This document shows, piece by piece, positions 1 to 64,000 of a stretch of 64,000 nucleotides of DNA. The position numbers were made by a program, and so were the translations under genes. The notes below the pieces were generated by a model that was given only the letters and a program-made list of their open reading frames with translations, was not told the DNA's origin and did no database searches. Within the stretch, counting starts at the first letter, position 1; every line of letters begins with the position of its first letter. The stretch comes from Lutibacter sp. (GTDB lineage: Bacteria > Bacteroidota > Bacteroidia > Flavobacteriales > Flavobacteriaceae): contig NZ_JBFFOE010000005.1 of assembly GCF_041562875.1 (NCBI RefSeq), positions 454 to 64,453 on the forward strand, read 5' to 3'.

Positions 1-1755
1 AATGATGTTGAAGGTAAAAAAACCTTTTGGCATTCTTCAGCTCATGTATTAGCTCAGGCAATTACTTCATTTTATCCAAATGTAAAATTAACCATAGGAC
101 CCGCAATTGAAAACGGTTTTTATTATGATGTTGATTTAGGTGATGAAGCAATTTCAGACAAAGATTTTAAAGCAATTGAAGATAAAGTACTTGAATTGGC
201 TCGTGGAAAGCATGAGTTTAAAATGAGAGAGGTTTCAAAAGAAGATGCTTTAAATTATTATAAAAGTCAAAACAATCAATATAAAGTTGAATTGATAGAA
301 AACTTGACAGATGGTGAAATCACTTTTTGTGACCATTCAGATTTCACTGATTTATGCCGAGGCGGACACATTCCAAATACAGGTATTATAAAAGCTGTAA
401 AAGTTATGAGTGTTGCTGGAGCTTATTGGCGAGGAGATGAAAAGAACAACCAATTAACTCGTGTATATGGTATTTCTTTTCCAAAGCAAAAATTGCTTAC
501 TGAATATTTAGAGTTATTAGAAGAAGCTAAAAAAAGAGACCATAGAAAATTAGGGAAAGAGTTAGAATTATTTGCTTTTTCAGCTAAAGTTGGTCAGGGA
601 TTACCTCTTTGGTTACCAAAGGGTGCTGCATTGAGAGAAAGATTAGAGAATTTCTTAAAAAAAGCGCAGAAAAAGGCAGGATATGAAATGGTGATAACAC
701 CTCATATTGGGCAAAAAGAATTGTATGTTACATCTGGACATTATGAAAAATATGGTGCAGATAGTTTTCAACCAATACATACCCCAAAAGAAGGCGAAGA
801 GTTCTTTTTAAAACCAATGAACTGTCCACACCACTGTGAAATTTATAATAACAAACCTTATTCATATAAAGAATTACCAAAGCGTTTTGCTGAATTTGGT
901 ACCGTATATAGATATGAACAAAGTGGCGAATTACATGGATTAACACGTGTAAGAGGATTTACGCAAGATGATGCACATATTTTTTGTACTCCCGACCAGT
1001 TAGATAAAGAATTTAAAGATGTTATTGATTTAGTATTATATGTATTCAAATCGTTAAGTTTTGAAAATTTCACTGCACAAGTTTCATTAAGATCTAAAGA
1101 AAAAAGTGAAAAATATATTGGTAGTGATGAAAATTGGGAAAAAGCTGAGACTGCCATTATAAACGCAGCAAAAGAAAAGGGATTAGATTATGTTGTTGAA
1201 TATGGAGAAGCAGCATTTTACGGTCCTAAATTAGACTTTATGGTGAAAGATGCTTTAGGTAGAAGTTGGCAATTAGGAACTATACAAGTTGACTACAATT
1301 TACCTGAACGTTTTGACTTAAATTATAAAGGAGCAGATAATCAATTACACAGACCTGTGATGATTCACCGAGCACCTTTTGGTTCAATGGAACGTTTTAT
1401 TGCCGTATTATTAGAGCATACTGCAGGGAAATTTCCTCTTTGGCTAACTCCAGAGCAGGTTATAATACTACCTATTAGTGATAAATATCAAAAATATGCA
1501 GAAAATGTTTTATGTTTGCTAGAAAATTCCGAAATTCGCGCCCTTGTAGATTCACGAAATGAAAAAACAGGCAGAAAGATAAGAGATGCTGAGTTAAATA
1601 AAATACCGTTTATGCTTATTGTAGGTGAGCAAGAAGAAAAAGATGGTACAGTTTCAGTAAGAAAACAAGGAGAAGGTGATATGGGTACATTATCAATTAA
1701 TGAATTTACATCATTTATAAATAAAGAAATTAATAGTACATTAGAGCAATTTTAA
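1..1755 (+). CDS. thrS: Threonyl-tRNA synthetase (5' end lies before the window)
   Basis: Frame is open from base 1 ([15 protein letters not shown]...). Class II ThrRS motifs are present: [38 protein letters not shown]. Confidence 0.98.
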
Positions 1756-1777
1756 GTTTAATTTAAATTCCAACGTC

Positions 1778-2338
1778 ATAGCAATTCGAAGTAAATCAGG
1801 GGGAAGAAAACCTTGGAGAGTAGTCAAAGAAGATCAACATAGGATTAATGAAAAAATCACATTTGTTGACGAAGTACGTTTAGTAGGTGATAATGTAGAA
1901 GTTGGTGTATATTCAATTTCAAAAGCAAAATCACTCGCTAGAGAACAAGAACTAGATTTGGTAGAGATATCTCCCAAAGCAGATCCACCTGTTTGTAAAA
2001 TTATAGATTATAAGAAATTTCTTTACGAACAAAAAAAACGTGAAAAAGTTATAAAATCTAAAGCAACCAAGGTTATTGTTAAAGAAATTAGGTTTGGACC
2101 TAATACTGATGAGCACGATTTTGAATTTAAGAAAAAACATGCAATCAAATTTTTACAAGATGGTGCTAAATTAAAAGCATTTGTATTTTTTAAAGGAAGG
2201 TCTATTATTTATAAAGATCAAGGGCATATCTTACTTTTAAGATTGGCAACAGAAATTGAAGAATACGGCAAAGTAGAGCAAATGCCTAGATTAGAAGGTA
2301 AGCGTATGATTATGTACATTGCTCCTAAAAAGAAATAA
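1778..2338 (+). CDS. infC: Translation initiation factor IF-3, non-AUG (ATA) start
   Basis: The frame of ORF 1958-2338 is open back to ATA at 1778 (MAIRSKSGG...HRINEKI...VRLVG...[19 protein letters not shown]). The C-domain has KEIRFGP and FFKGR. It follows thrS. Confidence 0.93.
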
Positions 2339-2426
2339 TACTTTAACTACAATCAGTGAGCTATAAGGTTAACTATCGTAGTTGAAGAACAAGGAAAATA
2401 AGCAAGATAAAAAAAGTAGAAGAAAG

Positions 2427-2624
2427 ATGCCTAAAATGAAAACAAAATCTAGTGCTAAGAAGCGTTTTAAGCTTACAGGTTCTGGAAAAATTAAAAGAAA
2501 GCATGCTTTTAAGAGTCACATTTTGACTAAAAAAAGCAAAAAACGTAAATTAAAGTTAACTCATGATGGTTTAGTACATAAAGCAGATAGAGCTAACATT
2601 TTACAACAGTTAACTTTAAAATAA
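2427..2624 (+). CDS. rpmI: 50S ribosomal protein L35
   Basis: [39 protein letters not shown] 2427 is preferred over the track's upstream start. Confidence 0.97.
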
Positions 2625-2719
2625 TAAAGTTACAGGGAATTTAATTATTAACCTTGGAGTAGAGCTATACAAGTTCAAATTTAAAGTTTGACGCCTACTA
2701 CAAAAAAACAAATGAAATT

Positions 2720-3064
2720 ATGCCAAGATCAGTAAATTCAGTTGCTTCAAGAGCTAAGAGAAAAAAGATATTGAAGCTAGCAAAAGGTTACTTTGGACGT
2801 AGAAAAAACGTTTATACGGTAGCTAAAAATGCGGTTGAAAAAGGAATGGTTTATTCTTATAGAGACCGTAAAAACAAAAAAAGAACTTTCCGTGGTTTAT
2901 GGATTCAACGTATAAACGCTGGAGCCCGCCAATATGGATTGTCTTATTCACAGTTTATGGGTAAAGTAAAAGCTAATAACATTGAATTGAATCGTAAGGT
3001 TCTTGCAGATTTAGCGATGAACAACCCAGAGGCTTTTAAGGCTGTTGTAGATCAAGTAAAATAG
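2720..3064 (+). CDS. rplT: 50S ribosomal protein L20
   Basis: MPRSVN...AKGYFG...YRDRK...WIQRINA...[10 protein letters not shown]. Confidence 0.98.
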
Positions 3065-3086
3065 ATTTTTAATTTCTTGCTTATAT

Positions 3087-3118
3087 AAAAAAACCCAATC
3101 TTTTAGATTGGGTTTTTT
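3087..3118 (+). terminator. Intrinsic terminator after rplT
   Basis: AAAAAACCCAATC-tttta-GATTGGGTTTTTT inverted repeat with a T-tract. Confidence 0.85.
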
Positions 3119-3194
3119 ATTTTATATACATACCTTTTAATCTTCTTGAATTCTATTTATTCTTATATTTACATAAATTTTAACAATTTATAGT

Positions 3195-4145
3195 ATGCTT
3201 GTTTGGGGAATTTTTATTGCTTTTATACTTCTGTTTTTAGCTTTAGATTTAGGTGTTTTTAACAAAACGCCACACATTATAAGCACGAAAGAAGCCTCTG
3301 TTTGGACAGGAATTTGGGTACTAATATCATTATTGTTTTCAGGTATTATTTATTGGTTATATTCAACTAATGTTATAAACAATGTTGACAACCTCTCACC
3401 TACCAATGCTACTTTAAAATACATTACAGGTTACTTAATAGAATTATCCTTAAGTATTGATAATATTTTTGTTATCGCTGTTATATTTACCTCTTTTAAA
3501 ATTCCATTAAAATATCAACACCGAGTTTTATTTTGGGGGATTTTAGGTGCAATTGTATTTAGAGCTTTCATGATTTTCTTTGGAGTTATACTTATTAAAA
3601 AATTTAGCTTTACAACCTATGTGTTTGGGGCATTTTTAATTTTTACCGCTTATAGAATGTTAAGTTCAAAAGATAATGAGTTTCATCCAAAAAAATCATT
3701 TATTTATAGACAAATAAGAAGATTTTTACCCATTACAAGCCATATGAATGGAGAACATTTTTTTGTAAAAATGCGACACATTACAGCCGCCACTCCACTT
3801 TTTATTGCTTTAATTATTATTGAATTTACGGATGTATTGTTTGCCATGGATAGTATTCCGGCAATTTTAGCAATAACATCCGATCCATTTTTAGTATTTA
3901 CTTCTAATATTTTTGCAATATTAGGGTTACGATCCATGTATTTTTTCTTGTCGAATATGTTGGCTAAATTCCATTTTTTAAAATACAGTTTAATAGTAAT
4001 TTTAACTTTTGTAGGAATTAAATTAATACTCGCACATCATTTTAATTTTCCTGAATGGTTATCATTATCAGTTATAGCCGTTTCATTATTAACAGGTGTT
4101 ATTGTATCAATTAAGTCAATAAATAAAGGTGAAGAAGCTAAATAG
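3195..4145 (+). CDS. TerC/Alx family membrane protein
   Basis: Multi-TM protein with LSIDNIFV, RVLFWGILGA and DVLFAMDSIPA motifs. Confidence 0.92.
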   Translation: MLVWGIFIAFILLFLALDLGVFNKTPHIISTKEASVWTGIWVLISLLFSGIIYWLYSTNVINNVDNLSPTNATLKYITGYLIELSLSIDNIFVIAVIFTSFKIPLKYQHRVLFWGILGAIVFRAFMIFFGVILIKKFSFTTYVFGAFLIFTAYRMLSSKDNEFHPKKSFIYRQIRRFLPITSHMNGEHFFVKMRHITAATPLFIALIIIEFTDVLFAMDSIPAILAITSDPFLVFTSNIFAILGLRSMYFFLSNMLAKFHFLKYSLIVILTFVGIKLILAHHFNFPEWLSLSVIAVSLLTGVIVSIKSINKGEEAK

Positions 4146-4161
4146 GAAAAGCTAAACTCTA

Positions 4162-5799
4162 TTAGTTTTTCTTTTCTATCTCTTTTAAATTTTCCATTTT
4201 TTTATAAGCAAGGAAACCTGCAACATTATCAAAATGTTCTTTTACTCGTTTGTTACCAAACTCAAAAACTTTTTCTGCTAAACCATCTAAGAAATCTCTA
4301 TCATGAGAAACCAAAATTAACGTTCCATCAAAATCTTTAAGAGCATCTTTAATAATATCTTTTGTTTTCATATCTAAATGGTTAGTTGGCTCATCTAAAA
4401 TTAAAACGTTTACTGGTTCTAACAATAATTTTATCATTGCTAAACGTGTTTTCTCACCTCCTGACAATACTTTTACTTTTTTTGTTGTATCATCTCCGCT
4501 AAACATAAAAGCTCCTAACAAACCTTTAATTTTAGTTCTAATATCGCCAACAGCAATTTGATCAATTGTTTCAAAAACAGTTAATTCTTCATCTAATAAT
4601 GATGCTTGATTTTGAGCGAAATAACCAATTTTAACATTATGACCAACTTCCATAGTTCCGTCAAAATCAATTTCAGACATAATAGCTTTTATCATAGTAG
4701 ATTTTCCTTCACCATTTTTACCAACAAAAGCAACTTTTTCACCACGTTCAATTACCAAACTTGCTTTTTCAAAAACAACATGTTCATTGTACTTTTTAGA
4801 TAAATCATTCACAACAACAGGATATTGACCACTTCTTGGTGATTGAGGAAATTTTAATCGCAATGCGGAAGTATCTACTTCATCAATTTCAACTAGTTGC
4901 ATTTTCTCCAACATTTTAACGCGCGACTGCACTTGATTTGTTTTTGAATAAGTCCCTTTAAAACGATCTATAAACTCCGTAGTTTCTAAAATTATTTTTT
5001 GCTGTTCGTCAAAAGCTTTTTGCTGATGCACACGACGATCTTTTCGCAACTCTAAATAATGAGAATAGGTTGCTTTATAATCGTAAATTTTACCCATAGT
5101 TACTTCAATAGTTCTATTGGTTATATTATCTACAAAAGCTCTGTCATGCGATATAACAATTACAGCTTTAGCTGAATTAATTAAAAAATCTTCCAACCAT
5201 TGAACACTCTCAATATCAATATGATTTGTAGGTTCATCTAATAAAATTAAATCGGGTTTTTGAAGTAAAATTTTTGCCAACTCAATTCTCATACGCCATC
5301 CTCCAGAAAACTCAGATGTTGGTCTGTTAAAATCTTTACGTTCAAAACCAAGTCCTTTTAAAACAATTTCAACCTCAGCTTCATAATTTACTTCTTCTAT
5401 TGAATAAAATTTTTCACTTAATTCAGAAACACGTTCAATCAACTTCATATATTCATCGCTTTCATAATCTGTACGAACAGTAAGCGCTTCATTAATTTCA
5501 TCAATTTCAGTTTTCATTTTAAGAACTTCAGCAAAAGCTTTTGAAGTTTCTTCAAAAACAGTTGCATTATCTTTAGCAAGTAAATGCTGAGGAAGGTATG
5601 CAATAACAGCATCTTTAGGTGCCGAAATATTCCCCGATGATGGTTTACTAGCTCCAGCAATAATTTTTAATAATGTAGATTTTCCCGCACCATTTTTACC
5701 CATTAAAGCAATTTTATCATTATCATTAATTGCAAATGAAATATTACTAAATAGCGTTGTATTACCAAATTGCACTGAAATATCATTAACTGTAACCAT
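4162..5799 (-). CDS. ABC-F family ATP-binding protein (tandem NBDs, no TM domain)
   Basis: Two Walker A (GKNGAGKS, GKNGEGKS), FSGGW/LSGGE signatures, LLDEPTNH twice, and an interdomain linker. Confidence 0.95.
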   Translation of the reverse strand: MVTVNDISVQFGNTTLFSNISFAINDNDKIALMGKNGAGKSTLLKIIAGASKPSSGNISAPKDAVIAYLPQHLLAKDNATVFEETSKAFAEVLKMKTEIDEINEALTVRTDYESDEYMKLIERVSELSEKFYSIEEVNYEAEVEIVLKGLGFERKDFNRPTSEFSGGWRMRIELAKILLQKPDLILLDEPTNHIDIESVQWLEDFLINSAKAVIVISHDRAFVDNITNRTIEVTMGKIYDYKATYSHYLELRKDRRVHQQKAFDEQQKIILETTEFIDRFKGTYSKTNQVQSRVKMLEKMQLVEIDEVDTSALRLKFPQSPRSGQYPVVVNDLSKKYNEHVVFEKASLVIERGEKVAFVGKNGEGKSTMIKAIMSEIDFDGTMEVGHNVKIGYFAQNQASLLDEELTVFETIDQIAVGDIRTKIKGLLGAFMFSGDDTTKKVKVLSGGEKTRLAMIKLLLEPVNVLILDEPTNHLDMKTKDIIKDALKDFDGTLILVSHDRDFLDGLAEKVFEFGNKRVKEHFDNVAGFLAYKKMENLKEIEKKN

Positions 5800-5875
5800 T
5801 ATTTTAATTTATATGTAACATTGATTTTTTTGAAAGGCGCAAATATACGTTTTTGTTATATATCATATAAAACAA

Positions 5876-5906
5876 AAAAAGCAAGAACGTGACATTCTTG
5901 CTTTTT
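5876..5906 (-). terminator. Intrinsic terminator after prfA
   Basis: AAAAAGCAAGAA-cgtgaca-TTCTTGCTTTTT. Confidence 0.8.
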
Positions 5907-5929
5907 AAATAAAGTATTAAACTTTATTA

Positions 5930-7006
5930 TTATAGTACTTCGCCTAATTCTTTTAACTTTTCAGTATTTTCAGCTAATTTTAATCCTTCAATAATTCTAT
6001 GAATATCTCCGTTAATTACATTTGATAAATCATACAAAGTCATTCCTATTCTGTGTTCAGTAACACGGCCTTGTGGGTAATTATAGGTTCTAATTTTTGC
6101 AGAACGATCACCACTAGAAACCAATGAATTTCTTTTTAATGAATCTGCTGCTAATTTTTTCTCCAATTCTTGTTCATATAAACGAGAACGCAATACTTTC
6201 ATTGCTTTTTCCTTATTTTTATGTTGAGATTTTTGATCTTGACATTGTGCAACCAAACCAGAAGGAATGTGAGTTAAACGAACCGCAGAATACGTTGTGT
6301 TAACCGATTGTCCACCAGGTCCTGAAGAACAGAAAAAATCTACACGAATATCACTAGGCAATAATTCAACATCAAACTCTTCAGCTTCTGGTAAAACCAT
6401 AACTGTTGCAGCAGATGTATGAACTCTCCCTTGAGTTTCTGTTTGAGGAACACGTTGCACACGGTGAACACCAGATTCAAACTTCATATCTCCATACACA
6501 TCAGCTCCAGTAACACTAAATATTATTTCTTTAAAACCTCCTGAAGTACCTTCACTAATGTCTTCAACTTCTGTTTTCCATCCTTTATCTGAGCAATATT
6601 TTGTGTACATTCTATACAAATCTCCTGCAAAAATACTTGCTTCATCTCCACCTGTTCCTGCTCTAATTTCTACAATCACATTTTTGGCATCTTCCGGATC
6701 TTTAGGAATTAGCATAAACTTAATATCTTCCTCTAATTTAGGAATTCTAAGAGTTGCCTCTTCCATTTCTATCTTAGCCATTTCTGTCATTTCTTCATCA
6801 GAACCATCAGCTATTATTTCTTTAGCTTCTTCAATATTGGCTAACAATGCCTTATATTCTTCAGCAACTTTCATTACTGCATTTAAATCTTTATATTCTT
6901 TACTTAATTTTATATAACGTTTTTGGTCTAAAATAATATCAGGTTGAATGATTAAATCAGACACCTCATCAAATTTTTGTTTTATTATTCTTAATTTATC
7001 TAACAT
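5930..7006 (-). CDS. prfA: Peptide chain release factor 1
   Basis: GPGGQSVN (GGQ motif), RVQRVPQTE (PxT motif), [12 protein letters not shown]. Confidence 0.98.
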
Positions 7007-7206
7007 CTTCTTTTTTAATTGGATTGCAAATTTACAATATTTTCTTGAGAATACATTTTAAGAACATTAAATTACTTTTAACATACTAACTATCAGTGAT
7101 AAAAATTGTTTTATTTATTTATTTTTAAAAATTTAGATTTTTAAGGTAGGGTTTTTAAGTATTTAATTGTTTAGTATAAATACTAAACAACTTTTAAAAT
7201 AAAATC

Positions 7207-7935
7207 ATGAGAAAACCCCTACAATCAAAAATTAAAAAAACTTTAATTGCTTTATTAATTTCGTGCAGCTTTGCTGCTAATTCACAAGACCTTACTAACA
7301 ATTTAAAATTATGGTCCGGTATCAGTGCTTCTTATAAAATAAATCATAATCTAAGCGCAAAAATAAGTCAACTTTTGGCTTATAATACTTCCCCAAGTAG
7401 CTACAGTTTTTCACAAACAAAACTATCTTTATCCTATAAATTAAAACGAAGAACATATATAGAAGGTGGATATGTTAAGGGCCTTTTTAACGATTCAAAT
7501 TCGTTAAGAGATCAAGGAGCTTCTTCTAGTTGGTTTAATAAAGTGGCCGTTGATCGAATTTATGGTAGTTTTTCTTATAAACATAGCATTGCTAAACGGT
7601 TATCTTTAAAACATAAAATTGAGTTTCAGTATTTCTTTGCAGATTTAGATAAATATAAAACAAGGAGTATCTATTCAGCTAGATTAGGTTATAATGTAAG
7701 AAATTCTAGTTTAACTCCATTTATTGAGGGTCAATTTTACAATTATAGTGGAGGAATTATTTCAAGTGGAATTAAAAGGTTCCGATTTAAATCTGGATTA
7801 AGTTTTAAACTTGTTAAAGACTCCTCAATGGGTGTTTCAATTTACCATATTCTCCAAAATGAATTTAAAACTGAAAACCTTTCTGAAAACGATTATTCAG
7901 TTTTTGGATTAAGCCTTTCATTTAAAATAAAATAA
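7207..7935 (+). CDS. Outer-membrane beta-barrel protein (DUF2490-like)
   Basis: Signal peptide (..SFAANS/Q), then alternating aromatic/hydrophobic amphipathic strands, ending LSLSFKIK. Confidence 0.65.
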   Translation: MRKPLQSKIKKTLIALLISCSFAANSQDLTNNLKLWSGISASYKINHNLSAKISQLLAYNTSPSSYSFSQTKLSLSYKLKRRTYIEGGYVKGLFNDSNSLRDQGASSSWFNKVAVDRIYGSFSYKHSIAKRLSLKHKIEFQYFFADLDKYKTRSIYSARLGYNVRNSSLTPFIEGQFYNYSGGIISSGIKRFRFKSGLSFKLVKDSSMGVSIYHILQNEFKTENLSENDYSVFGLSLSFKIK

Positions 7936-7946
7936 CCCCAAATATT

Positions 7947-9035
7947 ATGAAACTAAGTAAGATAAATTCAAAAAACATAAAAAAAGCTATTATTTGTAAA
8001 AACGTAACTAGCACACTTATAAATAAGCAAATTAAAAAAACCTACATGCCAAAAGCTGGAGATGTGGCTATTTTTAAAGTAAAAGACATAGGGAAACATA
8101 ACCGAATTCAATCTACAAATGGTAATAACAAGTATATTTTACCAGGTGATCTAATTATGGGAGCATTTGGAAATAGGTATGCAACAGAGCAAATGGAAGG
8201 TTATGTACCAGATACTTACCACAACTCCTATCATATATTAGGTCAAGGAGGTGCTATAGGAATTTTAAAAAGTATACATACCAAATTTGAATTAGTTGGC
8301 CCTACCACTTTAAGTTTGATAGGTTATCTGGTTCATGAAAATGGTGAAGTCATTAATACTAAATACCTGAATGATGAAATCACAACTTATAAATCTATTC
8401 CATTAAATACGGATCCAAAAGTTATATTATCTTTAGGGACTAGTATGGATAGTGGTAAAACTACTTCAGCAGCATTTCTTGCAAGGGGTCTAAAATTAGC
8501 AAAAAAAAAACCTGCCTATATCAAATTAACAGGAACTGTTTACACTAAAGATAAAAATATGGTTAGTGATTATGGCGCTACTATTTCTTTAGATTTTTCT
8601 CATTTTGGATTTCCTTCTACTTACATGTGCTCTACACATGAACTTTTAGATTTATATCAAAATTTAATTGATTATGTGAAACCCTATAATCCAGATTATA
8701 TTATAGTTGAAATAGCAGATGGCCTTTTACAAAGAGAAACATATGCCTTAATTCATCATAAAAATTTCATGAATAAAGTCTCAGGAGCCTTATTTTCGTC
8801 ACTAGATAGCATGAGCGCCATCGCCGGAGCAGACATGCTCACAGAATTAGGATGTAATGTAATTGGTGTAACAGGACTTTTCACTATTAGCCCATTATTA
8901 GTAGATGAAGTGAAACAAAAATCTAATTATCATGTTTTAACAGAAGAAAATTTGACATCGAAAGAAATAATTGATACTTTAAATAAAAAAATAAACTACT
9001 TGGAATTTGAAAACAAAATGGCAGTTAATAGCTGA
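7947..9035 (+). CDS. DUF1611-like P-loop NTPase (GNRYA subfamily)
   Basis: GAFGNRYATEQMEG, deviant Walker A GTSMDSGKTT, IKLTGT, DFSHFGFPSTY, IVEIADGLLQRET. Confidence 0.7.
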   Translation: MKLSKINSKNIKKAIICKNVTSTLINKQIKKTYMPKAGDVAIFKVKDIGKHNRIQSTNGNNKYILPGDLIMGAFGNRYATEQMEGYVPDTYHNSYHILGQGGAIGILKSIHTKFELVGPTTLSLIGYLVHENGEVINTKYLNDEITTYKSIPLNTDPKVILSLGTSMDSGKTTSAAFLARGLKLAKKKPAYIKLTGTVYTKDKNMVSDYGATISLDFSHFGFPSTYMCSTHELLDLYQNLIDYVKPYNPDYIIVEIADGLLQRETYALIHHKNFMNKVSGALFSSLDSMSAIAGADMLTELGCNVIGVTGLFTISPLLVDEVKQKSNYHVLTEENLTSKEIIDTLNKKINYLEFENKMAVNS

Positions 9036-10704
9036 TTTTATAAAAGGAAACAAATTACTTGCTATTGTAGCATTTATAAGTGGTTTATTCTATAACGTTA
9101 TTATATTATTAATTCCTGTTAGCCTTGGGCATTTTTATGAGTTCAACTTTGGGTTCTCATCACATCGTTTAAGGTTATTAGAATCAATCATATTTATCAA
9201 TACTGAAAGTTTTAATGAATTTTTAGCCTTCTTTATTGGTCTTATTTTAATTCGTTTTGTTTTTGAATTTATTAACAGGTATATAATTTCAATTATTGGA
9301 GAACGTTTTGCTAAAAATCTTAGAGAGCAGCTTTTTGAACATCAACTTCATATAAGCACACATATCTATGACCAAAAAGGAATTGGAAAATATTTGCTTC
9401 GGTACAGTGGGGACCTGAAAAGTATTCAAAATTATGTTACTAATGGGTTATTTAAGTTTACGCAAGACCTCATGTTAATTGTAATTTTAATCATTACAAT
9501 TTCTTATATAGATTTCATTTTTGGTTTTATTGTGGCAATTTCTATAGGTGTTTTAATACTCCTATTATTTTTTATGAATCACCTTCTTTATAAAATATCT
9601 GTAAGTCGCAGAAATCAACGGGCGGCAATGTTAACATTTGTTAACACTCGATTAAGGGCAATACTTTCAATAAAAGCTTTTAATAAATACACCCCTGAAA
9701 AAAATAAATATATTAAGCGTTCAGAAAATCTTTATACCGTTGGTAAAAAATACCAGCAAACAGTAAGTGTTATTCAATCTATTATTCCTGCTGTAACCTA
9801 CTTAATGCTAGCTTTACTGATGTGGTATGTGTATTATTTAAAGAGCCATAAAGAAAATGTATTTAATCAATCTGCACTGTTAATTTTAATTCTATTAATC
9901 ATATCCTTTCTTCCTATTCTAAGGCGTACACTAAGAGTAAGCATTATTTGGAGACTCGGAAATATTTCATTTGAAAAACTGCTTAACATCTTTTCTTTGA
10001 AAGCTGAAAATAAGGTTTCCTTTAAAAAAATTAATTTGTCTGAAAAGGAAATAAATTTAAAAAATATTTATTTCCATTATTTCAATTCAAAAAACATAAT
10101 TTTTAACAAGCTAACGATTACATTACTTCCAAAAAAACTAACGGTGATAGTCGGTGGTTCAGGAACAGGTAAAAGCACATTCATCAATTTATTACTAAAA
10201 ATTCATCAACCAACTAAAGGAACTATACATTTTGGGAAATATAGTTACAATAAGTTAGCTGAAAAATCCATTAGAAAAAATATAACAGTCATTTCAAGTG
10301 ATTTTCCGCTATATGGAAGAACCGTGTATGAAGCTATTGCATATAGCAGATCAAAAGAAGCAGCAATTAAAGTTGCTAAAATTTTAAAAGAACTACAACA
10401 ATTTGAAGATATAAAAATTAGACTTGAATTGAAAGATACTATTGGCGATTTAGGAAACAAACTTACCAGTGGTCAAAAAAAGATTTTAATGTATTGTAGA
10501 GCCCTTCTAACTAATAAGCCATGGATTATTATTAACCAACCTTTTAATGATTTAGATCCCAACACTATAAATCATTTAAAGAATACTCTAAACTCGTTAA
10601 AGCCTACTAAAACCATTATAATAATGGATACTACTATTCCTGAAGGATTGAAAGTTGATCATATTTATACTCTTAAAAATAGTGTTTTAACGAAACAGAA
10701 ATAG
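9007..10704 (+). CDS. ABC exporter (TM domain + NBD) with degenerate catalytic motifs; TTG start overlapping the upstream gene
   Basis: N-terminal multi-TM ABC_membrane region. Walker A is GGSGTGKS and the signature is LTSGQ. Walker B reads IIINQP and the H-loop reads IMDT. Confidence 0.8.
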   Translation: MKTKWQLIADFIKGNKLLAIVAFISGLFYNVIILLIPVSLGHFYEFNFGFSSHRLRLLESIIFINTESFNEFLAFFIGLILIRFVFEFINRYIISIIGERFAKNLREQLFEHQLHISTHIYDQKGIGKYLLRYSGDLKSIQNYVTNGLFKFTQDLMLIVILIITISYIDFIFGFIVAISIGVLILLLFFMNHLLYKISVSRRNQRAAMLTFVNTRLRAILSIKAFNKYTPEKNKYIKRSENLYTVGKKYQQTVSVIQSIIPAVTYLMLALLMWYVYYLKSHKENVFNQSALLILILLIISFLPILRRTLRVSIIWRLGNISFEKLLNIFSLKAENKVSFKKINLSEKEINLKNIYFHYFNSKNIIFNKLTITLLPKKLTVIVGGSGTGKSTFINLLLKIHQPTKGTIHFGKYSYNKLAEKSIRKNITVISSDFPLYGRTVYEAIAYSRSKEAAIKVAKILKELQQFEDIKIRLELKDTIGDLGNKLTSGQKKILMYCRALLTNKPWIIINQPFNDLDPNTINHLKNTLNSLKPTKTIIIMDTTIPEGLKVDHIYTLKNSVLTKQK

Positions 10705-10706
10705 TA

Positions 10707-11885
10707 TTAATATTTAAATGTACCAAACTCGCTTTTAATCGTTAACTTTTTAGTTTTTGAAGCTTCTACCCTACCTATAATTTGCGCATCCACATTAAAA
10801 CTTTTTGAAATTTCAATTATATCACCCGCTATTTCTGGAGAAACATATAATTCCATTCTGTGGCCGCAGTTAAAAACCTGATACATTTCTTTCCAGTCGG
10901 TTTTAGACTGCTCTTGAATCAACTTAAATAGTGGTGGAATTGTAAACATATTATCTTTCACTATATGCAAATTATCTATAAAGTGAAGAATTTTGGTTTG
11001 TGCACCTCCGCTACAATGCACCATTCCATGAATTTCTTTTGAAGTAAATTTTTTAAGAATTTCTTTAATAATAGGTGCATATGTTCTTGTTGGAGAAAGC
11101 ACCAATTTACCTGCGTTTATAGGCGAATTTTTAACAGAATCCGTTAATTTAACATTTCCAGAATACACTAACTCTTGTGGAACTGCTGCATCAAAACTTT
11201 CTGGATATTTAGCAGCTAAATAGTTATGAAACACATCATGACGAGCAGATGTTAAGCCATTAGACCCCATTCCTCCATTATAATCCTTTTCATAGGTTGC
11301 TTGTCCAAAAGAAGCTAAACCAACAATTACATCGCCTGGCTTTATGTTTGCGTTATTAATAACATCTTTTCTTCTCATTCTAGCTGTAACTGTAGAATCA
11401 ACAATTATGGTTCTAACCAAATCGCCAACATCGGCAGTTTCTCCACCCGTTGAATGAATTTCTACGCCAAACTTTTTTAAATCTTGTAATAATTCTTCAG
11501 TACCATTTATAATTTCAGAAAGTACTTCTCCAGTAATTAAATTTTTATTTCTCCCAATTGTAGATGACAATAAAATGTTTTCTGTTGCCCCCACACAAAT
11601 TAAATCGTCAATATTCATAATTAATGCGTCTTGAGCTATTCCTTTCCAAACAGAAACATCACCTGTTTCTTTCCAATACATATACGCCAACGAAGATTTT
11701 GTACCTGCACCATCTGCATGCATGATTAAACAATAATCTTCATCATTTGTTAAATAATCAGGAACAATTTTACAAAATGCTTTAGGAAATAATCCTTTAT
11801 CTACATTCTTAATAGCATTATGTACATCTTCTTTTGAAGCTGAAACACCTCTTTGGCTATATCTTTTACTAATTTCTGAGCTCAT
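10707..11885 (-). CDS. purM: Phosphoribosylformylglycinamidine cyclo-ligase (AIR synthase), Bacteroidota type
   Basis: YSQRGVSASKEDVH, HADGAGTKS, GGETADVG, MGSNGLTSARH, VHCSGGAQ, FNCGHRME. Confidence 0.93.
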   Translation of the reverse strand: MSSEISKRYSQRGVSASKEDVHNAIKNVDKGLFPKAFCKIVPDYLTNDEDYCLIMHADGAGTKSSLAYMYWKETGDVSVWKGIAQDALIMNIDDLICVGATENILLSSTIGRNKNLITGEVLSEIINGTEELLQDLKKFGVEIHSTGGETADVGDLVRTIIVDSTVTARMRRKDVINNANIKPGDVIVGLASFGQATYEKDYNGGMGSNGLTSARHDVFHNYLAAKYPESFDAAVPQELVYSGNVKLTDSVKNSPINAGKLVLSPTRTYAPIIKEILKKFTSKEIHGMVHCSGGAQTKILHFIDNLHIVKDNMFTIPPLFKLIQEQSKTDWKEMYQVFNCGHRMELYVSPEIAGDIIEISKSFNVDAQIIGRVEASKTKKLTIKSEFGTFKY

Positions 11886-11940
11886 TTATGCTAAATTATA
11901 TTATTATGCAAAAGTAATTTTTCTTTTCTAATTAATGAAG

Positions 11941-11980
11941 TATAAAAAAACCGAATGAAATCTCATTCGGTTTTTTTATA
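11941..11980. terminator. Intrinsic terminator ending the curli operon
   Basis: Perfect 18-bp inverted repeat TATAAAAAAACCGAATGA-aatc-TCATTCGGTTTTTTTATA. Confidence 0.9.
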
Positions 11981-11993
11981 CTTCATTAACAAA

Positions 11994-13499
11994 TTATTCC
12001 CAATCAGGCATTATTGAATCTCTAAATAATTCTAATCTATCATTATTACCCGCTATACTCATTTTATAAATTGATTTAGTAGAAATACCATCATTTGAAG
12101 TATTTACAAAAATTACTTCTGCTTCATTTGGTGAAAATCTAGGATCTAAATCATTAGTTCCTGCCGTTTTATTTAACGAAATATCTGTTGCTTCATCAGC
12201 AACAAAATCATATACAAAAATATGAGTGTCCAATTGTCTGTTATCCGCATTTTCATATTCTGAAATATCATACGTGTACATTAACAATTTATTATCAACA
12301 GAAATATTAAGCCCTCCAGCTGCTCCATTAACTCCTGATAAAATAGTTGTTAATGTAGTTCCTTCCATATTAATAGTATAAATAGAAACATTAAAACCTG
12401 TTACATCATTTGTTTTTAGTGCTATTATACTTTCATCATTACTCCAGTCACATTCAGTTATAAAACTTCCATCAGTTGTTTGATAAATTTGTTGAAGACC
12501 GCTTCCATCTTTATTAATAATATATAATTTATCATAGTGCGAATACAACAATCTATCACCATTAGATGACCAAGAGAAATCTATTTCATTAAAATTAAAT
12601 CCAGTAACAGATACACCTGAAGTTACTTGAGAAACATTTGAACCATCTTGTTTCATGGTAAATAAATGGGTTTCATTATTATATATACGTAAGAAAGCAA
12701 TTAAATCAGATGCTTGATTTTTTCTTGGTCTCCAACTATTTTGATCATCCGTTGTTAATTGAACCTCATTTTCAGTTAAATTTGTTGTTTCATTATAATT
12801 TGCAGAATAAATTACATTGTTATTATTTGCGCTTTTTTGAACATAAAAATATCTATTCCCAGAGTTTATTTTAGTTTTAAAAGAGTTTACTAAACTTAAA
12901 ACTTCTGGATTTATATTATCTGTAGCAGCAACTTGCCAAAAGTATTTAACACCATATTTTAAATCTGATACAACATAAGTTGTGTCTATAAGATCTTCAA
13001 CCTTAATAATATCGTTATTAATATCATTTTTAAGCTCCAATCTATATGTTATTTCGTCAGATTCAGGATCTTTTGATGACCATATTAATTCTACAGAAAT
13101 CTCTTGATCTTCAATACCATCAATTGGAGTCAACAAAATTGGAGTTGATGGCGGTCTATTTAGAGCTGTTTCATCCTCCATTTCAAAAATCACATTAACC
13201 TCTAAATTCATTGTAACAGTTGCAGGCTCAAACGAAGTTAAGTAATTTTCTTTGGTAGCACTCACAGAATAATCGCCAGCTTCAACATCATGTATACTAA
13301 AATAACCCTCAATATCAGAAAATACAGTGTTATTAGATGGAGACAGTGTTATTTTAGCATTTTCAATAGGGTTAAAACTATTTGCTTCCACTACCCTACC
13401 TGTAATAGTTCCTAATCCTACTAAATCTACAGTATCTTCATTACAGCTTAAAAATAAACTTAATACAAATACCAATACTATATTAAATGTTCTTTTCAT
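11994..13499 (-). CDS. Curli-locus lipoprotein: carboxypeptidase-regulatory-like domain, FN3-like domain and TolB/PD40-like beta-propeller
   Basis: Lipobox LFLSC. GTITGRVVEA..SDIEGYF is a CarboxypepD_reg-like domain. YGVKYFWQVAATD is FN3-like. Repeated PRKN/FSWSSNG/CDWSND/PRFSPNE blades follow. Confidence 0.8.
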   Translation of the reverse strand: MKRTFNIVLVFVLSLFLSCNEDTVDLVGLGTITGRVVEANSFNPIENAKITLSPSNNTVFSDIEGYFSIHDVEAGDYSVSATKENYLTSFEPATVTMNLEVNVIFEMEDETALNRPPSTPILLTPIDGIEDQEISVELIWSSKDPESDEITYRLELKNDINNDIIKVEDLIDTTYVVSDLKYGVKYFWQVAATDNINPEVLSLVNSFKTKINSGNRYFYVQKSANNNNVIYSANYNETTNLTENEVQLTTDDQNSWRPRKNQASDLIAFLRIYNNETHLFTMKQDGSNVSQVTSGVSVTGFNFNEIDFSWSSNGDRLLYSHYDKLYIINKDGSGLQQIYQTTDGSFITECDWSNDESIIALKTNDVTGFNVSIYTINMEGTTLTTILSGVNGAAGGLNISVDNKLLMYTYDISEYENADNRQLDTHIFVYDFVADEATDISLNKTAGTNDLDPRFSPNEAEVIFVNTSNDGISTKSIYKMSIAGNNDRLELFRDSIMPDWE

Positions 13500-13513
13500 T
13501 TTGATTTTTTTAA

Positions 13514-14908
13514 CTATTCAAAAAATTTCGCTTTTACACTTTTATATGGCTTTCCAATATAAATATTCAACCCAACTCCAAATCTCCAGAAATAATCATT
13601 TCTTTTCCCATTAACCAACAAATCTAATTTATCATTAAACATTAAATTTTGTTCGCCAAAAATTTTAATTCCAATATTATTAACGGGTAAATATTCTAAA
13701 CCTAAACCATATTGAAATTTTGTATACAACTTAATATCGCGTGGATTTGGAATAGCAACACCTAAACCTGCATATATAAATGGGGAGAAACTATCATAAG
13801 GCAGTAAATTATATTCAAAATTTGTGTCTAAAGACACAAATCCTTCTTTAAATACTTGTTCATTTTCCAATCTGAAATATCCCATTCCTAAATTTAAACT
13901 AAGATTTGGGTTTTTTAAAAAAATCTTTATCGACGAATTTATTGCTATTCCTTCTTTAGGATTTGAATAATCACCATCAATAAGTGCGGTACCCCCAGAA
14001 ATACTTAATCCAAACTTACCTCTTCTATCTTCTAATTTTCTATCTAATAGCGCTGTTGATTCTAACTCTTCTTTTTCAATTAAATATTTTTCTTTTACTA
14101 ATTTAATTGTTTCTTCGCCTCCTTTTGGAACCCATAGGCCATCAATAATACCTTCAACAATTAAAACTTCAACTGCTTTATCAATTGCTTCTTTAACTGC
14201 CAATTGAGCTGGCTCATTTTTAGTAACACCTGTTTCTACTTCTAATAACCTTTTTATGTCTACATATCTAAACAAATTAGCTGAAATACCTTGCGATAAA
14301 ATAGTTTTTGAAACATATACATTTTTTAATATTCTACCACTTGAAGTTGAAACAGCTCTCAAATAAATTGTTATTCTATCTTGTCTATATTCTGTAGAAC
14401 CACCAACTCCAAAGTACCTAGCCCCAGAACCTCCAGTAATTATATTTGAATCATACGAAACAACTCCACCCTCTAATATTATTCCTGCAAACAATAATGG
14501 AGGTATTGAAGTAGTTTGATCTTCATTTGCATCTTTAGCATATTCTTGGCGAGTTGACCTTATTATTTGCCTTTCATTTAATAAGTTTCCAATATTTTCT
14601 CTCTCAATGGGTTTAAACCATTTAGATTCTTCTAAAGATTTTAATAATATTGAAGTCCCTCCTTGAGTAACTGCAGTACTGAATGTTGAACCATTTTCAA
14701 CTAATTTATATTGCCCCGTTTGATCTCTAAACTTATAAACACCAACAATTGTTTCATTTAATGGCAGTATGGTATCTAATATACTTTTTCTTGATGTGTT
14801 TTCTCCTATTCTGGCTTTACTCGCATTAAAAGGCTGATTAAAATAAGCCCCACAGCTTGTTAATACTAATAAAATAGAACAAATAATAAATTTGAAAAAC
14901 TTTCTCAT
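13514..14908 (-). CDS. csgG: Curli secretion channel CsgG with an additional C-terminal outer-membrane beta-barrel domain
   Basis: Lipobox LVLTSC and CsgG motifs GVYKFRDQTGQYK, STAVTQGG, IERENIGNLLNERQII, EGGVVSYDSN, YRQDRITIYLRAVS. About 160 extra aa carry OmpA-type strands (SPFIYAGLG, FQYGLGLEY, RFGVGLNIYIG). Confidence 0.93.
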   Translation of the reverse strand: MRKFFKFIICSILLVLTSCGAYFNQPFNASKARIGENTSRKSILDTILPLNETIVGVYKFRDQTGQYKLVENGSTFSTAVTQGGTSILLKSLEESKWFKPIERENIGNLLNERQIIRSTRQEYAKDANEDQTTSIPPLLFAGIILEGGVVSYDSNIITGGSGARYFGVGGSTEYRQDRITIYLRAVSTSSGRILKNVYVSKTILSQGISANLFRYVDIKRLLEVETGVTKNEPAQLAVKEAIDKAVEVLIVEGIIDGLWVPKGGEETIKLVKEKYLIEKEELESTALLDRKLEDRRGKFGLSISGGTALIDGDYSNPKEGIAINSSIKIFLKNPNLSLNLGMGYFRLENEQVFKEGFVSLDTNFEYNLLPYDSFSPFIYAGLGVAIPNPRDIKLYTKFQYGLGLEYLPVNNIGIKIFGEQNLMFNDKLDLLVNGKRNDYFWRFGVGLNIYIGKPYKSVKAKFFE

Positions 14909-14928
14909 AGATTATAGATTTGTTATAT

Positions 14929-15339
14929 TTAATTTGGTATTATTATTTGAGTCTGTTCGCCCGTTGTAGTATCTAAAATATTAACAGATAAGCCATTACT
15001 TGAAGGGGTGATTTCTACAACCAAAGAGCCAAAAACAAAAGTACCAACAGACAACCCTTCGTCTCCAAATTGTTGTTGAAACAAATCTTGTGATAATGAA
15101 TTTAACAACTGTCTATTTAAACTTTCTGTAAAATTCTCTAAATCTGTTGCTTGAGTGAAATCAAATCCTGAATCTTCTTCAAAACTATTTTGGGCATTAG
15201 CCGAAGCCAACAACTGCTGATAATTAAAAGTGTCTCCACCAAAAAAAGGGTTAATTGGCTTATAAACAATATTTTGAGAAAAAACAAAACTAGAAAAACA
15301 AACAAATAGTACGGTAATTATTAATTTTAACTTTTTCAT
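14929..15339 (-). CDS. csgF: Curli assembly protein CsgF
   Basis: Signal peptide followed by the hallmark VYKPINPFFGGDTFNYQQLLASANAQN. Confidence 0.93.
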   Translation of the reverse strand: MKKLKLIITVLFVCFSSFVFSQNIVYKPINPFFGGDTFNYQQLLASANAQNSFEEDSGFDFTQATDLENFTESLNRQLLNSLSQDLFQQQFGDEGLSVGTFVFGSLVVEITPSSNGLSVNILDTTTGEQTQIIIPN

Positions 15340-15360
15340 ACTTAAATTTACTAAAATATT

Positions 15361-16089
15361 TTATATTCTACTATTTTTAAATAACATTTTTCGTTGCTTA
15401 GAATATTGGCTTAAATTCTGTAAAGAAATTTTAACATTCGATTTTAAAAACTCTTCATCAGGTTTTGATATAAATTCAAATAACACTCTATCATCAACCT
15501 TAACTGATATAATACTACTAGTCCCAAAATATGGTTTTTCTGCAATGGTAATAATAAAAGGATATTGTGTTCCTGAAGTTAAATATTCCTGATAAAAATA
15601 GTCGTGAAAATCTTTACCAATTTTTGTAAGTACTTCATCTATAACAATACCTTTTAACACAAAATCGGCTTCTTTTACTATTTTTTTTTGTGCTTGCTGT
15701 TGTTTTTGAGGGAGTATGTATATTGAATCTTTTGAAACTAATATATTTTCATGTTTTACAAATAAATAAATACGCAAATCTTCATCTTCATTTAAATTTA
15801 AACGAATTTCAGAAACAGTTTTACTTTCTTCAGGATTTAAAGAGAATTCGCCTTCTTGTTTATTACTAGAATAATTTCCTGAAGCATTTTTTTTTAAGGC
15901 TACTAAATTGTAGTATAAATTATTTTTAAAAAGTGGTTCTTCATTTTCAATCTGAGCTCTTATTAAAATTAAATTATCAGATTCCTGAATATTAATTTTA
16001 CCTTTAACAGCTTCATTTAATTGTGAATACACTTGGTTAAAACTCAACAACAAACAACATAAAACAATATGTATTTTCAGTTGGCTCAT
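15361..16089 (-). CDS. csgE: Curli assembly protein CsgE with an N-terminal CsgH-like domain
   Basis: C-terminal GIVIDEVLTKIGKDFHDYFY..ITIAEKP is CsgE-like. The N-terminal beta-rich domain has KKNASGNYSSNKQEGEFSLNPEE. It sits between csgB and csgF. Confidence 0.8.
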   Translation of the reverse strand: MSQLKIHIVLCCLLLSFNQVYSQLNEAVKGKINIQESDNLILIRAQIENEEPLFKNNLYYNLVALKKNASGNYSSNKQEGEFSLNPEESKTVSEIRLNLNEDEDLRIYLFVKHENILVSKDSIYILPQKQQQAQKKIVKEADFVLKGIVIDEVLTKIGKDFHDYFYQEYLTSGTQYPFIITIAEKPYFGTSSIISVKVDDRVLFEFISKPDEEFLKSNVKISLQNLSQYSKQRKMLFKNSRI

Positions 16090-16092
16090 AGC

Positions 16093-16545
16093 CTAATAAT
16101 TCTTTATAATTAAGGTTTTAAAATCTGATTTTTGAACAATACTAATATTATTAATGATTGAATTCTCTCCATAAATTAGAAGATTATTTGAATTACCTTG
16201 TTGAACTATATTAAAATTGGAAGATGTATTATTGTAATAGTTGATAAAATTGTAATAATTGCTATTTCCTAATTGATTAACCGTTTGAGAATCTGCAACA
16301 TTTTGTTTAATATCAATTTGATTGTTATTCCCTATTTGGTTTAAAGTAACAGAATTACTTTGGGCTTGTTTATTATTTATTGGAAGTGCAACATTGCTTT
16401 CAAGCCAAGAAGACTCTTTATTTAATTGAAAGTATTGATTTATAATGTGCGTATTTTCATCTGTAATTTCCTGAGCATTTCCAGTAAAGAAAGTTAAATT
16501 GAACAGTATAGAAAGTATAACTAATAGTATATGAGGATTTTTCAT
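16093..16545 (-). CDS. csgB: Minor curlin / nucleator (CsgB-like) 1
   Basis: Signal peptide, short curlin repeats (LNQIGNNN, VNQLGNSN, IVQQGNSN) and a basic final repeat QKSDFKTLIIKNY. Confidence 0.75.
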   Translation of the reverse strand: MKNPHILLVILSILFNLTFFTGNAQEITDENTHIINQYFQLNKESSWLESNVALPINNKQAQSNSVTLNQIGNNNQIDIKQNVADSQTVNQLGNSNYYNFINYYNNTSSNFNIVQQGNSNNLLIYGENSIINNISIVQKSDFKTLIIKNY

Positions 16546-16571
16546 AGTTTTAATGATTTTTCATATGATAT

Positions 16572-16579
16572 CAAATTTA
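16572..16579 (-). promoter_or_regulatory. Bacteroidota -7 promoter box for csgB1-csgE-csgF-csgG-lipoprotein
   Basis: TAAATTTG on the minus strand matches TAnnTTTG, 27 nt upstream of the csgB1 ATG. Confidence 0.5.
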
Positions 16580-16581
16580 AG

Positions 16582-16610
16582 AAAAAAGAGGGAATTATCC
16601 CCTCTTTTTT
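16582..16610 (-). terminator. Intrinsic terminator after curlin 1
   Basis: AAAAAAGAGGG-aattatc-CCCTCTTTTTT. Confidence 0.85.
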
Positions 16611-16695
16611 TGTAATAAATTGTTGCTTAAATGTTTAACTAATTTTAAACAGCCAAATTTTAAATTAATACTCTAAATAATATTTGTTAAAAATA

Positions 16696-17637
16696 CTATT
16701 GAATACCCAAACTATTTTGTTGCACACAAGCTGTATTATAATTACCCATTTGATTAACTGTACTATAATTCCCTGCAGAACCAACACTATTAGCAGTTTG
16801 CTCAGTATAAGAAGCGTTACCCATACCATTTTGATAAACATCACTCACATTCCAACCTGTTGTCCCTTCGGTTTGAGTTAAACAATTCTTGTTATTTGTT
16901 CCATCTTGGTAAACAGTAGAAATATTTGTTGAACCGAATAATCCAATAGCATATGATCCAGCATTTTGCGTTTCAGAAGATGTATTTCCAGATCCATATT
17001 GAGTAGTAGTTGCTCTATTTAAACTTCCATTTTGTGTTTGGTTAACTGCATTATTATCTCCGTCTTGGTATATATATGCGGTACTTCCAGAGGCTCCATC
17101 ATTAGGCCCTGACGATTGATACTGAATAGCATCATTATTATCACCAACTTGAATTGTATGCGCCGAATTATTATCATAAAACTGAGTTTGTGAAGATCCG
17201 TTACCTAAACCTACTTGAGTAACTCTAGCCCAGTTGCTTTCGGCATAACCAGCACCAACTAATTGTTTTGCATAGTTTGAACTTCCAGATTGCCAAACAA
17301 TACTTATGTTAGAATCTCCAAATTGTTCAACATCAGAAACGTTATTATTACCATCTTGGTGAATCCAAGATTGATTATAAGACCCTCCATAACCAAATTG
17401 ATCGTCAGCACCATCTTGATTTACATTACTTAAATTTCCTGTACCGTATTGTAAAACACTTGCGAAATTCCCTTCACCATCTTGGCCGATGCCACTTACA
17501 TTATCACTTCCTTCATGATATTGCATGTCTACTTGTTGTACTTCACAATCATTGCAAGGAGCCCAACCACCTTGTGCAAATAAAGAACTTGAAGCAAATA
17601 AAAATGCTACACCTAAAAATAAATTTAATTTTTTCAT
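16696..17637 (-). CDS. csgA: Major curlin (CsgA-like) paralogue 1, 313 aa, acidic
   Basis: Signal peptide, then about 11 curlin repeats (Q-x-G-x-x-N-x-S/A-x-V-x-Q). No T9SS C-terminal domain. Confidence 0.88.
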   Translation of the reverse strand: MKKLNLFLGVAFLFASSSLFAQGGWAPCNDCEVQQVDMQYHEGSDNVSGIGQDGEGNFASVLQYGTGNLSNVNQDGADDQFGYGGSYNQSWIHQDGNNNVSDVEQFGDSNISIVWQSGSSNYAKQLVGAGYAESNWARVTQVGLGNGSSQTQFYDNNSAHTIQVGDNNDAIQYQSSGPNDGASGSTAYIYQDGDNNAVNQTQNGSLNRATTTQYGSGNTSSETQNAGSYAIGLFGSTNISTVYQDGTNNKNCLTQTEGTTGWNVSDVYQNGMGNASYTEQTANSVGSAGNYSTVNQMGNYNTACVQQNSLGIQ

Positions 17638-17861
17638 AATAATAAAATTTTAAACGTTAGTAAATTTGTAAATAATAATTAAATTTCATAAAAATTTATA
17701 GGGGACTATAACTACTTTAAAAATATGTACAAATACATATGAATGAATGTCTCTATAAACTTCTTACTTGGGGTGTAAAATTTTGTGGGGTGTAAAAATT
17801 AATTTTAATTTATTTTAGAACAAATAAAATATATAGTACTCTACACTTATTTAGTATGGGT

Positions 17862-17916
17862 CTAAATTAAATATAAAAACCTTAATTTCAATATATTAAT
17901 TATTGAAATTTGCAAA
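17862..17916 (-). promoter_or_regulatory. Curlin 1 promoter: TAATTTAG -7-like box plus upstream TTTGCAAA palindrome
   Basis: The same two elements at identical spacing precede all three curlins. Confidence 0.6.
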
Positions 17917-18056
17917 ACGTAATATTTATTTAATGAACAGTATGTAATATCACTTTAGTTACATAAAACACATTTTAAGTTAAATAAAAGACTAATTCAC
18001 CTTAAATTACTTTCTTTTTAGCTGTAATTTATTAACTTATTTTTAGAAATTGAAAA

Positions 18057-18078
18057 GCTATAACAATGAAGTTATAGC
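18057..18078 (-). terminator. Terminator after CsgB-like 2
   Basis: GCTATAAC-aatgaa-GTTATAGC, followed on the minus strand by TTTT. Confidence 0.6.
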
Positions 18079-18130
18079 AGCAGAAAGAGATATACAAGAA
18101 TGTATTGATTTATTAATACTGATTTTATAA

Positions 18131-18580
18131 TTAGTAATTTTTAATAATTAAGGTTTTAAAATCAGATTTTTGAATAATGCTAATATTATTAATTATTGAG
18201 TTTTCTCCATAAATTTGTAGATTATTAGCATTTCCCTGTTGAATGATATTAAAATTGGAAGGTGTATTATTGTAATAATTAATAAAATTGTAATAATTGT
18301 TATTCCCTAATTGACTAACTGTTTGAGAGTCTGCCACATTTTGTTTAATATCAATTTCATTGTTATTACCTATTTGGTTTAAAGTAATAAAATTACTTTG
18401 CTCTTGTTTATTATTATTTGTAGTTGGAGTTCTTTTATTTTCAAGTAAAGCAGATTCATTATTCAATTGAAAATATTGATTTATAATATAGGTATTTTCA
18501 TCTGTTTGTTGAGCATTACTATTAAAAGAAGTTAAATTAAATAGAAGTAATAAAATAAACATAAAGTAAGAAGTTTTCAT
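18131..18580 (-). CDS. csgB: Minor curlin / nucleator (CsgB-like) 2
   Basis: Close paralogue of 16093-16545. The two share QYFQLN, IDIKQNVADSQTV, NYYNFINYYNNT and QKSDFKTLIIKNY. Confidence 0.75.
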   Translation of the reverse strand: MKTSYFMFILLLLFNLTSFNSNAQQTDENTYIINQYFQLNNESALLENKRTPTTNNNKQEQSNFITLNQIGNNNEIDIKQNVADSQTVSQLGNNNYYNFINYYNNTPSNFNIIQQGNANNLQIYGENSIINNISIIQKSDFKTLIIKNY

Positions 18581-18613
18581 GATATTTAGAATTTTTATTT
18601 TATTTTTAAAAAT

Positions 18614-18647
18614 AAAAAAGGGAAGAGAAGAATTCTCTCCCCTTTTT
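18614..18647 (-). terminator. Intrinsic terminator after curlin 2
   Basis: AAAAAAGGGAAGAGA-agaat-TCTCTCCCCTTTTT imperfect hairpin with a T-tract on the minus strand. Confidence 0.75.
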
Positions 18648-18667
18648 ATTAAATAATTTACAAATAC

Positions 18668-19648
18668 CTAGAAAGGCATAAAAGCAGTAGATTGAGTTAC
18701 CAAAGCATGGTTACCCATACCAACTTGATCAACAAAACTTGTGTTCATACCACCCCAAAAAGCATCTTGAGTTACACAGGCACTATTAAAAACACCTAAT
18801 TGACTAATAGTTGAAGCGTTCATTCCCATAAAACCTGCATCTTGATTTACATCTGCGAAATTATAACTTCCAACTTGAGATATGTTACTAATGTTTGTTC
18901 CTCCAAAGGCATCTTGAGTTACACAAGCCAAATTATATCCACCAAAAAATCCTCCAATTTGATTAATAAATGAAGTATTCATACCCCATCCATAAGTAGC
19001 TTGATCACTAACTGCAGTATTTCCCCAACCAGTTTGATAAGAAGTTGCAAAATTTGCACCTCCTACTTGATCTTGTTTTGACTCGTTGTCAATTCCCATT
19101 TGAACTATAGAAGCATAATTAGGAATTGGCATAAACCAATAAGAAGGATTAAACTGATTTTGTTCTGCATAGTTACCATTACCAACTTGCATCACAGTTG
19201 CATTGTTTAAATAACCGTTTTGAGTTTGGAAAGATAAATTTCCAATTCCAGATTGAGTTGCAAGTGCAGAGTTATACCCTGTTCCCCAAGGAATAAGATT
19301 TCCACTTACTTGTTTTGCAAAATTAAAAGAACCTGTTTGGTTAATTACGCCAAAATCCATAAATCCATGTTGTTCAGTAATGGCAGTATTTCCATTACCT
19401 ATTTGATTTACATAAGCATTTTCAAATCCAAATTGAGTCACCCTTGAATAGTTTCCTAAACCAACTTGATGAACCTCAGCATCATTATATCCATAAATCT
19501 GATCAACAATACTTAAATTTCCAAATGGCATTCCATATTCTGGACTCAATTGCTGAATTGAACAACCATCACATGTTTGTTGTTGTATTTGTGAAAACAA
19601 CATACTTGTAGCGAATAATAGCGCTACAGCTAATAATAATTTTTTCAT
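18668..19648 (-). CDS. csgA: Major curlin (CsgA-like) paralogue 2, rich in aromatic residues, Gly and Met
   Basis: ATG 19648 (MKKLLL..) has the same start context as the other two curlins. About 12 curlin repeats. Confidence 0.88.
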   Translation of the reverse strand: MKKLLLAVALLFATSMLFSQIQQQTCDGCSIQQLSPEYGMPFGNLSIVDQIYGYNDAEVHQVGLGNYSRVTQFGFENAYVNQIGNGNTAITEQHGFMDFGVINQTGSFNFAKQVSGNLIPWGTGYNSALATQSGIGNLSFQTQNGYLNNATVMQVGNGNYAEQNQFNPSYWFMPIPNYASIVQMGIDNESKQDQVGGANFATSYQTGWGNTAVSDQATYGWGMNTSFINQIGGFFGGYNLACVTQDAFGGTNISNISQVGSYNFADVNQDAGFMGMNASTISQLGVFNSACVTQDAFWGGMNTSFVDQVGMGNHALVTQSTAFMPF

Positions 19649-19883
19649 AATAATAAATTTTAAAATGTTAATACTCATTAAAATAATATTTCATATAAAT
19701 TTACAAGGGAAGGAACTACATTTTAAGAAATCCATTATTTAAAATAATGAGCGACTTAAAAAAAAGCTCTATAAATTTATAAAATGGGATGAAAAAACAA
19801 TTTTTTGAGGTTTAAACTGTGGAGTGAATTTAATTTTAAAGGATCCTAAAACTATAATAAGAATACACCTATAATTTCTAATA

Positions 19884-19938
19884 CTAATATACATATTAAT
19901 TTATCTTTTTAAAAGTATTCTTTTATTTTTTTTGCATA
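19884..19938 (-). promoter_or_regulatory. Curlin 2 promoter: TATATTAG plus TTTGCATA
   Basis: Homologous to the curlin 1 and 3 promoters, with the same spacing. Confidence 0.6.
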
Positions 19939-20033
19939 AAGCACACTTTTATAAACAATTGGAAACAAATGCATTCTTTTTAACACATTATGAAATGCCA
20001 CCTTATTGCAACATAATTGTTTAATCTTAAATA

Positions 20034-20063
20034 AAAAAAAGGGGGAATTACCCCCCTTTTTTT
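20034..20063 (-). terminator. Intrinsic terminator after curlin 3
   Basis: A-tract-GGGGG-aatta-CCCCC-T-tract. Confidence 0.85.
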
Positions 20064-20105
20064 GTTAAATTTTATATAATTTAATTCGGATTTCAATTAA
20101 TTATC

Positions 20106-21434
20106 TTAATGTCCACCTTCACCTCCACAGTTTCCACTTCCATCTCCTCCACCTCCGTGTTGACTTACATTAGAAGTTATTCCTGATCCATTATGAAAAA
20201 CATTACTTGTGTTTCCCATTCCTCGTTGAGTAACTTCAGAAGTATTATAGGAACCTAACTGCATTGTGTAACTTACGTTAAATTTACCGTGTTGTTCAGT
20301 TGTAGCTGTATTATTATTTCCAAACTGATTTGTTATGCTCAATCCACCATGACCATGTTGTTCTGTATTAGCAATATTATCATTACCAAATTGGTATTCC
20401 CAAGAATCATTTGAATTACCCGTTTGGAAAGTTGTTTGATCATTATCATTACCTATTTGAAGAACAAAACTTTCATTTGTTTTACTATCTTGTGTAGTTG
20501 AAGAGCTGTTGCCTTCACCAAATTGAGTTGTTGTACTAAAACTACCATTACCAGCTTGTTTTGTAAATGCCGTATTTCCATCTCCAACTTGCAACGTATA
20601 ACTTAAAACATTATGCCCTTCTTGTTCTGTAGTAGAAGTATTTCTTTCTCCAAATTGAGCTGTATAAGCATCATTTCCATTTCCTTTTTGGTCTGTAGTT
20701 TGTGTATTTCTGTATCCATCTTGGTAAACATAACTTTCATGAGCTTCAGTTACCTCACCTTCCTCAGCTGTCATTAGCTCTGGCTCATCGCTTCCACCTT
20801 CTTCTCCACCGCCTTTTTGAGATGTTGTAGATTTATTCACATACCCATTTTGATATTCATAAGCTTCATGATTTGTTCCTCTTTGGTCTACATCAGACAT
20901 GTTTCCACTTCCAAATTGATGTTGTAATGTATAATTTGATTTTCCGTGTTGTTCAGCAATAGCACTATTTTTAGTTATTCCCCAATTAGAAGCTTTTTGA
21001 ACTTGAACTGTTCTGTTTTCAGATCCTTTTTGAATTATACTTGCACTATTACCTCCCCAAGAATACCAATTTGCACCTGATTGATTTTGGATTGCTTCAT
21101 TTGCATGTCCATCTTGATCTATGCTACCAATATTATAAAAATCACGTTGTGTTTGACGTGCATAATTTCCATTAGCAACTTGCTTAATTTCCGCTGTACT
21201 CCAATGAGACCCAACCTGATCAACATTTGCTTCATTTAAATGCCCCTTTTGATCTACATTAGCAGTATTGAACCATCCAAATTGATCAATGTCAGAATCA
21301 TTTGTGTTTCCACGTTGTTCTACTGTTGAAGCATTATTTTTCCCTTGTGAATTTACATCACTGGTATTTGATTGTGCATAAATTAATGATGTTGCCATCA
21401 TTGTTATTACTAAAATAGATAATAATTTTTTCAT
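20106..21434 (-). CDS. csgA: Major curlin (CsgA-like) paralogue 3, 442 aa, charged and His-rich
   Basis: Signal peptide, about 17 curlin repeats (e.g. QxGxxNxSxxxQ), an acidic insertion and a Gly-rich tail. Confidence 0.88.
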   Translation of the reverse strand: MKKLLSILVITMMATSLIYAQSNTSDVNSQGKNNASTVEQRGNTNDSDIDQFGWFNTANVDQKGHLNEANVDQVGSHWSTAEIKQVANGNYARQTQRDFYNIGSIDQDGHANEAIQNQSGANWYSWGGNSASIIQKGSENRTVQVQKASNWGITKNSAIAEQHGKSNYTLQHQFGSGNMSDVDQRGTNHEAYEYQNGYVNKSTTSQKGGGEEGGSDEPELMTAEEGEVTEAHESYVYQDGYRNTQTTDQKGNGNDAYTAQFGERNTSTTEQEGHNVLSYTLQVGDGNTAFTKQAGNGSFSTTTQFGEGNSSSTTQDSKTNESFVLQIGNDNDQTTFQTGNSNDSWEYQFGNDNIANTEQHGHGGLSITNQFGNNNTATTEQHGKFNVSYTMQLGSYNTSEVTQRGMGNTSNVFHNGSGITSNVSQHGGGGDGSGNCGGEGGH

Positions 21435-21676
21435 AATAATAAAATTTAAATGTTAATACTAATTAAAATAATATTCCATATAAATTTATAGGGAAAATAA
21501 CTACATTTTAAGAAAGCTATTAGTTAACACATAACAATATGATAACTTTAAGCAACTTTAAAAAAGCGCTATAAACTTATAAAATGGGGATAAACAATTT
21601 TGTGAGGTTTAAACTGTGGAGTTATTTTAATCAAGAGATTAGAAATTATAAACGTATACATTTATAATTTCTAGTA

Positions 21677-21731
21677 CTAAGATAAATACTAATTTGTCAT
21701 CTTAAAAGTATTTTTTCTCATAATTTGCAAA
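21677..21731 (-). promoter_or_regulatory. Curlin 3 promoter: TATCTTAG plus TTTGCAAA
   Basis: Homologous to the curlin 1 and 2 promoters, with the same spacing. Confidence 0.6.
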
Positions 21732-21865
21732 AAGCAAGTTTTAATAAATAATTGGAAATAAAGTTATTGTTTATACGTTACTTTAATTACATAACTAATC
21801 ATTTATCAGAATAATTCAACATAAATTATTAAATATTGGATACTTAATTTTATAATTATTTAAAC

Positions 21866-21896
21866 AAAAAAATCCCGCAATATGCGGGATTTTTTT
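21866..21896 (-). terminator. Intrinsic terminator after GSIII
   Basis: AAAAAAATCCCGCA-ata-TGCGGGATTTTTTT. Confidence 0.9.
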
Positions 21897-21918
21897 GTTT
21901 AAATAAAATTTTCTTAGT

Positions 21919-24105
21919 TTATCTTGTAAATAATAACTCTCTATATTTAGTTAATGGCCACAACTCATCATCAATCATCAATTCTAATTTATCACAATGT
22001 AATCTAATCTCATCAAAAAATGGTTTTACTTTAAAGCAATATGCATCAGCCATTGCTTCAATATTTTCTAATTTATTTGCTTTTTTACGCGCATCAATCA
22101 TTTTATCAATTTTGGAATGTATTCCTTCAATATGCTCAGAAATTCTTTTAATTAACAAAATTTGTTCTGCAGCATGTTTTTCAAAATCTGTTCCAAAAAT
22201 TTCTTTTAAGCCCGTAACATTTTTAATTAACAAGTTTTGGTAACGAACCGCTGTTGGAACCACATGATTACCAGCAATATCACCTAAAACACGAGATTCT
22301 ATTTGAATACGCTTTGTATACTCTTCCATTTCAACTTCATAGCGTACCACAGTTTCAACCTTACTCATCACATTCATTTCTTCAAATAAATCAATTGTTT
22401 TTTTAGAAATTTTAGCTTTTAATGCCTCGGGTGTTGTTTTATTATTACTTAAACCTCTTTTCTTTGCTTCTTTTTCCCATTCAATTCCGTAACCATTTCC
22501 TTCAAATAAAATTCTTTTAGATGCTTTTATGTATTCTCTTAGTACATTAAAAACGGCTTCATCTTTCTTTAAATCTTTCGTATCTATTAATTTATCAACT
22601 TCTATTTTAAAATCTTTTAACTGTTTCGCAACTATTGTGTTTAAAACTTTCATTGGTTTTGCACAGTTAGCTGTTGAGCCAACAGCTCTAAATTCAAATT
22701 TATTACCTGTAAACGCAAATGGAGATGTTCTGTTTCTATCTGTATTGTCTAATAACACATCAGGAATTTTACCCACAACGTTTAGTTTAAGGTCTGTTTT
22801 TTCTTCAGGAGAAAGTTTTCCATTTGTTACATTCTCTAGTTCATCTAAAACTTTGGTTAATTGAGCTCCAATAAAAACTGAAATAATTGCTGGTGGTGCT
22901 TCATTAGCTCCTAATCTATGATCATTACTTGCTGATGCTATAACAGCTCTCAACAATTCTTCATTTTCATTAACAGCTTTAATTGTGTTAATAAAGAATG
23001 TCAGAAATTGAAGATTGCTCATTGGAGTTTTTCCTGGTGATAACAAATTAATACCTGTGTCTGTTGATAATGACCAGTTATTATGTTTTCCTGAACCATT
23101 TACACTAGAAAAGGGTTTTTCATGCAGTAGCACTTTAAAATGATGACGTGCAGCAACTTTTCCCATTAAATCCATTAATAATGAATTATGATCTACTGCT
23201 AAATTTGCTTCTTCATAAATAGGTGCCAATTCAAACTGGTTTGGGGCTACCTCATTATGACGTGTTTTTACAGGAATTCCCAACAACATACACTCGGTTT
23301 CCAAATCGCGCATAAAATTCAATGCTCTACCAGGAATTGAACCAAAATAATGATCATCTAACTGTTGCCCTTTTGCAGGCGAATGCCCCAATAATGTTCT
23401 ACCTGTTAACATAATGTCAGGCCTACTTTCGGCTAAAGCTTTATCTATTAAAAAATATTCTTGTTCCCAACCAAGTGACGAAGTTACTTTTTTTACATTT
23501 TTATCGAAATATTTACAAACAGCAGTTGCTGAAGAATCCAAAGCTTGTAAAGCTCTTAACAAAGGTGTTTTATTATCTAAAGCTTCCCCTGTATATGCCA
23601 CAAATATGGTTGGTATACTTAAAGTAGTACCATACACAAATGCCGGTGATGTTGGATCCCAAGCAGTGTAGCCTCTTGCTTCAAACGTATTTCTTATTCC
23701 TCCATTTGGAAAACTTGAAGCATCTGGTTCTTGTTGCACCAATTCATTTCCTCCAAATCTTTCAATAGCCATACCTCCTCCAATAGTTTCAAAAAAAGCA
23801 TCATGTTTTTCTGCAGTTGCTCCAGTTAACGGTTGAAACCAATGTGTATAATGTGTCACTCCTTTAGACATAGCCCATTCTTTCATTGCTGAAGCTACTT
23901 GATTCGCAATTTTTCGATCAATTTTAGTACCATCATCAATAGCGCTCATTACACCTTTAAAGGCATCTTTAGTTAAATATTGGCGCATTGTATTTTCATT
24001 AAACACGTTTTGACCAAATAATTCTGATCTTTTTATACTTTCAATAACTTCAACAGGTTTTCTGTTAGAAGCATCGGTTAAAGCTTGAAATCTTAATCTT
24101 GCCAT
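21919..24105 (-). CDS. glnA: Glutamine synthetase type III
   Basis: 728 aa. Motifs THYTHWFQPLTG, EPDASSFPNGG, RGYTAWD, HNEVAPNQFE, NGSGKHNNWS, RLGANEAPP, DRNRTSPFAFTGNKFEFRA. Confidence 0.96.
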   Translation of the reverse strand: MARLRFQALTDASNRKPVEVIESIKRSELFGQNVFNENTMRQYLTKDAFKGVMSAIDDGTKIDRKIANQVASAMKEWAMSKGVTHYTHWFQPLTGATAEKHDAFFETIGGGMAIERFGGNELVQQEPDASSFPNGGIRNTFEARGYTAWDPTSPAFVYGTTLSIPTIFVAYTGEALDNKTPLLRALQALDSSATAVCKYFDKNVKKVTSSLGWEQEYFLIDKALAESRPDIMLTGRTLLGHSPAKGQQLDDHYFGSIPGRALNFMRDLETECMLLGIPVKTRHNEVAPNQFELAPIYEEANLAVDHNSLLMDLMGKVAARHHFKVLLHEKPFSSVNGSGKHNNWSLSTDTGINLLSPGKTPMSNLQFLTFFINTIKAVNENEELLRAVIASASNDHRLGANEAPPAIISVFIGAQLTKVLDELENVTNGKLSPEEKTDLKLNVVGKIPDVLLDNTDRNRTSPFAFTGNKFEFRAVGSTANCAKPMKVLNTIVAKQLKDFKIEVDKLIDTKDLKKDEAVFNVLREYIKASKRILFEGNGYGIEWEKEAKKRGLSNNKTTPEALKAKISKKTIDLFEEMNVMSKVETVVRYEVEMEEYTKRIQIESRVLGDIAGNHVVPTAVRYQNLLIKNVTGLKEIFGTDFEKHAAEQILLIKRISEHIEGIHSKIDKMIDARKKANKLENIEAMADAYCFKVKPFFDEIRLHCDKLELMIDDELWPLTKYRELLFTR

Positions 24106-24205
24106 ATTCTAAATTTTAAATTGTTCAACAAATATAAACTTTTTAGTAGAATAATTATTATCATTTTTCATTAAATAATTCATTTAAGTTGAATTATTCT
24201 ATATT

Positions 24206-24263
24206 AACCCCAAAAAAAATAGGGTATCCATAAAAATATTGATCTCAATAACATTTACACCCC
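24206..24263. promoter_or_regulatory. CCC-N11-GGG palindrome plus a half-site 52-53 bp away, between the divergent GS genes
   Basis: AACCC-CAAAAAAAATA-GGGTA at 24206-24226 and TTTACACCCC at 24254-24263. Same motif as the array upstream of glnK. Confidence 0.6.
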
Positions 24264-24335
24264 TTATATTTTTATTATATGATGAAAATATTTATTTTTG
24301 TCAAACATTTTGTATTTAATAAAACAAGAATTTAT

Positions 24336-25346
24336 ATGAGCAAATCAAAATTAGAATACATTTGGTTAGATGGGCATCAACCAACTCAAGAATTAAGAAG
24401 TAAAACAAAAGTTGAAAATGACTTTAGTGGAAAATTGGAAGATTGTAGCATTTGGTCTTTTGACGGTTCTTCTACTGAACAAGCTGAAGGTGGTTCTTCT
24501 GACTGTTTACTTAAACCTGTAGCTATTTATCCTGATCCGTCAAGACGCAATGGTTATTTAGTTATGTGTGAAGTATTAAATGCTGATAAAACCCCTCACG
24601 TATCAAATCATCGTGCAACAATTGATGATGATGATAACGATTTTTGGTTTGGTTTTGAGCAAGAATATTTCTTAATGGATTCTAAAACTGATTTACCTTT
24701 AGGTTTCCCACGTGGGGGATTCCCTGGGCCACAAGGGAAATACTATTGTTCAGTTGGAGGTAGATATACTTGGGGTAGAGATTTTGTTGAAGAACATGCA
24801 GACCTATGTATTGATGCTGGACTTAACTTTGAAGGAATTAACCAAGAGGTTGCTCCTGGACAATGGGAATTTCAATGTTTTGCACAAAGCGCTAAAACTG
24901 CCGGTGATGAAATTTGGGTAGCAAGATATTTATTAAATAGATTGTCAGAAAAATACAATTACTATATTGAATTACATCCAAAACCTGTAAAAGGAGACTG
25001 GAACGGTTCTGGTATGCATGCAAACTTTTCAAATACTACTTTAAGAACTTGTGGATCTAAAGAAATTTATAGTAAAATTTGCGAAGCATTTAGACCTTTA
25101 ACAGACGAGCATATTGGCGTTTATGGTGCATATAATGATGAAAGATTAACAGGATTGCATGAAACAGCTCACGTTTCAGATTTCTCTTATGGAGTATCTG
25201 ACAGAGGTGCCTCAATCCGTATTCCTATTATTACTGTTGAAAAAGGATGGAAAGGTTGGTTAGAAGACCGTCGTCCTGCTTCAAATGCTGACCCATATAA
25301 AGTTGCATCAAGAATTATTAGAACTGTTAATTCAGCTAAATTATAA
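24336..25346 (+). CDS. glnII: Glutamine synthetase type II
   Basis: KLEYIWLDG, WSFDGSST, FGFEQEY, GINQEVAPGQWEFQ, DWNGSGMHANFS, RLTGLHET, RGASIRIP, LEDRRPASNADPY. ATG 24336 follows a TATTTTTG box at 24293. Confidence 0.95.
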   Translation: MSKSKLEYIWLDGHQPTQELRSKTKVENDFSGKLEDCSIWSFDGSSTEQAEGGSSDCLLKPVAIYPDPSRRNGYLVMCEVLNADKTPHVSNHRATIDDDDNDFWFGFEQEYFLMDSKTDLPLGFPRGGFPGPQGKYYCSVGGRYTWGRDFVEEHADLCIDAGLNFEGINQEVAPGQWEFQCFAQSAKTAGDEIWVARYLLNRLSEKYNYYIELHPKPVKGDWNGSGMHANFSNTTLRTCGSKEIYSKICEAFRPLTDEHIGVYGAYNDERLTGLHETAHVSDFSYGVSDRGASIRIPIITVEKGWKGWLEDRRPASNADPYKVASRIIRTVNSAKL

Positions 25347-25363
25347 TTTTTACAACTTTTATT

Positions 25364-25401
25364 AAACTAAAAAACACTGCAATTGCAGTGTTTTTTAGTT
25401 T
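25364..25401. terminator. Bidirectional terminator between convergent genes
   Basis: AAACTAAAAAACACTGC-aatt-GCAGTGTTTTTTAGTTT. Confidence 0.9.
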
Positions 25402-25418
25402 AATAAATAAACCTGATT

Positions 25419-26354
25419 TTATTTAAACATTCTTACAATAAAGAACAAATATAAAGCTAACAAAATGAGTCCTTCTTTCCAAGTCAATTTCATTTTAACT
25501 GGTGCAAAAACCAATGGAAATATCAAAAATGAAATTCCTAACATCCAAAAAATATCATTTGATAACAATCCTTGATCTACAACCGTAACATCAGTTATCA
25601 TTGAAGTTACACCTAATACCCCTAAAATATTAAACACATTAGAACCAATTAAATTACCCAAGGAAATTGCCTTTTCTTTTTTAAGTACCGCAATAACAGA
25701 AGCTGCCAATTCCGGAATACTTGTACCTACAGAAACAATTGTAATTCCTATTATTCTTTCACTTACATTAAAGTTTTTTGCCATACCTACAGCTCCATCA
25801 ATTAATAATTCTGACCCTCCCCAAAGTGCAACACCACCAATAACTAAAAACAACACTACTTTATTTAAGGGTAATTCTACATCATCATCAGGCATTTCAT
25901 CTACAACAGCTGTTTTTTGAAATTTCAATAAATAAATTAAAAATATTAGCAGGAAAGAAAACAAAATAATTCCTTCATAACGTTCTAATACACCATCAAA
26001 AGCAATAAAAAAATAAAATAACACTGATGAAATCATCATTACAGGCCAATCTGTTTTATAAAAACTTTTCTCTACACTTATGGTTGAAATTAAAATAGTA
26101 ATTCCTAAAACCAATCCTAAATTGGCAATATTTGAACCTATCACATTTCCAAAAGCAATATCCGCATGACCATCTAATGCCGATTTTATACTTACAATAA
26201 GCTCAGGCGCAGAAGTTGCAAAAGAAACTACTGTCATTCCTATTACTATTTTAGGGATTTTTAAACGAAGTGACAATCCAACTGCTGCTTTCAACAACCA
26301 GTTACCTCCTAATATCAACAACACCAAGCCAATTCCAATAAATAGAATATTCAT
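25419..26354 (-). CDS. Calcium/sodium antiporter (YrbG family)
   Basis: Two alpha repeats (VSFATSAPEL..GNVIGSN; VSVGTSIPEL..GNLIGSN). ATG 26354 is preferred. Confidence 0.92.
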   Translation of the reverse strand: MNILFIGIGLVLLILGGNWLLKAAVGLSLRLKIPKIVIGMTVVSFATSAPELIVSIKSALDGHADIAFGNVIGSNIANLGLVLGITILISTISVEKSFYKTDWPVMMISSVLFYFFIAFDGVLERYEGIILFSFLLIFLIYLLKFQKTAVVDEMPDDDVELPLNKVVLFLVIGGVALWGGSELLIDGAVGMAKNFNVSERIIGITIVSVGTSIPELAASVIAVLKKEKAISLGNLIGSNVFNILGVLGVTSMITDVTVVDQGLLSNDIFWMLGISFLIFPLVFAPVKMKLTWKEGLILLALYLFFIVRMFK

Positions 26355-26440
26355 AAAATATATTTTTGGCAAATATAAAAGAAATAATATTCTATTTACA
26401 ATTCACTTATAATTTAGACAAACTTAAAAATTTGTTAAAT

Positions 26441-26476
26441 AACTACCTTTATAGTTGTGTAACTATAAAAATAGTT
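26441..26476. promoter_or_regulatory. Two tandem BlaI-type operators (AACTA-N6-TAGTT) beside the blaI promoter (-7 box TACGTTTG at 26477-26484)
   Basis: AACTAcctttaTAGTT at 26441-26456 and AACTAtaaaaaTAGTT at 26461-26476. These match the ACTA-N6-TAGT core of BlaI/MecI operators. Confidence 0.65.
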
Positions 26477-26486
26477 TACGTTTGTA

Positions 26487-26580
26487 ATGCGTTAAGGATT
26501 GAAGTGGCATCCTTTTTATTTTTTATTAATAAAAAGATATAACGAAAAGCCTGACGCGAGTGAAACGAAGCGGAACGCAC
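26487..26580 (+). ncRNA. Flavo-1-like structured RNA / repeated element
   Basis: GCGTTAAGGATTGAAGTGGCATCCTTTTT...AAAAAGATATAACGAAAAGCCTGAC resembles my recollection of the Flavo-1 motif and is more GC-rich than its flanks. Not confirmed with a covariance model. Confidence 0.55.
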
Positions 26581-26593
26581 AAATATTTAATAG

Positions 26594-26959
26594 ATGGAAA
26601 AACTAACCAATAAAGAAGAAGAAATAATGCACGTTTTATGGACGCTTACTAAAGCTTTTGTAAAAGAAGTTGTTGCTGAATTACCAATGCCAAAACCACA
26701 TTACAACACAGTTTCAACAGTAATTAGAAAAATGGAGGATAAAGGGTATGTAAAACATGAAGCCTTTGGAAACACACACAGATATTATCCTGCTATATCA
26801 AAAGAAGAATATCGGAAAAATTATTTTTCAAGTGCTACACAAAATTATTTTGAAAATTCCTACAAAAATGTAGTCTCCTTTTTTGCGAAAGAAGAAAAAA
26901 TAAGCGCTGATGAATTACGTGAAATTATTAAACTTATTGAAAGTAAAAACAACCAATAA
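26594..26959 (+). CDS. BlaI/MecI/CopY family repressor
   Basis: LTNKEEEIMHVLW, HYNTVSTVIRKMEDKGYV, YYPAISKEEY, VVSFF. Confidence 0.93.
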   Translation: MEKLTNKEEEIMHVLWTLTKAFVKEVVAELPMPKPHYNTVSTVIRKMEDKGYVKHEAFGNTHRYYPAISKEEYRKNYFSSATQNYFENSYKNVVSFFAKEEKISADELREIIKLIESKNNQ

Positions 26960-26961
26960 TT

Positions 26962-28677
26962 ATGGACTATTTATTAAAGGCTAGCGGAATAGTTTTAATA
27001 CTTTTCTTATTTTATTATGTATTCTTAAAAAATGAGACTTTTTTTAAGTCAATTAGAAGTTATTTTATCATTGGATTATTAATAGTATTAACAATTCCCT
27101 TGATTGATATACCTATTTATGTTGAAACTATTAAATCTCAACTAAACTTGCTTAATTATGAAGAAATTGCTTCCACAAACATTACTGAACAAACTATTAA
27201 TTGGACTCAAATCTTTATTTTCATATATTTAATTGGTGTAGTTTTTTTTACTTTAAAATTTTTAATGCAATTAATTTCATTAGGGAATTTAATTTCAAAA
27301 CATCAATTAACAAAGCAAGGCAACTATTATTTTGTTGAAACTTCAAAAAACATTTCACCATTTTCATTTTTTAACATTATAATTTATAACAAATCACAAT
27401 TCAATATTGATGAACTTGAGCAAATTATAAATCATGAAAAAGCACACGTGCAACAGTGGCATTCTATTGACACACTTTTAGCTCACTTATTAGTAATTAC
27501 GCTATGGTTTAATCCGTTTGTTTGGTTATATAAAAAGGCAGTTCAACAAAATCTTGAATTTTTAGCTGATGCATATGCATTAGAACTAGCAGATAATCAC
27601 AAATTATATCAATTTACTTTATTAAAAACCTGTGGAGCAAATTACTGCACAGAAATAACAAACAATTTTTACAATTCATTAATTAAAAAACGCATTATTA
27701 TGTTACAAAAAAATCGTTCTACATCAAAAAATCAATGGAAATATGCTTTATTGCTACCTTTACTAACAGCATTTGTATTTACCTTCAACACTAAAGTAAT
27801 TGCTCAAGAAAAAAAAGTAATAGAAATTGAAGAAATCAACAATGAACTGATTGAATTAATTATTGACAAAAATACTTCTGATGAAACATTAAACGAAGAA
27901 AAAATAACTTTCAAACAAGAATTCGATATTACCATATCATTTAAAGGAATCAAACGAAATGCTAATAATGAAATAACTGCAATTAAAATTGATGCAAAAG
28001 GGAAAAATTTAAAATCAAAATTTGAAAACGCAAGTTCTGAACCAATAAAGGCAATTAAAATTTCATATAATTCTGATTACAACTCACTAAATATAAGTAA
28101 CCTGAGTAAGGTTTACAAAAATAGTTATACTTATACAATACATGAAGATAACGATAGTGCTAAAAAAGTAAAATTCAAACCAAATAAAGATGACAATTAT
28201 GCTTTTGTAACTTCAGATGGTAAAACAAAACTATGGAAAACAAAAGGAGATAGTAAAAATGTATGGGTTCAAGAACAAGGCAAAGAAAGCAACATTAAAG
28301 TTGAAGTAATTGAACTTAAAGAAGGAGAACGTGAAGTAAAAGTAATCCATGAAATAAATAAGGATGAAATAAATGAGGACATAGAAATAGAAATTAATGA
28401 AGACAGTGCATCTGAAAATGTTTTTGTGATTAAAACTGATCGTGACAAAAAAAATAAACAAAAAATTACCAAAAAAGAAAATTTAATTTTTGTAAGCTCC
28501 GGAAGTGAAGAGCCGATAACTTTTGTTGATGGTAAAGAAGTTTCAACTGAAGAAATGAAAAACATTGAACCAGATACAATAGAAAAAATAGAAGTATTAA
28601 AAGGGAACTCTGCAACAGATAAATATGGTGAAAAAGGAAAAAATGGGGTTATTTTAATTACTATCAAAAAGCAATAA
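26962..28677 (+). CDS. BlaR1-type M56 metallopeptidase with a C-terminal TonB-dependent-receptor plug-like domain
   Basis: SPFSFFN, HEKAH zinc motif, WFNPFVW, EFLAD, SLIKKRIIML. The C-terminus reads PITFVDGKE..IEKIEVLKG..YGEKGKNGVILIT. Confidence 0.9.
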   Translation: MDYLLKASGIVLILFLFYYVFLKNETFFKSIRSYFIIGLLIVLTIPLIDIPIYVETIKSQLNLLNYEEIASTNITEQTINWTQIFIFIYLIGVVFFTLKFLMQLISLGNLISKHQLTKQGNYYFVETSKNISPFSFFNIIIYNKSQFNIDELEQIINHEKAHVQQWHSIDTLLAHLLVITLWFNPFVWLYKKAVQQNLEFLADAYALELADNHKLYQFTLLKTCGANYCTEITNNFYNSLIKKRIIMLQKNRSTSKNQWKYALLLPLLTAFVFTFNTKVIAQEKKVIEIEEINNELIELIIDKNTSDETLNEEKITFKQEFDITISFKGIKRNANNEITAIKIDAKGKNLKSKFENASSEPIKAIKISYNSDYNSLNISNLSKVYKNSYTYTIHEDNDSAKKVKFKPNKDDNYAFVTSDGKTKLWKTKGDSKNVWVQEQGKESNIKVEVIELKEGEREVKVIHEINKDEINEDIEIEINEDSASENVFVIKTDRDKKNKQKITKKENLIFVSSGSEEPITFVDGKEVSTEEMKNIEPDTIEKIEVLKGNSATDKYGEKGKNGVILITIKKQ

Positions 28678-28698
28678 AACTATCGTAATTTAATTGTA

Positions 28699-28737
28699 AA
28701 CTATCCATTTCTAAATTTAGAAAAGGATAGTTTTTTT
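28699..28737 (+). terminator. Terminator after the M56 gene
   Basis: AACTATCC-ATTTCTAAATTTAGAAAA-GGATAGTT followed by a T-tract. Confidence 0.8.
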
Positions 28738-29201
28738 ATACTAAAAAGATAGAAACCCTTATTTTAATCAATCTAAGAGACAAAACCTCCTTTACTTTTA
28801 AAAAACAATCTAAAACCGCTCATTATTTACTTACAATTTTAAACAATAAAATAATATATAATTACAGTTTAAAACATTATTATAGTAATTTACAAAAACT
28901 CACAAATCAATTCTGTCTTTTAATTTAAAATTAGAAGTTAATTTAATTAATACCCTACAAAATTATTGGAGACAAGCAAAAAGTAGTCATATCTTGAATA
29001 AAGAATTAATTCAAAAATCAATTTACTAACCTAAAACCTACTTACATGATTACAATCTTCATCCTAATAACAGAGTTAATTTTAACATTTATTAACTTAT
29101 TATATTAACTTAAAAATTGAATCTGCAATCTTTTTTTGATTTGCGTTCATTAAAATTTCCACAAAATGTGGAAATTTTTTTTTAATCAGTATATTTACAT
29201 C

Positions 29202-29351
29202 ATGAATAAACAACTCTTCAGAATTTTAGCGAAAATTAATAAAATTGTACTACCAAGCTTCACTAAAAACAAGCTTGATATGGCAAAAGCAAAAAAATGG
29301 CAAATGGCTATTATTGGATGGCGATATTTTGTTACAAAAAATAGTTTGTGA
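29202..29351 (+). CDS. Small basic protein (49 aa) of unknown function
   Basis: MNKQLFRILAKINKIVLPSFTKNKLDMAKAKKWQMAIIGWRYFVTKNSL. I recall this family lying upstream of tRNA-Arg in Flavobacteria. Confidence 0.7.
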   Translation: MNKQLFRILAKINKIVLPSFTKNKLDMAKAKKWQMAIIGWRYFVTKNSL

Positions 29352-29387
29352 AATAATTAAAAAATAGTATATTTGCAGCCTCAAAAT

Positions 29388-29461
29388 GGCCTCGTGGCGC
29401 AACTGAATAGCGCACTTGATTACGGCTCAAGAGGTTACTGGTTTGAATCCAGTCGAGGTCA
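29388..29461 (+). tRNA. tRNA-Arg (anticodon ACG)
   Basis: Acceptor GGCCTCG/CGAGGTC, D-stem GCGC/GCGC, anticodon arm CTTGA-TTACGGC-TCAAG, T-arm ACTGG-TTTGAAT-CCAGT. CCA is not encoded. TATATTTG promoter upstream. Confidence 0.96.
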
Positions 29462-29465
29462 CTAC

Positions 29466-29502
29466 AAAAAAAAAGAGTTACAAAAATGTAACTCTTTTTT
29501 TT
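29466..29502. terminator. Bidirectional terminator after tRNA-Arg
   Basis: A-tract-GAGTTACA-aaaa-TGTAACTC-T-tract. Confidence 0.85.
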
Positions 29503-29655
29503 ATGGAATATGTTTACATCTAAATGAGCAAATCCAAATATACAAAAACTAAAAAAATGAATAATTAAAAGTATAAATTCACTTTCAATTATTCATTTAA
29601 ATCTTTTATATAGCTAAATATAATATAAATCAAATTTAACTCAACATTAATGGTA

Positions 29656-29967
29656 TTATATTGCTAAAACAGAATTTTCTTCTGCGTCAAGACCATTATT
29701 TACATATTTATCAGCACTATCATCATTTACCCACTTTTCACCATCTAATAAATACTTAAATTGATACTCTTTTTCAGAAGGCAAATCAATAACAACTTTA
29801 AAAGAACCATCTTTCAATTTTTTCATATTTATAGGCTCAGCTGTATTCCAGTTATTAAACTCACCTAATAAATCAACTTTACTTGCACCAGCAGCAGCTC
29901 CTTTTTCCATTAAAAATGTAACTTTACAAACTGGTTTACTTTTTAAATATTGCTTTTTTAAACTCAT
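29656..29967 (-). CDS. Isoamylase early-set / CBM48 glycogen-binding domain protein
   Basis: KVTFL, VDLLGEFNNW, YQFKYLLDGEKWVND. Confidence 0.85.
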   Translation of the reverse strand: MSLKKQYLKSKPVCKVTFLMEKGAAAGASKVDLLGEFNNWNTAEPINMKKLKDGSFKVVIDLPSEKEYQFKYLLDGEKWVNDDSADKYVNNGLDAEENSVLAI

Positions 29968-30290
29968 AACATTAATTTTAATTTATCTTACAAATTTAAC
30001 TTTGAATAGCGTTATATTATACAACTCCTTTTTCTTATTTATATTCTATATTAACACTTAGTTCGCAAATTATACATATCTAGTTAAATTTAAACATTAA
30101 TTCTTCTATTTAGAATAAAATTTGTTATTCCAATCAATTACTTTGCAATATTATTAATTATCCACATATTTTAACACTCTAAAATGATTATCTTCAAAAA
30201 ATCACCTGATATCGTTATTTTATCTTAAAAAAATCAAATATATTTATATCTTTAAAAATTATCAATTTAATATCAATAACTTCAAATTCT

Positions 30291-30776
30291 ATGGAACAAA
30301 ATTTTAAAATAAAGGTAAATGACTCATTTTATAACAATTTTAAAAGTTCTGATATCAATGAATTAGATGTAATAAAACTATCAAAGTCAAAATTTCACGT
30401 AATAAATAACCATAAATCTTTCGATATTAAAATAGAAAAATCTGATTTTCTAAAAAAAGAATACATTATACAAGTTAATTCTAACAACTATACCATTAAA
30501 ATATCCAATCAACTAGACATACTCATTAAAGAAATGGGCTTATCAATAGGTTCAGCCAAAAAAATAAATGATATTAAAGCTCCAATGCCAGGTCTTATAT
30601 TAAGTGTAAATGTGAAAGAAAAACAAAAAATAAAGGAAGGAGAAACCTTATTAATTCTTGAAGCTATGAAAATGGAGAATGCTATTGCATCACCAAAAGA
30701 TGGTGTTATTAAAACCATACATATAAAAAGTGGAGGAACTGTTGAAAAAGGAGAACTTATGATTGAATTTGAATAA
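30291..30776 (+). CDS. Biotin carboxyl carrier protein of an acyl-CoA carboxylase
   Basis: KAPMPG and the EAMKME biotinylation motif. Confidence 0.93.
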   Translation: MEQNFKIKVNDSFYNNFKSSDINELDVIKLSKSKFHVINNHKSFDIKIEKSDFLKKEYIIQVNSNNYTIKISNQLDILIKEMGLSIGSAKKINDIKAPMPGLILSVNVKEKQKIKEGETLLILEAMKMENAIASPKDGVIKTIHIKSGGTVEKGELMIEFE

Positions 30777-30833
30777 AATTACTTTACTACTCTATTTAAT
30801 TTCAAAATTTCTAAAATTTTAAACAGCATTCAA

Positions 30834-32276
30834 ATGAAAAAAATATTAATTGCAAACAGAGGTGAGATAGCGATTAGAGTTATGAAAACTGCTCAAAAAA
30901 TGGGTATTAAAACAGTTGCTGTATATTCAGAAGCAGATAGAAATGCGCCTCACGTTAGATTTGCTGATGAAGCTGTTTGTATAGGCGAAGCACCTTCAAA
31001 TAAATCATACCTTTTAGGAGATAAAATTATCGAAGAAGCCAAAAAATTAAATGTAGATGGAATTCATCCTGGTTATGGTTTTCTAAGTGAAAATGCGAAG
31101 TTTGCTGAATTATGCGAACAAAATAATATTATTTTTATTGGTCCTAAATCAAAATCTATTAGAATGATGGGCGATAAATTAGCGGCAAAAGATGCTGTTA
31201 AAGATTATAATATTCCTATGGTTCCTGGTGTTGATAGAGCTGTAACCGACCCAAAAGAGGCTTCTGAAATAGCAAGAACAATTGGGTTTCCAATTTTAAT
31301 AAAAGCGTCTGCAGGTGGTGGAGGTAAAGGAATGCGTATTGTTGAAAAAGAACAAGATGTTGAAGAACAAATGGCTAGAGCAATTAGTGAAGCAACTTCA
31401 GCCTTTGGTGATGGTTCCGTTTTTGTTGAAAAATATATTACTTCACCTCGTCATATAGAAATTCAAGTTTTGGCTGATAGTCATGGGAATGTGTTACATT
31501 TTTTTGAAAGAGAATGTAGTATTCAACGTCGTCATCAAAAAGTTATTGAAGAAGCTCCATCTTCAATTTTAACACCTGAATTAAGAGAGAAAATGGGACA
31601 AGCAGCCATTAAAGTGGCAAAATCATGTGATTATTTAGGTGCTGGTACCGTTGAATTTTTAGTTGATAGTGACTTAAATTTCTATTTTCTAGAAATGAAT
31701 ACTCGCTTACAAGTTGAACATCCAGTTACAGAATTAATCTCAGGAGTAGATTTAGTTGAACTTCAAATTAAAATTGCACGAGGCGAAGCAATAACATTAA
31801 AACAAGAAGATTTAAAAATAAATGGACACGCACTTGAGTTACGTGTGTATGCTGAAGACCCTATGAATAATTTTTTTCCAAGCATTGGAAATTTAAGTAC
31901 CTATAAAATTCCTATTGGTGAAGGTATAAGAGTTGATGATGGTTTTGAAGAAGGAATGGATATTCCAATTTATTACGACCCAATGTTATCAAAATTAATT
32001 ACTTATGGTAAAACTAGAGATGAAGCAATTCAATTAATGATAAAAGCAATTGATAACTATAAAATTGAGGGTGTTAAAACAACCTTGCCATTTGGTAAAT
32101 TTGTATGCCTACATGAAGCATTTCGGTCCGGAAACTTTGATACTCATTTTGTAAAAAACTACTACACACCTGAAAAACTTCAAGCCGAATTAAATGCAGA
32201 AGAAAAAATAGCAGCTTTAATAGCGCTAAAAATATATTTAGAAGATCAAAAAATTGTAAGAATTCCTCTTAACTAA
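30834..32276 (+). CDS. accC: Biotin carboxylase subunit (acetyl/propionyl-CoA carboxylase)
   Basis: KILIANRGEIA, HPGYGFLSEN, GGGGKGMR, RECSIQRRHQK, EMNTRLQVEH. Confidence 0.93.
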   Translation: MKKILIANRGEIAIRVMKTAQKMGIKTVAVYSEADRNAPHVRFADEAVCIGEAPSNKSYLLGDKIIEEAKKLNVDGIHPGYGFLSENAKFAELCEQNNIIFIGPKSKSIRMMGDKLAAKDAVKDYNIPMVPGVDRAVTDPKEASEIARTIGFPILIKASAGGGGKGMRIVEKEQDVEEQMARAISEATSAFGDGSVFVEKYITSPRHIEIQVLADSHGNVLHFFERECSIQRRHQKVIEEAPSSILTPELREKMGQAAIKVAKSCDYLGAGTVEFLVDSDLNFYFLEMNTRLQVEHPVTELISGVDLVELQIKIARGEAITLKQEDLKINGHALELRVYAEDPMNNFFPSIGNLSTYKIPIGEGIRVDDGFEEGMDIPIYYDPMLSKLITYGKTRDEAIQLMIKAIDNYKIEGVKTTLPFGKFVCLHEAFRSGNFDTHFVKNYYTPEKLQAELNAEEKIAALIALKIYLEDQKIVRIPLN

Positions 32277-32297
32277 CTAATTATAAAATTCAATAGT

Positions 32298-33839
32298 ATG
32301 GATTCTAAAATTGAAAAATTAAATAAAAGAGTTGCATTATCTCATTTAGGTGGCGGAGATGAACGAATTAAAAAACAGCACACAAAGAAAAAATTAACAG
32401 CAAGAGAACGCATAGATTATTTATTAGATGAAAGTTCATTTGAAGAAATGGGCGCTTTAGTAACTCATAGAACTACCGATTTTGGAATGGATAATGAAAT
32501 CTATTTTGGAGATGGTGTTGTAACTGGTTATGGAACTATTGACAGAAGGTTAGTATATGTTTTCGCACAAGATTTCACTGTTTTTGGCGGCTCTTTATCT
32601 GAAACAAACGCCGAAAAAATTTGCAAAATAATGGATCAAGCTATAAAAGTTGGTGCTCCATTAATTGGTTTAAATGATTCTGGAGGTGCACGAATTCAGG
32701 AAGGTGTAAGATCACTTGGTGGATATGCTGATATTTTTTACAGAAATGTACAAGCTTCAGGTGTAATACCGCAACTTTCAGCAATTATGGGTCCTTGCGC
32801 AGGTGGTGCAGTTTATTCTCCTGCTATGACCGATTTTACCTTTATGGTTGAAGATACTAGTTATATGTTTGTAACTGGGCCAAATGTAGTAAAAACAGTT
32901 ACCAATGAAGAGGTTACCGCTGAAGAATTAGGTGGTGCAAGTACACATTCAACAAAATCAGGCGTTACACATATTACATCTGCAAATGACATTCAATGTT
33001 TGTCAGCAATAAAAACGTTGTTAAGTTATATTCCTCAAAATAATAAAGAAACTACTAAAAAATTACGGTTTGATTTGGGTGATGAATTAAGATTAAATCT
33101 TGAAACCATTATCCCAGAAAACCCTAATAAACCTTATGATATGCACGAGGTTATAAAAGGTATTATTGATGAAAATTCATTCTTTGAAATTCATAAAGAT
33201 TTTGCAGGAAATATTCTAGTAGGTTTTGCCCGTTTAGCTGGTAGAAGTATTGGAATAGTAGCCAACCAACCAATGAATTTAGCTGGCTGTTTAGATGTGA
33301 ATAGCTCTGTAAAAGGAGCTCGTTTTACACGCTTTTGCGATTCTTTTAATATCCCGTTATTAGTATTGGTTGATGTACCAGGGTTTTTACCTGGGACTGA
33401 TCAAGAATGGAATGCAATTATAACTAACGGCGCCAAATTATTGTATGCATTTAGCGAAGCTACAGTTCCACGTATTACAGTTATTACTCGTAAAGCCTAT
33501 GGAGGTGCTTATGATGTAATGAATTCTAAACATATTGGAGCTGACATGAATTTTGCTTGGCCAACTGCCGAGATTGCTGTGATGGGTGCAAAAGGTGCAG
33601 CTGAAATTATTTTTAAAAACGAAATTAATTCAGCTCAAAACCCAGAAGAAAAGCTAATAGAAAAAGAAACCGAATATGCTTACAAATTTGCAGACCCTTA
33701 TGATGCTGCCAGTCGTGGTTTTATTGATGAAATAATTTACCCTAAATACACAAGAAGAAAATTAATTAAAGCATTTCAAATGTTGGAAGGAAAAGAACTA
33801 AACTTACCCAAAAAGAAGCATGGGAATATTCCTTTGTAA
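32298..33839 (+). CDS. pccB: Acyl-CoA carboxylase carboxyltransferase (beta) subunit, PccB-like
   Basis: [51 protein letters not shown]. Confidence 0.88.
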
Positions 33840-33856
33840 ATTATCTATTCAACAAT

Positions 33857-33894
33857 AAAAAGGCTAAAATTTATATATAAATTTTAGCCTTTTT
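33857..33894. terminator. Bidirectional terminator
   Basis: AAAAAGGCTAAAATTT-atatat-AAATTTTAGCCTTTTT. Confidence 0.85.
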
Positions 33895-33941
33895 ATAATT
33901 TTACTTTTACAAATTACCAATTCACCACTACTATAGAACCT

Positions 33942-34829
33942 TTAGCCATTATGTATTAGCCCACAACATTTCTTGAATTTTATACCACTTTTACAAGGAC
34001 AAGGGTCATTTCTACCAATTCTAAAATTATTTTTTTTCATATTTTTAGACAACATATCCTGATTGAAAATTTGTTCTAGTAAATCATATAAATCTGGATG
34101 TTTTCTGGCAAGTAATTTCGGGCGTTCAAAAAAATACTCACTAGCTACTGAAAAAAATTCTGCTTTATTCGTTCCTCCGTATGGGTTAATATCTGATTGC
34201 TTTTCATAAATTTCATCAATCTTATTATTGATAAGGTCTAACCAAGGAATTACATATTGCTTTTCTAATAAAAGTGTAGGAATTCCATCAATATATCCAT
34301 CACTTTTATCAATTAAATGGATAAATTCATGAATGGCTGTATTTTTTTTATCTAATTCATTTTCAAATCCATGTCTTAATGCCTGTTTTGAAAGCACCAT
34401 TATACCTTCCATATAACCACTTCCTACCATTCCTAAGATATTTCTACCAGAACCTTTAGTTTCAAATTCTGTATTAAACATTGTAGGGTATAATAAAACT
34501 TCTTGAATGTTCCTATATTTCCAATTATCAAATTCAAAAATTGGGATTATTGCACTGGATGCTACAAGCAGTTTATCTGTTATATCAATACTTACTTCTA
34601 TTCCTGTAATTCTACAATTCAAAAGAAATTCTTGAACTTTATATTCAAATCTTCTTTTATCGTCTTCAACTAATGAATTATAAAATGCAATATTTTTTAT
34701 AAGAATTAATCTCCATTCCTCATTGAATAAGGTTTTCGGTTCTATCCATTCTAACTTTTTTTTATTATTTCTTCTAAACACAAAAAAAACAATTAACACT
34801 ACAGAAGCTACACTAAAAACAAAAACCAT
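33942..34829 (-). CDS. Zinc-dependent peptidase (M90/MtfA-like) with a C-terminal SEC-C motif
   Basis: N-terminal TM segment, IHEFIHLID, YGGTNKAEFFSVASEYFFERP, and C-terminal GRNDPCPCKSGIKFKKCC. Confidence 0.88.
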   Translation of the reverse strand: MVFVFSVASVVLIVFFVFRRNNKKKLEWIEPKTLFNEEWRLILIKNIAFYNSLVEDDKRRFEYKVQEFLLNCRITGIEVSIDITDKLLVASSAIIPIFEFDNWKYRNIQEVLLYPTMFNTEFETKGSGRNILGMVGSGYMEGIMVLSKQALRHGFENELDKKNTAIHEFIHLIDKSDGYIDGIPTLLLEKQYVIPWLDLINNKIDEIYEKQSDINPYGGTNKAEFFSVASEYFFERPKLLARKHPDLYDLLEQIFNQDMLSKNMKKNNFRIGRNDPCPCKSGIKFKKCCGLIHNG

Positions 34830-34911
34830 ATACTAATTATAAAACTTATGGCAAGATAAAAAATAAATAAACGAATGAGTACATTTTATCCCAAGCCTAA
34901 CAGTTTAACAT

Positions 34912-34946
34912 AAAAAAACTCTTGAAAAATTTCAAGAGTTTTTTTT
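34912..34946 (-). terminator. Terminator after prmA-clpS
   Basis: AAAAAAACTCTTGAAA-aa-TTTCAAGAGTTTTTTT. Confidence 0.85.
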
Positions 34947-34998
34947 AATTAGTTATTTTTTAACGTCAAACCAATAAAGAATTTTTAATATTGGTTTT

Positions 34999-35274
34999 TT
35001 ATATTATTTCAGCAGACAGTCCTTTGGATAATAACATGGTACATCGAGGTTTTAAATCGTTATACTCCCCTGTTTTAACAGTACATTTACCTTTATAATG
35101 CACTAAAATTGCACATTGCTCAGCTTGCTCTAATGTATGGTCACAAATATCTATCAATGAATCAATTACATGGTCAAAAGTATTTACATCATCATTAAAT
35201 AACACAATCTCATTTAGATTGGTTTCTTCTTCCAATACATCAACGTCTTCTTGTATTTTTCTTTTTGTACTCAT
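34999..35274 (-). CDS. clpS: ATP-dependent Clp protease adaptor ClpS
   Basis: IVLFNDDVNTFDHV, ILVHYKGKC. Confidence 0.92.
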   Translation of the reverse strand: MSTKRKIQEDVDVLEEETNLNEIVLFNDDVNTFDHVIDSLIDICDHTLEQAEQCAILVHYKGKCTVKTGEYNDLKPRCTMLLSKGLSAEII

Positions 35275-35290
35275 GCAGCAAAAATAGTAA

Positions 35291-36121
35291 TTATTTTAGA
35301 TACTTCAAAGATACCCAGTTATTTCGCTCAATTATTTTATCTAAAGTCAAACCATATTTTGAAACTTCTTTATCAATTATTGGAATATCTTCTTGATAAA
35401 ATCCGCTAAATAAAATGACACCTTCATCATTTAAACAATTTATATAAGACGCCATATCATTCAATAAAATATTTCTGTTAATGTTTGCAATAATAACATC
35501 ATACTTTTTATTCATCAAAAGTGAAGCATCACCTTCAAAAACTGAAATATGCTTACAATTATTTCGCTCTACATTCTCTATAGAATTCTCATAACACCAA
35601 GCATCAATATCAATAGCATCAATTGGCTGAGCTCCTTTCATTTCAGCAAAAATGGCTAAAATTCCAGTTCCACAACCCATATCCAATGTTTTTTTATTTG
35701 TCAAATCTAATTGTAATAAATGCTGAACCATCATATGTGTAGTTTCATGATGACCTGTACCAAAACTCATTTTTGGCTCAATAACAATATCATATTTTAA
35801 ATTTGGATTTTCATGAAAAGGAGCTCTTATACTCACTATATCATCAACCTGAATTTGATTGAAATTTTTCTCCCACTCACTATTCCAATTAATTTGTTCA
35901 ATAACTTCTTCTTCAAAAGTAATTTTAAACTCCTCAGAATTTAAAATTTGAATATCATTTAAAATTTCAGCATTCCAATCCTTTTCTTGAATGTAAGCAT
36001 TTACTCCATCTTCATTTTCTACAAAACTTTCAAAACCTTCTTCCCCCAATTGAGCTATTAAGATTTCAGTTCCTGGTTCTTTTGGTGATACTTTAAAAAT
36101 GTATCCAATATAATTTATCAT
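35291..36121 (-). CDS. prmA: Ribosomal protein L11 methyltransferase
   Basis: IEPKMSFGTGHHETT, LDMGCGTGILAI, IIANINRNIL. Confidence 0.95.
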   Translation of the reverse strand: MINYIGYIFKVSPKEPGTEILIAQLGEEGFESFVENEDGVNAYIQEKDWNAEILNDIQILNSEEFKITFEEEVIEQINWNSEWEKNFNQIQVDDIVSIRAPFHENPNLKYDIVIEPKMSFGTGHHETTHMMVQHLLQLDLTNKKTLDMGCGTGILAIFAEMKGAQPIDAIDIDAWCYENSIENVERNNCKHISVFEGDASLLMNKKYDVIIANINRNILLNDMASYINCLNDEGVILFSGFYQEDIPIIDKEVSKYGLTLDKIIERNNWVSLKYLK

Positions 36122-36148
36122 ACATGTAATTTATTACAAAATGCAAAA

Positions 36149-36183
36149 ATACGGTTTCCTTTCATAATGAAAGAAAACCGTAT
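36149..36183 (-). terminator. Terminator-like hairpin after tpiA
   Basis: ATACGGTTTCCTTTCAT/ATGAAAGAAAACCGTAT near-perfect inverted repeat. Confidence 0.65.
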
Positions 36184-36213
36184 CTATATTTTAAATTATT
36201 TTTTAAAATCTAC

Positions 36214-36972
36214 TTAAAATGATTTTGCCAATGTAATAAAGTTCTCAGCATTTAAAGCCGCACCACCAATTAATCCACCATCAACATCTTCTTTTGAGAA
36301 AATTTCTTTAGCATTACCTGGGTTTACACTTCCTCCATATAAAATAGAAACGTTCTCAGCTATATCATCATTAAATTCATCAGCAACAATTTTTCTAATA
36401 AAAGCGTGCATTTCCTGAGCTTGTTCTGGAGATGCAGTTTCTCCTGTTCCAATTGCCCAAACTGGTTCATATGCCAAAATAATAGAATCCCAAGCTGATG
36501 CTTCTAAATGAAATAAGCCATTTCTAATTTGGCTTTCAACAACATCAAAATGTTTATTGGCTTTTCTTTCTTCTAAAACTTCTCCAAAACAAAAAATGAT
36601 TTCCATATTATTTGCCAAAGCTGCATCAACTTTTTTCGCTAACATAGCATCGGTTTCACCAAAATATTCACGTCTTTCAGAATGCCCTAAAATAACAATT
36701 TTAACACCTACAGATTTTAACATTTCTGCAGAAACTTCACCTGTAAAAGCTCCACTTTTTTCAAAATGCATATTTTGAGCCGCTACTTCAACTTTGGTTC
36801 CTTTAGCTTTATTGGCAACTTTTGCTAAACTTACAAATGTAGGAGCAACAATAACTCTTGTGTTTTTAAGTTTTTCTTTTTTAAGACCTTTGACAATCTT
36901 TTTAACCAATGATTTAGAGGCCTCCAAATCGTTATTCATTTTCCAGTTTCCTGCTACTATTTGTTTTCTCAT
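36214..36972 (-). CDS. tpiA: Triosephosphate isomerase
   Basis: VAGNWKM, GHSERR, AYEPVWAIGTG, LYGGSV, GLIGGA. Confidence 0.98.
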   Translation of the reverse strand: MRKQIVAGNWKMNNDLEASKSLVKKIVKGLKKEKLKNTRVIVAPTFVSLAKVANKAKGTKVEVAAQNMHFEKSGAFTGEVSAEMLKSVGVKIVILGHSERREYFGETDAMLAKKVDAALANNMEIIFCFGEVLEERKANKHFDVVESQIRNGLFHLEASAWDSIILAYEPVWAIGTGETASPEQAQEMHAFIRKIVADEFNDDIAENVSILYGGSVNPGNAKEIFSKEDVDGGLIGGAALNAENFITLAKSF

Positions 36973-37179
36973 GGTATTATATTTTACTTTTATCGTTCAA
37001 ATTAATATTACAAATTTACAATTTAATGCTTACAAATAATCCTAATAATAGTATGATTGCGCAATCGTTTTCGATTTATAAAAAAACGAATTCAAAAAAT
37101 ATTGATTGCATTATTTAGTAAACAAATATAACTTAAAGTATTAAAATTACTACTTTTGCTTCATCCTTTACTTAAGCCT

Positions 37180-38001
37180 ATGAACATACAAGAGCTAATT
37201 ACCCAGATTCAAGAAAAAAAATCATTTTTATGCATTGGGTTAGATGTAGATTTAACCAAAATTCCAACACATTTATTAGCTGAACAAGATCCTATTTTCG
37301 AGTTTAATAAGCAAATAATTGACGCAACGCACCATTTAGCTGTTGCCTATAAACCGAATACTGCTTTTTATGAAGCATATGGTATTAAAGGCTGGCAAGC
37401 TTTAGAAAAAACTATTAATTATTTAAACGTTAATTATCCTGAAATTTTCACAATTGCTGATGCAAAACGTGGAGATATCGGAAATACTTCAACAATGTAT
37501 GCAAAAGCATTTTTTGAAGATTTAAATTTTGATTCCGTTACGGTTGCACCCTATATGGGAAGCGATTCCGTTGAACCATTTTTGGCTTTTAAAAATAAAA
37601 TAACCATTCTTTTAGCTTTAACTTCTAATAAAGGCGGATTGGATTTCCAAGGATTAAAAACTGAAAAACAAGAAATTTATAAAGAAGTTTTAAAAACTGC
37701 TTTGACTTGGAAGAATTCAGAAAACTTAATGTTTGTAATTGGTGCAACAAAAGCTGAATATTTTTCAGAAGTTAGAAAAATAGTTCCAAATCATTTTTTA
37801 TTGGTTCCTGGTGTTGGTGCTCAAGGAGGAAATTTACAAGAAGTGTGTAAATACGGATTGAATAAAGATTGCGGCTTATTAATAAATTCTTCAAGAGGTA
37901 TTATTTATGCTGGAAATGATGAAAATTTTGCAAAAGAAGCACAAAAAGAAGCATTGAAGTTACAACAAGAAATGGAACAAATATTAAATGAAAATAATTA
38001 A
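37180..38001 (+). CDS. pyrF: Orotidine-5'-phosphate decarboxylase
   Basis: [45 protein letters not shown] 37180 is preferred. Confidence 0.96.
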
Positions 38002-38794
38002 AGATCAATTAGGAAGAGAAATTACGCTGAAAAATACGCCAAAAAGGATTGTTTCATTAGTACCATCACAAACTGAATTATTGTGTGATTTTGCTTTAGA
38101 AAACGAATTAGTTGGAATCACTAAATTTTGTATTCATCCTTATCATTTAAAATCTACAAAAACCATTGTTGGAGGCACAAAAAAAGTAGATTTTGAAAAA
38201 ATTAAAGCATTAGAACCCGATTTTATTTTATGCAATAAGGAAGAAAATACATACGATATGCTTCCTGAACTTGAAAAAATAGCACCTACTTATTTTTCAG
38301 ATGTTAACAATTTAAATGATTCCATAGATCTTATTTTACACTTAGGCTCCATCTTTAATAGAAGAACCGAAAGTGATAATTTAGCACACAAAATAGAGTT
38401 CAAACTAGCTGATTTTAAACAATTTATTAAAAACAAACCAACCAGAAAGGTTGCTTATTTTATTTGGGCAAAACCTTGGATGGTTGTTGGAAATGACACC
38501 TATATTAATGAAATGCTCAAATTAAATAAGTTTGAAAACATTTATGACACTATGAGTCGTTATCCAAAAGTTGAAATTAACAAAATCAGACATGAAGGAG
38601 ATCCTGATGTTGTAATACTATCATCAGAACCTTTTCCTTTTAAAGATGAACACGCAATGGAAATAGCTTCTTTCACAAACCGTTCTATTACAGTTTTTGG
38701 CGATGGCGAAATGTTTAGTTGGCCAGGATCTAGAATGCTTTTAGCATTTGATTATTTTAAAGAATTACACAAAAAATTAGAAAGTCATTTTTAA
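37988..38794 (+). CDS. Helical-backbone metal receptor / BtuF-like substrate-binding protein
   Basis: [52 protein letters not shown]. Confidence 0.85.
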
Positions 38795-40014
38795 TTTAAA
38801 ACTTCATTCTGCTCAGTTAAAGTCCGCCGTAGCCATAACATTAGAACAACAGCCAACAAACCTAAACCTGTCATTAAATACCAATTAGCCTCAAAACCAA
38901 ACCTATCAATAACTTCCATTCCTGTTTTTGCACTAAAAATATGCGCTGTTGAAAAAGCCATAGAATATAAAGCTAAATAGCGTCCTTCTTTACCAGAAGG
39001 AGCTCTACTCATAGCAAAATTGTTTGTAAACGGAAAAGCCAACATTTCACCAAAAGTTATAAATAACATACTTATTATTAAAATCCCTATCCAACTAGAA
39101 GTATTTAATATTAAAAAACTTAATGCAAATAAAAGCAAGCTCCAAGTTATAATCTTTAGTTTGTTAAATAATTTTTTTTCTATATAATGAATTATAGGCA
39201 TTTCAAACAGAAAAATTATAAATCCGTTTAATGCCATTAGCAATCCAATTTCTACTTCGGTTAATTTATGAACCGCTTTATAATACAGCGGCATTGTTGT
39301 AAATAATTGCAAAAATACAAAGCCCATTAAAAAAACCACTCCTAAAAAGATCCAATATGCTTTATCTTTATAAATGGATTTTACAATGCTTTCTATTGAG
39401 TCTTCTATCTTTTTAGTATGAAATTTCTTTTCCTTCAATACAATTTTCATTAATATAATAGCTGTAATACAAGTAATTCCGTCAACCCAAAAAAGACCTG
39501 AATAACTTATACTTGTAATAATTATTCCACCTAAAAAAGGGCCAAACGAAAAACCTAAGTTTATTGCCAAACGAATTAACGTTAAAGATCTTGTTTGGTT
39601 TTCAGGCTTACTGTAGGCTTTTAAAGAAACAAACATTGCTGGTCTAAAAGTATCTGCAACCGTCATAGTTAAAAATATACCAATTGCAAAGCCATAAAAT
39701 GTAGATACATACTGCAAACCTATAAATAGAAACCCTGTAATTAACAAACTCCAAAACATTACTTGATAAAAACCAATTTTATCAGTCAGCTTTCCTCCTA
39801 GCCATGAACCTAACAATGACCCTACACCAAAACTTGTCATAATCCAACCTACTTGACTTAATGTTAAATTTAAATCTTCGGTTAAATACAATGACAAGAA
39901 AGGCAATACCATGGTACCAGCTCTATTTATAAATGTAATTAAAGCCAACCACCAAACTTCTTTTGATAGACCTCTAAATGAATCTTGGTAACTATTTACC
40001 ACCTTTTTCACCAT
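38791..40014 (-). CDS. MFS transporter (12 TM, probable exporter)
   Basis: FINRAGTMV, motif A GGKLTDKIG, RLAINLGFSFGP, GRYLALYSMAF. Confidence 0.92.
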   Translation of the reverse strand: MVKKVVNSYQDSFRGLSKEVWWLALITFINRAGTMVLPFLSLYLTEDLNLTLSQVGWIMTSFGVGSLLGSWLGGKLTDKIGFYQVMFWSLLITGFLFIGLQYVSTFYGFAIGIFLTMTVADTFRPAMFVSLKAYSKPENQTRSLTLIRLAINLGFSFGPFLGGIIITSISYSGLFWVDGITCITAIILMKIVLKEKKFHTKKIEDSIESIVKSIYKDKAYWIFLGVVFLMGFVFLQLFTTMPLYYKAVHKLTEVEIGLLMALNGFIIFLFEMPIIHYIEKKLFNKLKIITWSLLLFALSFLILNTSSWIGILIISMLFITFGEMLAFPFTNNFAMSRAPSGKEGRYLALYSMAFSTAHIFSAKTGMEVIDRFGFEANWYLMTGLGLLAVVLMLWLRRTLTEQNEVLN

Positions 40015-40025
40015 ACTATAAAATT

Positions 40026-40050
40026 AAAAAACCCGGCTTTTAGCCGGGTT
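40026..40050 (-). terminator. Intrinsic terminator inside the MFS 5' leader (attenuator)
   Basis: The minus strand reads AACCCGGC-taaaa-GCCGGGTTTTTT and ends 12 nt before the MFS ATG. The -7 box TAGATTTG lies at 40180-40187. Confidence 0.75.
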
Positions 40051-40083
40051 AAATATGAATTTAAACTATTTATTATTAAATAA

Positions 40084-40158
40084 TTATAACATATATACAT
40101 CCCGGTAGTTTTTTAAAAACCACTTTATTACGGTATTATATCGTTTACAATTATTCAT
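40084..40158 (-). CDS. Putative 24-aa leader peptide MNNCKRYNTVIKWFLKNYRDVYML
   Basis: ATG..TAA ORF just downstream of the promoter. It overlaps a CCGGG complementary to the terminator 5' arm. Confidence 0.55.
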   Translation of the reverse strand: MNNCKRYNTVIKWFLKNYRDVYML

Positions 40159-40264
40159 AGAATTATCTACTTTATTTGTCAAATCTACAAAATTTATTCA
40201 ATTAACAATGTTTTTTTATCAAACGAATAATATTTAGTATTTTTAACCTTCAAAATATACCCTA

Positions 40265-40882
40265 ATGAAAAATTTGTTTTTTGCTTTTCTAATAGTTACA
40301 ATTTCAATTTCTTGTACAACTAATAAAACTTCTTACGAAGATGAAATTAAATTAGTTCAATATGAATTAAACTTACAATATGCTGATGCTGAAGAATCAC
40401 CTTTAACTGCTGAAGATTTAAAAACTTTTAAAGCTTTAGAGTTTTTTAAAATTGATAAAAATTATAAAGTTGAAGCTACTTTTGAATTAACTCCAAATAC
40501 GCCTGTTTTTGAAATGCCTACTACTACAGAAAGACTTCCTTTATATAGAAAATATGGAATTGCACGTTTTTCTCTTCATGGAAAAGAAATTGAATTAAGC
40601 CTTTATCAAAGTCAAGATTTAATGATGAATGCAGAATATGAAGATTATCTTTTTTTACCATTTAACGATAAAACAAATGGCACAACAAGTTATGGAGGCG
40701 GTAGATTTATAGATTTAAAACTTCCTTCAAAAGATAGCAAAACAATAGTTATAGATTTTAACAAAGCTTACAACCCATATTGTGCTTATAATGGTAGATT
40801 TTCTTGTCCTATTCCACCTTCAGAAAATACAATTCCTATTGAAATTTTAGCAGGTGTAAAAGCTTACGGTAAGCATCATTAA
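40265..40882 (+). CDS. DUF1684 family lipoprotein
   Basis: Lipobox ISISC, FLPFNDKTNG..SYGGGRFID, IDFNKAYNPYCAY..CPIPP. Confidence 0.9.
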   Translation: MKNLFFAFLIVTISISCTTNKTSYEDEIKLVQYELNLQYADAEESPLTAEDLKTFKALEFFKIDKNYKVEATFELTPNTPVFEMPTTTERLPLYRKYGIARFSLHGKEIELSLYQSQDLMMNAEYEDYLFLPFNDKTNGTTSYGGGRFIDLKLPSKDSKTIVIDFNKAYNPYCAYNGRFSCPIPPSENTIPIEILAGVKAYGKHH

Positions 40883-40885
40883 AAA

Positions 40886-40916
40886 AAGTCCATTCAGAAA
40901 TTTTCTGAATGGACTT
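40886..40916. terminator. Terminator between convergent genes
   Basis: AAGTCCATTCAGAA-att-TTCTGAATGGACTT. Confidence 0.85.
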
Positions 40917-40955
40917 AAACTCAAACTTAATTAATCAATACTTATTTTAAGTTTT

Positions 40956-41636
40956 CTATAATGATATTAGAAATACTAAATATGCATCTTCAGTATCTGG
41001 ATTGAATATTGCCGATGCAGAAACACCTAAACTAAATGAATCTGTCATTTTAATATCTTTTGATGCGGAAACACCAAAATTAGTAACTGCAAAATCACCA
41101 TCAAGTGAATAAATTTCATTACCTGCCCCAACAAAAGCGCTTAATTCTGTTTCTCCTACTTTAAAAGGATATCTTATTTCTGTATAAATAGAATTTTGAT
41201 CATCATTGTAAATGTTAACACCAATCATAGCTGTTAAAGGAAATTTTTCAACCCCATCAAAAGTTAAAGTTGTTTCACCAATATGGTTTTTCATTTGAAA
41301 ATAACCGTCTGATACACCATCTACTGGAAATGCATAATCCGTAAATCCTAATGAAACTGGACCGAAAGAATAACTTGCATACAAATCGAATTCTTGCCCA
41401 ACCACTTGTCCGCCAGTTTCATAAGAAGCCCAAGCTCCTAATGTGAAATTTCCTGAGGTAAGCTCAACATAAGGTTGAACAGCAGGCGAATCAGAAAATT
41501 CTAAACCTCTCCATACATACCTACTTGCGAAATCTACTCCAATATCTAATGAAGCTTTCGTTTCTTCTTGTGCATTTATTGTACTTACTAATAAAATTGT
41601 TATCAATACCAATATTGCTTTTTTAATTGTTTTCAT
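40956..41636 (-). CDS. Putative porin (TorF / Gcw_chp-like beta-barrel) downstream of amtB
   Basis: Signal peptide, DFASRYVWRG, PAVQP, LGAWAS, EFDLYASY, amphipathic strands. Confidence 0.75.
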   Translation of the reverse strand: MKTIKKAILVLITILLVSTINAQEETKASLDIGVDFASRYVWRGLEFSDSPAVQPYVELTSGNFTLGAWASYETGGQVVGQEFDLYASYSFGPVSLGFTDYAFPVDGVSDGYFQMKNHIGETTLTFDGVEKFPLTAMIGVNIYNDDQNSIYTEIRYPFKVGETELSAFVGAGNEIYSLDGDFAVTNFGVSASKDIKMTDSFSLGVSASAIFNPDTEDAYLVFLISL

Positions 41637-41741
41637 ACTCTTTGCTTTAATATTTTTATTTTATTTTTTAGGCATTATGTACCCTATTAAGTGATGTTTC
41701 ACTTAATTATATTCTTAATAATAAATTTAAATTATTGCTTA

Positions 41742-42983
41742 TTAATGCTCGTTTAAAGCAAAATCTGGATAAGCATCCATTCCGTGTTCATGAATGTCTA
41801 AGCCTTCTTGTTCTTCCTCTACAGAAACTCTAATACCCACTGTAACTTTTAAAGTTTTAATAATTACATAAGAAGTAGTTAAACAGAAAGCTCCTATTGA
41901 AACAACCCCAATTGCTTGGTAACCTAATTGTGTCCAACCTGCCAATTCGCCAAAAATTCCAACAGCTAAAGTTCCCCAAATACCACAAATTAAATGTACA
42001 GCAATTGCACCAACTGGGTCATCTAACTTTAATTTATCCACTAACGCTACACCCGTAACAATTAATGCACCTGCAATAAATCCAATTAAAATAGAATCTG
42101 TTACGCTCATTATATCAGCACCGGCAGTAATCCCAACTAAACCACCAAGAATTCCATTTAAAAACATAGACAAATCATATTGTTTGTATTTAAATAAAGA
42201 CACTAAAAAAGCAGACAATCCTCCAGAAGCAGCAGCTAAACAAGTGGTAACTAAAACCAATGATGTTTTTGCCGGATCAGCAGAAAGTACAGATCCGCCA
42301 TTAAAACCAAACCAACCTAACCACAAAATAAATACACCCGCTGTGGCAAATGGCATATTATGACCAGGTATTACACCTATTGAACCATCTTTTTTGAATT
42401 TTCCAATTCTTGCTCCCAATAACCAAACTGCAATCAATGCTGCCCATCCACCAACTGAATGCACTAAAGTTGATCCTGCAAAATCATAAAAACCAAGTTC
42501 ATCTAACCAACCTGTTCCCCATTTCCATGAACCTGTAATTGGATAAACTATACCAACATAAATAATTGTAAAAATCATAAATGACCCTAGTTTTATTCTT
42601 TCAGCAACAGCTCCAGAAACTATCGTTGCTGCCGTAGCGGCAAACATTCCTTGAAATAAAAAGTCTGTCCAGTAGGTATAACCTCCATTAGCGTATGCAG
42701 CTGTCAATCCATTTTCAGGAACTGTAAGTCCAAATAAATCAATAAAATAATCAGGTATAATTCCTGCAATAAACGTCCCCGGATACATTAGATTAAATCC
42801 TACCAATGCATATAATACCATTCCAATTGAAATAATAAATACGTTTTTAAATAAAATATTTATTGTATTTTTTTGTCTTGTTAATCCTATTTCTAACAAT
42901 GAGAATCCTAAATGCATTAAAAAAACTAATGCCGTACAAATCATCATCCATACATTGTTTACTGTAAATAATGTGCTTTCCAT
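41742..42983 (-). CDS. amtB: Ammonium transporter
   Basis: FQGMFAATAATIVSGAVAER, DFAGSTLVH, GWFGFNGGS, NGILGGLVGITAG, DDPVGAIAVH. The twin His residues are present. Confidence 0.97.
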   Translation of the reverse strand: MESTLFTVNNVWMMICTALVFLMHLGFSLLEIGLTRQKNTINILFKNVFIISIGMVLYALVGFNLMYPGTFIAGIIPDYFIDLFGLTVPENGLTAAYANGGYTYWTDFLFQGMFAATAATIVSGAVAERIKLGSFMIFTIIYVGIVYPITGSWKWGTGWLDELGFYDFAGSTLVHSVGGWAALIAVWLLGARIGKFKKDGSIGVIPGHNMPFATAGVFILWLGWFGFNGGSVLSADPAKTSLVLVTTCLAAASGGLSAFLVSLFKYKQYDLSMFLNGILGGLVGITAGADIMSVTDSILIGFIAGALIVTGVALVDKLKLDDPVGAIAVHLICGIWGTLAVGIFGELAGWTQLGYQAIGVVSIGAFCLTTSYVIIKTLKVTVGIRVSVEEEQEGLDIHEHGMDAYPDFALNEH

Positions 42984-43010
42984 AATATAATAATTAGTAG
43001 TTGTATCTTT

Positions 43011-43349
43011 TTATTTTAATGAATCAATCCCTTTTTCTCCTGTTCTAATTCTATAAGATTCTGTGATATCAGAAACAAATATTTTTCCATCTCCTACAAT
43101 TCCTGTGTAGGCTGTTTTTATGATAGCATCAACAGTTATATCTAAAAATGGATCAGAAACTATGATTGACAAAAATCTGCGCTGAATGTCTGAAGTACTA
43201 TAGCTAACACCCCTATAAACATGTCCTTGTTTTTCATTTCCAACTCCAGTTACATCCCAGTAACTAAAAAAATTGACTTCAATTTGATGTAAAGCTTCTT
43301 TTACTTCATCAAATTTTGATTTTCGAATAATCGCTTCGATTTTCTTCAT
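43011..43349 (-). CDS. glnK: PII nitrogen regulatory protein (GlnK-like)
   Basis: 112 aa from ATG 43349: MKKIEAIIR..YRG..TGIVGDGKIFVS..RIRTGEKG. It lies directly upstream of amtB. Confidence 0.92.
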   Translation of the reverse strand: MKKIEAIIRKSKFDEVKEALHQIEVNFFSYWDVTGVGNEKQGHVYRGVSYSTSDIQRRFLSIIVSDPFLDITVDAIIKTAYTGIVGDGKIFVSDITESYRIRTGEKGIDSLK

Positions 43350-43379
43350 AATAAAATGATTTTTTAATTGATTTCGGGT

Positions 43380-43387
43380 CAAAAATA
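43380..43387 (-). promoter_or_regulatory. -7 box of the glnK-amtB operon
   Basis: TATTTTTG on the minus strand. A TTTG -33 candidate at 43408-43411 lies inside the first palindrome. Confidence 0.6.
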
Positions 43388-43401
43388 TAATTATATTTTA
43401 T

Positions 43402-43581
43402 TACCCCCAAATTTTTTATGGGTAGTGTGGTTATTTTTATTATTTTATTTACTTATACCCTATTTTTTTATGGGTAATTTAAATATTATTATTATTTATT
43501 AAGAATTATACCCTAATTTTTTATGGGCATATAATTTGAAAATAAGAATATATGATTATACACCCCAAATTTTAGAGGGTA
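43402..43581. repeat. Array of four CCC-N11-GGG palindromes with a 52-53-bp period
   Basis: GGG half-sites start at 43420, 43472, 43525 and 43577. Spacers are aaattttttat, tatttttttat, taattttttat and caaattttaga. Confidence 0.9.
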
Positions 43582-43653
43582 CATTCATAAATAAAATTAT
43601 TATTAATTGAAAAGGATGTAAATATTAACTTATTGAATTGTAGAAATTACTAA

Positions 43654-44025
43654 TTAAAGAAGTTTTGAAATATATAAGCCTAAGAAAACGGCAGAGAAAC
43701 CTAAAATTAAAGACAATAAAGTATAAGGTAAAAAACTAAAATAATCACCATTTTTAATCAATAAATGGTTTTCATAAGCAAACGCTGAAAAAGTAGTAAA
43801 ACCACCACAAAAACCAGTGGCTAATAATAAGGACTGACTTTGAGACATGTTTCCTGTCTTACCCAAATAACCTAAAATTATACCAATTAATAAACTTCCA
43901 AGCACATTAGATAACATAGTTCCGTAAGGAATGGCATTTTCAATATTATTAAACCATTTTCCAAGAAAATACCTTGCAACACTCCCAAAACCACCACCAA
44001 CAAATACTAATAAAGCATGTTTCAT
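43654..44025 (-). CDS. crcB: Fluoride channel CrcB/FluC
   Basis: GGGFGSVARY, PYGT..NVLGS, GFCGGFTTFS. Confidence 0.95.
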   Translation of the reverse strand: MKHALLVFVGGGFGSVARYFLGKWFNNIENAIPYGTMLSNVLGSLLIGIILGYLGKTGNMSQSQSLLLATGFCGGFTTFSAFAYENHLLIKNGDYFSFLPYTLLSLILGFSAVFLGLYISKLL

Positions 44026-44043
44026 TTTTAAAGTTTATAATTT

Positions 44044-45006
44044 TTAAAGTTTAATAGCCTCAGCATCTACCCAACTCCACTTACCAGTTACAGTTCCGTT
44101 TTGAAGTGTCAATATTCCTGGATTTGCTCTGATAATTGTTTTTAACGTAGTTCCATCACAAAACAACAAATCAAAATTAAGTTTAAAATCTTCTTTTATA
44201 CTTTCAAATTCTTCATTCAACGAAGATGTTAGTATATAAACGGCATATCCCTTCTTTAAAGCTTCATCAGTAGTGATTTTAATTTTTGAAAACCCTTGAA
44301 TATCGCTTTTACTTAAATCATAAGCTACAACTAACAATACATGATCAGTTGTAAGTATTTGATTTGTTAAATCCTCTCCCTCAACAGATTCTAAAAAAAA
44401 ATCGTGTATTGCAGGTTCTTTCTCACCAATATATTTCATCCCTTCAGCTATATTTTTACCAATTGCATAAGGTCTAAAATCAATAATAGGCAAATGGATT
44501 AAAACATAATAAGTAATGTATAGAAAAGCAAAAAGTGATAAAAAGGTTACCCATTTTACACTATTTAAACTAAATAATGGTTTTATTAATTTCTGTTTTA
44601 AAACCAATAAAAGAATAAAAAGTACGAGTACAATATTTTTATAAAACGTTCCCCAGCTTGATAGTTTAACCGCATCTCCAAAACACCCACAATCGGTTAC
44701 TTTGTTGTAATATGCTGAATACCACGTTAAAAAAAGAAAAACTATAATAATTATTAATAAACTCCATGACGTTATTTTTGGTAAATAACCAACTAAAAGC
44801 ATCACTCCAAGCATAATTTCAGCTAAAATTAGAAGAATTGAGAATGGCAATGCATAGGGAATTAAAAATTCTAAATTTAACACATCAGCACCAAAATATT
44901 CTTCAAATTTATATGCAGAACCTAAAGGGTCTATTAATTTCACAAATCCCGAAAAAAGAAATGTTATTGCTACAAAAAATCTTGAAATATGTACTAATAG
45001 TTTCAT
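44044..45006 (-). CDS. DoxX/MauE-family membrane protein (BT_3928-like)
   Basis: FSGFVKLIDPLG, VTDCGCFGDA, HLPIIDFRPY, IRANPG. Confidence 0.82.
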   Translation of the reverse strand: MKLLVHISRFFVAITFLFSGFVKLIDPLGSAYKFEEYFGADVLNLEFLIPYALPFSILLILAEIMLGVMLLVGYLPKITSWSLLIIIIVFLFLTWYSAYYNKVTDCGCFGDAVKLSSWGTFYKNIVLVLFILLLVLKQKLIKPLFSLNSVKWVTFLSLFAFLYITYYVLIHLPIIDFRPYAIGKNIAEGMKYIGEKEPAIHDFFLESVEGEDLTNQILTTDHVLLVVAYDLSKSDIQGFSKIKITTDEALKKGYAVYILTSSLNEEFESIKEDFKLNFDLLFCDGTTLKTIIRANPGILTLQNGTVTGKWSWVDAEAIKL

Positions 45007-45007
45007 C

Positions 45008-45550
45008 TTATTCAGTTTCGTTAATATGAATTAGAGCAAAAACCGCATAATTAATCATATCCTGATAATTTGCATCAATCCCTTCAGAGACAATTGTTTT
45101 TCCTTTGTTATCTTCTATTTGTTTTACACGTAATAATTTTTGCAAAATTAAATCGGTTAAAGAACTCACTCGCATATCCCGCCAAGCTTCACCATAATCA
45201 TGATTTTTATCTTCCATTAACCGTTTGGTAATCGCTACATGTTTATCATACAATTCAACAGCTTCATCAGTACTTATATCTGGTTGTTCTACAACCCCTT
45301 TTTCAAGCTGAATTAAAGCCATCACAGAATAATTGATAATCCCAATAAATTCTGAAACTTCACCTTCATCTACTTTTCTAGTATCATTTTGTTGTAACTG
45401 ACGAATACGTTGCGCCTTGATAAAAATTTGATCTGTTAATGAGGGCAATCTTAATATTCGCCAAGCACATCCGTAATCTTTTAACTTGTTAATATATAAT
45501 GAGCGACATTTTTCAATAATGTCGTTATATTGTTTTGAAGTTTGTTGCAT
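45008..45550 (-). CDS. DUF1599 protein
   Basis: Duplicated KxxDYGxAWR unit (KLKDYGCAWR, KNHDYGEAWR). Confidence 0.88.
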   Translation of the reverse strand: MQQTSKQYNDIIEKCRSLYINKLKDYGCAWRILRLPSLTDQIFIKAQRIRQLQQNDTRKVDEGEVSEFIGIINYSVMALIQLEKGVVEQPDISTDEAVELYDKHVAITKRLMEDKNHDYGEAWRDMRVSSLTDLILQKLLRVKQIEDNKGKTIVSEGIDANYQDMINYAVFALIHINETE

Positions 45551-45614
45551 GTAACTTTAATTATTTCCGTAAATTTCCAACAAATTTAAGGAATTAAAAA
45601 ATCAAATTTATAAA

Positions 45615-46196
45615 ATGAAGAAGATTGCTGTTTTTTGTGGCTCAAGCCTAGGTTTTAATGAAATATATAAAAATGACGCTATAAAATTGGGAAACCATTT
45701 TATTGAAAATAACATAGGAATGGTTTATGGTGGTGGAAAAATTGGAATGATGGGCGTTTTAGCAGATACAATGCTTGAAAAAAAAGGAGAAGTAATAGGT
45801 GTAATTCCGGGATTGTTGAGACATGAAGAAGTTGCACATACAGAAATTACTAAAATGATTGTTACCAAAACAATGAGTAAACGTAAAGTAAAAATAAGTA
45901 AATTAGTTGATGGTTACATTGCATTACCTGGAGGTTTTGGGACTTTAGATGAAATTTTTGAAGCCTTAACTTTAGGTCAACTTGGAATTGAACGTAAACC
46001 TGTTGGAATTTTAAATACCAACGGTTTTTTCAATCATTTAATTAAACAATTAGATGTGATGGTTACTGAAGGTTATTTAAAACAATCTAACAAAGAAATG
46101 CTGATAGTTAGTGATTCGGTTGATGAGCTATGCACATTAATGCTAAATTACAAAGCTCCAATAATGACCAAGGTAATTAATAAAGTAGTGAGCTAA
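45615..46196 (+). CDS. LOG family protein (TIGR00730-like)
   Basis: IAVFCGSS, VYGGGKIGMMG, ALPGGFGTLDE. Confidence 0.92.
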   Translation: MKKIAVFCGSSLGFNEIYKNDAIKLGNHFIENNIGMVYGGGKIGMMGVLADTMLEKKGEVIGVIPGLLRHEEVAHTEITKMIVTKTMSKRKVKISKLVDGYIALPGGFGTLDEIFEALTLGQLGIERKPVGILNTNGFFNHLIKQLDVMVTEGYLKQSNKEMLIVSDSVDELCTLMLNYKAPIMTKVINKVVS

Positions 46197-46236
46197 TTAA
46201 TCACTAATATCATATCTTACTGATAAAAAACAACAT

Positions 46237-47061
46237 ATGAAAAGTATAAATTGCAATGGAAAACTAATAGATTTATCATCGCCAAAAGTAATGGGGATTT
46301 TAAATATTACTCCTGATTCTTTTTTTGATGGAGGAAAATATAACAATCCAACTGCAATAGTAAATCATGTAGAAAAAATGCTAAGTGAAGGAGCTACTTT
46401 TATAGATGTTGGCGCTTATTCATCACGTCCAGGAGCAAAGCATATAAGTGAAGAAGAAGAATTAGAACGCATTTCACCTATTATAAAACTTTTGATTACT
46501 GAATTTCCAAATCTTTTAATTTCTGTTGACACTTTTAGAAGTGAAATTGCCAAACATTGCATACAAAATGGCGCTTGTATGGTGAACGATATTTCAGCAG
46601 GAAATTTAGATGCAAAAATGTTCTCTACAATTTCCAAACTGCAAGTACCTTATATAATAATGCATATGCAAGGAACACCACAAAATATGCAAGCCAAACC
46701 AATTTATGAAGACGTTGTAAAAGAAGTACTTTATTACTTTTCTAAAAAGATTAATGAATTACGAGATTTGGGGGTAAACGATATTATAACCGATGTAGGT
46801 TTTGGTTTCGGAAAAACCATAGCTCAAAATTATCAACTTTTAAAGAATCTCGATTTATTTAAAAACCTTGAAGTTCCAATACTTGCTGGTTTATCCAGAA
46901 AGTCGATGTTATTTAAACCTTTAGGAATCTCACAAAACGAAGCGATAAATGCAACCACATCAGCAAATACAATTGCATTGCTTAATGGGGCTAACATATT
47001 ACGTGTCCATGATGTGAAAGAGGCTGTTGAAGCAATAAAAATTGTTAATTTATTAAATTAA
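46237..47061 (+). CDS. folP: Dihydropteroate synthase
   Basis: MGILNITPDSFFDGG, IDVGAYSSRPGA, ISVDTF, MHMQGTP, GLSRKS, LRVHDV. Confidence 0.97.
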   Translation: MKSINCNGKLIDLSSPKVMGILNITPDSFFDGGKYNNPTAIVNHVEKMLSEGATFIDVGAYSSRPGAKHISEEEELERISPIIKLLITEFPNLLISVDTFRSEIAKHCIQNGACMVNDISAGNLDAKMFSTISKLQVPYIIMHMQGTPQNMQAKPIYEDVVKEVLYYFSKKINELRDLGVNDIITDVGFGFGKTIAQNYQLLKNLDLFKNLEVPILAGLSRKSMLFKPLGISQNEAINATTSANTIALLNGANILRVHDVKEAVEAIKIVNLLN

Positions 47062-47067
47062 GCATTC

Positions 47068-47781
47068 ATGAAAAAAATATTTATACTACTATTCTTTCCC
47101 TTAATTCTTTTAAGTTGTTCTAAAAAGGAAGTTAAAATTCCTTTGCTGGCAGAAAAAGGAATTCAGGAAATACACAATCATTCTGAAGTTTGGATATTTT
47201 TTGAAGTTAAAGATAATGACACTATTGCCAATGTAAATAGAAAAAATACGATAAGTACAACGCACTGGATTTTTAATATTGATAAAAAATTACCTTTAAA
47301 AACTTTCATTTCTTCAATTATCACTTTACAAGATAAGCACGCAAACGGAATTCACTCAAAAGAAGGAATGCATAATTATTTTAGCTATTCTGATACCATC
47401 TCAAAAAAATTGTCATTTCTAGAATTTGACGGAATTGTTTATAAAACAGATAGTATTTTATCAAAATATTATATAAAGGAAAATAGCACCCATTATTTTA
47501 AAAACAACCATATTAATTTAACATTTAATTCAAATAACGTTTGGCTTAACGACACTAAACTTGAAAAATCAGAATTTAAAACTACACTTTTAGAATTTAT
47601 AGATTTTTCTTCCGAAGGAAAAAAAACAATGCTTCATTTAAATTTCAATGATAAATTAACCTATCAAGATTATTTATTTTATAAAACAATGATTCATAAT
47701 TTTGACGACAAAAATATCTTAACCAATAAAATAGAATTTATTTTCGACCAAAATAAAGTTCCTGATTGCGGTTGCGAATAA
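47068..47781 (+). CDS. Hypothetical lipoprotein
   Basis: Lipobox LLSC. In the folP-cdaA operon; no recognisable catalytic motif. Confidence 0.7.
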   Translation: MKKIFILLFFPLILLSCSKKEVKIPLLAEKGIQEIHNHSEVWIFFEVKDNDTIANVNRKNTISTTHWIFNIDKKLPLKTFISSIITLQDKHANGIHSKEGMHNYFSYSDTISKKLSFLEFDGIVYKTDSILSKYYIKENSTHYFKNNHINLTFNSNNVWLNDTKLEKSEFKTTLLEFIDFSSEGKKTMLHLNFNDKLTYQDYLFYKTMIHNFDDKNILTNKIEFIFDQNKVPDCGCE

Positions 47782-47827
47782 CCAACGTTTTTACAATCTT
47801 TTTCTTATTTTTACAAAAACAAATTGA

Positions 47828-48601
47828 ATGCTCGACTTTTTAGACTTCTCCTTTCTTGATATATTAGATATTGTATTGGTAGCGGTATTACTTTACTATG
47901 TTTATAAATTATTAAAAGGAACGGTTGCAATTAATATTTTTATTGGAATTGCTTTAGTTGTACTTATTTGGAAAATAACCCAAGCATTACAAATGGAAAT
48001 GTTAAGTGGTTTATTAGGTACTTTAATTAGCTTAGGAGCCATTGCAATTCTCATTGTTTTTCAGCCAGAAGTAAGGAAATTTTTATTAATGTTAGGTTCT
48101 ACAAATTTTACTAATAAACGCAGCTTCTTAAAGCAACTTAGCTTTTTAAAAACCGAAATTTATACCAATATGGATGTGGAATCTATAGTTTTTGCTTGTG
48201 AAGAAATGGCAGTCACAAAAACAGGTGTTCTTATCGTTTTAGAACGAAATAATAACCTCGATTTTATATTGTCTACTGGTGACAAAATGAACATAGAAAT
48301 TAACAAACCTATTTTAACTAGTATTTTTTATAAAAATAGCCCTCTACATGATGGCGCTATAATTGTTAAAGACAATTTTATTATTGCCACTAGAGTTATA
48401 TTACCATTATCTAATAAAAGTCTACCATCTCGTTTCGGATTACGTCATAGAGCAGCAATTGGAATTACTGAAAAAACAGATGCTCTTTGTTTAATTGTAT
48501 CAGAAGAAACCGGGAAAATATCCTATATAAAAGATGGTGAATTTGTTTTGTTTAAAAACAATAACGAATTAATTGAAATGATTCGCTACGATTTAAATTA
48601 G
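47828..48601 (+). CDS. cdaA: Diadenylate cyclase (CdaA/DisA_N type)
   Basis: Three N-terminal TM segments, IVFQPEVR, SPLHDGA, GLRHRAA, VSEETG. Confidence 0.93.
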   Translation: MLDFLDFSFLDILDIVLVAVLLYYVYKLLKGTVAINIFIGIALVVLIWKITQALQMEMLSGLLGTLISLGAIAILIVFQPEVRKFLLMLGSTNFTNKRSFLKQLSFLKTEIYTNMDVESIVFACEEMAVTKTGVLIVLERNNNLDFILSTGDKMNIEINKPILTSIFYKNSPLHDGAIIVKDNFIIATRVILPLSNKSLPSRFGLRHRAAIGITEKTDALCLIVSEETGKISYIKDGEFVLFKNNNELIEMIRYDLN

Positions 48602-48699
48602 TTGTTTAAAACTGGTTGAAAATCGAAAAAATGCAAAATCTACAATTGCGAAGCTTAAATTTTAAATTAAACATAGTTCAAAAAACGCATTTTCTAAAA

Positions 48700-50463
48700 C
48701 TAAACTACTTCATTAACAAATTGCATATTGTACAACGTTTTGTAGTAACCATTTTTAGCTATTAATTCAAGATGTGACCCTTGCTCAACAATTTCACCTT
48801 TATCCATAACAATAATTCTATCAGCTTTTTTAACGGTAGTTAATCTGTGTGCTATAATTATAGAAGTTTGATGTCGCGTTATTTTATCTGTAGCTTTTTG
48901 AATTAATTTTTCTGAGTAGGAATCTATAGATGAAGTTGCTTCATCTAAAATTAAGACACTTGGTTTACTCACATAGGCGCGTAAAAAAGCAATTAATTGT
49001 CGTTGACCTGAAGATAACATTGCTCCACGTTCTTTAACATTATAATGATAATTATCTGGCAAGCTCATAATAAATTTATGAATTCCAATTTCTTTAGCTG
49101 CTTTTTTTACTTCTTCCAAAGTAATAGAATCGTTGCTTAAAATAATATTATTAAAAATTGAATCTGAAAATAAAAATACATCTTGTAAAACTACTGCTAT
49201 TTGCTTTCTTAAAGAGAGTAAAGTGTACTGATCAATGTTATGATTATCTATACATATTTCCCCTTTATCAATTTCATAAAACCTATTTACCAAATTAATA
49301 ATAGTAGATTTCCCAGCTCCAGTTGCTCCAACAATTGCAACAGTTTCACCTGCATTTACATTAAATGAAATTCCTTTTAAAACTTCTTCTCCTTCAATAT
49401 AACTAAAACGCACATTTTTAAAAGCAATATCTCCCTTAAAAGAAGTGGCTATTATATCACCCTTTTCTGTAATTTGACTATCCGTGTCTAATACTTCAAA
49501 TACCCGATCACCCGCAACCATTCCCATTTGTAAGGTGTTAAATTTATCTGCTATTTGCCATAATGGTCTAAATAACATTTGAGCCATCATAATAAAAGCA
49601 ATAATTTCACCAACATTTGTTTCTCCTGAATTTACAATATCTAAACCTCCATACCATACTAATAAACCAACAGTAATAGACGATAAAATTTCAGCAATTG
49701 GAAAAAATATTGAATAATACCACACCGCTTTTACATGTGCTTTTTTATGATCTTCATTTATTTTTACAAAATTATTATATTCAATTTTTTCACGATTAAA
49801 AAGCTGAACAATATTCATTCCTGTAACACGCTCTTGTACAAACCCGTTCAAGTTGGCAACTTGTAATCTAACCTCTTGAAAAGCAGATTTTATAGCTATT
49901 TGAAATAATTTAGTAGCGTAAATTAATATTGGAAGCACAACAAATGCAATTAAGGATAATTTCCAATTCATCCAAACCATTACAACTGCAACTACCACCA
50001 TTTTTAATATATCGCTAATAATCATGAACAATCCTTGTCCAAAAAAATCAGCTATTGTTTCTGTATCTGAAACCAATCTAGTAACTAATTTTCCTACAGA
50101 AGACTTATCAAAGTAGGCCATTTTAAATTGCAACATATGCTGTTGTAATTTCACTCTAATATCTTTAATAATATGCTGACCAAGCCAATTCACTTTATAA
50201 ATAAAAATGATCTGCATTGCAACTTCGGCTAATAAAAATACACACATCAGTAACGCGTAATTTAAAAGTCCAACTTGGTCCTTATTTTTATAGTAGGTAT
50301 TTACAATTTCTTGCAACAAAATAGGTTTAGCTACTGAAACCAGAGACAATAAAATGGCAGACATTGTTCCTACAAAAAATTGCACCTTATATTTTGAAGC
50401 GAAACTCATTAAACGCTTAAATATTTTTGCGTCAAAGGCTTTTCCTGAATCTTTTTTACTCAT
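48700..50463 (-). CDS. ABC exporter ATP-binding/permease protein
   Basis: TM domain, GATGAGKS, VLQD Q-loop, LSSGQRQ, ILDEATS, IAHRL. All catalytic motifs are intact. Confidence 0.95.
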   Translation of the reverse strand: MSKKDSGKAFDAKIFKRLMSFASKYKVQFFVGTMSAILLSLVSVAKPILLQEIVNTYYKNKDQVGLLNYALLMCVFLLAEVAMQIIFIYKVNWLGQHIIKDIRVKLQQHMLQFKMAYFDKSSVGKLVTRLVSDTETIADFFGQGLFMIISDILKMVVVAVVMVWMNWKLSLIAFVVLPILIYATKLFQIAIKSAFQEVRLQVANLNGFVQERVTGMNIVQLFNREKIEYNNFVKINEDHKKAHVKAVWYYSIFFPIAEILSSITVGLLVWYGGLDIVNSGETNVGEIIAFIMMAQMLFRPLWQIADKFNTLQMGMVAGDRVFEVLDTDSQITEKGDIIATSFKGDIAFKNVRFSYIEGEEVLKGISFNVNAGETVAIVGATGAGKSTIINLVNRFYEIDKGEICIDNHNIDQYTLLSLRKQIAVVLQDVFLFSDSIFNNIILSNDSITLEEVKKAAKEIGIHKFIMSLPDNYHYNVKERGAMLSSGQRQLIAFLRAYVSKPSVLILDEATSSIDSYSEKLIQKATDKITRHQTSIIIAHRLTTVKKADRIIVMDKGEIVEQGSHLELIAKNGYYKTLYNMQFVNEVV

Positions 50464-51208
50464 GTATAAATATTGTTTTTGGGTAGGTAACTTGGGTTAA
50501 AAATAACCCTTGAGCTGGTGCAGAAGTTCCTGCATTACACCTATCTTCACTTTCTATTATTTGTTTAAAACCTTCTAAGGTTAATTTATCTTTACCAACG
50601 TCAATTAATGTACCAACAATTGCTCTTACCATATTTCTTAAAAACCGATCTGCTGTAATGTGAAATATTAGTATTTCATTAGTTTTAATCCATTCTGCTC
50701 TTTTAACATCGCAATTATAAGTTTTAACATTAGAATTGGTACGAGAAAAACACTTAAAGTTAGTATAATTTTTCAATATTTCAGAAGCCTCATTCATTTT
50801 AACAATATTTAATTTTGCATTGTTAAGCTGCCAAGTAGTATCTATTAAAAAAGGGTTTCTCCCCATAAAAATACGATATTCATAACTTCTGCTCTTTGCA
50901 TCAAAACGTGCATGTGCAGTTTCTGTTGTTTTCATTATATTTTCAACAACAATATCATTTGGCAATAATGAATTTAATTTATAAATAGCATCTTCAATTT
51001 TAATTTCATTTTCTAAATCTACATGTGCAAATAACTGTTCTGCATGCACACCTGTATCCGTTCTTCCTGCGCCAACTACATTAATTGCTGTTCTAAAAAT
51101 AGTTGTAAGTGCTTTATTTAATAATTCTTGTATACTAATAGCGTTTGGTTGCACCTGCCAACCATGATAGTTTGTTCCTTTATATGATAATTCAATAAAA
51201 TATCTCAA
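50456..51208 (-). CDS. truA: tRNA pseudouridine(38-40) synthase
   Basis: TTG start (MRYFIELSY), GAGRTDTGVHA, HARFDA, FLRNMVRAIVG. Confidence 0.96.
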   Translation of the reverse strand: MRYFIELSYKGTNYHGWQVQPNAISIQELLNKALTTIFRTAINVVGAGRTDTGVHAEQLFAHVDLENEIKIEDAIYKLNSLLPNDIVVENIMKTTETAHARFDAKSRSYEYRIFMGRNPFLIDTTWQLNNAKLNIVKMNEASEILKNYTNFKCFSRTNSNVKTYNCDVKRAEWIKTNEILIFHITADRFLRNMVRAIVGTLIDVGKDKLTLEGFKQIIESEDRCNAGTSAPAQGLFLTQVTYPKTIFIHE

Positions 51209-51275
51209 TTGAAATGCTATTTTTGTGCAATTGCAAATATACACACATTTTACGATTTAAGAATTTTACCAACTA

Positions 51276-51773
51276 ATGAAAAAAATTTTATTGCTTTCTG
51301 ACACGCATAGTTATATTGACAACCAAATATTGAAGTTTGTAAAACAAGCTGATGAAGTTTGGCACGTAGGTGATATAGGCTCATTTGAAGTGATTGATAC
51401 ACTAAAAAAATTGAAGCCTTTAAGAGCTGTTTATGGTAATATTGACGATGCTTTAATTAGAACTGAGTATCCTTTAGATTATAAGTTCACTATTGAAAAA
51501 ACAACCGTTTGGATGACTCATATTGGAGGTTACCCTAATAGATACGACCCAAGAATTAAAGAAGAAATATCAAAAAATCCACCTCAATTATTTATTAGTG
51601 GCCATTCACATATTTTAAAAGTAATTTTTGATAAAAAACTAAATTTATTACATATGAACCCAGGAGCAGCCGGCAAACATGGATTTCATACTGTAAGAAC
51701 AATGCTTCGTTTTGAAATTAATGAAGATAAAATTACAAACTTAGAAGTTATTGAACTAGAACAGCGAAAATAA
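51276..51773 (+). CDS. Metallophosphoesterase (YfcE/MJ0936 family)
   Basis: LSDTH, HVGDIG, VYGNID, GHSH, NPGAAG. Confidence 0.92.
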   Translation: MKKILLLSDTHSYIDNQILKFVKQADEVWHVGDIGSFEVIDTLKKLKPLRAVYGNIDDALIRTEYPLDYKFTIEKTTVWMTHIGGYPNRYDPRIKEEISKNPPQLFISGHSHILKVIFDKKLNLLHMNPGAAGKHGFHTVRTMLRFEINEDKITNLEVIELEQRK

Positions 51774-51806
51774 AAAACCATTTCAATAAAAATTGAAATG
51801 GTTTTT
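51772..51806. terminator. Bidirectional terminator
   Basis: AAAAAACCATTTCAAT-aaaa-ATTGAAATGGTTTTT. Confidence 0.85.
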
Positions 51807-51833
51807 CTGCACTTAATATACTAAGATAAAAGG

Positions 51834-52268
51834 TTATCGCAATCTATCCACAGATTTTACAAGCTCCTCATCCTTTTTTATAGCCCTATTTGCAATCACA
51901 ACAAATACAACGGTTAAAATTGGAATAAGTAACCCAATACCCTTCTCAGAAACGTTAATTTCTCCAGATAAGTTTTGTGAAAAATATATGACGATACCTA
52001 ATATAATAAAATTGGTCAAAATTGATAATCGGCCTAACACAAATTGTAATTGCCTTTTTTTAAATTGAAAAATAGCAATTAATGTTAAAACCGAAGATAC
52101 AAAAAATAATACAGCCATTACTTTTAATAATATGTTTCCTGAATTAAAGGAATCCATCACAAAAAATTCTATTCCTTGCTCATTCACCCATAGATTTAAT
52201 ATGAAAATTAAACCTCCTGAAAGCAATGTTGCAATTAACAAATAAACAGATTGTATTCTTTGAATCAT
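51834..52268 (-). CDS. DUF4293 family membrane protein
   Basis: MIQRIQSVYL, AIFQFKKRQLQ, AIKKDEELVKSVDRLR. Confidence 0.9.
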   Translation of the reverse strand: MIQRIQSVYLLIATLLSGGLIFILNLWVNEQGIEFFVMDSFNSGNILLKVMAVLFFVSSVLTLIAIFQFKKRQLQFVLGRLSILTNFIILGIVIYFSQNLSGEINVSEKGIGLLIPILTVVFVVIANRAIKKDEELVKSVDRLR

Positions 52269-52486
52269 AGTTTATACTAACTTAAGGCAAAAATACGTTT
52301 TCTTTTTAAAGAATAAAAGATTAGTTATATAAAATAATTTTATATATTTGCAATAACCTTATGCTTAATCATATAAGGAAACTACAACTGAGACAACTAA
52401 TCACCACAACGTTTAATTTACAATAGAATTCTTTACAGAATAAAAAAATAGTCTTTATACATAAACAATAATTACAAAATAACATA

Positions 52487-54253
52487 ATGTTTGAAATTTC
52501 CCAATTAAAGGAGAAAACACTTGTAGACTTACAAGAGATAGCAAAAACTATTGGAGCAAAAAAATTCAGTCAATTAAATAAACTAGATTTAGTTTATTTA
52601 ATATTAGACATTCAAGCTACAACTCCTTCAACAATTACAAAAATTTCATCTAATGATGAAAAAACTAAACGCAGAAGAATTGTAAAAAAAGTAAATCCTG
52701 CTAAAGACACAAAAATAATTCCAACTGAAAACATTCAGAAAGAATTTGCTTTAGAAACGAAAGTTGATGTTGATATTCAACCTGAACAAAAGAGAGCTTT
52801 AAAACCTAATAAAAGAGCTGAAATTAAAAAGCCAATTGCAATTAACGAAACAGTTGTAAAGGAAGAAGTTGAAAGCACTAATAGTGCTAACACAACAAAT
52901 GATGCTATAGCTGAACCTGAAAAAGTTCAAACAAATAAGCCAAAACCAGTTCATCCACCTAAACAGGTGAACAAGCCTAATCCTCCAAAACAGCAAAATC
53001 AAGTTAATCAACCAAAACCAGTTCATCCACCTAAACAGGTGAATAAACCTAATCCACCTAAACCAAGACCTCAACCAAGAGACAACAAAGGTCAACATAT
53101 TAATAACGCTAACCGTTATAGAGATCCCGATTACGAATTTGATGGTATTATTGAAAGTGAAGGTGTATTAGAAATGATGCCTGATGGATATGGATTTTTA
53201 CGCTCATCAGATTATAACTATTTATCATCTCCTGATGATATTTATTTATCACAATCTCAAGTAAAATTATTTGGTTTAAAAACTGGAGATACTGTAAAAG
53301 GTGTTGTAAGACCTCCAAAAGAAGGCGAAAAATATTTTCCATTAATACGTGTATCAAAAATAAATGGATTAAATCCTAATATTGTAAGAGACCGTGTTTC
53401 ATTTGAACATTTAACTCCATTATTCCCAGAAGAAAAATTTAATTTAGCAGGAAAAGGGAGTACACTTTCTACAAGAATTATGGATTTGTTTTCACCAATT
53501 GGAAAAGGGCAAAGAGGAATGATTGTTTCTCAGCCAAAAACTGGTAAAACAATGTTACTAAAGGATATTGCAAATTCAATTGCATCTAACCATCCTGAAG
53601 TTTATCAAATTATTTTATTAATTGATGAAAGACCTGAAGAGGTAACAGATATGCAACGTAGTGTAAAAGGTGAGGTTGTTGCTTCAACTTTTGACGAACC
53701 TGCAGAAAAACACGTAAGAGTTGCTAATATTGTTTTAGAAAAAGCAAAAAGATTGGTTGAATGTGGCCATGATGTTGTTATTTTATTAGATTCAATTACT
53801 CGTTTAGCCAGAGCTTATAATACTGTTGCGCCAGCCTCAGGTAAAATTTTATCGGGTGGTATTGATGCAAATGCATTACACAAACCTAAACGTTTCTTTG
53901 GAGCTGCACGTAATATTGAAAATGGTGGTTCATTAACAATTATTGCAACTGCTTTAACTGAAACTGGTTCAAAAATGGATGAAGTAATTTTTGAAGAATT
54001 TAAGGGAACAGGTAATATGGAACTTCAATTAGAAAGAAATATTTCTAACCGTAGAATATATCCAGCCATTGATCTTGTTAAATCTAGCACGCGTAGAGAT
54101 GACTTACTATTAGACCCTAAAACTGTTAAACGTATGTGGGTACTTAGAAAATATTTAGCAGATATGAATCCTGTTGAAGCAATGGAATTTATTAAAGATA
54201 AAATCCAATACACAACATCAAATGATGAGTTTTTAATTTCTATGAACGGATAG
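52487..54253 (+). CDS. rho: Transcription termination factor Rho with a long N-terminal insertion
   Basis: [68 protein letters not shown]. Confidence 0.98.
52940..53062 (+). repeat. 72-nt-period direct repeat in the rho insertion ([17 protein letters not shown] x2)
   Basis: CCAAAACCAGTTCATCCACCTAAACAGGTGAA at 52940 and 53012. Confidence 0.9.
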
Positions 54254-54281
54254 ATTAGTTCTTAGTTTAAATTATAATAAT

Positions 54282-54309
54282 AAAAAGCGAGCTATTTAGC
54301 TCGCTTTTT
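54282..54309 (+). terminator. Intrinsic terminator after rho
   Basis: AAAAAGCGAGCT-attt-AGCTCGCTTTTT. Confidence 0.88.
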
Positions 54310-54431
54310 ATTTGCTTATTTGTCTCTTCTAAAATAAGTTAACAAATGAGTGAAGCCCTACATATTGCAGTTCTTAAAATACTATCTAAAATTAATTTAT
54401 AATTTTATGAGAGAAATATTAAAATTGAAGA

Positions 54432-54470
54432 AAAAAAAACCTGCTCAATTAAATTGAGCAGGTTTTTTTT
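54432..54470 (-). terminator. Intrinsic terminator after the PPIase gene
   Basis: A-tract-CCTGCTCAAT-taa-ATTGAGCAGG-T-tract. Confidence 0.88.
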
Positions 54471-54490
54471 CAATTACAATATGTTATTTA

Positions 54491-56641
54491 TTAATAGAAT
54501 TTACTTCTGTTATCTATTACATCTGAAGCATCTTGCAATACCTGATATAATTGATAGCTTCTACCTTTTAATTTGGTTGCTATTTTATTACGGAAAGTTT
54601 CGTAGTTTTCTAATTCTACTGAAGCTTCTCGCTTAGTTACCATCACAACAAATACACCTTTTTCTCCTTCTATTTTATCAGAAATTTTATCTAATTCTAA
54701 AGTAGAGATTGCTCCAACAATTACTGGTTCATTTCCAACTCCTGAAAGTAATGGACTTGCTAAAGTAACAGAAGATGTTGTACGAACAGTACTATTAGTA
54801 TTGTTTGCAATTTCTTCTAAAGTACCTCCATTCATTTTAGCCTTAATCAGTGCTGCTTTTTTCTTATTTATTAATTCAGGGCGAACACTTAATAAAATAT
54901 CTGAACTTAAAACAATCCCATCTTTTTCAGTTTTACCATTTAGTAAAACTACAGCATAACCTCTTTTTCCATTTACATCTATGTCAAAACGTTTAGAATC
55001 GTTTAATTCTCTTTCTTGATTAAAAGCCCATTGTACTATTTGACGTTGATTGCTTAAACCTGGTATGCTTTCTGCTAATGCTTTTAAATTAACTGCTGAT
55101 TGAATAGTATAATTTGATTCTTTAGCTAAATCTTCTAGATTTTTTTGTCCTGCTAAATTTGATGCCAATGTTTCAGCTTGTTCAAAAATTATATTTTCAG
55201 TTTCTTCTGAAGCTTCAATTAAACGTGCAAAAGTTACTAATTTAACTGCTTTTTCAGGTGCTGTTTGTTCATCTATTCTAATAATATGAAAACCAAATGC
55301 TGTTTCAACAATATTTACACTTCCTGCATTATTTTTATAGATGAAATCCGCAAAATCCTTATCAAAACCAGGTGAGAAAGCTTGATCCTTTCTTATCCAT
55401 CCAATATCTCCACCTTTTCCTTTTGTTCCATCAGAATTCACTGCGTCTGCAATTTCAGTAAATTTGGTTTTATCATTTTTTACTAAAGCGTAAATACTAT
55501 CAATTATTTTTTTAGCTTCTTCTTTAGTTTTGGTAGATGTAGATCTTGTTGTACCTATGTAAGGAACAATAATATGACTAGATTTTACAGAATCTGGCAA
55601 TTGTAATGTTTCTACAATTTTAGAAATTTTGTAATAACCGTTATCTTTATAAGCACCTACTACATCACCTACTGAAGCTTCAAAAATAGCATCTGAAACG
55701 GTCGCAGGTAATTGATTTTTAAATTTATAGCCATTATCAATAGCTAAATCAGATTTATGTTCAGTAAAAAATTCATCATAATCAGTTGCATTTTTTAACC
55801 CAATAATTTTAAGTGAAAACTTTGATTCTTCAACATCATTAATAAGATTCTCTATTTCCTTTTTTGCTTCAGCATCATCAGTTGCTGATGGTAAAATATC
55901 AAATTTTACATATTGCAAAGAACGAGTTGCTTCAGGTTTAAATCTTTTTGGATTTTCTTCAACAAATTTCTGAATTTCTTCTTTTGAAACAAGGGCAATA
56001 CTGTCAGGAATTGAGCTATAAGGCACAAAAACATATTTTGCATCCATTTTAGTATTATCAAACATATAATCTCTTTTTCCCTCTTCTAAAGAAGCACCTA
56101 AGCCAATTGAAACTAATGATGAATATGCTTGACGCTCTATGTTTTGCTTAATACTTTTTTCAGTAGCCAACCAATTAGTCCAAGCTTGTTTATTGCCTGT
56201 TTCAGCATCATCTTTCATATTGGCGATATATTCTTTCAGCTTTTCTTCATCAAAAAGATTAATTTCATTTTTGAATAATGGTGAGTTTTGAATTTCTGGC
56301 AATGCAACCATTGCATCCCAAATATCTTTTTCTCCAACTACAATACCCGCTTTTTCTAATTGATTTTGAAAAACTTTTTCACTAACCATACTGTTCCATA
56401 CAGCATTTACAGCTTGCATTTGAGTTGCTCTTCCTCCACTTTGTGTTTTATAAGCTTCTACTTGTTTTGCAAATTCATCTCGGTCAATATCCTCTCCGTT
56501 AATTTGCCCTACTGAATTTACTTTACTTGAACTAAAAAATTGTTGAATTGAGCTTGGATCAAGAACAAATGCAAATAGTGCTAAACCTACAATTAGGATT
56601 AGGAACATTGAACGATCTCTAATTTTTGATAATATTGCCAT
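54491..56641 (-). CDS. Peptidyl-prolyl isomerase / periplasmic chaperone (PpiD/SurA_N-parvulin)
   Basis: MAILSKIRDR plus an N-terminal TM anchor; parvulin motifs SSHIIV, GGDIGW, VETAFGFHII. Confidence 0.9.
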   Translation of the reverse strand: MAILSKIRDRSMFLILIVGLALFAFVLDPSSIQQFFSSSKVNSVGQINGEDIDRDEFAKQVEAYKTQSGGRATQMQAVNAVWNSMVSEKVFQNQLEKAGIVVGEKDIWDAMVALPEIQNSPLFKNEINLFDEEKLKEYIANMKDDAETGNKQAWTNWLATEKSIKQNIERQAYSSLVSIGLGASLEEGKRDYMFDNTKMDAKYVFVPYSSIPDSIALVSKEEIQKFVEENPKRFKPEATRSLQYVKFDILPSATDDAEAKKEIENLINDVEESKFSLKIIGLKNATDYDEFFTEHKSDLAIDNGYKFKNQLPATVSDAIFEASVGDVVGAYKDNGYYKISKIVETLQLPDSVKSSHIIVPYIGTTRSTSTKTKEEAKKIIDSIYALVKNDKTKFTEIADAVNSDGTKGKGGDIGWIRKDQAFSPGFDKDFADFIYKNNAGSVNIVETAFGFHIIRIDEQTAPEKAVKLVTFARLIEASEETENIIFEQAETLASNLAGQKNLEDLAKESNYTIQSAVNLKALAESIPGLSNQRQIVQWAFNQERELNDSKRFDIDVNGKRGYAVVLLNGKTEKDGIVLSSDILLSVRPELINKKKAALIKAKMNGGTLEEIANNTNSTVRTTSSVTLASPLLSGVGNEPVIVGAISTLELDKISDKIEGEKGVFVVMVTKREASVELENYETFRNKIATKLKGRSYQLYQVLQDASDVIDNRSKFY

Positions 56642-56752
56642 TTTTATTTTTCTTTTATTACAGTGTGCGAAAATACAATTTAGTATTTAATTATGAAAGT
56701 TAAAACATCACAATTAATAGGAAAAGAAAGCAATTTTTAGTAAGAACAGAAA

Positions 56753-58018
56753 TTAATCTACTTTATCTAAAACTTTTACATAAACTTCCATAATTTTTGA
56801 TGTATCTACTTTCAACATTTTAAAATGTAAATTGTTAATTTCAATAATTTCATCTTGCTTTGGGATATCTTCATTATGATACACAATAAAACCGCCTAAA
56901 GTTTCATATGCTTCATTATCTTCTATATTTAAATCATACGCTTCATTTAAATAATCAACTTCTAAACGTGCAGAAAATTCAAATTCTCTCTCATTAATCT
57001 TATTTTCTAACAGTTCAACAGTATCATGTTCATCTACTATTTCACCAAATAATTCTTCTACAATATCTTCAACCGTTATAATACCTGATGTTCCTCCAAA
57101 TTCATCTAAAACAACAGAAATGCTTTTCTTTTTTTTAATTAAAACATTCAATACATTGTTAATCATCATACTTTCTGGAACAAATTCAACTGATAATAAT
57201 ATAGATTGAATTGTGGTTGGATTTTTAAACAATTCAAAAGCATGTGCATAACCTAAAACATCATCTAAAGAATCCTTATAAACTAAGATCTTAGAATAAC
57301 CCGTTTTAATAAACAATGCTTTCAAATTTGTAATACTTTCATTAATATCAACTGCTACAATTTCAGTACGTGGAATCATAATTTCACGTGCTTTTACATT
57401 GTCAAATTCTAATGCATTTTGAAAAATTTGGATCTCAGAATCCACTTCCTCACTATTTTTTGAGTTTTCAAGTTGCTTAATAATATAATTACCCAGTTCT
57501 TCTTTGCTAAATTCGGTCTGATTAACAACTTTTGAAGAGTTAAAAAATAGTTTTAAAAAGAAATCGGTAATTAATGTAATAAAATCAGCTATAAAGTGAA
57601 AAATAATGTAAAAGAAGTATGCTAGTGGTGCAAAAATTAAAAGTGCTTCATTGGCGTAAATTCTAAATATAGCTTTTGGTAAAAATTCAGCAGTTACTAA
57701 AATTATTAAAGTTGAAATTAATGTTTGTATAATTAAAACGTAAAATTCATTCAACTTACCAATTGGTAATAAACTTGTTATGAAAGCTCCCATAAAGAAA
57801 CTATAAACCACCAATGCAATATTATTACCAACTAACATTGTTGTAATAAATTTAGAGGGTTTAGAAGTTAATCTTGTTAAGATTTTTGGAATAATTCCAT
57901 CTTTCTTTTTTTCGAGCTCTATTTGAAATTTATTTGCTGAAACATAAGCTATTTCCATTCCTGAAAAAAAAGCAGAGAGTAATATTGAAGTTAATATAAA
58001 TGCAATTTGTATTTCCAT
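56753..58018 (-). CDS. Hemolysin/CNNM family protein (DUF21, CBS pair, CorC_HlyC)
   Basis: SAFFSGMEIA, TTMLVGNN, AEFLPK, VLDEFGGTSGIITVEDIVEELFGEI, YETLGG. Confidence 0.93.
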   Translation of the reverse strand: MEIQIAFILTSILLSAFFSGMEIAYVSANKFQIELEKKKDGIIPKILTRLTSKPSKFITTMLVGNNIALVVYSFFMGAFITSLLPIGKLNEFYVLIIQTLISTLIILVTAEFLPKAIFRIYANEALLIFAPLAYFFYIIFHFIADFITLITDFFLKLFFNSSKVVNQTEFSKEELGNYIIKQLENSKNSEEVDSEIQIFQNALEFDNVKAREIMIPRTEIVAVDINESITNLKALFIKTGYSKILVYKDSLDDVLGYAHAFELFKNPTTIQSILLSVEFVPESMMINNVLNVLIKKKKSISVVLDEFGGTSGIITVEDIVEELFGEIVDEHDTVELLENKINEREFEFSARLEVDYLNEAYDLNIEDNEAYETLGGFIVYHNEDIPKQDEIIEINNLHFKMLKVDTSKIMEVYVKVLDKVD

Positions 58019-58213
58019 TTATTTTTTATTTCTGTTTTCTAATCGTTTTCTAAATTGTTTTTTAAAGAAATACATAAAGACTGCTAATACTGAAAACAGT
58101 AAAAAAAGATAAGCACGTTCCTTATTTTCATTCCAATTTATGACCGTTTCTACAATAAATACAATTGCAATTATTAAATAACCATATTCAAATATTCTCC
58201 AAATTTTTTGCAT
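58019..58213 (-). CDS. Small two-TM hypothetical protein
   Basis: Two hydrophobic segments and a basic tail; tightly packed between lptC and the CNNM gene. Confidence 0.75.
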   Translation of the reverse strand: MQKIWRIFEYGYLIIAIVFIVETVINWNENKERAYLFLLFSVLAVFMYFFKKQFRKRLENRNKK

Positions 58214-58216
58214 TGT

Positions 58217-58777
58217 TTATTCTTTAATATTAATAATTCCACTCTGGTTTTTCACCCACCAATTTTTTAAATCTTCAGAAGCTTCAAAACCAGTTCCTTT
58301 TATAGTATCCGTTAAAGTATAAAACGTAAATTTCTTTTCTGTAAAATAATAATGGGATTTCTGATCCCAGTATATTTGTTCCGTTTTTAATTTACTTTTA
58401 TCGGCGTAATTAATAATTATAACATTGTTTTTAATTTCAGATATCTCAGTTTTAGTGTAAGCCATAGCGTAATCTCCTTCAACTGTTATAGAATCCCCAT
58501 TTTTATCAATTGAAGTAATTTTAATTCCTTTTGGAAACTCTGAATATGGGTGTGAACTTCTATTCCCAAAATCTAACATAATTGGCGCTTTCATTTTAAT
58601 ATTTACCCTGCCAGAATCTGTATGAATGTGGTTAATATTATAGGCTTCTCCAATTGGCAGGTTTTTATCTGCTAAAAAATCTCGTACTTCTTTTACGTCA
58701 TTTGTACAAGAAAAAAGCATTGCTACTAGTAATACTGTAGCAATGCTTTTAATTTTATTCACAACTGATTTTGTCAT
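58217..58777 (-). CDS. lptC: LPS export periplasmic protein LptC
   Basis: Lipobox LFSC, HTDSGRV, EFPKGI, LKTEQIYWDQ, GTGFEASEDL. This is the Bacteroidota LptC pattern. Confidence 0.85.
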   Translation of the reverse strand: MTKSVVNKIKSIATVLLVAMLFSCTNDVKEVRDFLADKNLPIGEAYNINHIHTDSGRVNIKMKAPIMLDFGNRSSHPYSEFPKGIKITSIDKNGDSITVEGDYAMAYTKTEISEIKNNVIIINYADKSKLKTEQIYWDQKSHYYFTEKKFTFYTLTDTIKGTGFEASEDLKNWWVKNQSGIINIKE

Positions 58778-58809
58778 TCAACAAATATATCAATTATACT
58801 GTTTTAAAT

Positions 58810-60171
58810 CTAATCTTTTGATTGAACTCTAACAGTCTCATTAATCCAACATCCAATTTTATGAGTTGTACCTTCATCTATTGCTGCCGCAAATAAATCT
58901 TTTTTAGATGGTAAATTTTCAGAATATGAATTTATATATTTATTTGCCATACCACTAATACTTGGATCTACAGATTTTGCTTTTAATGCTTTATTTAATG
59001 CTGCTACATAAACCATTCTTTTAGAAACCACATCAGTACCACAAGAGTTTGCACTAGATGCATACATCCCCGCGATTAACAAATATGCTCTACCCATTGT
59101 TGGAGCATATTCTAAAGCTTTATAAGCATAGATTCTTGCTTCTCCCTTTCTTCCTTGTTTACTTAAAATTTGACCTATTGTCAATAAATATTTAGCTTTC
59201 TTATAAGAATCCGTTTCTTGATCAACAGCCTTCTTAAAATACTCCATAGCTTTATTTGTTTCGCCGTTTTTCATTAAAATACCTGCATAAAAAACAGATG
59301 CTTGTGGTGAAGGATCAGCCTTAACGTAAGCTTCTACTAATGTGTCGTAAAAAGAATCATCTGTACATTCTTTGTTGTACATCCTTGAAACTGCTCTTTT
59401 TAACCATACTGCATCATTCTTCTTTTCTTCAAAATATTTTTTATTTAAAGGAATTAAATTCTCACAAGTAGAAATTTCAGAAATCTTTGAATCTAAACCA
59501 CCTTCAACAATTGATAAATTTGTTAAAATTTGTTGATAATCACCTCTTCTTTTTTTATCTTTAGCACTCAATGTTGTTGAATCCTTTGCATTAATTTCTT
59601 CAATTTTTTTTGAGTATGCCTCACGTTTCAATTCAATACCTTCTCCAACTTGGTCATATGTATCAAAAACAATTTGAGCATTTGTATCTTTATTTTTCTT
59701 CAAAATAATATCAAAATACGTATAAATATTTTTAGATCCCATCTCAGTTGCATCCTCTTTAAAAGCTTTTTCTAACCAGACATACACCTCTTCTTCTGAC
59801 GCACCCTGCTCAGCTTTAAATGTTGCAATCTTATCATATATATCGGCAAAATCTTTTGGAAAATGTTCTAACCTTTGGTTATAAACTCTCATTACCAAAT
59901 TAGCTGCTGCTGCCTTTTCACTTACAGATGCATTCTCTAATTTATGCTCAGCTATTTTAATACCAAATTTATAGATATTTACTGATAGTGTTGGACAATT
60001 ATCCATACACCACATCCAATTTTCATAAGCGGCATCATATTTTTTGGCTTGATAATCGCCTTTAAATAGATTGTATTTAATATTACAATCAGCGTCAGCT
60101 TGTGAAAAAGCGACTGGAGCTGATAGTATAAAAAATAATAAAGCTAAAATTTGTATTGCTTTTTTCATCAT
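58810..60171 (-). CDS. Secreted tetratricopeptide-repeat protein
   Basis: Signal peptide, helical TPR-like repeats (AMEYFKKAV, ARIYAYKAL), several Cys. Confidence 0.82.
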   Translation of the reverse strand: MMKKAIQILALLFFILSAPVAFSQADADCNIKYNLFKGDYQAKKYDAAYENWMWCMDNCPTLSVNIYKFGIKIAEHKLENASVSEKAAAANLVMRVYNQRLEHFPKDFADIYDKIATFKAEQGASEEEVYVWLEKAFKEDATEMGSKNIYTYFDIILKKNKDTNAQIVFDTYDQVGEGIELKREAYSKKIEEINAKDSTTLSAKDKKRRGDYQQILTNLSIVEGGLDSKISEISTCENLIPLNKKYFEEKKNDAVWLKRAVSRMYNKECTDDSFYDTLVEAYVKADPSPQASVFYAGILMKNGETNKAMEYFKKAVDQETDSYKKAKYLLTIGQILSKQGRKGEARIYAYKALEYAPTMGRAYLLIAGMYASSANSCGTDVVSKRMVYVAALNKALKAKSVDPSISGMANKYINSYSENLPSKKDLFAAAIDEGTTHKIGCWINETVRVQSKD

Positions 60172-60186
60172 CGTATCCTTTTTAAT

Positions 60187-61473
60187 TTAAAATATTTCTA
60201 ATTTTTTGAACCATTTATCGTTTAATGAAAGGCTTAATCTAAAGTTAAAATAATTTTCTTTTACTAAACCATTATTTGTGTTTCCCCTTTTACCAAGTTC
60301 AAATCCAAGATTTATATTTGATAATTGTTGACTCAATGGTAATCCTACTCCAAAAGATATGCCAAAATCGTCTATTGCAGTAAAATCATTTCCAGTTCCA
60401 GCAGGATCTACTAACAATCCTGTTTTTTCAAATTTCAAACCAGCTCTATAAGTAACTCTATCCCAGTAACTTGAAATAGAATTAAATTTAGGAGTATAAA
60501 ATCCACCCAATGCTATTTTACTATAATTATCATAAGCAATTTTAGAATAACTATTAAAAACACTACCTTCTAATTTTAATGCATCTTGAAAACTATAATC
60601 TACACCAGCACCCCATTTATTTTTTTGTCCAATACCAGCACCTAAAGTTGTTTTTATAGGAGATTTCAATTCTCCAATACTATTAATACTTAAAATAGTA
60701 TCTCTTGGTGATTCATAAGATCCTAAAGAAACAGAATACAAATATTCATTTCCTTTAGTTTTTGTTGTGTTATTCAAATCAAAACTAGCCCCAAAACTCA
60801 AATCTATTTTATCACTTAAATCTTTTTCATACTGAAAACCAATACTTAAAGAATACCCCTTCACATTTGAAACTGTTTCGTATTTTGTTGCTAATAAAGC
60901 ATCAGCTGTTTGATTAATTATACTATTTTCAATTTTACCAAAAATATAATTCCCTTGTAAACCTACACTAACGCCTTTAAATGGTTTGTAACCAAAATTC
61001 AAAAAAACTTTATTTGTTCCTCCTTCTCCACTGTAAAGTGTAGCTTCCGTTAAAACATCTTCAGTATCTAAAACATTTGACACCAATGAATAACCTACGG
61101 AAGAATTAGGCAACAAACCAAAAGACAAACCACCTTTCTCTCCTAATGGAACTCCTAAAGCTAAATATGAAAGATATGTTGCAGCAGCACTTTGCTTGCT
61201 ATTACTATCTTGCGCTTTTATATTCTTATTTTCAATTGCCAAAGTGTATGTTGTAAATGACAAAGAAGCTACTGAAGCAGGGTTCGAAAAATTTAAATGG
61301 TATACATCATTTAAAGCAACTCCTACTCCACCCATACTTAACTGTTCAACAGTATTTAGATTGTTTTTATCTCCAATACCAAAAAAAGAATAAGCTGATG
61401 TGTTGTTTTTTTGAGCAAAAGTAGCAGATGATATAAATAGTGTTATGACTACTGCTAATATTTTTTTTATCAT
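60187..61473 (-). CDS. Outer-membrane beta-barrel protein (FadL-like fold)
   Basis: Signal peptide, TSAYSFFGIGD, MGGVG, NPAS hatch-like motif, amphipathic strands, C-terminal Phe. Confidence 0.8.
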   Translation of the reverse strand: MIKKILAVVITLFISSATFAQKNNTSAYSFFGIGDKNNLNTVEQLSMGGVGVALNDVYHLNFSNPASVASLSFTTYTLAIENKNIKAQDSNSKQSAAATYLSYLALGVPLGEKGGLSFGLLPNSSVGYSLVSNVLDTEDVLTEATLYSGEGGTNKVFLNFGYKPFKGVSVGLQGNYIFGKIENSIINQTADALLATKYETVSNVKGYSLSIGFQYEKDLSDKIDLSFGASFDLNNTTKTKGNEYLYSVSLGSYESPRDTILSINSIGELKSPIKTTLGAGIGQKNKWGAGVDYSFQDALKLEGSVFNSYSKIAYDNYSKIALGGFYTPKFNSISSYWDRVTYRAGLKFEKTGLLVDPAGTGNDFTAIDDFGISFGVGLPLSQQLSNINLGFELGKRGNTNNGLVKENYFNFRLSLSLNDKWFKKLEIF

Positions 61474-61476
61474 TTA

Positions 61477-62199
61477 TTATAAATTATATTTCAAAATTCT
61501 GTTTAAGCCTTCTAACAAAAAAAAAGGATTGGCAAATATGCTATTTTTTAATCTATTTGCCAAGAAATTTGTGTCTCCTCCTGTTAAAACTACTGTTAAA
61601 TCTTTATTTTTTTCTCTATATTGATTTATAAAACTATCAATTTCACTTATAACGCCATTGATTACACCTGAATGAATGCATTTTTCTGTTGAATCGCCAA
61701 TTAATTGATTTATATATTCTGGCTCTAATAATGGTAACTTATTAGTAAATGCATTTAATGCTTTATATCGCATATTAATTCCTGGAGAAATTGCTCCTCC
61801 AAAATAACTTCCTTTCAAATCTACAAAATCATAAGTAATGCATGTTCCTGCATCTATAATTAACACATTTTTGTTTGGAAATTTTAAAATTGCTGAAGAT
61901 ACTAAAGCAATTCTATCAACTCCTAACGTTTTTGGTGTTGAATATTCGTTTTTAAACGGAACTTTTGTAAAAAAACTGAGCTCTATGAGGTTAATTTGGG
62001 TTCGTAATTTATTAATTTGAGATTTTTTCACTGAAGCAACAGAAGAAATTATAGCGTTTGTACACTCATACTTTTTTATGAGCTCCATCGCAATAGTCAT
62101 AAAATTTTCTATGGTAATGCTTTCATTATGAATTAATTTACTATTATTAAAAACAGCAAGTTTAATTTTTGTGTTACCAACATCTATTACTAAGTTCAT
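61477..62199 (-). CDS. coaX: Type III pantothenate kinase
   Basis: IDVGNT, LGVDR, IIDAGTCITYD, GGAISPG, LTGGD. Confidence 0.96.
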   Translation of the reverse strand: MNLVIDVGNTKIKLAVFNNSKLIHNESITIENFMTIAMELIKKYECTNAIISSVASVKKSQINKLRTQINLIELSFFTKVPFKNEYSTPKTLGVDRIALVSSAILKFPNKNVLIIDAGTCITYDFVDLKGSYFGGAISPGINMRYKALNAFTNKLPLLEPEYINQLIGDSTEKCIHSGVINGVISEIDSFINQYREKNKDLTVVLTGGDTNFLANRLKNSIFANPFFLLEGLNRILKYNL

Positions 62200-62296
62200 C
62201 TATATTTATTATGGAGTTCAAAAATACAACAGATTTTTTTAAAATTGTTTTGATTAGTATAAAAAATACTTATATATTTGCATCCGCTAAGGCAAT

Positions 62297-62369
62297 GGTA
62301 CCTTAGCTCAGTTGGTAGAGCAAAGGACTGAAAATCCTTGTGTCCCTGGTTCGATTCCTGGAGGTACCA
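62297..62369 (+). tRNA. tRNA-Phe (anticodon GAA)
   Basis: Acceptor GGTACCT/AGGTACC, D-arm GCTC/GAGC, anticodon arm AAGGA-CTGAAAA-TCCTT, TTCGATT T-loop. TATATTTG promoter upstream. Confidence 0.97.
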
Positions 62370-62370
62370 C

Positions 62371-62401
62371 AAAAAACCCGAACAATTTGTTCGGGTTTTT
62401 T
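62371..62401. terminator. Bidirectional terminator after tRNA-Phe
   Basis: AAAAAACCCGAACAA-t-TTGTTCGGGTTTTTT. Confidence 0.85.
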
Positions 62402-62461
62402 ATTAAAAAAGGTTTTAAAAGTAAATTTTTATTATCGATTTTAATTTTATCTATAATTTAT

Positions 62462-62764
62462 TTATTCATCTTCATCATCTAAATCTACATCTTCTAAATC
62501 CAAATCTAAATCATCACTAATTTCAGAACCTAGCATATCATCTTCATCTTCATCATGATTTTCCATACTATCAACCAATTCATCACTTATTTTAACTAAG
62601 TAAATAGTATCACTTGTTGAAACTTGAACAGCTTCAACATAGTGTCCATTTTGATTCGTGAACTTTATTATATCTCTAATTCCATAACCATCAGGAAATT
62701 TTTCCACCAATAAATTTAGGATTTCTGTGGTTAATTTTTTATAATCTACAATGATTCTTTTCAT
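62462..62764 (-). CDS. Small protein of unknown function with a highly acidic tail
   Basis: MKRIIVDYKKLT..EKFPDGY..IYLVK followed by a D/E-rich C-terminus. Confidence 0.8.
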   Translation of the reverse strand: MKRIIVDYKKLTTEILNLLVEKFPDGYGIRDIIKFTNQNGHYVEAVQVSTSDTIYLVKISDELVDSMENHDEDEDDMLGSEISDDLDLDLEDVDLDDEDE

Positions 62765-62956
62765 AACAAATCAGTTAAAATTTAACTAAAAAAATAAATT
62801 ATTATTTGATTAACTTTTTCTGTAAGTTCAAATATAGAAAATATTTCAATCCAAAATAAAAATGGCATTACATTTTTATTTCAACAAATATTAATTATAA
62901 GACATAAAAAAACCAAGATATCTCTTGGTTTCTACTAAAATATTTTGAAAATAAAA

Positions 62957-63856
62957 TTAAAGCATCATTAAGTTACTAACTTCTAGTTCAGTTAAATGAC
63001 GATAATGCCCACGTGGTAGATCTTTCTTTGTTAAACCTGCAAAAATTACACGATCTAATTTAACCACACTATAGTTAAAGTGTTCAAAAATTCTACGTAC
63101 AATTCGGTTTCTTCCTGAGTGAATTTTAACTCCTATCTCACTCTTTGGCTGATTTATAATATATGAAATTTCATCAACTAGCACTCTTTTTTCATCTAAA
63201 ATAAAACCGTCAGCTATTTTCTGCATATCACTCATAGCCAACTTTTTATCTAAAGAAGCATGATACAATTTTTGAATATTGTGTTTCGGATGCGTTAGTT
63301 TTTTTGCCAATTCACCATCATTCGTAAAAAGCAACAAACCTGTCGTATTCCTATCTAATCTTCCAACTGGGTAAATACGTTCTTTTGAAGCATTTGCAAT
63401 TAACTCCATTACCGTTTTACGTCCTCTATCATCATCCATTGTGGTAATAAAGTTTTTTGGTTTATTTAATAAAACATATCGTTTTTTTTCAGGACTAATT
63501 AACGAACCATCAAACTTAACAACATCATTTGGCATTACTTGATAACCCATTTCGTTAACCAACTTACCATTTACCGATGCACTTCCCGCTTTAATATAAA
63601 CATCAGCTTCTCTACGTGAACAAATACCAGAATTTGAGATGTACTTATTTAAACGAATACCTTCGTTCTCTGTTGTATTTTTTTCTGGTTTTGGAGTTGT
63701 AGTTTCTTTTGAAATTGGTCTCTCTTTTTTAAAAGCAGGCTTATCTTTAAAGCTTTTAGTAAATTTTTTTTTACTATCAAATTTTGGCTTAGAAGTATTT
63801 GAAGTTGTCTTATTTCCTTGTTGTCGTCCTCTCGACGAGTTTTTACTTGAATTCAT
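62957..63856 (-). CDS. rRNA pseudouridine synthase (RluB/RsuA family)
   Basis: S4 domain IRLNKYISNSGICSRREAD, LNKPK, YPVGRLDRNTTGLLLFTNDG, GRNRIVRR. Confidence 0.95.
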   Translation of the reverse strand: MNSSKNSSRGRQQGNKTTSNTSKPKFDSKKKFTKSFKDKPAFKKERPISKETTTPKPEKNTTENEGIRLNKYISNSGICSRREADVYIKAGSASVNGKLVNEMGYQVMPNDVVKFDGSLISPEKKRYVLLNKPKNFITTMDDDRGRKTVMELIANASKERIYPVGRLDRNTTGLLLFTNDGELAKKLTHPKHNIQKLYHASLDKKLAMSDMQKIADGFILDEKRVLVDEISYIINQPKSEIGVKIHSGRNRIVRRIFEHFNYSVVKLDRVIFAGLTKKDLPRGHYRHLTELEVSNLMML

Positions 63857-64000
63857 TTTTTATATTTTTTGCAAAAGTAATATATTCTTCTGATAATTAA
63901 CTAAATAATTATTTTATTTAAGCAGTATTTTATTTATAATCACAGAGTAATCAATTAAGGCTAAACTAAATACACCCGTTATAATTAATAATTTTAAAAT

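Follow-up and report, generated by a model that had tools for sequence, protein, structure and literature searches.

A Lutibacter curli locus with three divergent curlin genes and a single set of secretion genes

Relation to described curli systems

The described systems closest to the locus considered here are the curli of E. coli and Salmonella (csgBAC plus csgDEFG) and the CsgA/B+CsgEFG operon class of Bacteroidota (Dueholm et al. 2012; 2025 GTDB re-survey), to the second of which it belongs. The accessible text of two sources on Bacteroidetes curli gives csgC and csgD as absent, with as many as six csgA/B homologues and a maximum of 22 repeats (PMC3521004, PMC12822426). Sleutel et al. (2023, PMC10192328) treated protein architecture, with locus organisation and regulation outside their subject: for genomes that have three or more CsgA-like copies, frequency falls towards 14 copies and the maximum is 30. 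Multi-copy, long-repeat curlins in Bacteroidetes are already published (PMC3521004, PMC10192328), and one-channel specificity among several aggregation-prone subunits is a named open question for type VIII secretion (PMC13721041).

We analyzed a window of 64,000 nucleotides from a marine Lutibacter sp. (GCF_041562875.1, contig NZ_JBFFOE010000005.1). It contains a genuine, chromosomal curli (type VIII secretion) cluster of nine ORFs on the minus strand: three intact and divergent curlins, two CsgB-like short curlins, CsgE, CsgF, CsgG and a lipoprotein (Table 1). With the enterobacterial system it shares homologues of CsgG, CsgF and CsgE, curlin-repeat subunits with Sec signals, a short five-repeat CsgB-like protein and a CsgC-fold domain. 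It differs in that the genes are co-directional with the subunit genes first and CsgD lacking, CsgE incorporates the CsgC/H-like domain, CsgG bears an additional 8-stranded barrel, and a propeller lipoprotein is added; moreover, there are three curlins of ∼12–17 repeats and two csgB genes rather than one curlin with five repeats.

Some details of the Lutibacter locus look undescribed. The searchable text of PMC3521004 and PMC12822426 holds no mention of a CsgH-like domain in CsgE, a barrel fusion of CsgG, a conserved lipoprotein, terminators for individual curlins or curlin-terminator-csgB modules. Non-enterobacterial curli biology is almost unstudied by experiment, and the locus could offer testable entry points: a putative anti-amyloid domain in the pore cap, a pore subunit with a fused barrel, the conserved seventh protein of the system, recurrent curlin-nucleator modules, and a conserved leader whose helix has support. 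Loci of these types are carried by cultured type strains, namely L. flavus DSM 27993, L. maritimus DSM 24450 and L. profundi LP1.

Subunits and secretion machinery

The three long proteins match the Pfam family Curlin_rpt (E = 8e-29, 5e-18 and 5e-17; 62–100 bits against a cut-off of 20.7). QxGxxN half-motifs number 21, 13 and 15 over ∼375, 276 and 272 aa of the 442-, 326- and 313-aa curlins, respectively, at a spacing of 11 or 22 aa, which equates to about 17, 12 and 12 rungs of 22 aa. The earlier note on this DNA had placed nine ORFs here, among them three long, divergent curlins of these lengths with ∼17, 12 and 11 repeats; the ORFs are as described and the repeat counts about right. The products of csgA1 and csgA2 have a CxxC motif at the N-terminus and two cysteines within the last repeats. 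That of csgA3 begins with AQSNTSDV, canonical for the family, and has an acidic insert (∼aa 207–232) and a Gly-rich C-terminal tail. The start of csgA2 is placed at 19648 (326 aa), the longest ORF beginning at 19678.

The two short curlins, taken singly, match Curlin_rpt weakly (E 0.025–0.08); a profile of 48 CsgB-like family homologues matches the solved curlins 8C50 of Pontibacter korlensis (1.5e-10) and 8ENQ (7.7e-9). These two short proteins have a distinct C-terminal repeat with the ending IIKNY/IIRNF. By size, position and repeat pattern the 149- and 150-aa proteins are putatively CsgB, that is, candidate nucleators.

CsgE comprises two domains. The C-terminal one is recognized by Pfam CsgE (E 4.2e-13), and a family profile matches CsgE 2NA4 at 8.2e-11. 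The N-terminal one is matched by NCBIfam CsgH (36 bits against a cut-off of 35), as are 38/55 members of the CsgE family; the family profile matches CsgC 2Y2T at 1.5e-3, and the best Foldseek matches of the domain are CsgH 2N59 (4.8e-7) and CsgC 2XSK (1e-5, TM 0.81). These matches identify a CsgC/CsgH-type domain, a putative amyloid inhibitor, fused to CsgE. It had been claimed that the window lacks both csgC and csgD. For csgC this is true of a separate gene, but not of the domain, since the fold resides within CsgE. For csgD it holds: no LuxR/GerE-type (CsgD-like) gene is present on the locus contig, the four GerE-domain genes of the genome being on other contigs, and absence of csgD is typical of Bacteroidetes (PMC3521004).

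CsgF (Pfam CsgF, E 6.5e-36) has the mature N-terminus QNIVYKPINPFFGG with an NPxFGG-type motif. CsgG (Pfam CsgG, E 1.1e-61) has the lipobox LTSC, and its AF2 model matches CsgG 6L7C (E 4e-17, 39% identity). The csgEFG and lipoprotein set is single copy, and no further csgE, csgF, csgG or curlin was found elsewhere in the genome (96% complete), in agreement with the single secretion machine proposed earlier.

Table 1. Features of the Lutibacter curli locus (window coordinates, in order of transcription).
Feature	Position	Strand	Description
csgA3 promoter-like element	21677..21707	-	TTTT-N19-TATCTTAG, Bacteroidetes -33/-7 geometry
csgA3 putative leader (∼240 nt)	21435..21676	-	helix arms 21580-21569, 21491-21480
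csgA3	20106..21434	-	442-aa curlin, ∼17 repeats
csgA3 intrinsic terminator	20034..20063	-	3′ of csgA3
csgA2 promoter-like element	19884..19914	-	TTTT-N19-TATATTAG
csgA2 putative leader	19649..19883	-	helix arms 19780-19769, 19706-19695
csgA2	18668..19648	-	326-aa curlin, ∼12 repeats
csgA2-csgB2 intrinsic terminator	18615..18647	-	15-bp stem, strong
csgB2	18131..18580	-	149-aa short curlin, putative nucleator; 77% identity with csgB1
csgB2 weak terminator-like hairpin	18057..18078	-	3′ of csgB2
csgA1 promoter-like element	17862..17892	-	ATTG-N19-TAATTTAG
csgA1 putative leader	17638..17861	-	helix arms 17764-17753, 17701-17690
csgA1	16696..17637	-	313-aa curlin, ∼12 repeats
Duplicated terminator + csgB1 segment	16094..16621	-	79% identity over 536 nt with 18132-18659
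csgA1-csgB1 intrinsic terminator	16582..16610	-	between csgA1 and csgB1
csgB1	16093..16545	-	150-aa short curlin, putative nucleator; opens tightly packed machinery operon
csgE	15361..16089	-	two domains: CsgC/CsgH fold aa ∼28-125, CsgE aa ∼149-239
csgF	14929..15339	-	N-terminal NPFFGG motif
csgG	13514..14908	-	lipoprotein with extra C-terminal 8-stranded OmpA/NspA-like barrel, aa ∼299-451
Lipoprotein gene	11994..13499	-	CarboxypepD_reg, FN3-like and TolB-like propeller domains; last gene of operon
Machinery operon intrinsic terminator	11946..11975	-	closes operon

Curlin units and their flanking regions

The bodies of the three curlins are 36–43% identical, while their flanks are still 77–79% identical. 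As the earlier note had proposed, each gene has a homologous upstream region (nhmmer E 1e-70 to 1e-86 between copies) and is followed by a hairpin. By blastn the A3 and A2 upstream regions share 77% identity over 367 nt, and A1 aligns over the proximal 110–134 nt only; these methods were used because global-alignment identity is uninformative (∼0.75 for any AT-rich pair).

A promoter-like element of -33/-7 geometry lies 224–242 nt upstream of every curlin. Among Lutibacter species the composite motif TTTG-N18-20-TAnnTT[TA]G occurs in 16/38 curlin upstream regions (0.8 in shuffles) and clusters 225–275 nt from the gene. Only this genus-level motif is enriched: the exact Bacteroidetes -7 motif TAnnTTTG shows no family-wide excess upstream of curlins (36 observed against 28 expected) or of csgB, and a scan for the sigma-70 consensus gave 78 matches against 71 in shuffles.

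Between element and gene lies the putative leader. In other Lutibacter species a leader HMM finds its matches immediately before 20 of the 38 curlins, with none in the remainder of the loci; in 58 other genera, neither the HMM made from 3 copies nor that made from 23 gave a match. In a 12-bp helix 95% of cells are paired, compared with 25–53% in slid controls, and five pairs show compensatory changes, a level reached by 1/500 shuffles. C-rich blocks are also present, for example CTCCACAGTTTAAACCTC at 21621–21604 in the csgA3 leader. No Rfam 15 family was found in the leaders, sub-threshold matches occurring at the terminator hairpins only. The putative leader is a Lutibacter-specific element combining a promoter-like motif with a covarying 12-bp helix. 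A bolder proposal is that the ∼230-nt leader, with its 4–5 conserved C-rich blocks and helix in all three curlin classes, is a new cis-regulatory RNA: one post-transcriptional switch for all curlin paralogues and possibly also for a surface lipoprotein encoded on a different contig. Combined with the existence of two deeply divergent csgB clades, this could allow the cell to choose nucleator-subunit pairs, and hence fibre types, on one CsgG pore. We consider this speculative and decidedly doubtful.

The curlin hairpins are strong, with 10–15-bp stems and T tracts. One of them (18647–18615, 15-bp stem) separates csgA2 from csgB2, previously described as coupled, and the pair is therefore no simple bicistron. 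Across the family a terminator follows 65/97 curlins (67%) and 41/59 lipoprotein genes, compared with csgB 1/48, csgE 1/60, csgF 1/59 and csgG 0/59. Gaps within csgB-E-F-G-lipoprotein are 10–15 nt; the gap from curlin to csgB (median 127 nt) is mostly taken up by the hairpin. Both csgB1 and csgB2 start 34–36 nt beyond a terminator and lack the full -33/-7 motif, so that the machinery may need read-through from a curlin promoter, in which case the curlin units may be not fully independent. Ahead of csgB1, at a distance of 34 nt, there is a TAAATTTG box.

Together these features fit a model that we consider probable. The locus occupies the family's ancestral position between the glutamine synthetase III gene (GSIII) and purM, and its machinery operon encodes five proteins: a CsgB-like putative nucleator, the two-domain CsgE, CsgF, the barrel-fused CsgG and the propeller lipoprotein. 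Upstream of this operon, tandem duplication has generated three curlin units, in each of which a promoter-like element and a putative leader of ∼220–240 nt precede the curlin gene, whose product has a Sec signal, and an intrinsic terminator follows it; in one of these events the segment of terminator plus csgB was copied as well. Each curlin would be transcribed from its own promoter, with csgB and the machinery expressed by read-through or from a weak, unrecognised promoter. All three products would be exported through the single CsgG channel and assemble into amyloid fibres that differ in composition or are mixed.

Distribution among Flavobacteriaceae and alternative explanations

The earlier note had presented this as an expanded curli locus, subject to a survey of curlin copy number. 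The survey argues against a special architecture and largely bears out what the note itself had said would refute it, a layout that is standard for the family: the order curlin(s)-csgB-csgE-csgF-csgG-lipoprotein is invariant in 58/58 other Flavobacteriaceae genera, the propeller lipoprotein included. The flanking genes are usually the same two housekeeping genes: of 59 loci, 44 have GSIII on the upstream side and 42 have purM on the downstream side. In addition, csgB is a single copy adjoining csgE in 56/58 other genera. Two to nine curlins are present in 19/58 other genera (33%), and two to four in 11/21 complete Lutibacter loci, 7/21 of which have two or three csgB copies. Multi-subunit clusters are thus common in the family and already catalogued, which makes the locus largely ordinary; with several curlins per pore both known and common, the headline changes little.

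The locus of L. flavus DSM 27993 (NZ_FZNX01000007) has the same arrangement, A3-type, A2-type-csgB, A1-type-csgB-E-F-G-lipoprotein between GSIII and purM. An extra upstream module of a CxxC curlin and csgB brings it to four curlins and three csgB, a superset of the studied locus. The csgB that follows its A2-type gene falls in a deeply divergent clade, as do the internal csgB genes of L. maritimus and MAG13, whereas csgB2 of the studied locus is a near copy of csgB1 and clusters with it (support 96/89). Near-identical csgB pairs occur in two further species (L108, L093); csgB duplication is Lutibacter-typical. The A1, A2 and A3 types are old paralogues whose order is preserved across other Lutibacter species, so that all three are probably in use.

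Bacteroidota export many repeat adhesins via T9SS, and the long repeat proteins might be adhesins that leave the cell by such a route and adjoin the csg operon by chance. This is very improbable. The C-termini consist of curlin repeats or the Gly-rich tail, with no T9SS sorting domain (Por_Secre_tail-type) in NCBIfam and Pfam searches of the three curlins at E <= 0.1; Curlin_rpt scores exceed the Pfam cut-off, and curlin linkage to csgB-EFG is strict in 56/58 other genera. A single curlin might be functional, the others being recent duplicates that are redundant or in decay, or else silent cassettes, as the conserved flanks around divergent bodies and the copy number of 1 to 4 between Lutibacter species would allow. 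However, all three genes are intact and complete in signal peptide, repeat array, leader and terminator; their orthologues persist in order in several species; and csgA3 shares 82% identity with its counterpart in L. flavus, matching the machinery at 68–82%. We judge this explanation improbable. Absence of the T9SS domain and the intact, conserved curlins give the T9SS-cargo and silent-cassette readings low weight.

The regulatory alternative deserves more attention. In chaperone-usher pilus operons, major-subunit genes set subunit excess by an attenuating hairpin with read-through. The curlin hairpins could likewise be attenuators and not boundaries between units, with read-through from curlin promoters into csgB and csgEFG giving high subunit and low machinery levels, and the curlins not independently controlled. 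The position of csgB1 and csgB2 just past hairpins, the short, hairpin-filled gap before csgB across the family, and the homology of all three leaders, which suggests common control, are consistent with this; the conserved promoter-like element, which keeps a constant distance from every curlin, the strength of the hairpins and the TAAATTTG box before csgB1 speak against it. We hold it to be a credible explanation, if somewhat less probable than its converse. It is unlikely, in our view, that the direct-repeat flanks are instead recombination substrates for gain, loss and exchange of curlin cassettes, generating population-level fibre variation, with flank homology reflecting gene conversion and not regulatory constraint. 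The grouping of csgB2 with csgB1, the near-identical csgB pairs, the varying number of modules between species, and a more abundant csgA3 variant, ∼9% diverged (47 differences/541 nt), in two metagenomes would all fit. Yet the only metagenomic junction (19664 to 20124) has just 28–31 nt on one side, and conservation of the leader between species, together with compensatory changes in its helix, points to selection on function, not homogenisation alone. The model of three curlin units served by one CsgG remains our preferred reading.

A search of the window against public sequence data matched DNA metagenome contigs only (assembly fragments and strain variants), and the vent metatranscriptomes searched contained no part of the L. 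profundi curli locus. That locus, in strain LP1 (Lupro_11990-12015), has an annotation-level mention only (PMC5219744). It is of the same type, with csgEFG and the lipoprotein, and differs in having two CxxC curlins and one csgB.

Genes and proteins of the curli locus

Nine genes run in the same direction on the minus strand between 21434 and 11994 (ORF listing). Pfam/NCBIfam searches identify CsgG (E 1e-61), CsgF (6.5e-36) and CsgE (4e-13), and Curlin_rpt lies far over cut-off in three proteins of 442, 336/326 and 313 aa. The 326-aa form of csgA2 is adopted because conserved sequence directly precedes the ATG at 19648. An earlier note had read these genes as three long and divergent curlins, and so they are: there is no DNA-level similarity between their bodies, protein identity is 36–43%, and the QxGxxN half-motif counts correspond to 22-aa repeats numbering ∼17, 12 and 12, close to the ∼17, 12 and 11 first proposed. 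The products of csgB1 and csgB2 (150 and 149 aa) give weak Curlin_rpt matches as single sequences; a profile built from 48 family homologues finds the curlin structures 8C50 (1.5e-10) and 8ENQ (7.7e-9). Both are short curlins of ∼5 repeats, with a distinct final repeat ending IIKNY/IIRNF, the form expected of a putative CsgB-type nucleator.

No other copy of a curlin, csgE, csgF, csgG or lipoprotein gene was found in the 2.99-Mb, 96%-complete genome, which bears out the proposed single secretion machine. The reported lack of csgD also stands: the contig contains no GerE-type regulator gene.

Positions of features in and around the curli locus
Feature	Position	Strand
GSIII (glutamine synthetase III), flank	21919-24105	
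purM, flank	10707-11885	
Terminator-like hairpin after csgA3	20063-20034	minus
Terminator-like hairpin after csgA2, before csgB2	18647-18615	minus
Terminator-like hairpin after csgA1	16610-16582	minus
Terminator-like hairpin after lipoprotein (last gene)	11975-11946	minus
Duplicate pair, upstream region and first codons	21775-21419 / 19982-19633	
Duplicate pair, terminator and csgB	18659-18132 / 16621-16094	
N-terminal CxxC, csgA1 and csgA2	17545-17580, 19555-19590	
Acidic insert, csgA3	20739-20816	
Gly-rich tail, csgA3	20106-20165	
Region compared with csgA3 variant	20800-21340	

Several features of the curlins deserve mention. In csgA1 and csgA2 an N-terminal CxxC is combined with two Cys that occupy ‘N-x-A-C-V-x-Q’ sites in the final repeats. 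Lutibacter curlins often have the N-terminal CxxC, and often the combined pattern; neither was seen among the 94 curlins from other genera. Those genera include a distinct class of ∼500-aa curlins (L069, L072, L074, L077-L080) with CxxC at the C-terminal end instead. In csgA3 an acidic non-repeat insert, GGGEEGGSDEPELMTAEEGEVTEAHE (aa ∼207–232), divides the repeat array in two, and the protein finishes in a Gly-rich tail, QHGGGGDGSGNCGGEGGH, rather than the usual family ending QxGxGNxSxVxQSN. A csgA3 variant that differs at 47 of 541 nt (∼9%) is present in metagenome runs X6 and X12 at 5–10 times the depth of contigs identical to the window, and indicates a related, more abundant strain with a diverged curlin.

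Curli loci across the Flavobacteriaceae

Among 301 representatives of the family's genera, 59 have CsgF, and 20 kb around each of the 58 other matches were compared. Genes for csgE (∼250 aa), csgF, csgG (450–515 aa) and a homologue of the ∼500-aa lipoprotein occur in all 58 (one csgE, in locus L053, is a fragment); at least one curlin lies upstream in 56, and the csgB HMM finds exactly one csgB-like gene in 56, two in L088 and none in one. As in the window, the locus mostly has GSIII on its upstream side (44 of 59 loci) and purM on its downstream side (42 of 59), which argues that it sits at an ancestral, fixed site, has been lost repeatedly and is not mobile.

Curlin number varies: with the window included, two loci have none, 37 have one, 11 two, four three, three four, one five and one nine. 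The three-curlin locus is not unusual in architecture: it is among 20 of 59 with 2–9 curlins, and represents a frequent form of a known system. Dueholm 2012 (PMC3521004) describes Bacteroidetes curli without csgC or csgD that have as many as six csgA/B homologues and reach 22 repeats; in Sleutel 2023 (PMC10192328) CsgA copy numbers tail off towards 14, the highest being 30. CsgA/B plus CsgEFG is a leading composition, widespread in Bacteroidota, in a 2025 re-survey (PMC12822426), and six curli genes are already noted in the L. profundi genome paper (PMC5219744).

Terminator-like hairpins follow 65 of 97 curlins and 41 of 59 lipoprotein genes, and are rare after csgB (1/48), csgE (1/60), csgF (1/59) and csgG (0/59); the partition into curlin and csgB-E-F-G-lipoprotein is therefore the family standard. 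Homologous upstream regions among paralogues recur in other multi-curlin loci.

The machinery itself holds additional domains. The CsgE family profile matches CsgE 2NA4 at positions 156–250 and CsgC 2Y2T at 63–115, and 38 of 55 members match the NCBIfam CsgH model. The AF2 model (pLDDT 90.5) predicts a seven-strand sandwich (residues 28–125) ahead of the CsgE domain (149–239), and its best two PDB matches are CsgH 2N59 and CsgC 2XSK. On this modelling a CsgC/H-type domain is fused within CsgE, a difference from E. coli; the supposed absence of csgC thus holds for a separate gene and not for the domain. The CsgG of the window likewise differs from that of E. coli in an extra C-terminal barrel, confidently modelled with 8 strands (residues 299–451) and matching NspA, OmpA and OmpX. 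No description of either fusion was found in the searchable text of the curli literature; the accessible portion of Taylor 2016 refers to CsgH sub-families in Bacteroidetes and makes no mention of fusion. The fused domains and the conserved lipoprotein appear to be undescribed.

Individual loci depart from this pattern. L088 (7459-12975), the only non-Lutibacter case with a second csgB-like gene (8386, 147 aa), continues into a stand-alone CsgH-like ORF (8826-9215) matching the CsgE N-domain only, and resembles an incomplete duplicate of curlin-csgB-csgE(N). L053 is, from its gene content, a decayed locus: curlin and csgB are absent and a 61-aa csgE fragment (6901-7086) adjoins GSIII, with csgF, csgG and lipoprotein intact. 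L058 has csgB and no recognisable curlin. Two CsgE homologues (L061:11746-12942, L119:6899-8086) reach ∼395–398 aa against the usual ∼250, and so contain an additional region. A CsgG 70% identical to the Lutibacter protein occurs on a 452-kb contig of a Campylobacterota MAG (L131, NVVN01000001.1, under the name Sulfurovum sp. NORP62) that probably comes from a Flavobacteriaceae genome and was mis-binned.

Repeated modules and paralogue history in Lutibacter

Self-comparison of the window revealed two duplicated segments, one spanning the upstream region and first codons (77% over 367 nt), the other exactly the terminator plus csgB (79% over 536 nt). As had been claimed, the regions upstream of the three curlins are genuinely homologous and each curlin has its terminator; for A1, homology with the A2 and A3 upstreams is limited to the proximal 110–134 nt. 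The csgA2–csgB2 unit is not the plain bicistron first envisaged, since a hairpin intervenes. Both csgB genes start 34–36 nt past a hairpin and are without a full promoter-like pair, which suggests that the machinery may depend on read-through; if so, the hairpins may act in part as attenuators fixing subunit-to-machinery ratios.

CsgF occurs in 32 of 61 Lutibacter species. Among 21 complete loci (window included) ten have one curlin, eight two, two three and one four, and seven have two or three csgB. Such repeated curlin-terminator-csgB modules appear to be undescribed and typical of Lutibacter. The locus of L. flavus DSM 27993 is a superset of that in the window: GSIII, (CxxC curlin-csgB), A3-type, (A2-type-csgB), (A1-type-csgB)-E-F-G-lipoprotein, purM. 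Identity between the two is 86–89% for flanking housekeeping genes, 68–82% for the machinery, 82% for A3, 51% for A1 and 42% for A2. From this order and these identities the three curlin types are old, retained paralogues.

In a tree of csgB the sequences split into two deep clades (each supported at 100/100). The internal csgB genes of L. flavus, L. maritimus and MAG13 belong to one; both window copies belong to the other, where they group with the terminal csgB of G355 (96/89). This makes csgB2 a recently arisen copy, or a conversion product, of the csgB1 type, and L108 and L093 resemble the window in this respect.

The putative curlin leader

An HMM built from the three window copies of the putative ∼220–240-nt leader matches immediately ahead of 20 of the 38 curlins from other Lutibacter species and at no other site in those loci; in other genera there was no match, nor was there one in Rfam. 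The leader appears to be genus-specific and undescribed. The alignment of 23 copies contains a -33-like/-7-like pair, TTTG-N19-TAnnTTAG, a geometry in keeping with that of Bacteroidetes promoters. The pair is present in 16 of 38 curlin upstreams of the genus (0.8 in shuffles), clustered 225–275 nt from the ATG; the window's own -7 boxes stop 242, 235 and 224 nt short of the curlin ATGs. Conserved C-rich blocks follow downstream, together with a complementary pair of blocks, AUAAGUUUAUAG and CUAUAAAUUUAU, whose 12-bp helix is 95% paired (25–53% in slid controls), with compensatory changes in five pairs (equalled by 1 of 500 shuffles) and G·U pairs far outnumbering other mismatches. Motif, blocks and covariation together favour a transcribed, partly structured 5′ leader.

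A weak fourth copy (nhmmer E 2.8e-6 and 0.007) lies outside the window on another contig of the same genome (C14:241-753, minus strand), upstream of a lipoprotein gene (MKNLFKILLGLFLIGFAVSCNKDEATE...) truncated by the contig end; this gene may share its regulation with the curlins.

Follow-up and report, generated by a model that had tools for sequence, protein, structure and literature searches.

Each of three curlin genes in this Lutibacter genome is preceded by a copy of the same conserved region, and we consider it reasonably likely that these copies are a structured 5′ leader of about 220–240 nt that serves both as a C-rich platform for a trans-acting factor and as a stabilizer of the mRNA. 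The Curlin_rpt genes (16696–17637, 18668–19648 and 20106–21434) lie on the minus strand of the window, the 64,000-nt stretch of Lutibacter sp. DNA that was analysed (NZ_JBFFOE010000005.1:454-64453), and all features described here are on that strand. The homologous region found directly upstream of each gene bears out an earlier note on this DNA, which had proposed a conserved leader before all three curlins.

Leader 3 (21435–21672) is the predicted 5′ UTR, 238 nt long, of the 442-aa curlin gene at 20106–21434, with its start placed 5 nt after the -7 box; leader 2 (19649–19879; 231 nt) and leader 1 (17638–17857; 220 nt) would be those of the 326-aa gene at 18668–19648 and the 313-aa gene at 16696–17637, respectively. 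The three align with a mean column identity of 78% and match our covariance model of the leader, R1, with 81.5, 75.7 and 64.4 bits. All three carry the ordered sense-strand motifs and the identical start context that had been described before: CCAC/CCTC/CCCC blocks, (A)AGTTTATAG, GTAGTT and CCCT(A/T)(T/G)AAATTT. As the three leaders are paralogues, the motifs they have in common are not independent evidence, and the evidence beyond chance comes from 37–48 homologous leaders in other genomes, collected from the genus Lutibacter (Flavobacteriaceae).

The leader is conserved across this genus, and its presence tracks curli genes. Alignment over the full length is possible for the window's three leaders together with 37 from 20 other Lutibacter genomes, and R1 finds one to four copies in 25 of 63 Lutibacter genomes, with every located copy directly before a curlin-like ORF. 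CsgF is encoded in 24 of the 25 leader-carrying genomes, and the leader occurs in only 1 of the 30 genomes without CsgF (Fisher p = 9e-9). Additionally, nine genomes, some of them without curli, have a diverged leader before a gene for a lipoprotein of ~520 aa; these leaders consist of tandem C-rich modules and a P3-like stem (see below) in which UGUAG/CUACA replaces UAUAG/CUAUA. Curlins of Tenacibaculum and Polaribacter have analogous long leaders with UUUUACCC blocks.

Similarity among the three leaders reaches ~60–100 nt beyond the 5′ coordinates of the earlier note, into a Bacteroidota-type promoter (TTG, 19 nt, TAnnTT(A/T)G) at the exact 5′ edge of the leader regions. Among the 37 homologues, 36 have the -7 box TAnnTT(A/T/C)G and 21 have TTG exactly 19 nt upstream of it. 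Leader 1 has the -7 box TAATTTAG (17862–17869) and, after a spacer of 19 nt, a -33 TTG (17889–17891), together spanning 17862–17891. The promoters of leader 2 (19884–19915) and leader 3 (21677–21708) combine the -7 boxes TATATTAG (19884–19891) and TATCTTAG (21677–21684) with weak -33 elements at 19912–19915 and, 19–20 nt upstream of the box, at 21705–21708 (CTTT). The 5′ boundaries given earlier coincide with the start site predicted from this conserved -33/-7 promoter. Its position at the 5′ edge implies a 5′ UTR of 220–238 nt, so that both the start site and the long UTR are deduced from motif geometry; sequencing runs that contain this locus look like metagenomic DNA, and no RNA run is among them. 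For comparison, the -7 box of Flavobacterium psychrophilum promoters occupies positions -12 to -5, and 5′ UTRs in that species have a median length of 24 nt (PMC9723704), which would make the curlin leader about ten times the usual length.

From 5′ to 3′, the leader is ordered as a hairpin (P1), unpaired C-rich blocks, a long-range stem with an unpaired C-rich loop (P3) and an open, AU-rich start region. In leader 3, P1 is a predicted 5′-terminal hairpin of 13 bp (21642–21671; GAAAUUAUAAAUG/CGUUUAUAAUUUC). Most homologues have a hairpin of differing sequence at this position (mean z -1.9; 23 of 37 below -1.5), and in most of the 37 leaders it is predicted to begin 0–5 nt from the putative start. 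The block array that follows is G-poor and single-stranded, with three to four C-rich blocks of the forms (U/A)CCCCA(C), ..GUUUAAAC-CUCA.. and UUACCCCA; the positions of the blocks are conserved, together with neighbouring bases other than C, for example in GUUUAAAC and UUA-CCCCA. Unpaired blocks lie at 21618–21621 (CTCC), 21604–21607 (CCTC) and 21586–21589 (CCCC) in leader 3, with GTTTAAAC between them (array 21586–21621); at 19821–19824 (CTCC), 19807–19810 (CCTC) and 19786–19788 (CCC) in leader 2 (array 19786–19824); and at 17787–17790 and 17770–17773 (both CCCC) in leader 1 (array 17770–17790). A candidate hairpin in leader 3, P2 (21611–21617 with 21594–21600), is weakly supported, with 76–78% pairing and one pair broken in 16 of 41 sequences.

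P3 joins site A, its 5′ strand, to site B, its 3′ strand. In leader 3, A is UAUAAGUUUAUAG (21569–21581) and B is CUAUAAAUUUAUA (21479–21491); the interior (21492–21568) folds into an inner stem (21565–21568 with 21499–21502), a sequence-variable apical hairpin and an unpaired 3′-side loop, AUUUUCC (21492–21498). The corresponding sites are UAUAAAUUUAUAG (19769–19781) and UUGUAAAUUUAUA (19694–19706) in leader 2, with the internal loop CCUUCCC (19707–19713), and AAGAAGUUUAUAG (17753–17765) and CUAUAAAUUUUUA (17689–17701) in leader 1, with the internal loop UAGUCCC (17702–17708). This loop, (C)AAUUCCCC, is conserved and unpaired on the 3′ side only, and it is unpaired in every single-sequence fold of the 37 leaders. 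In all three copies the minimum-free-energy fold contains the pairing of TATAAA-type segments suggested by the earlier note, over 12–13 bp, and it reproduces exactly the apical hairpin that the note listed for each copy (ATATGTA/TACATAT, CATTATT(T)/(A)AATAATG and AGTTA.CATAT/ATATG.TAACT). With the boundaries used here, the stem encloses 51, 62 and 77 nt, each 14 nt shorter than the 65, 76 and 91 nt given previously, whereas the differences between copies are the same. Against dinucleotide shuffles, the folds of leaders 3, 2 and 1 have z-scores of -4.3, -5.0 and -2.0, and single-sequence folds of the homologues pair A with B in ~34 of 37 leaders (mean z -2.86).

Selection acts on P3 to maintain its base pairing on the sense strand. 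RNAalifold returns the A:B stem as the sole consensus helix, with compensatory changes at 7 of its 11 pairs, and in the MAFFT alignment of the 37 leaders the helix has 13 pairs, 8 of them with double changes, and is 87.5% paired; across alignments the figures are 8–9 of 13 pairs with compensatory changes and 87–89% pairing. Significant covariation, a check that had been named beforehand, holds for this stem: the covariation observed over the whole model was reached by none of 500 shuffles, a statistic that is inflated by the many paralogues and close relatives in the set. Sliding the 3′ partner by 1–3 columns lowers pairing to 33–49%, a control that answers this inflation by kinship only in part. 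An alignment of 46 distinct sequences fitted to the model, and hence leaning towards it, is 85% paired with double changes in 19 of 24 pairs, and in it the inner helix of P3 is 85.6% paired with double changes in all four pairs. Across the leaders, 146 G-U pairs stand against 14 A-C, which makes the pairing specific to the sense (mRNA) strand and agrees with the earlier remark that the differences between segments give G-U pairs on that strand. Thus, of the proposal that this is a cis-regulatory RNA, the structured sense-strand leader is upheld by the compensatory changes, the shuffles and the G-U excess, and the regulatory role is what we infer.

The sequence of the P3 strands is strongly conserved, beyond what pairing alone explains, and in leaders 2 and 3 each site forms a near-perfect palindrome. 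These properties would suit a pair of palindromic operators in the DNA (TATAAATTTATA), located downstream of the promoter, at which a dimeric repressor could roadblock transcription or loop the DNA, but we find this reading hardly credible. Covariation within a site is nil (one of 12 pairs has a double change, and 473 of 500 shuffles are no less paired) and that between sites is strong; complementarity runs past the palindromes, through a G-C closing pair and the inner stem; and the G-U excess is again at odds with a DNA site. Spacing between A and B ranges from 34 to 80 nt without helical phasing, and two leaders (G058b and G039b) have both palindromes broken with the A:B pairing kept. The individual sites thus do not keep their own two-fold symmetry as they evolve, and as self-palindromes they are less often paired than the average shuffle.

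The curlin leader belongs to no described RNA family. The earlier statement that it matches no riboswitch holds, as does the cmscan check proposed with it: Rfam 15 at E<=10 gave no match inside any of the three leaders, none in 21400–21800 of the window and none specifically to the c-di-GMP-I/II and c-di-AMP riboswitches or Flavo-1. In one relative (L044), the only notable Rfam 15 matches fell on a terminator that lies upstream and is not part of the leader itself, and no other match reached half of a family's gathering score. A small-molecule riboswitch, as implied by the probing with c-di-GMP and c-di-AMP that had been suggested, would fit a conserved, structured leader with conserved unpaired nucleotides before biofilm-matrix genes, a place that several known riboswitches occupy. 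We nevertheless judge it very unlikely, as no Rfam riboswitch family is matched, no multi-helix junction or pseudoknot was found, the three leaders hold neither a terminator-like site nor a start-sequestering expression platform, and the most conserved helix, P3, is AU-only with an apex that varies freely in length. As a ligand, c-di-GMP is itself unlikely, because the GGDEF domain (PF00990) is absent from this 96%-complete genome, so that c-di-GMP is unlikely to be made, and no switch sequestering the ribosome-binding site is predicted.

In leader 3 the start region spans 21432–21478 and ends in the invariant UUAUUAUG AAA AAA; across leaders it is an AU-rich stretch of 45–60 nt that is predicted to be open (unpaired probability ~0.47 in leader 3). 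Blocking either site of P3, A or B, leaves its predicted accessibility unchanged; as it is independent of P3, no simple translational switch is visible. An open start region whatever P3 does would also suit a pure stability element of the kind represented by the E. coli ompA leader and long S-layer gene leaders, in which the sole role of P1 and P3 would be to protect a highly abundant mRNA and the C blocks would have no dedicated partner. The placement of P1 at the putative 5′ end favours this view, and the genes encode major extracellular structural proteins. We think it improbable as a complete account, because it leaves unexplained why C runs are enriched 7-fold and kept in position, why P3 has a conserved, unpaired C-rich loop and why the lipoprotein leaders carry tandem C-rich modules.

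The C-run enrichment is real and strand-specific. We counted 126 CCC runs and 3 GGG runs in 8,040 nt of leader (15.7 and 0.37 per kb), compared with 2.2 per kb of each in upstream regions genome-wide, a ~7-fold enrichment of CCC. In the combined reading, every leader would have a sigma-A-type Bacteroidota promoter of its own, be co-transcribed with the curlin gene that follows and act in cis after transcription starts. P1 and P3 would hold the C-rich array in place, and the array may be a platform on which a trans-acting factor specific for C-rich single-stranded RNA binds or loads, either Rho with conditional premature termination or an oligomeric RNA-binding protein, and P1 and P3 may protect the abundant mRNA from decay. 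The leader would thereby probably control the amount of fibre protein made. If so, a single factor could set the output of all curlin paralogues and of the lipoprotein gene with the diverged leader.

A Rho-dependent attenuator is one version of this explanation, in which the G-poor, C-rich array would be a rut-like site and transcription would terminate in the leader or early gene unless prevented by a factor or by the prevailing conditions. We regard it as possible but not probable. The long untranslated leader has 4–7 C blocks over 55–90 nt and almost no G runs, one lipoprotein-type leader (L151) has seven C blocks ~8–22 nt apart, and the contig that contains the window encodes a long-form Rho (open frame of 593 aa). 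However, the C/G ratio in 78-nt windows lies only at the 82nd–86th percentile of this genome's upstream regions, so that as a Rho-type 'C>G bubble' the leader does not stand out. The blocks are also conserved in position and in their flanking bases, and rut sites usually show less conservation of either kind. A further reading, which we regard as improbable, is that the array is recognized by a so far undescribed, oligomeric regulator that binds C-rich RNA, or reflects a dedicated use of Rho, and that this factor co-ordinates the output of functional amyloid and surface lipoprotein throughout the Flavobacteriaceae. This would amount to a CsrA-like global post-transcriptional system in that family, with the curlin leaders of Lutibacter, Tenacibaculum and Polaribacter as genus-specific target variants; we know of no CsrA or Hfq counterpart characterized in this lineage.

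In enterobacteria, curli are known to be controlled post-transcriptionally by way of a long 5′ UTR, as the csgD 5′ UTR of E. coli and Salmonella is a hub for the sRNAs McaS, RprA, OmrA/B, GcvB and RydC (PMC6061853, PMC3985669). That leader, however, precedes csgD, a regulator gene, and uses Hfq-dependent sRNA pairing at the ribosome-binding site, whereas in Lutibacter each subunit gene has its own leader, which has no Shine-Dalgarno site and for which no partner sRNA was found. In Rfam 15, Flavo-1 and further Bacteroidota motifs are likewise computationally defined structured elements of Flavobacteriaceae without known function, but none matched the window or a relative at E<=10.

Other comparable leaders are the E. 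coli ompA 5′ UTR, an mRNA stabilizer with a 5′-terminal hairpin, and the long 5′ leaders of S-layer genes. These too are long structured leaders of genes for very abundant surface or extracellular structural proteins, and they combine, as is predicted for the curlin leader, a hairpin at the 5′ terminus with unpaired stretches that separate the hairpins and with an accessible start region. The curlin leader has no sequence or structural homology to them, is about twice as long, and adds a repeated C-rich array and an AU-only stem with a one-sided loop. Rut sites also occur in long 5′ leaders, such as those of E. coli rho and of Salmonella mgtA and corA, and resemble the curlin leader in a C-rich, G-poor and largely unpaired stretch of 55–90 nt before the coding region; they differ from it in that its blocks are conserved in position and sequence and its C/G ratio is unexceptional for the genome.

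Leaders and sponges with multiple protein-binding sites are recognized through GGA by CsrA/RsmE, (G/U)AG repeats by TRAP and UAG repeats by HutP. A CsrA-type leader was rejected, because the curlin leaders have 9% G and three GGG runs in 8 kb, and their repeated motif is C-rich. This motif is CCCC or CCUC, unlike GGA or UAG, and no block overlaps the start codon. The architecture is nevertheless alike, in that a short single-stranded motif is repeated between or on hairpins, with tandem modules in the lipoprotein leaders.

The three large Curlin_rpt proteins of this locus (minus strand, 20106-21434, 18668-19648 and 16696-17637) are encoded behind leaders 3, 2 and 1, respectively, and we show that this leader forms a conserved structure at the RNA level and is associated with curlin genes. 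The homology claimed in the earlier note is borne out, as the three upstream regions show 78% column identity when aligned, contain all of the motifs it listed, and remain similar further upstream than it had drawn them. Its two TATAAA-type segments, here site A and site B (the 5' and 3' strands of a long-range stem, P3), pair in the minimum-free-energy fold of every copy, and the three copy-specific apical hairpins are predicted exactly as described. In leaders 3, 2 and 1 the A-to-B module folds with z-scores of -4.3, -5.0 and -2.0, respectively. As the three copies are paralogues, we sought independent evidence in other genomes.

BLAST and nhmmer recovered the same leader from many genomes of the genus, giving a set of 37 leaders, each directly 5' of an open reading frame with an MKK... 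signal peptide and an invariant start context. By BLASTP, such frames are curlin-like in named Lutibacter loci, several of them on the same contigs as the leaders. A covariance model of the leader core (R1; 121 positions, 24 pairs) found one to four copies in 25 of 63 genomes of the genus, and, under strict filters, nothing convincing beyond the genus in 401 genomes from 302 genera of the family. CsgF was present in 24 of the 25 genomes with the leader, while the leader occurred in 1 of 30 genomes without CsgF (Fisher p = 9e-9), where the locus lies at a contig end. Leader presence thus tracks curli. A mobile element or MITE was rejected because every located copy, here and in relatives, directly precedes a curlin or lipoprotein gene; the distance to the ATG is identical across 38 mapped curlin leaders. 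R1 finds strong copies in this genome only at the three curlin genes, and together with nhmmer it adds the lipoprotein leader and no others. Crude genome-wide pattern scans for additional C-block leaders, or for a partner sRNA rich in G, were too noisy for use. Separately, a 452-kb contig labelled MAG: Sulfurovum sp. NORP62 (NVVN01000001.1) has a curli locus of the Lutibacter type, including two R1 leader matches and a CsgG 70% identical to the one in the window, and is probably mis-binned.

Two palindromic DNA sites had been put forward as the alternative to an RNA element. The segment TATAAATTTATA is its own reverse complement, so that two direct copies automatically resemble an inverted repeat, and the two readings were separated by asking which symmetry survives sequence change. 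In a MAFFT alignment, RNAalifold returned the A:B helix as the sole consensus structure, with compensatory changes in 7 of 11 pairs; counted pair by pair in the same alignment, A:B has 13 pairs, 8 of them changed on both sides, and 87.5% of cells paired. None of 500 shuffles reached the whole structure model on any of five measures, and when the 3' partner was slid by 1-3 columns, only 33-49% pairing was left and the covariation score fell from 0.24 to at most 0.10. Palindromic operators, in which each site would pair with itself, showed one double change in 12 pairs and lay below the shuffle mean. In two homologous leaders (G058b and G039b) both palindromes are broken (TATAACTATATA and TATATAATTATA) and A:B pairing is kept through a U-A to A-U swap.

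The complementarity also goes past the palindromes, into a covarying G-C closing pair (GC, GU, AU, UA) and an inner stem that is 85.6% paired with double changes in all four pairs, as measured in a model-fitted alignment, which leans towards the model. G-U pairs number 146 against 14 A-C mismatches, which confines the helix to the mRNA-sense strand. The A-B distance varies from 34 to 80 nt without 10.5-bp phasing (Rayleigh p = 0.69), which fits a hairpin with a free apex and not looped operators. On covariation, G-U bias and unphased spacing, we reject the DNA alternative in favour of an RNA helix. Folded singly, about 34 of the 37 leaders form the A:B pairing (mean z -2.86), and the 3' side of the P3 helix always bears an unpaired loop, (C)AAUUCCCC.

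The best-conserved upstream element, TAnnTT(A/T/C)G, is found in 36 of 37 leaders; in 21 of them, a TTG precedes it at a distance of exactly 19 nt. This arrangement is the sigma-A promoter geometry of Bacteroidota. This conserved geometry would place the start sites at ~21672, 19879 and 17857, with predicted UTRs of 238, 231 and 220 nt; the 5' ends that the earlier note gave to its regions coincide with these positions. Flavobacterium psychrophilum has its -7 box at -12 to -5, with a median 5' UTR of 24 nt (PMC9723704). Run searches matched the locus only to DNA-like metagenome contigs and to no RNA run, the L. profundi locus had no coverage in hydrothermal-vent metatranscriptomes, and a sediment 'RNA' contig (X27) covering a related leader extends well past the inferred start and is thus uninformative about it. 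All three curlin promoters share a T(T/A)TGCAAA element about 17 nt upstream of the -33 element (21724-21733, 19931-19940 and 17909-17918, minus strand), of which TTTGCAAA is a palindrome. Many relatives carry TGTAAC..GTTAC-like repeats further upstream in its place, and both kinds of element are possible transcription factor sites.

In most leaders a 5'-terminal hairpin, P1, begins within a few nucleotides of the inferred start, and its sequence varies among leaders. The stretch from P1 to site A is poor in G and contains conserved C-rich blocks together with the octamer GUUUAAAC; across 8,040 nt of leader there are 126 CCC and 3 GGG runs, compared with 2.2 per kb of each in upstream regions genome-wide. 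A hairpin within this architecture, P2 (ACAGUUU/AAAUUGU), is a weak candidate, being 76-78% paired with one pair broken in 16 of 41 sequences, and the region reads equally well as tandem C-rich modules. The final 45-60 nt are rich in A and U, and the fold predicts them to be open. Sequestration of the start site was rejected because partition-function folds gave a start-region openness of 0.47, against 0.46 and 0.48 with site A or B blocked. Pairing of GUUUAAAC with GUUUAAA just 5' of the AUG was also rejected, since inspection of the leader alignment by eye shows the start region unchanged in leaders with GUAUAAAC, and hence no covariation. A leader peptide or start-stop frame (AUGUAG, on the 3' strand of P3) was not conserved in the same alignment, again judged by eye, and the leader was not an outlier as a rut-like C>G bubble. 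Three Rfam scans gave no match in the leaders, in keeping with the earlier note, which recognized no matching riboswitch. Control by a c-di-GMP riboswitch is unlikely, given a genome without a GGDEF domain, this lack of an Rfam match and the absence of an expression platform.

Within the locus, a strong terminator-like hairpin stands at the end of each large curlin gene. Curlin 2 is followed by a hairpin (18615-18647, minus strand) and a 149-aa gene (18131-18580), and curlin 1 by a hairpin (16582-16610), a 150-aa gene (16093-16545) and then csgEFG, all on the minus strand for the curlin, hairpin and small-gene coordinates. As only ~35 nt separate hairpin and next ATG, the small genes and csgEFG may depend on partial read-through. 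Neither small gene has its own leader. Their products, with N/Q/G-rich repeat character and sub-threshold Curlin_rpt matches (E 0.025 and 0.08), are possibly CsgB-like nucleators.

A diverged leader, matched weakly by R1 and nhmmer, precedes a lipoprotein gene at a contig end outside the window (G000:C14:1-720 of this genome, minus strand). This family (MKNLFKILLGLFLIGFAVSCNKDE...; ~520 aa, no Pfam match) has an R1 match 50-180 nt before the ATG in nine Lutibacter genomes, some without CsgF (loci L144-L151 and L154). These leaders follow the same plan of -7 box, P1, tandem modules, long P3-like hairpin and AU-rich start region, with two or three modules of the type ACCCC..GUAUUUAACCUC or CACCUCA..GUUUU and with UGUAG/CUACA replacing UAUAG/CUAUA in the hairpin. 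Curlin genes of Tenacibaculum (loci L122-L130, L138, L140 and L142) and Polaribacter (L125 and L129) have a conserved long leader, ~260 nt before the ATG, that is different from but analogous to that of Lutibacter. It has several hairpins and repeated UUUUACCC blocks in addition to a TAnnTTAG (-7) box and GUUUAAAC; a long-range stem (such as AGCACC/GGUGUG versus GUAUACC/GGUAUGC) encloses a variable hairpin, and the start region resembles that of Lutibacter. Blocks rich in C can likewise be seen upstream of the curlins of Salinimicrobium, Joostella and other genera.

Two further C-rich regions were observed in this genome. An AT-rich intergenic region at 43404-43566 (plus strand; G000:C5:43857-44019) holds four tandem units ACCC(C/T)AAATTTTTTATGGGT, each a CCC-N-GGG inverted repeat, and is unrelated to the curlin leader. 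Outside the window, G000:C34:9817-9961 (minus strand) lies upstream of a large secreted protein (MKTIITLLVLFFLFCTSIFSQ...) and contains three ACCCC(A/T)T blocks without any G runs; missed by both R1 and nhmmer, it is possibly another C-block leader.

We suggest that a trans-acting factor would bind the array of single-stranded C blocks flanked by P1 and P3, because the array recurs in tandem in a second gene family, because C blocks are kept across genera in which other sequence has changed, and because no self-contained switch is predicted. Rho is, to our knowledge, the only factor for which binding to C-rich RNA is known, and the window itself encodes it (~53159-53377, plus strand; G000:C5:53612-53830), as a 593-aa open frame of the long form with an extra N-terminal region. 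However, the leader C/G ratio is not exceptional for this genome and the C blocks are conserved along with their flanking bases; thus, we consider a dedicated RNA-binding protein about as probable as Rho. P1 and P3 may have a stabilizing role compatible with either.

In the literature we found no account of a leader RNA upstream of curlin genes in Bacteroidota, and we rate this leader as a new family within a known kind, the structured 5' leader RNA, and as a new Rfam candidate. Little is known of post-transcriptional regulators in Bacteroidota; we know of no Shine-Dalgarno-based initiation in the phylum and of few characterized RNA-binding proteins. The leader covaries clearly, repeats a single-stranded motif and has target genes in at least two families, which makes it a ready-made bait for a post-transcriptional factor. 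Curli are the best-studied bacterial functional amyloids, but what is known of their regulation comes almost entirely from enterobacteria, in which the regulator CsgD is the point of convergence. The subunit genes of marine Flavobacteriaceae each have a long, structured, C-block-bearing leader of their own, which would put curli control directly on the subunit mRNAs.

Follow-up and report, generated by a model that had tools for sequence, protein, structure and literature searches.

The 21-bp palindrome at 24206-24226, which lies between back-to-back genes for two glutamine synthetase (GS) isoenzymes in Lutibacter sp., is probably the operator of a nitrogen-responsive DNA-binding protein conserved across the Bacteroidia, and would have two roles: distal site of the GSII promoter and older operator of the divergent GSIII gene. 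New here are the apparently asymmetric use of one operator by two GS isoenzymes and the assignment of a neighbouring half-site to GSII, along with a deletion series among Lutibacter genomes, the co-occurrence of the motif with GSIII, and the rejection of an Rrf2-family regulator.

Layout of the GSIII/GSII spacer

The window, by which I mean the whole stretch of 64,000 nucleotides that was analysed, comes from a low-GC member of the Flavobacteriaceae (genome GC 29.7%). The two GS genes in it are separated by a spacer of 230 bp, and its relevant features are these:

21919-24105, minus strand: gene for a GSIII (glnN-type) glutamine synthetase, 728 aa (Pfam GSIII_N, 6e-78; Gln-synt_C-ter; Gln-synt_C)
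24129-24136, minus strand: predicted GSIII -7 box, TATATTTG on the minus strand (TAnnTTTG), read directly; the plus strand is caaatata
24206-24226, no strand assigned: full palindrome aaCCCCAAAAAAAATAGGGta, 21 bp, with its CCC-N11-GGG core at 24208-24224; proposed high-affinity operator common to both genes
24225-24237, plus strand: right flank TATCnATAAAAAT, adjoining the palindrome on the GSII side; its columns in the genus alignment A1 vary little or not at all
24254-24263, plus strand: proximal half-site tttacaCCCC, with its CCCC at 24260-24263, 52 bp downstream of the palindrome CCCC at 24208
24293-24300, plus strand: predicted GSII -7 box, TATTTTTG, read directly; kept in the genus alignment A1
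24336-25346, plus strand: gene for a GSII-type, GSII-sized glutamine synthetase, 336 aa, ATG at 24336 (Pfam Gln-synt_N, Gln-synt_C)
43404-43581, minus strand: upstream array of glnK-amtB, in which the motif of the palindrome occurs four times, with cores at 43406, 43458, 43511 and 43563

Direct reading of the sequence places both boxes, the palindrome and the half-site where an earlier note on this DNA had put them. The predicted -7 boxes of both genes fit the Bacteroidetes primary-sigma promoter, in which TAnnTTTG at -7 lies about 20-50 nt before the start codon and is accompanied by TTTG at -33. From the edges of the palindrome it is 70 nt to the GSIII -7 box and 67 nt to the GSII -7 box; measured from the palindrome centre (24216) to the box centres, the distances are 83.5 and 80.5 bp, respectively. 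GSIII in this window is without a proximal site. The right flank TATCnATAAAAAT is possibly an extended contact or an A-tract bend.

The glnK-amtB array lies 19.2 kb from the GS spacer, is adjoined by genes with the Pfam domains P-II and Ammonium_transp, and has successive spacings of 52, 53 and 52 bp. The centre of its site 1 is found about 30 bp before the predicted glnK -7 box (TATTTTTG, minus strand, about 43381-43388). The pattern CCC-N11-GGG occurs six times in the window against 1.28 expected, and five of the six matches are at the GS and glnK-amtB loci. Genome-wide, the bare pattern is not clearly enriched (44 matches against about 32 expected from a rough base-frequency estimate), so the case rests on the position of the sites and on their conservation.

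The window also holds an Rfam Flavo-1 RNA at 26482-26560 (plus strand; 55.6 bits, above the gathering score), just upstream of a BlaI-like repressor gene (26594-26959) that is followed by a BlaR-like gene (26962-28677). After amtB comes a 226-aa gene (40956-41636, minus strand) with no Pfam match, whose product by eye has a signal peptide and resembles an outer-membrane beta-barrel; a half-site-like element, gtaCCCtatta, is found at 41679-41690, about 45 bp upstream of the start of this gene.

Conservation of the palindrome and its spacing to each gene

Scanning one genome per species gave 80 GSII loci from many Flavobacteriaceae genera, 61 of which have a divergent GSIII gene with both start codons matched. 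An exact CCC-N11-GGG was found in 55 of these 61 orthologous spacers, and four of the other six contain an N10 or N12 variant; from base composition I estimate that roughly 0.002 such matches are expected per 200-bp AT-rich spacer. The phylogenetic footprinting that the earlier note had proposed as a check therefore supports the motif as a real conserved cis-element, common, as that note had argued, to the GS and glnK-amtB nitrogen-assimilation loci. On sequence comparison, then, its conservation, its spacing and its association with each gene are established. The consensus of the aligned sites is (T/A)ACCCC-T-A6-7-TA-GGGGT. Within the genus, an alignment of 13 spacers (A1) contains four conserved islands amid variable AT-rich DNA: the GSIII -7 box, the palindrome together with its right flank TATCnATAAAAAT, the half-site TTTTTACCCC, and the GSII -7 box. 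The best conserved block is the palindrome; the GSIII side of the spacer is rich in insertions and deletions, and a block ACGAA(T/G)ATA at the GSIII -7 box is kept in the GSII-containing Lutibacter spacers. The full palindrome is missing in the divergent GS pairs of three genomes from another genus of the same family (L104-L106). In a Flavobacterium-like genus, the GS spacer is without a full palindrome and the amtB genes have arrays of G-run half-sites with a period of about 53 bp, as well as palindromes over the start site.

It is mainly this conservation across orthologous spacers that excludes chance, and it makes scarcely credible the idea that the palindrome is an accidental G/C island, a repeat element, an RNA hairpin or a terminator rather than a protein site. 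The near-expected genome-wide count of the bare pattern fits that idea, as does a scan of 151 Bacteroidia genomes in which CCC-W11-GGG was no commoner than its reversed control, and the CCCC/GGGG stem could pair. However, CCC-W11-GGG is too strict a pattern, because real sites mostly have CCCC/GGGG runs; most of 60 such sites that were fetched are inside genes and none is beside GS, amtB or glnK. A chance or RNA element would also have to be squared with a position that is kept in 55 of 61 loci across many genera and recurs in other families, with a fixed spacing to the GSII -7 box, and with C and G runs that are invariant and show no compensatory changes. Moreover, the palindrome lies upstream of both predicted promoters, and the spacer contains no T-run, no terminator-like site and no Rfam match.

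Relative to GSII, the geometry is rigid. Centre to centre, palindrome and GSII -7 box are 81.6 ± 0.9 bp apart (56 loci), and from the palindrome to the GSII start codon it is 120 ± 5.6 bp. The second half-site and the 52-53 bp period described in the earlier note are conserved as well, with a CCC at +50 to +54 from the palindrome in 56 of 58 loci. This half-site has its virtual centre about 27-30 bp ahead of the middle of the GSII -7 box, which is the geometry of site 1 in the glnK-amtB array. Of 55 sites, 40 have the A-tract of the palindrome spacer on the sense strand of GSII and five have it on the other strand; at the glnK sites its polarity relative to glnK is the same as at GSII.

Relative to GSIII, the distances are far more variable: 86.6 ± 23 bp (range 51-161) from the palindrome to the start codon, and 12-106 bp to the predicted -7 box, with modes at about 40-41, 76, 65, 51, 30, 84 and 105 bp. 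The last distance is 51-85 bp in GSII-containing Lutibacter and 30-42 bp in several genera. Helical phasing of the GSIII distances is weakly supported (Rayleigh p ~0.03 at 10.5 bp, computed on distinct values from related genomes that are not independent). The earlier note had described the palindrome as centred between the two promoters, which is true of this window but does not hold across genera. Because the distance to the GSIII promoter varies so widely, the symmetric placement seen here is, as far as sequence comparison goes, a local coincidence and not a conserved property.

These contrasting distances could be taken to mean that, in GSII-containing genomes, the palindrome and half-site regulate GSII only, GSIII being effectively constitutive and the position of the palindrome incidental to it. 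I regard this as rather unlikely, even though the spacing is rigid on one side and runs through indel-rich DNA on the other, the A-tract polarity follows GSII, and the GSIII gene of the window has no proximal site. Against it speak the Lutibacter genomes that have no GSII. GSII is present in 16 of the 41 genomes of the genus, and 24 of the 25 without it have GSIII; GSII appears to be an accessory gene that was repeatedly lost. In GSII-containing Lutibacter, the palindrome is present in 13 of 14 spacers and the half-site in 13 of 13. In the GSII-less genomes, the palindrome is kept in all 23 readable GSIII upstream regions, mostly 40-41 bp from a consensus GSIII -7 box, whereas the half-site CCC is kept in only five of 21. 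The GSII-less genomes may form one clade, in which case the 23 of 23 would not be 23 independent events; still, the decay of the half-site in the same genomes does show that there was time for unconstrained sequence to change. That the half-site decayed while the palindrome was kept indicates that the palindrome is under selection without GSII, and by the same comparison the half-site belongs to the GSII promoter alone. The motif at GSIII-only promoters across the Bacteroidia, and the sites within 30-42 bp of the GSIII -7 box in several genera, also count against regulation of GSII only.

Thus, the suggestion of the earlier note that one site serves both GS genes is upheld by the comparison, which indicates that the palindrome belongs to GSIII as well as to GSII. 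In this particular window its effect on GSIII could be weak, since the palindrome is 83.5 bp from the -7 box and a proximal site is lacking. Read by eye, the DNA on the right of the palindrome continues in GSII-less genomes into the gene for the Na/Ca exchanger, which in the window comes after GSII. At one GSII-less locus (L149), the palindrome and half-site are retained and are followed, some 215-330 nt past the start of GSIII, by decayed traces of the N-terminus of GSII.

Wider distribution of the motif and the search for its regulator

GSIII was found in 144 of the 151 sampled Bacteroidia genomes. Among 29 GSIII upstream regions fetched from other families, 20 have one of two features, a palindrome with an A/T core or a GGGG-N32-38-CCCC module; shuffled sequences gave 0.4. 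Where GSIII stands alone, some regions (L121-L123) have the palindrome, a half-site 52 bp downstream and then the -7 box, and some families keep only the inner halves of both sites (A6-TA-GGGGG-TGTT ... TACCCCC). Overall, several families of Bacteroidia have the motif, with its period of 52-53 bp, in front of genes for GS and ammonium uptake.

The position of the palindrome differs in some lineages. In five GSIII regions (L109, L113, L116, L111 and L120) the full palindrome comes after the -7 box, where it covers the start site or falls in the 5' leader, and two amtB paralogues of the Flavobacterium-like genus (L262 and L267) likewise have it downstream of the -7 box; in such lineages the C-run half-site stays near -40. 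Judged by their placement, palindromes over the start site or in the leader suggest repression or a dual mode of action. A further conserved motif, TGTT(A/G)ATAA(A), either follows immediately on the distal site's G-run or precedes the proximal CCCC by 4-6 bp. It is present in class-level GSIII promoters (L108, L110, L114, L115, L117, L118, L127, L128 and L131) and in Flavobacteriaceae (L005, L009, L033, L035 and L056), and is not conserved in Lutibacter. It may extend the contact or bind a second factor.

The motif is also absent in a consistent pattern. I did not find the palindrome at 16 Flavobacteriaceae GSII loci that are without a divergent GSIII, and the 16 genomes concerned have no GSIII at all. 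In the 13 of these genomes in which amtB was found, its upstream region contains no A/T-core site; this includes five orthologous glnK-amtB operons, of which that of T. geojense is ambiguous, with two G-runs 62 bp apart. Three genomes of g43, a GSIII-less genus of another family, have no motif at amtB either. This pattern of absence indicates that the motif and GSIII co-occur, and genome streamlining may account for part of the co-occurrence.

What protein might bind the motif? The palindrome resembles the type-2 pattern of E. coli IscR (AxxxCCxxAxxxxxxxTAxGGxxxT), and the presence of Rrf2-family genes (PF02082) at first seems to agree: in a panel of 33 Flavobacteriaceae genomes they occur in 16 of 17 motif-bearing genomes and in one of 16 motif-free genomes. 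The candidate would be a 138-aa gene (G000 C3:55469-55885). Even so, it is very improbable that the regulator is an Rrf2-family protein. An Rrf2 gene of any kind is found in only 73 of the 151 sampled Bacteroidia, and is missing from at least 12 of the 24 genomes whose GSIII motifs are clear (G054, G098, G037 and G066 among them), whereas g43, which lacks both GSIII and the motif, does have one. The panel itself contains exceptions, namely G212, with the motif and no Rrf2 gene, and G006, with an Rrf2 gene and no clear motif. The orthologue usually comes after a gene whose product end is, by eye, of metY type, which suggests sulfur metabolism, and the NCBIfam match is at superfamily level only. 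The class-wide distribution and the gene context thus led me to reject an Rrf2/IscR-like regulator, and the correlation in the panel is best explained by genome streamlining.

As for the Rrf2 genes themselves, that at G000 C3:55469-55885 (minus strand) encodes four conserved cysteines (C-x9-C-x2-C-x5-6-C), fits no characterised Rrf2 subfamily, and is apparently co-transcribed with two genes that by eye resemble amidinotransferases/citrulline hydrolases. A second one (G000 C7:44520-44969, plus strand) lies beside genes that look, again by eye, like norB, norQ, norD and a di-iron-repair gene, and is probably an NsrR-type nitric-oxide sensor.

Other searches for a regulator and for further targets were conducted. 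Clustering all open reading frames at 109 GS loci revealed no plausible regulator gene recurring beside the targets; the neighbours that do recur are the Na/Ca exchanger, the BlaI/BlaR pair and a group of ~415-aa proteins. Scans of the genome with a half-site matrix and with ACCC-N27-31-TAnnTTTG returned the GS and glnK loci only, plus matches that are unconvincing as regulon sites: C83:6970, next to a hairpin that resembles a terminator; C72:13113, which follows a gene fragment of CRP-like appearance (by eye); and a site upstream of an lpxD-like gene (by eye). At the first of these (G000 C83:6950-6995), a CCCCTTTTTAAAATAGGGTA element overlaps a GGGG-N6-CCCC hairpin. This is the sole other intergenic high-scoring match in the genome, lies 157 bp upstream of an operon that ends in a response regulator resembling the NarL type by eye, and is probably a terminator. 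In full-text searches of the literature, among them some for the spelled-out motif, neither the motif nor a nitrogen regulator of Bacteroidota was found described.

Proposed mode of action and comparison with known systems

From the arrangement of sites I infer protein binding, cooperativity and a response to nitrogen. In the GSII promoter the palindrome would be the strong distal site of a two-site module: the regulator bound to it would help a second copy to bind the weak half-site 52 bp downstream, a distance of five helical turns that would place both on the same face of the DNA. This half-site overlies -33 of the predicted GSII promoter, some 30 bp ahead of the -7 box, and site 1 of the glnK-amtB array is placed likewise at its own promoter. 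For the divergent GSIII gene, the palindrome would be the older operator, retained even after deletion of GSII, and protein bound there would act on GSIII too. A single regulator might have two modes, activating or repressing according to where its site lies, because full palindromes elsewhere also sit over the transcription start or in the 5' leader. Proximal sites near -40 with arrays upstream resemble NtcA-type activator sites, while several proximal sites have TTTG embedded in their promoter-proximal half; this last feature and the start-site or leader palindromes fit repression or a dual mode.

The earlier note had raised the possibility that the two GS genes are controlled in opposite directions, for which no support was found. 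My preference is for GSII, GSIII and glnK-amtB being regulated together, all in the same direction. In Prevotella ruminicola, 26- to 69-fold changes occur jointly in amtB, glnK, GSIII-2 and gltBD, for which no regulator was named (PMC5552732), and this joint change makes same-direction control of the two GS genes the likelier option.

A bolder proposal, which I hold to be improbable, is that the regulator functionally depends on GSIII, either by reading the feedback state of the enzyme, much as TnrA and GlnR do with GS in Bacillus, or by having GSIII as part of the DNA-bound complex. Such a dependence would explain why the motif is absent in every sampled lineage that has lost GSIII (the 16 Flavobacteriaceae genomes and the three of g43), and why the operator lies directly before GSIII throughout the class. 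If it were true, the same complex would here couple the accessory GSII to the state of the housekeeping GSIII.

Returning to the palindrome as an operator with two roles, the locus is useful in several respects. Bacteroidota are a dominant phylum in the gut and in the degradation of marine particles. Within about 100 bp the spacer offers a compact test object, with a strong site, a weak site five helical turns away and two divergent readouts, and the Lutibacter strains with and without GSII provide a natural deletion series. The palindrome is a ready bait for DNA-affinity purification and so gives a direct handle on its proposed regulator, and the motif-free genomes (GSIII-less Flavobacteriaceae and g43) can be used as negative sets for phylogenetic profiling.

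How does this arrangement compare with known regulators? Sites of NarL/NarP are inverted heptamers, TACYYMT, set 2 bp apart (7-2-7). The half-site TACCCCT resembles such a heptamer, but the arrangement here is 7-8-7 (TACCCCC-A7T-AGGGGTA in L031), which departs from the pattern that defines this family. The site does not fit a LysR-type regulator either, whose T-N11-A sites are a strong one near -65 and a weak one near -35, about 20-30 bp apart; here the distance is 52 bp, and glnK has arrays of four sites. In E. coli, divergent operons controlled by CRP or NagC have one regulator site between divergent promoters. As in those operons, one palindrome between back-to-back genes can act on both, but the targets here are isoenzymes of one reaction and only GSII has a fixed geometry.

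NrpR of methanogens represses nitrogen genes from one to three operators per promoter, GGAA-N6-TTCC. AmtR of Corynebacterium is also a nitrogen-gene repressor with one to three operators per promoter, tttCTAT-N6-AtAG (PMC2723105). The likeness lies in the multiple operators upstream of amtB-glnK and GS genes, and a repressor model of this kind would explain why some palindromes cover the start site or lie in the leader (L109, L113, L116, L262 and L267); the motifs and the protein families differ. Neither AmtR nor NrpR is known in Bacteroidia.

TnrA and GlnR of Bacillus, which are MerR-family proteins, bind the box TGTNAN7TNACA and are themselves controlled by the binding of glutamine synthetase (PMC4335299, PMC9249791). 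There, as here, a nitrogen regulon is built around GS and an ammonium transporter, and paired sites act cooperatively (as I propose for the present sites). The co-occurrence of the motif with one GS, GSIII, would also fit a regulator that reads the state of the enzyme. In contrast to TnrA/GlnR, the regulator gene is not adjacent to the GS gene, the link between GS and regulator is drawn from co-occurrence, and TGTNAN7TNACA is missing from the aligned sites.

Finally, NtcA of cyanobacteria, a CRP/FNR-family protein responsive to 2-oxoglutarate, binds GTA-N8-TAC centred near -41.5 and is an activator or repressor depending on position (PMC5714215, PMC11850224). In Lutibacter the proximal half-site and glnK site 1, with centres about 30 bp upstream of the predicted -7 box, would lie at roughly -38 to -41. 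As with NtcA, the upstream promoter element of GS and ammonium-transporter genes would be overlapped or replaced by a palindromic site, about 40 bp ahead of the predicted start; glnA-type, amt and P-II genes would be under one regulator, and the promoter-overlapping sites of other lineages suggest a dual mode. The motif, unlike that of NtcA, is (T)ACCCC-N8-10-GGGGT(A), whose half-sites are centred about 15 bp from each other instead of 11, and no GTA-N8-TAC was seen in the aligned sites; the arrays with a period of 52-53 bp, the Bacteroidetes -7/-33 promoter and the lack of a CRP-family protein tied to the site also set it apart. In function, NtcA-type promoters come closest, together with the cooperative pairs of a strong and a weak site that other nitrogen regulators use.

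Follow-up and report, generated by a model that had tools for sequence, protein, structure and literature searches.

A conserved leader upstream of an MFS transporter gene in Flavobacteriaceae with the features of a ribosome-mediated transcription attenuator

The window analysed here, a stretch of 64,000 nucleotides from a Lutibacter genome that was assembled from a marine metagenome, carries on its minus strand a gene for an MFS transporter (Table 1). Its start codon (ATG, 40014) is fixed by homology, since 28 of 30 homologous loci have their initial Met at the corresponding position of the alignment. The gene is monocistronic in the window, because the next gene is convergent, and its upstream neighbour, a DUF1684 gene (40265-40882), is divergent from it. 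The solved structure nearest to the transporter is that of the multidrug efflux pump NorA (E = 6e-12); among the NCBIfam models, none reaches its cut-off for this protein, and the best matches are to drug:H+ antiporter models. Of 78 loci from other genera, 23 have an MFS stop codon that overlaps the start of a gene for a 125-aa protein of the glyoxalase/bleomycin-resistance (VOC) fold, and no such partner gene is found in the genome from which the window comes. An MFS gene joined to a translationally coupled VOC-fold gene fits a detoxification operon, and the predicted role of the MFS protein in export or detoxification is plausible.

Upstream of the MFS gene lies a leader of about 150 nt with three mutually exclusive pairings (1:2, 2:3 and 3:4). 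In 1:2, the first half of the small reading frame described below pairs with the second, with the hairpin P1 at the tip; in 2:3, CCGGG of codons 18-20, together with the end of the frame and the spacer, pairs with the 5' arm of the terminator; and 3:4 is the terminator stem. It is preceded by the box TAGATTTG, which fits TAnnTTTG, the -7 promoter consensus of Bacteroidota, and from this box an A-rich stretch of 21 nt leads to the ATG of a small open reading frame (uORF). The 12 nt that directly precede this ATG are likewise A-rich, and an A-rich initiation context that lacks a Shine-Dalgarno sequence is usual in Bacteroidota. An AT-rich spacer of 33 nt separates the stop codon of the uORF from an intrinsic terminator, the T-run of which ends 11 nt before the MFS ATG. 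The promoter box, the 24-codon uORF and the terminator had all been picked out in an earlier note made from the letters of the sequence, and all three are present as described there. Because only these 11 nt lie between the T-run and the ATG, the MFS gene of Lutibacter would hardly be transcribed except by read-through of the terminator. The same note had considered that the hairpin might end an antisense transcript; however, the sequence that follows it on the plus strand, AAATATGAA, has no T-run, so that the hairpin is a terminator of the sense strand, and it does not terminate the upstream gene, because the DUF1684 gene is divergent. A 30-codon open reading frame that crosses the terminator (40100-40008) was judged to be spurious, since it does not stay open in L003, the nearest of the relatives inspected by eye.

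Table 1. Features of the MFS gene and its leader, in coordinates of the window.
Feature	Position	Strand	Basis or remark
MFS transporter gene (407 aa, 12 helices)	40014-38791	minus	PF07690, E = 2e-57
-7 promoter box TAGATTTG	40187-40180	minus	sequence; matches Bacteroidota consensus TAnnTTTG
Transcription start (putative)	~40172 +/- 3	minus	inferred from -7 box position
Leader uORF (24 codons + TAA; encodes MNNCKRYNTVIKWFLKNYRDVYML)	40158-40084 (TAA 40086-40084)	minus	sequence
Segment 1 (5' strands of uORF hairpin; anti-antiterminator)	40156-40131	minus	MFE fold
H1	40156-40145 with 40089-40078	minus	MFE fold
H2	40141-40137 with 40097-40093	minus	MFE fold
H3 (CCG/CGG)	40133-40131 with 40104-40102	minus	MFE fold
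P1 hairpin (GTGGTTTT-TAA-AAAACTAC; uORF codons 12-18)	40123-40116 with 40112-40105	minus	MFE fold
Segment 2 core (CCGGG; uORF codons 18-20)	40105-40101	minus	alternative partners CCG 40133-40131 (OFF) or CCCGG (ON)
Anti-terminator (ON), extended hairpin with base CCGGG/CCCGG	40105-40044	minus	constrained fold
Intrinsic terminator (AACCCGGCT-AAA-AGCCGGGTT)	40050-40030; six-T run 40031-40026	minus	sequence

When the full leader is folded, the two halves of the uORF pair with each other in a hairpin of -20.2 kcal/mol, which is followed by the terminator (-14.6 kcal/mol). The core of segment 2, CCGGG, is complementary to CCCGG in the 5' arm of the terminator (40048-40044), as had been proposed from the letters; the alternative proposed with it, in which the segment pairs with an upstream CCG next to the P1 hairpin, was found as well, both the pairing and P1 being part of the MFE fold. 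P1 itself is possibly a pause or stacking hairpin. Withholding the 3' arm of the terminator and blocking the 5' half of the uORF leads to the ON hairpin (-15.7 kcal/mol), the upper part of which consists of the 3' end of the uORF, the stop codon and the AT-rich spacer, and the core helix of which has only 5 bp in the window. With dinucleotide shuffles as the control for fold energy, the uORF hairpin of the window has z = -3.3, the anti-terminator region z = -3.1 and the terminator z = -3.75.

The upstream regions of MFS orthologues from 29 genomes of the same genus and from 80 named genome records provided 68 distinct leaders of the same type, which were selected for having a uORF. They come from Lutibacter and more than 20 other genera, among them Tenacibaculum, Polaribacter, Algibacter, Flavivirga, Psychroserpens, Lacinutrix, Seonamhaeicola, Gaetbulibacter, Ichthyenterobacterium, Aureivirga and many other Flavobacteriaceae. 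The uORF ATG follows a TAnnTTT[GA] box at a distance of 17-24 nt in 67 of these leaders and of 9 nt in the remaining one, the atypical L065, and an A-rich stretch precedes the ATG in every one. The uORF is 20-30 codons long, with a mode of 24, and its frame is kept throughout the set, whereas the other two frames of the same span are open in 4 and 7 leaders, with about two stops each. From the stop codon to the stem of the terminator, which is canonical in all 68, there are 21-43 nt, mostly 23-33. The segment of a leader that best complements the 5' arm of its own terminator is found 13-16 nt ahead of the stop codon in 51 of the 68. Pairing with the own arm is stronger than with foreign arms (mean 14.4 vs 12.5), a small difference that is not relied on, because the arms are all similar G/C-rich words and G-U pairs are tolerated, which makes the test weak. 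The end of the hairpin is 11-16 nt from the MFS ATG in Lutibacter, and the gap between terminator and ATG is 20-150 nt in most other genera. In about half of the Lutibacter species, the leader has been replaced by a different, shorter one.

Covariation was assessed in two alignments, one of 19 Lutibacter leaders (A1) and one of 43 leaders of other genera (A2). From a cross-genus MAFFT alignment, RNAalifold recovered no helix but the terminator; the other helices were written by hand and their pairs counted. The OFF structure is 88.5% paired in A1, compared with 39-48% when the partners are slid, and 11 of its pairs have changed on both sides; H1, H2 and H3 are 87%, 81% and 82% paired, and for P1, in which both bases have changed in 3 pairs, the value is 87.6%. 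In other genera, the position of P1 is taken by a hairpin of unrelated sequence, such as CTTGT/ACAAG, ACCGT/ACGGT or TCGTG/CACGA. The terminator is 97.7% paired in A1, where 4 of its pairs differ on both sides, and 94.8% paired in A2, where 6 pairs do so (33 cells) and where its covariation score is reached by none of 500 shuffles. For the ON helix, pairing amounts to 85% in A1 (11-66% with slid partners), with one position that is C-G in 9 leaders, U-A in 5 and a G/U wobble in 3, and to 82.6% in A2, where the slid control, which covers the ON helix and P2, gives 34-44% and where all 10 leaders with A at a varying position of the arm have U opposite. In leader L031, the ON helix has switched to GCCGAG/CTCGGC. 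Against dinucleotide shuffles, the uORF hairpins of the 68 leaders have a mean z of -2.5, the ON regions one of -2.8 and the terminators one of -5.8. Judged from the aligned sequences, the terminator, the anti-terminator and the uORF hairpin thus all show compensatory changes relative to the slid or shuffled controls. The earlier note had staked its proposal on the conservation of the uORF and of the complementarity, and both are conserved across genera, with co-varying bases.

A covariance model (R1) built from 58 leaders and applied at E <= 0.001 finds matches in 177 of 401 sampled Flavobacteriaceae genomes, representing 141 of 302 genera, with one strong copy per genome; the genome of the window has exactly one match, at this locus. 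The best 30 of the R1 matches all lie directly upstream of an MFS orthologue on the same strand. Because the orthologue is a single-copy gene present in 247 of the 401 genomes, about 70% of the orthologues carry a recognizable leader. Comparison at this level establishes the elements of the leader, their conservation and covariation, and their exclusive linkage to the MFS gene. Apart from a pheA leader (locus L141, 58.6 bits), second matches within genomes are weak, at 42-48 bits, and due to chance. The pheA leader encodes the Phe/Tyr/Trp-rich peptide MKHLSTYFNFWYFYFMEKPGIVM and has the same layout, which indicates that this architecture also serves classical attenuation in Flavobacteriaceae. 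Leader peptides of pheA, hisG and ilvE have been reported in Flavobacterium psychrophilum (PMC9723704). A search of public sequencing runs for this Lutibacter and for one relative with a complete genome yielded no usable RNA, only DNA metagenomes and, from relatives, three oligo-dT 'RNA' assemblies of sediment, the contigs of which extend across the terminator and are indistinguishable from DNA.

No entry of Rfam 15 reaches its gathering score in a scan of the region with E up to 10, the best scores being 21-27 bits against thresholds of 41-114, and the sub-threshold matches (Hrs12, MicF, and Trp_leader with 21.5 bits against 41) are all carried by the terminator. Ten representative loci likewise gave nothing at gathering score, and a full-text literature search found no description of the element. 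The element is new to the catalogues, but leader-peptide attenuation itself is a known kind of switch. The uORF and the terminator now go unannotated, and the element should be added to RNA-family catalogues.

Passage of a ribosome was simulated by folding the nascent leader up to the end of the terminator 5' arm while 27 nt around the P-site were masked, codon by codon; such folding is thermodynamic and not kinetic. The 2:3 helix is obtained in 81-94% of the 68 leaders as long as at least 12 codons separate the P-site from the stop, and in 0-12% once the distance is 2-10 codons; with the P-site on the last sense codon, the ON helix appears in 50% under the 27-nt mask. In the leader of the window, the 2:3 helix is predicted with the P-site at codons 1-14, is lost from codon 15 on and never forms without a ribosome. 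When the leaders are folded free of ribosomes, the ON fold wins in 60% of all 68 and in 33% of those from Lutibacter, so that the untranslated state may not be OFF in many leaders of other genera. The simulated behaviour is that of a trp-type attenuator, in which a stall in the middle of the peptide would give read-through and free-running translation or no translation would give termination. The three-way layout that had been deduced from the letters is thus reproduced by the folding and the simulation, and the suggestion that a mid-peptide stall would turn on the transporter agrees with the predicted read-through, which is confined to codons 1-14.

Taken as a whole, the leader is most likely a ribosome-mediated (leader-peptide) transcription attenuator that controls the MFS gene, a reading to which we give a probability of about 0.8. 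Transcription would begin a few bases past the -7 box, and the uORF is probably translated. Without a ribosome on the leader, pairing 1:2 would form, followed by 3:4, and the transcript would end at the T-run. A ribosome that has reached the last ten codons or the stop codon would cover segment 2, and the hairpin, presumed to terminate transcription, would form again. A ribosome held at about codons 1-14, on the other hand, would break 1:2 and leave segment 2 free to pair with segment 3 before segment 4 is made, and the polymerase would read into the MFS gene. What the switch is proposed to sense is thus the progress of the ribosome through the first half of the uORF. To our knowledge, the coupling of transcription and translation in Bacteroidota is uncharacterized.

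The conservation of the uORF lies mostly at the level of RNA. The leader peptides diverge widely between genera (for example MTIFNTYKQCKWTVRYGTCWATYVL, MRNNVTIYRKQWTSCLKTSCWASYILW and MYQVLTYITKLSCKTRENRSVNMF); in Lutibacter, the entropies at codon positions 1, 2 and 3 are 0.64, 0.66 and 0.67 and most variant codons are non-synonymous, and neither codon periodicity nor an excess of synonymous changes is seen in the uORF. Apparent conservation of residues largely coincides with RNA helices, KWFLKN corresponding to P1, Y-R-D or C-W-A to segment 2, and the Tyr codons to A/U helices. Because codon periodicity is absent, the case for translation rests on retention of the frame and not on conservation of amino acids. 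A pattern of this kind, along with the spacer AATAAATAATATCAATTCA that is highly conserved in Lutibacter and the ON fold that forms without ribosomes in many genera, would also suit a riboswitch-like or protein-binding RNA, in which a metabolite or protein stabilizes the anti-terminator or the anti-antiterminator and the ORF is incidental. This is quite unlikely, however, because AT-rich sequence has kept an open frame in every one of the uORF-selected leaders while the other frames carry about two stops each, because the ATG stands in an A-rich context at a fixed distance from the promoter and the stop codon at a fixed distance from segment 2, and because the structures are plain hairpins that have no Rfam match and no conserved multi-helix junction or pocket. 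In addition, Lys-Gln is encoded just upstream of P1 in 37 of 47 non-Lutibacter leaders, in all four combinations of synonymous codons, and Lys-Trp occupies the equivalent spot in Lutibacter; in the sequences compared, the Lys-Gln pair is the one sign of selection on the peptide.

The uORF and its terminator might instead form a free-standing small gene or sRNA, with a separate promoter for the MFS gene. In the window, TAATTTTA at 40024-40017 resembles a -7 box and lies 2 nt before the MFS ATG, and if the TAATTTTA / TAGTTTTA word of Lutibacter, which overlaps the T-run, were the promoter, the mRNA would be nearly leaderless; words of this kind also come after the T-run in relatives, and the wider gap between terminator and ATG in other genera could hold a promoter. 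T-rich words after terminators, however, arise trivially, and no -33 element is evident. An independent transcription unit would have no need of a co-varying segment that is complementary to its own terminator 5' arm and is kept in a fixed place, its peptide is not conserved as a protein, and the adjacency of the 30 best R1 matches to an MFS orthologue, in addition to the one strong copy per genome, also speaks against independence, which makes this arrangement very improbable. Least probable of all is that the uORF controls the MFS gene after transcription, through mRNA stability or through occlusion of the start region by a hairpin that terminates inefficiently, because, although the Lutibacter hairpin ends within the 30S-binding region of the MFS gene, it has the full form of an intrinsic terminator (a G/C-rich stem closed by a short loop, a run of 6-8 T and, pairing with this run, an A-tract) and in most other genera is too far from the ATG to occlude it.

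If the leader is an attenuator, the nature of the stall that opens it can be approached from the codons of the uORF. The earlier note had offered shortage of Trp or Arg as one possible trigger. This is not borne out, because the leader peptides contain no run of regulatory codons for one amino acid, and the CGG codon for Arg belongs to the anti-terminator strand and is therefore constrained at the level of RNA. Shortage of one charged tRNA is a rather improbable trigger. The leading candidate, at somewhat less than even odds, is that translation slows down in general, most plausibly because of antibiotics that target the ribosome or of some other translation stress; translation-inhibiting compounds are ranked first on account of the plausible role of the MFS protein in export or detoxification and by analogy with leaders of Bacillus and the pneumococcus. 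A sequence-specific, ligand-dependent arrest, for which Lys-Gln(-Trp) is the candidate motif, is a more tentative proposal, and other causes would make up what is left. Equally tentative is the corresponding idea that the uORF encodes an arrest peptide with a Lys-Gln(-Trp/Cys) core which, together with the ribosome, senses a compound removed by the MFS protein and, where present, its VOC-fold partner. Should this be true, the leader would be the first case described in Bacteroidota of a native nascent-peptide switch that senses a small molecule, and it would be ancestral to much of Flavobacteriaceae.

Ribosome-mediated attenuators of drug-response genes are known from Bacillus subtilis, namely those of bmrB-bmrCD, vmlR, tlrB (yxjB) and ytbDE (PMC13689557, PMC6851288), and from the mef(E)/mel leader of Streptococcus pneumoniae (PMC4335068). 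Like the element described here, these Firmicutes leaders have a short uORF, anti-antiterminator, anti-terminator and terminator hairpins and no run of cognate codons, and in them a stalled ribosome gives read-through, as is proposed for the element. Moreover, ytbD and mef(E) are MFS pumps, and the element also precedes an MFS transporter gene. The element nevertheless belongs to a different phylum and has no sequence similarity to the Firmicutes leaders, from which it also differs in its initiation without a Shine-Dalgarno sequence, its Bacteroidota promoter, and its chromosomal, single-copy and family-wide occurrence. The amino-acid attenuators trpL, hisL and pheL, and the pheA, hisG and ilvE leaders of Flavobacteriaceae, have the same 1:2 / 2:3 / 3:4 logic and an intrinsic terminator (PMC9723704). 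Their leader peptides of 20-25 codons are comparable in length to that of the element; unlike them, the element has no codon run for one amino acid and precedes a transporter gene and not a biosynthetic operon. By analogy, the element functionally resembles the drug-response class, and it shares sequence with neither class.

Two further leader peptides invite comparison. TnaC of the E. coli tna operon depends on W12, D16 and P24; the ribosome stalls at the stop codon of tnaC and there blocks the access of Rho. The peptide of the window shares with it a length of 24 residues and a K-W-F near residues 11-14, a likeness that the earlier note had remarked on, allowing that it might be coincidence. 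It can now be regarded as coincidence, because KWF is encoded by P1 and residue 13 varies among W, K, R and G within Lutibacter. An arrest peptide of the TnaC type was rejected, since residue 16 is K and residue 24 is L, so that D16 and P24 are absent, and W13 is variable; Rho-dependent termination was rejected in view of the canonical intrinsic terminator, and a stall at the stop codon in view of the simulation, in which a ribosome near the stop masks the anti-terminator and would favour termination. The tetQ leader of the Bacteroides conjugative transposon CTnDOT, which is thus part of a mobile element and encodes a peptide of 3 codons, mediates tetracycline-dependent translational attenuation. 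It resembles the element in being a Bacteroidota leader peptide, and it couples a resistance gene to ribosome stalling, but it controls translation and not termination, and its sequence is unrelated.

Flavobacteriaceae are major degraders in marine and fresh waters and include fish pathogens, and very little is known about cis-regulatory RNA in this family beyond a handful of riboswitches and amino-acid leaders. The element could serve as a reporter for translation stress in Flavobacteriaceae, as a handle on the substrate of a widely conserved pump, and as a test case for attenuation in a phylum that does without Shine-Dalgarno-led initiation. In F. psychrophilum, a transcription start site has been mapped 138 nt upstream of the MFS gene THC0290_0574, which is a candidate orthologue only, and under some conditions the leader segment of this gene is up to about 8-fold above the coding sequence (PMC9723704).

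The covariance model built from 58 leaders of the MFS transporter gene produced, besides leaders of this kind, only one other sizeable match (58.6 bits) when run on 401 Flavobacteriaceae genomes, namely a leader-peptide attenuator of pheA in L141, a locus from a relative. Its uORF of 23 codons (MKHLSTYFNFWYFYFMEKPGIVM), in which Phe, Tyr and Trp are abundant, is accompanied by an anti-terminator and a terminator, and the leader ends 24 nt ahead of a prephenate-dehydratase-like gene. The layout is identical to that of the MFS leader.

In approximately half of the Lutibacter species, the same MFS gene is preceded by a shorter, different leader, found upstream of the MFS start at locus position 1501 or 1201 (L005, L007, L015 and L040-L043) and at further loci (L009-L011, L014, L016, L017, L027, L051, L054 and L057-L059). 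The short leader has the -7 box TAATTTTG and lacks the 24-codon uORF; it carries a conserved two-codon mini-ORF, ATG-GGT-TGA, which runs into a different terminator (GAATCCGAC...GTCGGRTTT and a T-run), and sometimes an ORF of 3-4 codons directly in front. Between this terminator and the MFS ATG, many of these species harbor an insertion of 180-290 nt that consists of palindromic, G/C-rich, REP-like repeats.

The attenuator could already have been seen experimentally in Flavobacterium psychrophilum, in which the transcription start of THC0290_0574, encoding a 411-aa MFS permease and a candidate orthologue only, has been mapped 138 nt upstream of the gene (PMC9723704, supplementary tables). Its 133-nt leader segment, THC0290_N_0416, reaches an abundance up to approximately 8-fold that of the coding sequence under some conditions (PMC9723704).

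Directly after the MFS stop codon, 23 of the 78 loci of other genera encode a VOC-fold (glyoxalase/bleomycin-resistance, PF00903) protein of 121-127 aa (L064, L068, L069, L071-L073, L077-L079, L082-L084, L088, L089, L091, L092, L097, L098, L100-L102, L104 and L106). Most of these loci show an overlap of 4-10 nt between the MFS stop codon and the beginning of the VOC gene, an arrangement that indicates a two-gene operon under the leader. No homologue of the VOC protein was found in the window's own genome, and several Algibacter loci have, instead of the VOC gene, an ORF resembling FAD/NAD-binding oxidoreductases at this position.

A 30-codon ORF overlapping the MFS leader is probably spurious as a gene, because it is closed in L003, the nearest relative checked by eye. 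On the far side of the divergent DUF1684 gene (plus strand, end at 40882), a hairpin separates the convergent ends of this gene and of a TorF-family porin-like gene, and probably acts as a bidirectional terminator. The porin gene may form a transporter-porin pair with the ammonium transporter gene that it follows on the same strand.

Features of the L141 contig and of the window
Feature	Position	Strand	Description
pheA leader-peptide attenuator	L141 (G422:C5:196600-199400), ~198444-198576 of contig	minus	covariance-model match
30-codon ORF	window 40008-40100	minus	begins within uORF in other frame; spans terminator, overlaps MFS start
Hairpin	window 40886-40916		14 bp, AAGTCCATTCAGAA-AAT-TTCTGAATGGACTT, with runs of A and of T on its flanks
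TorF-family putative porin gene	window 40956-41636	minus	
Ammonium transporter gene	window 41742-42983	minus
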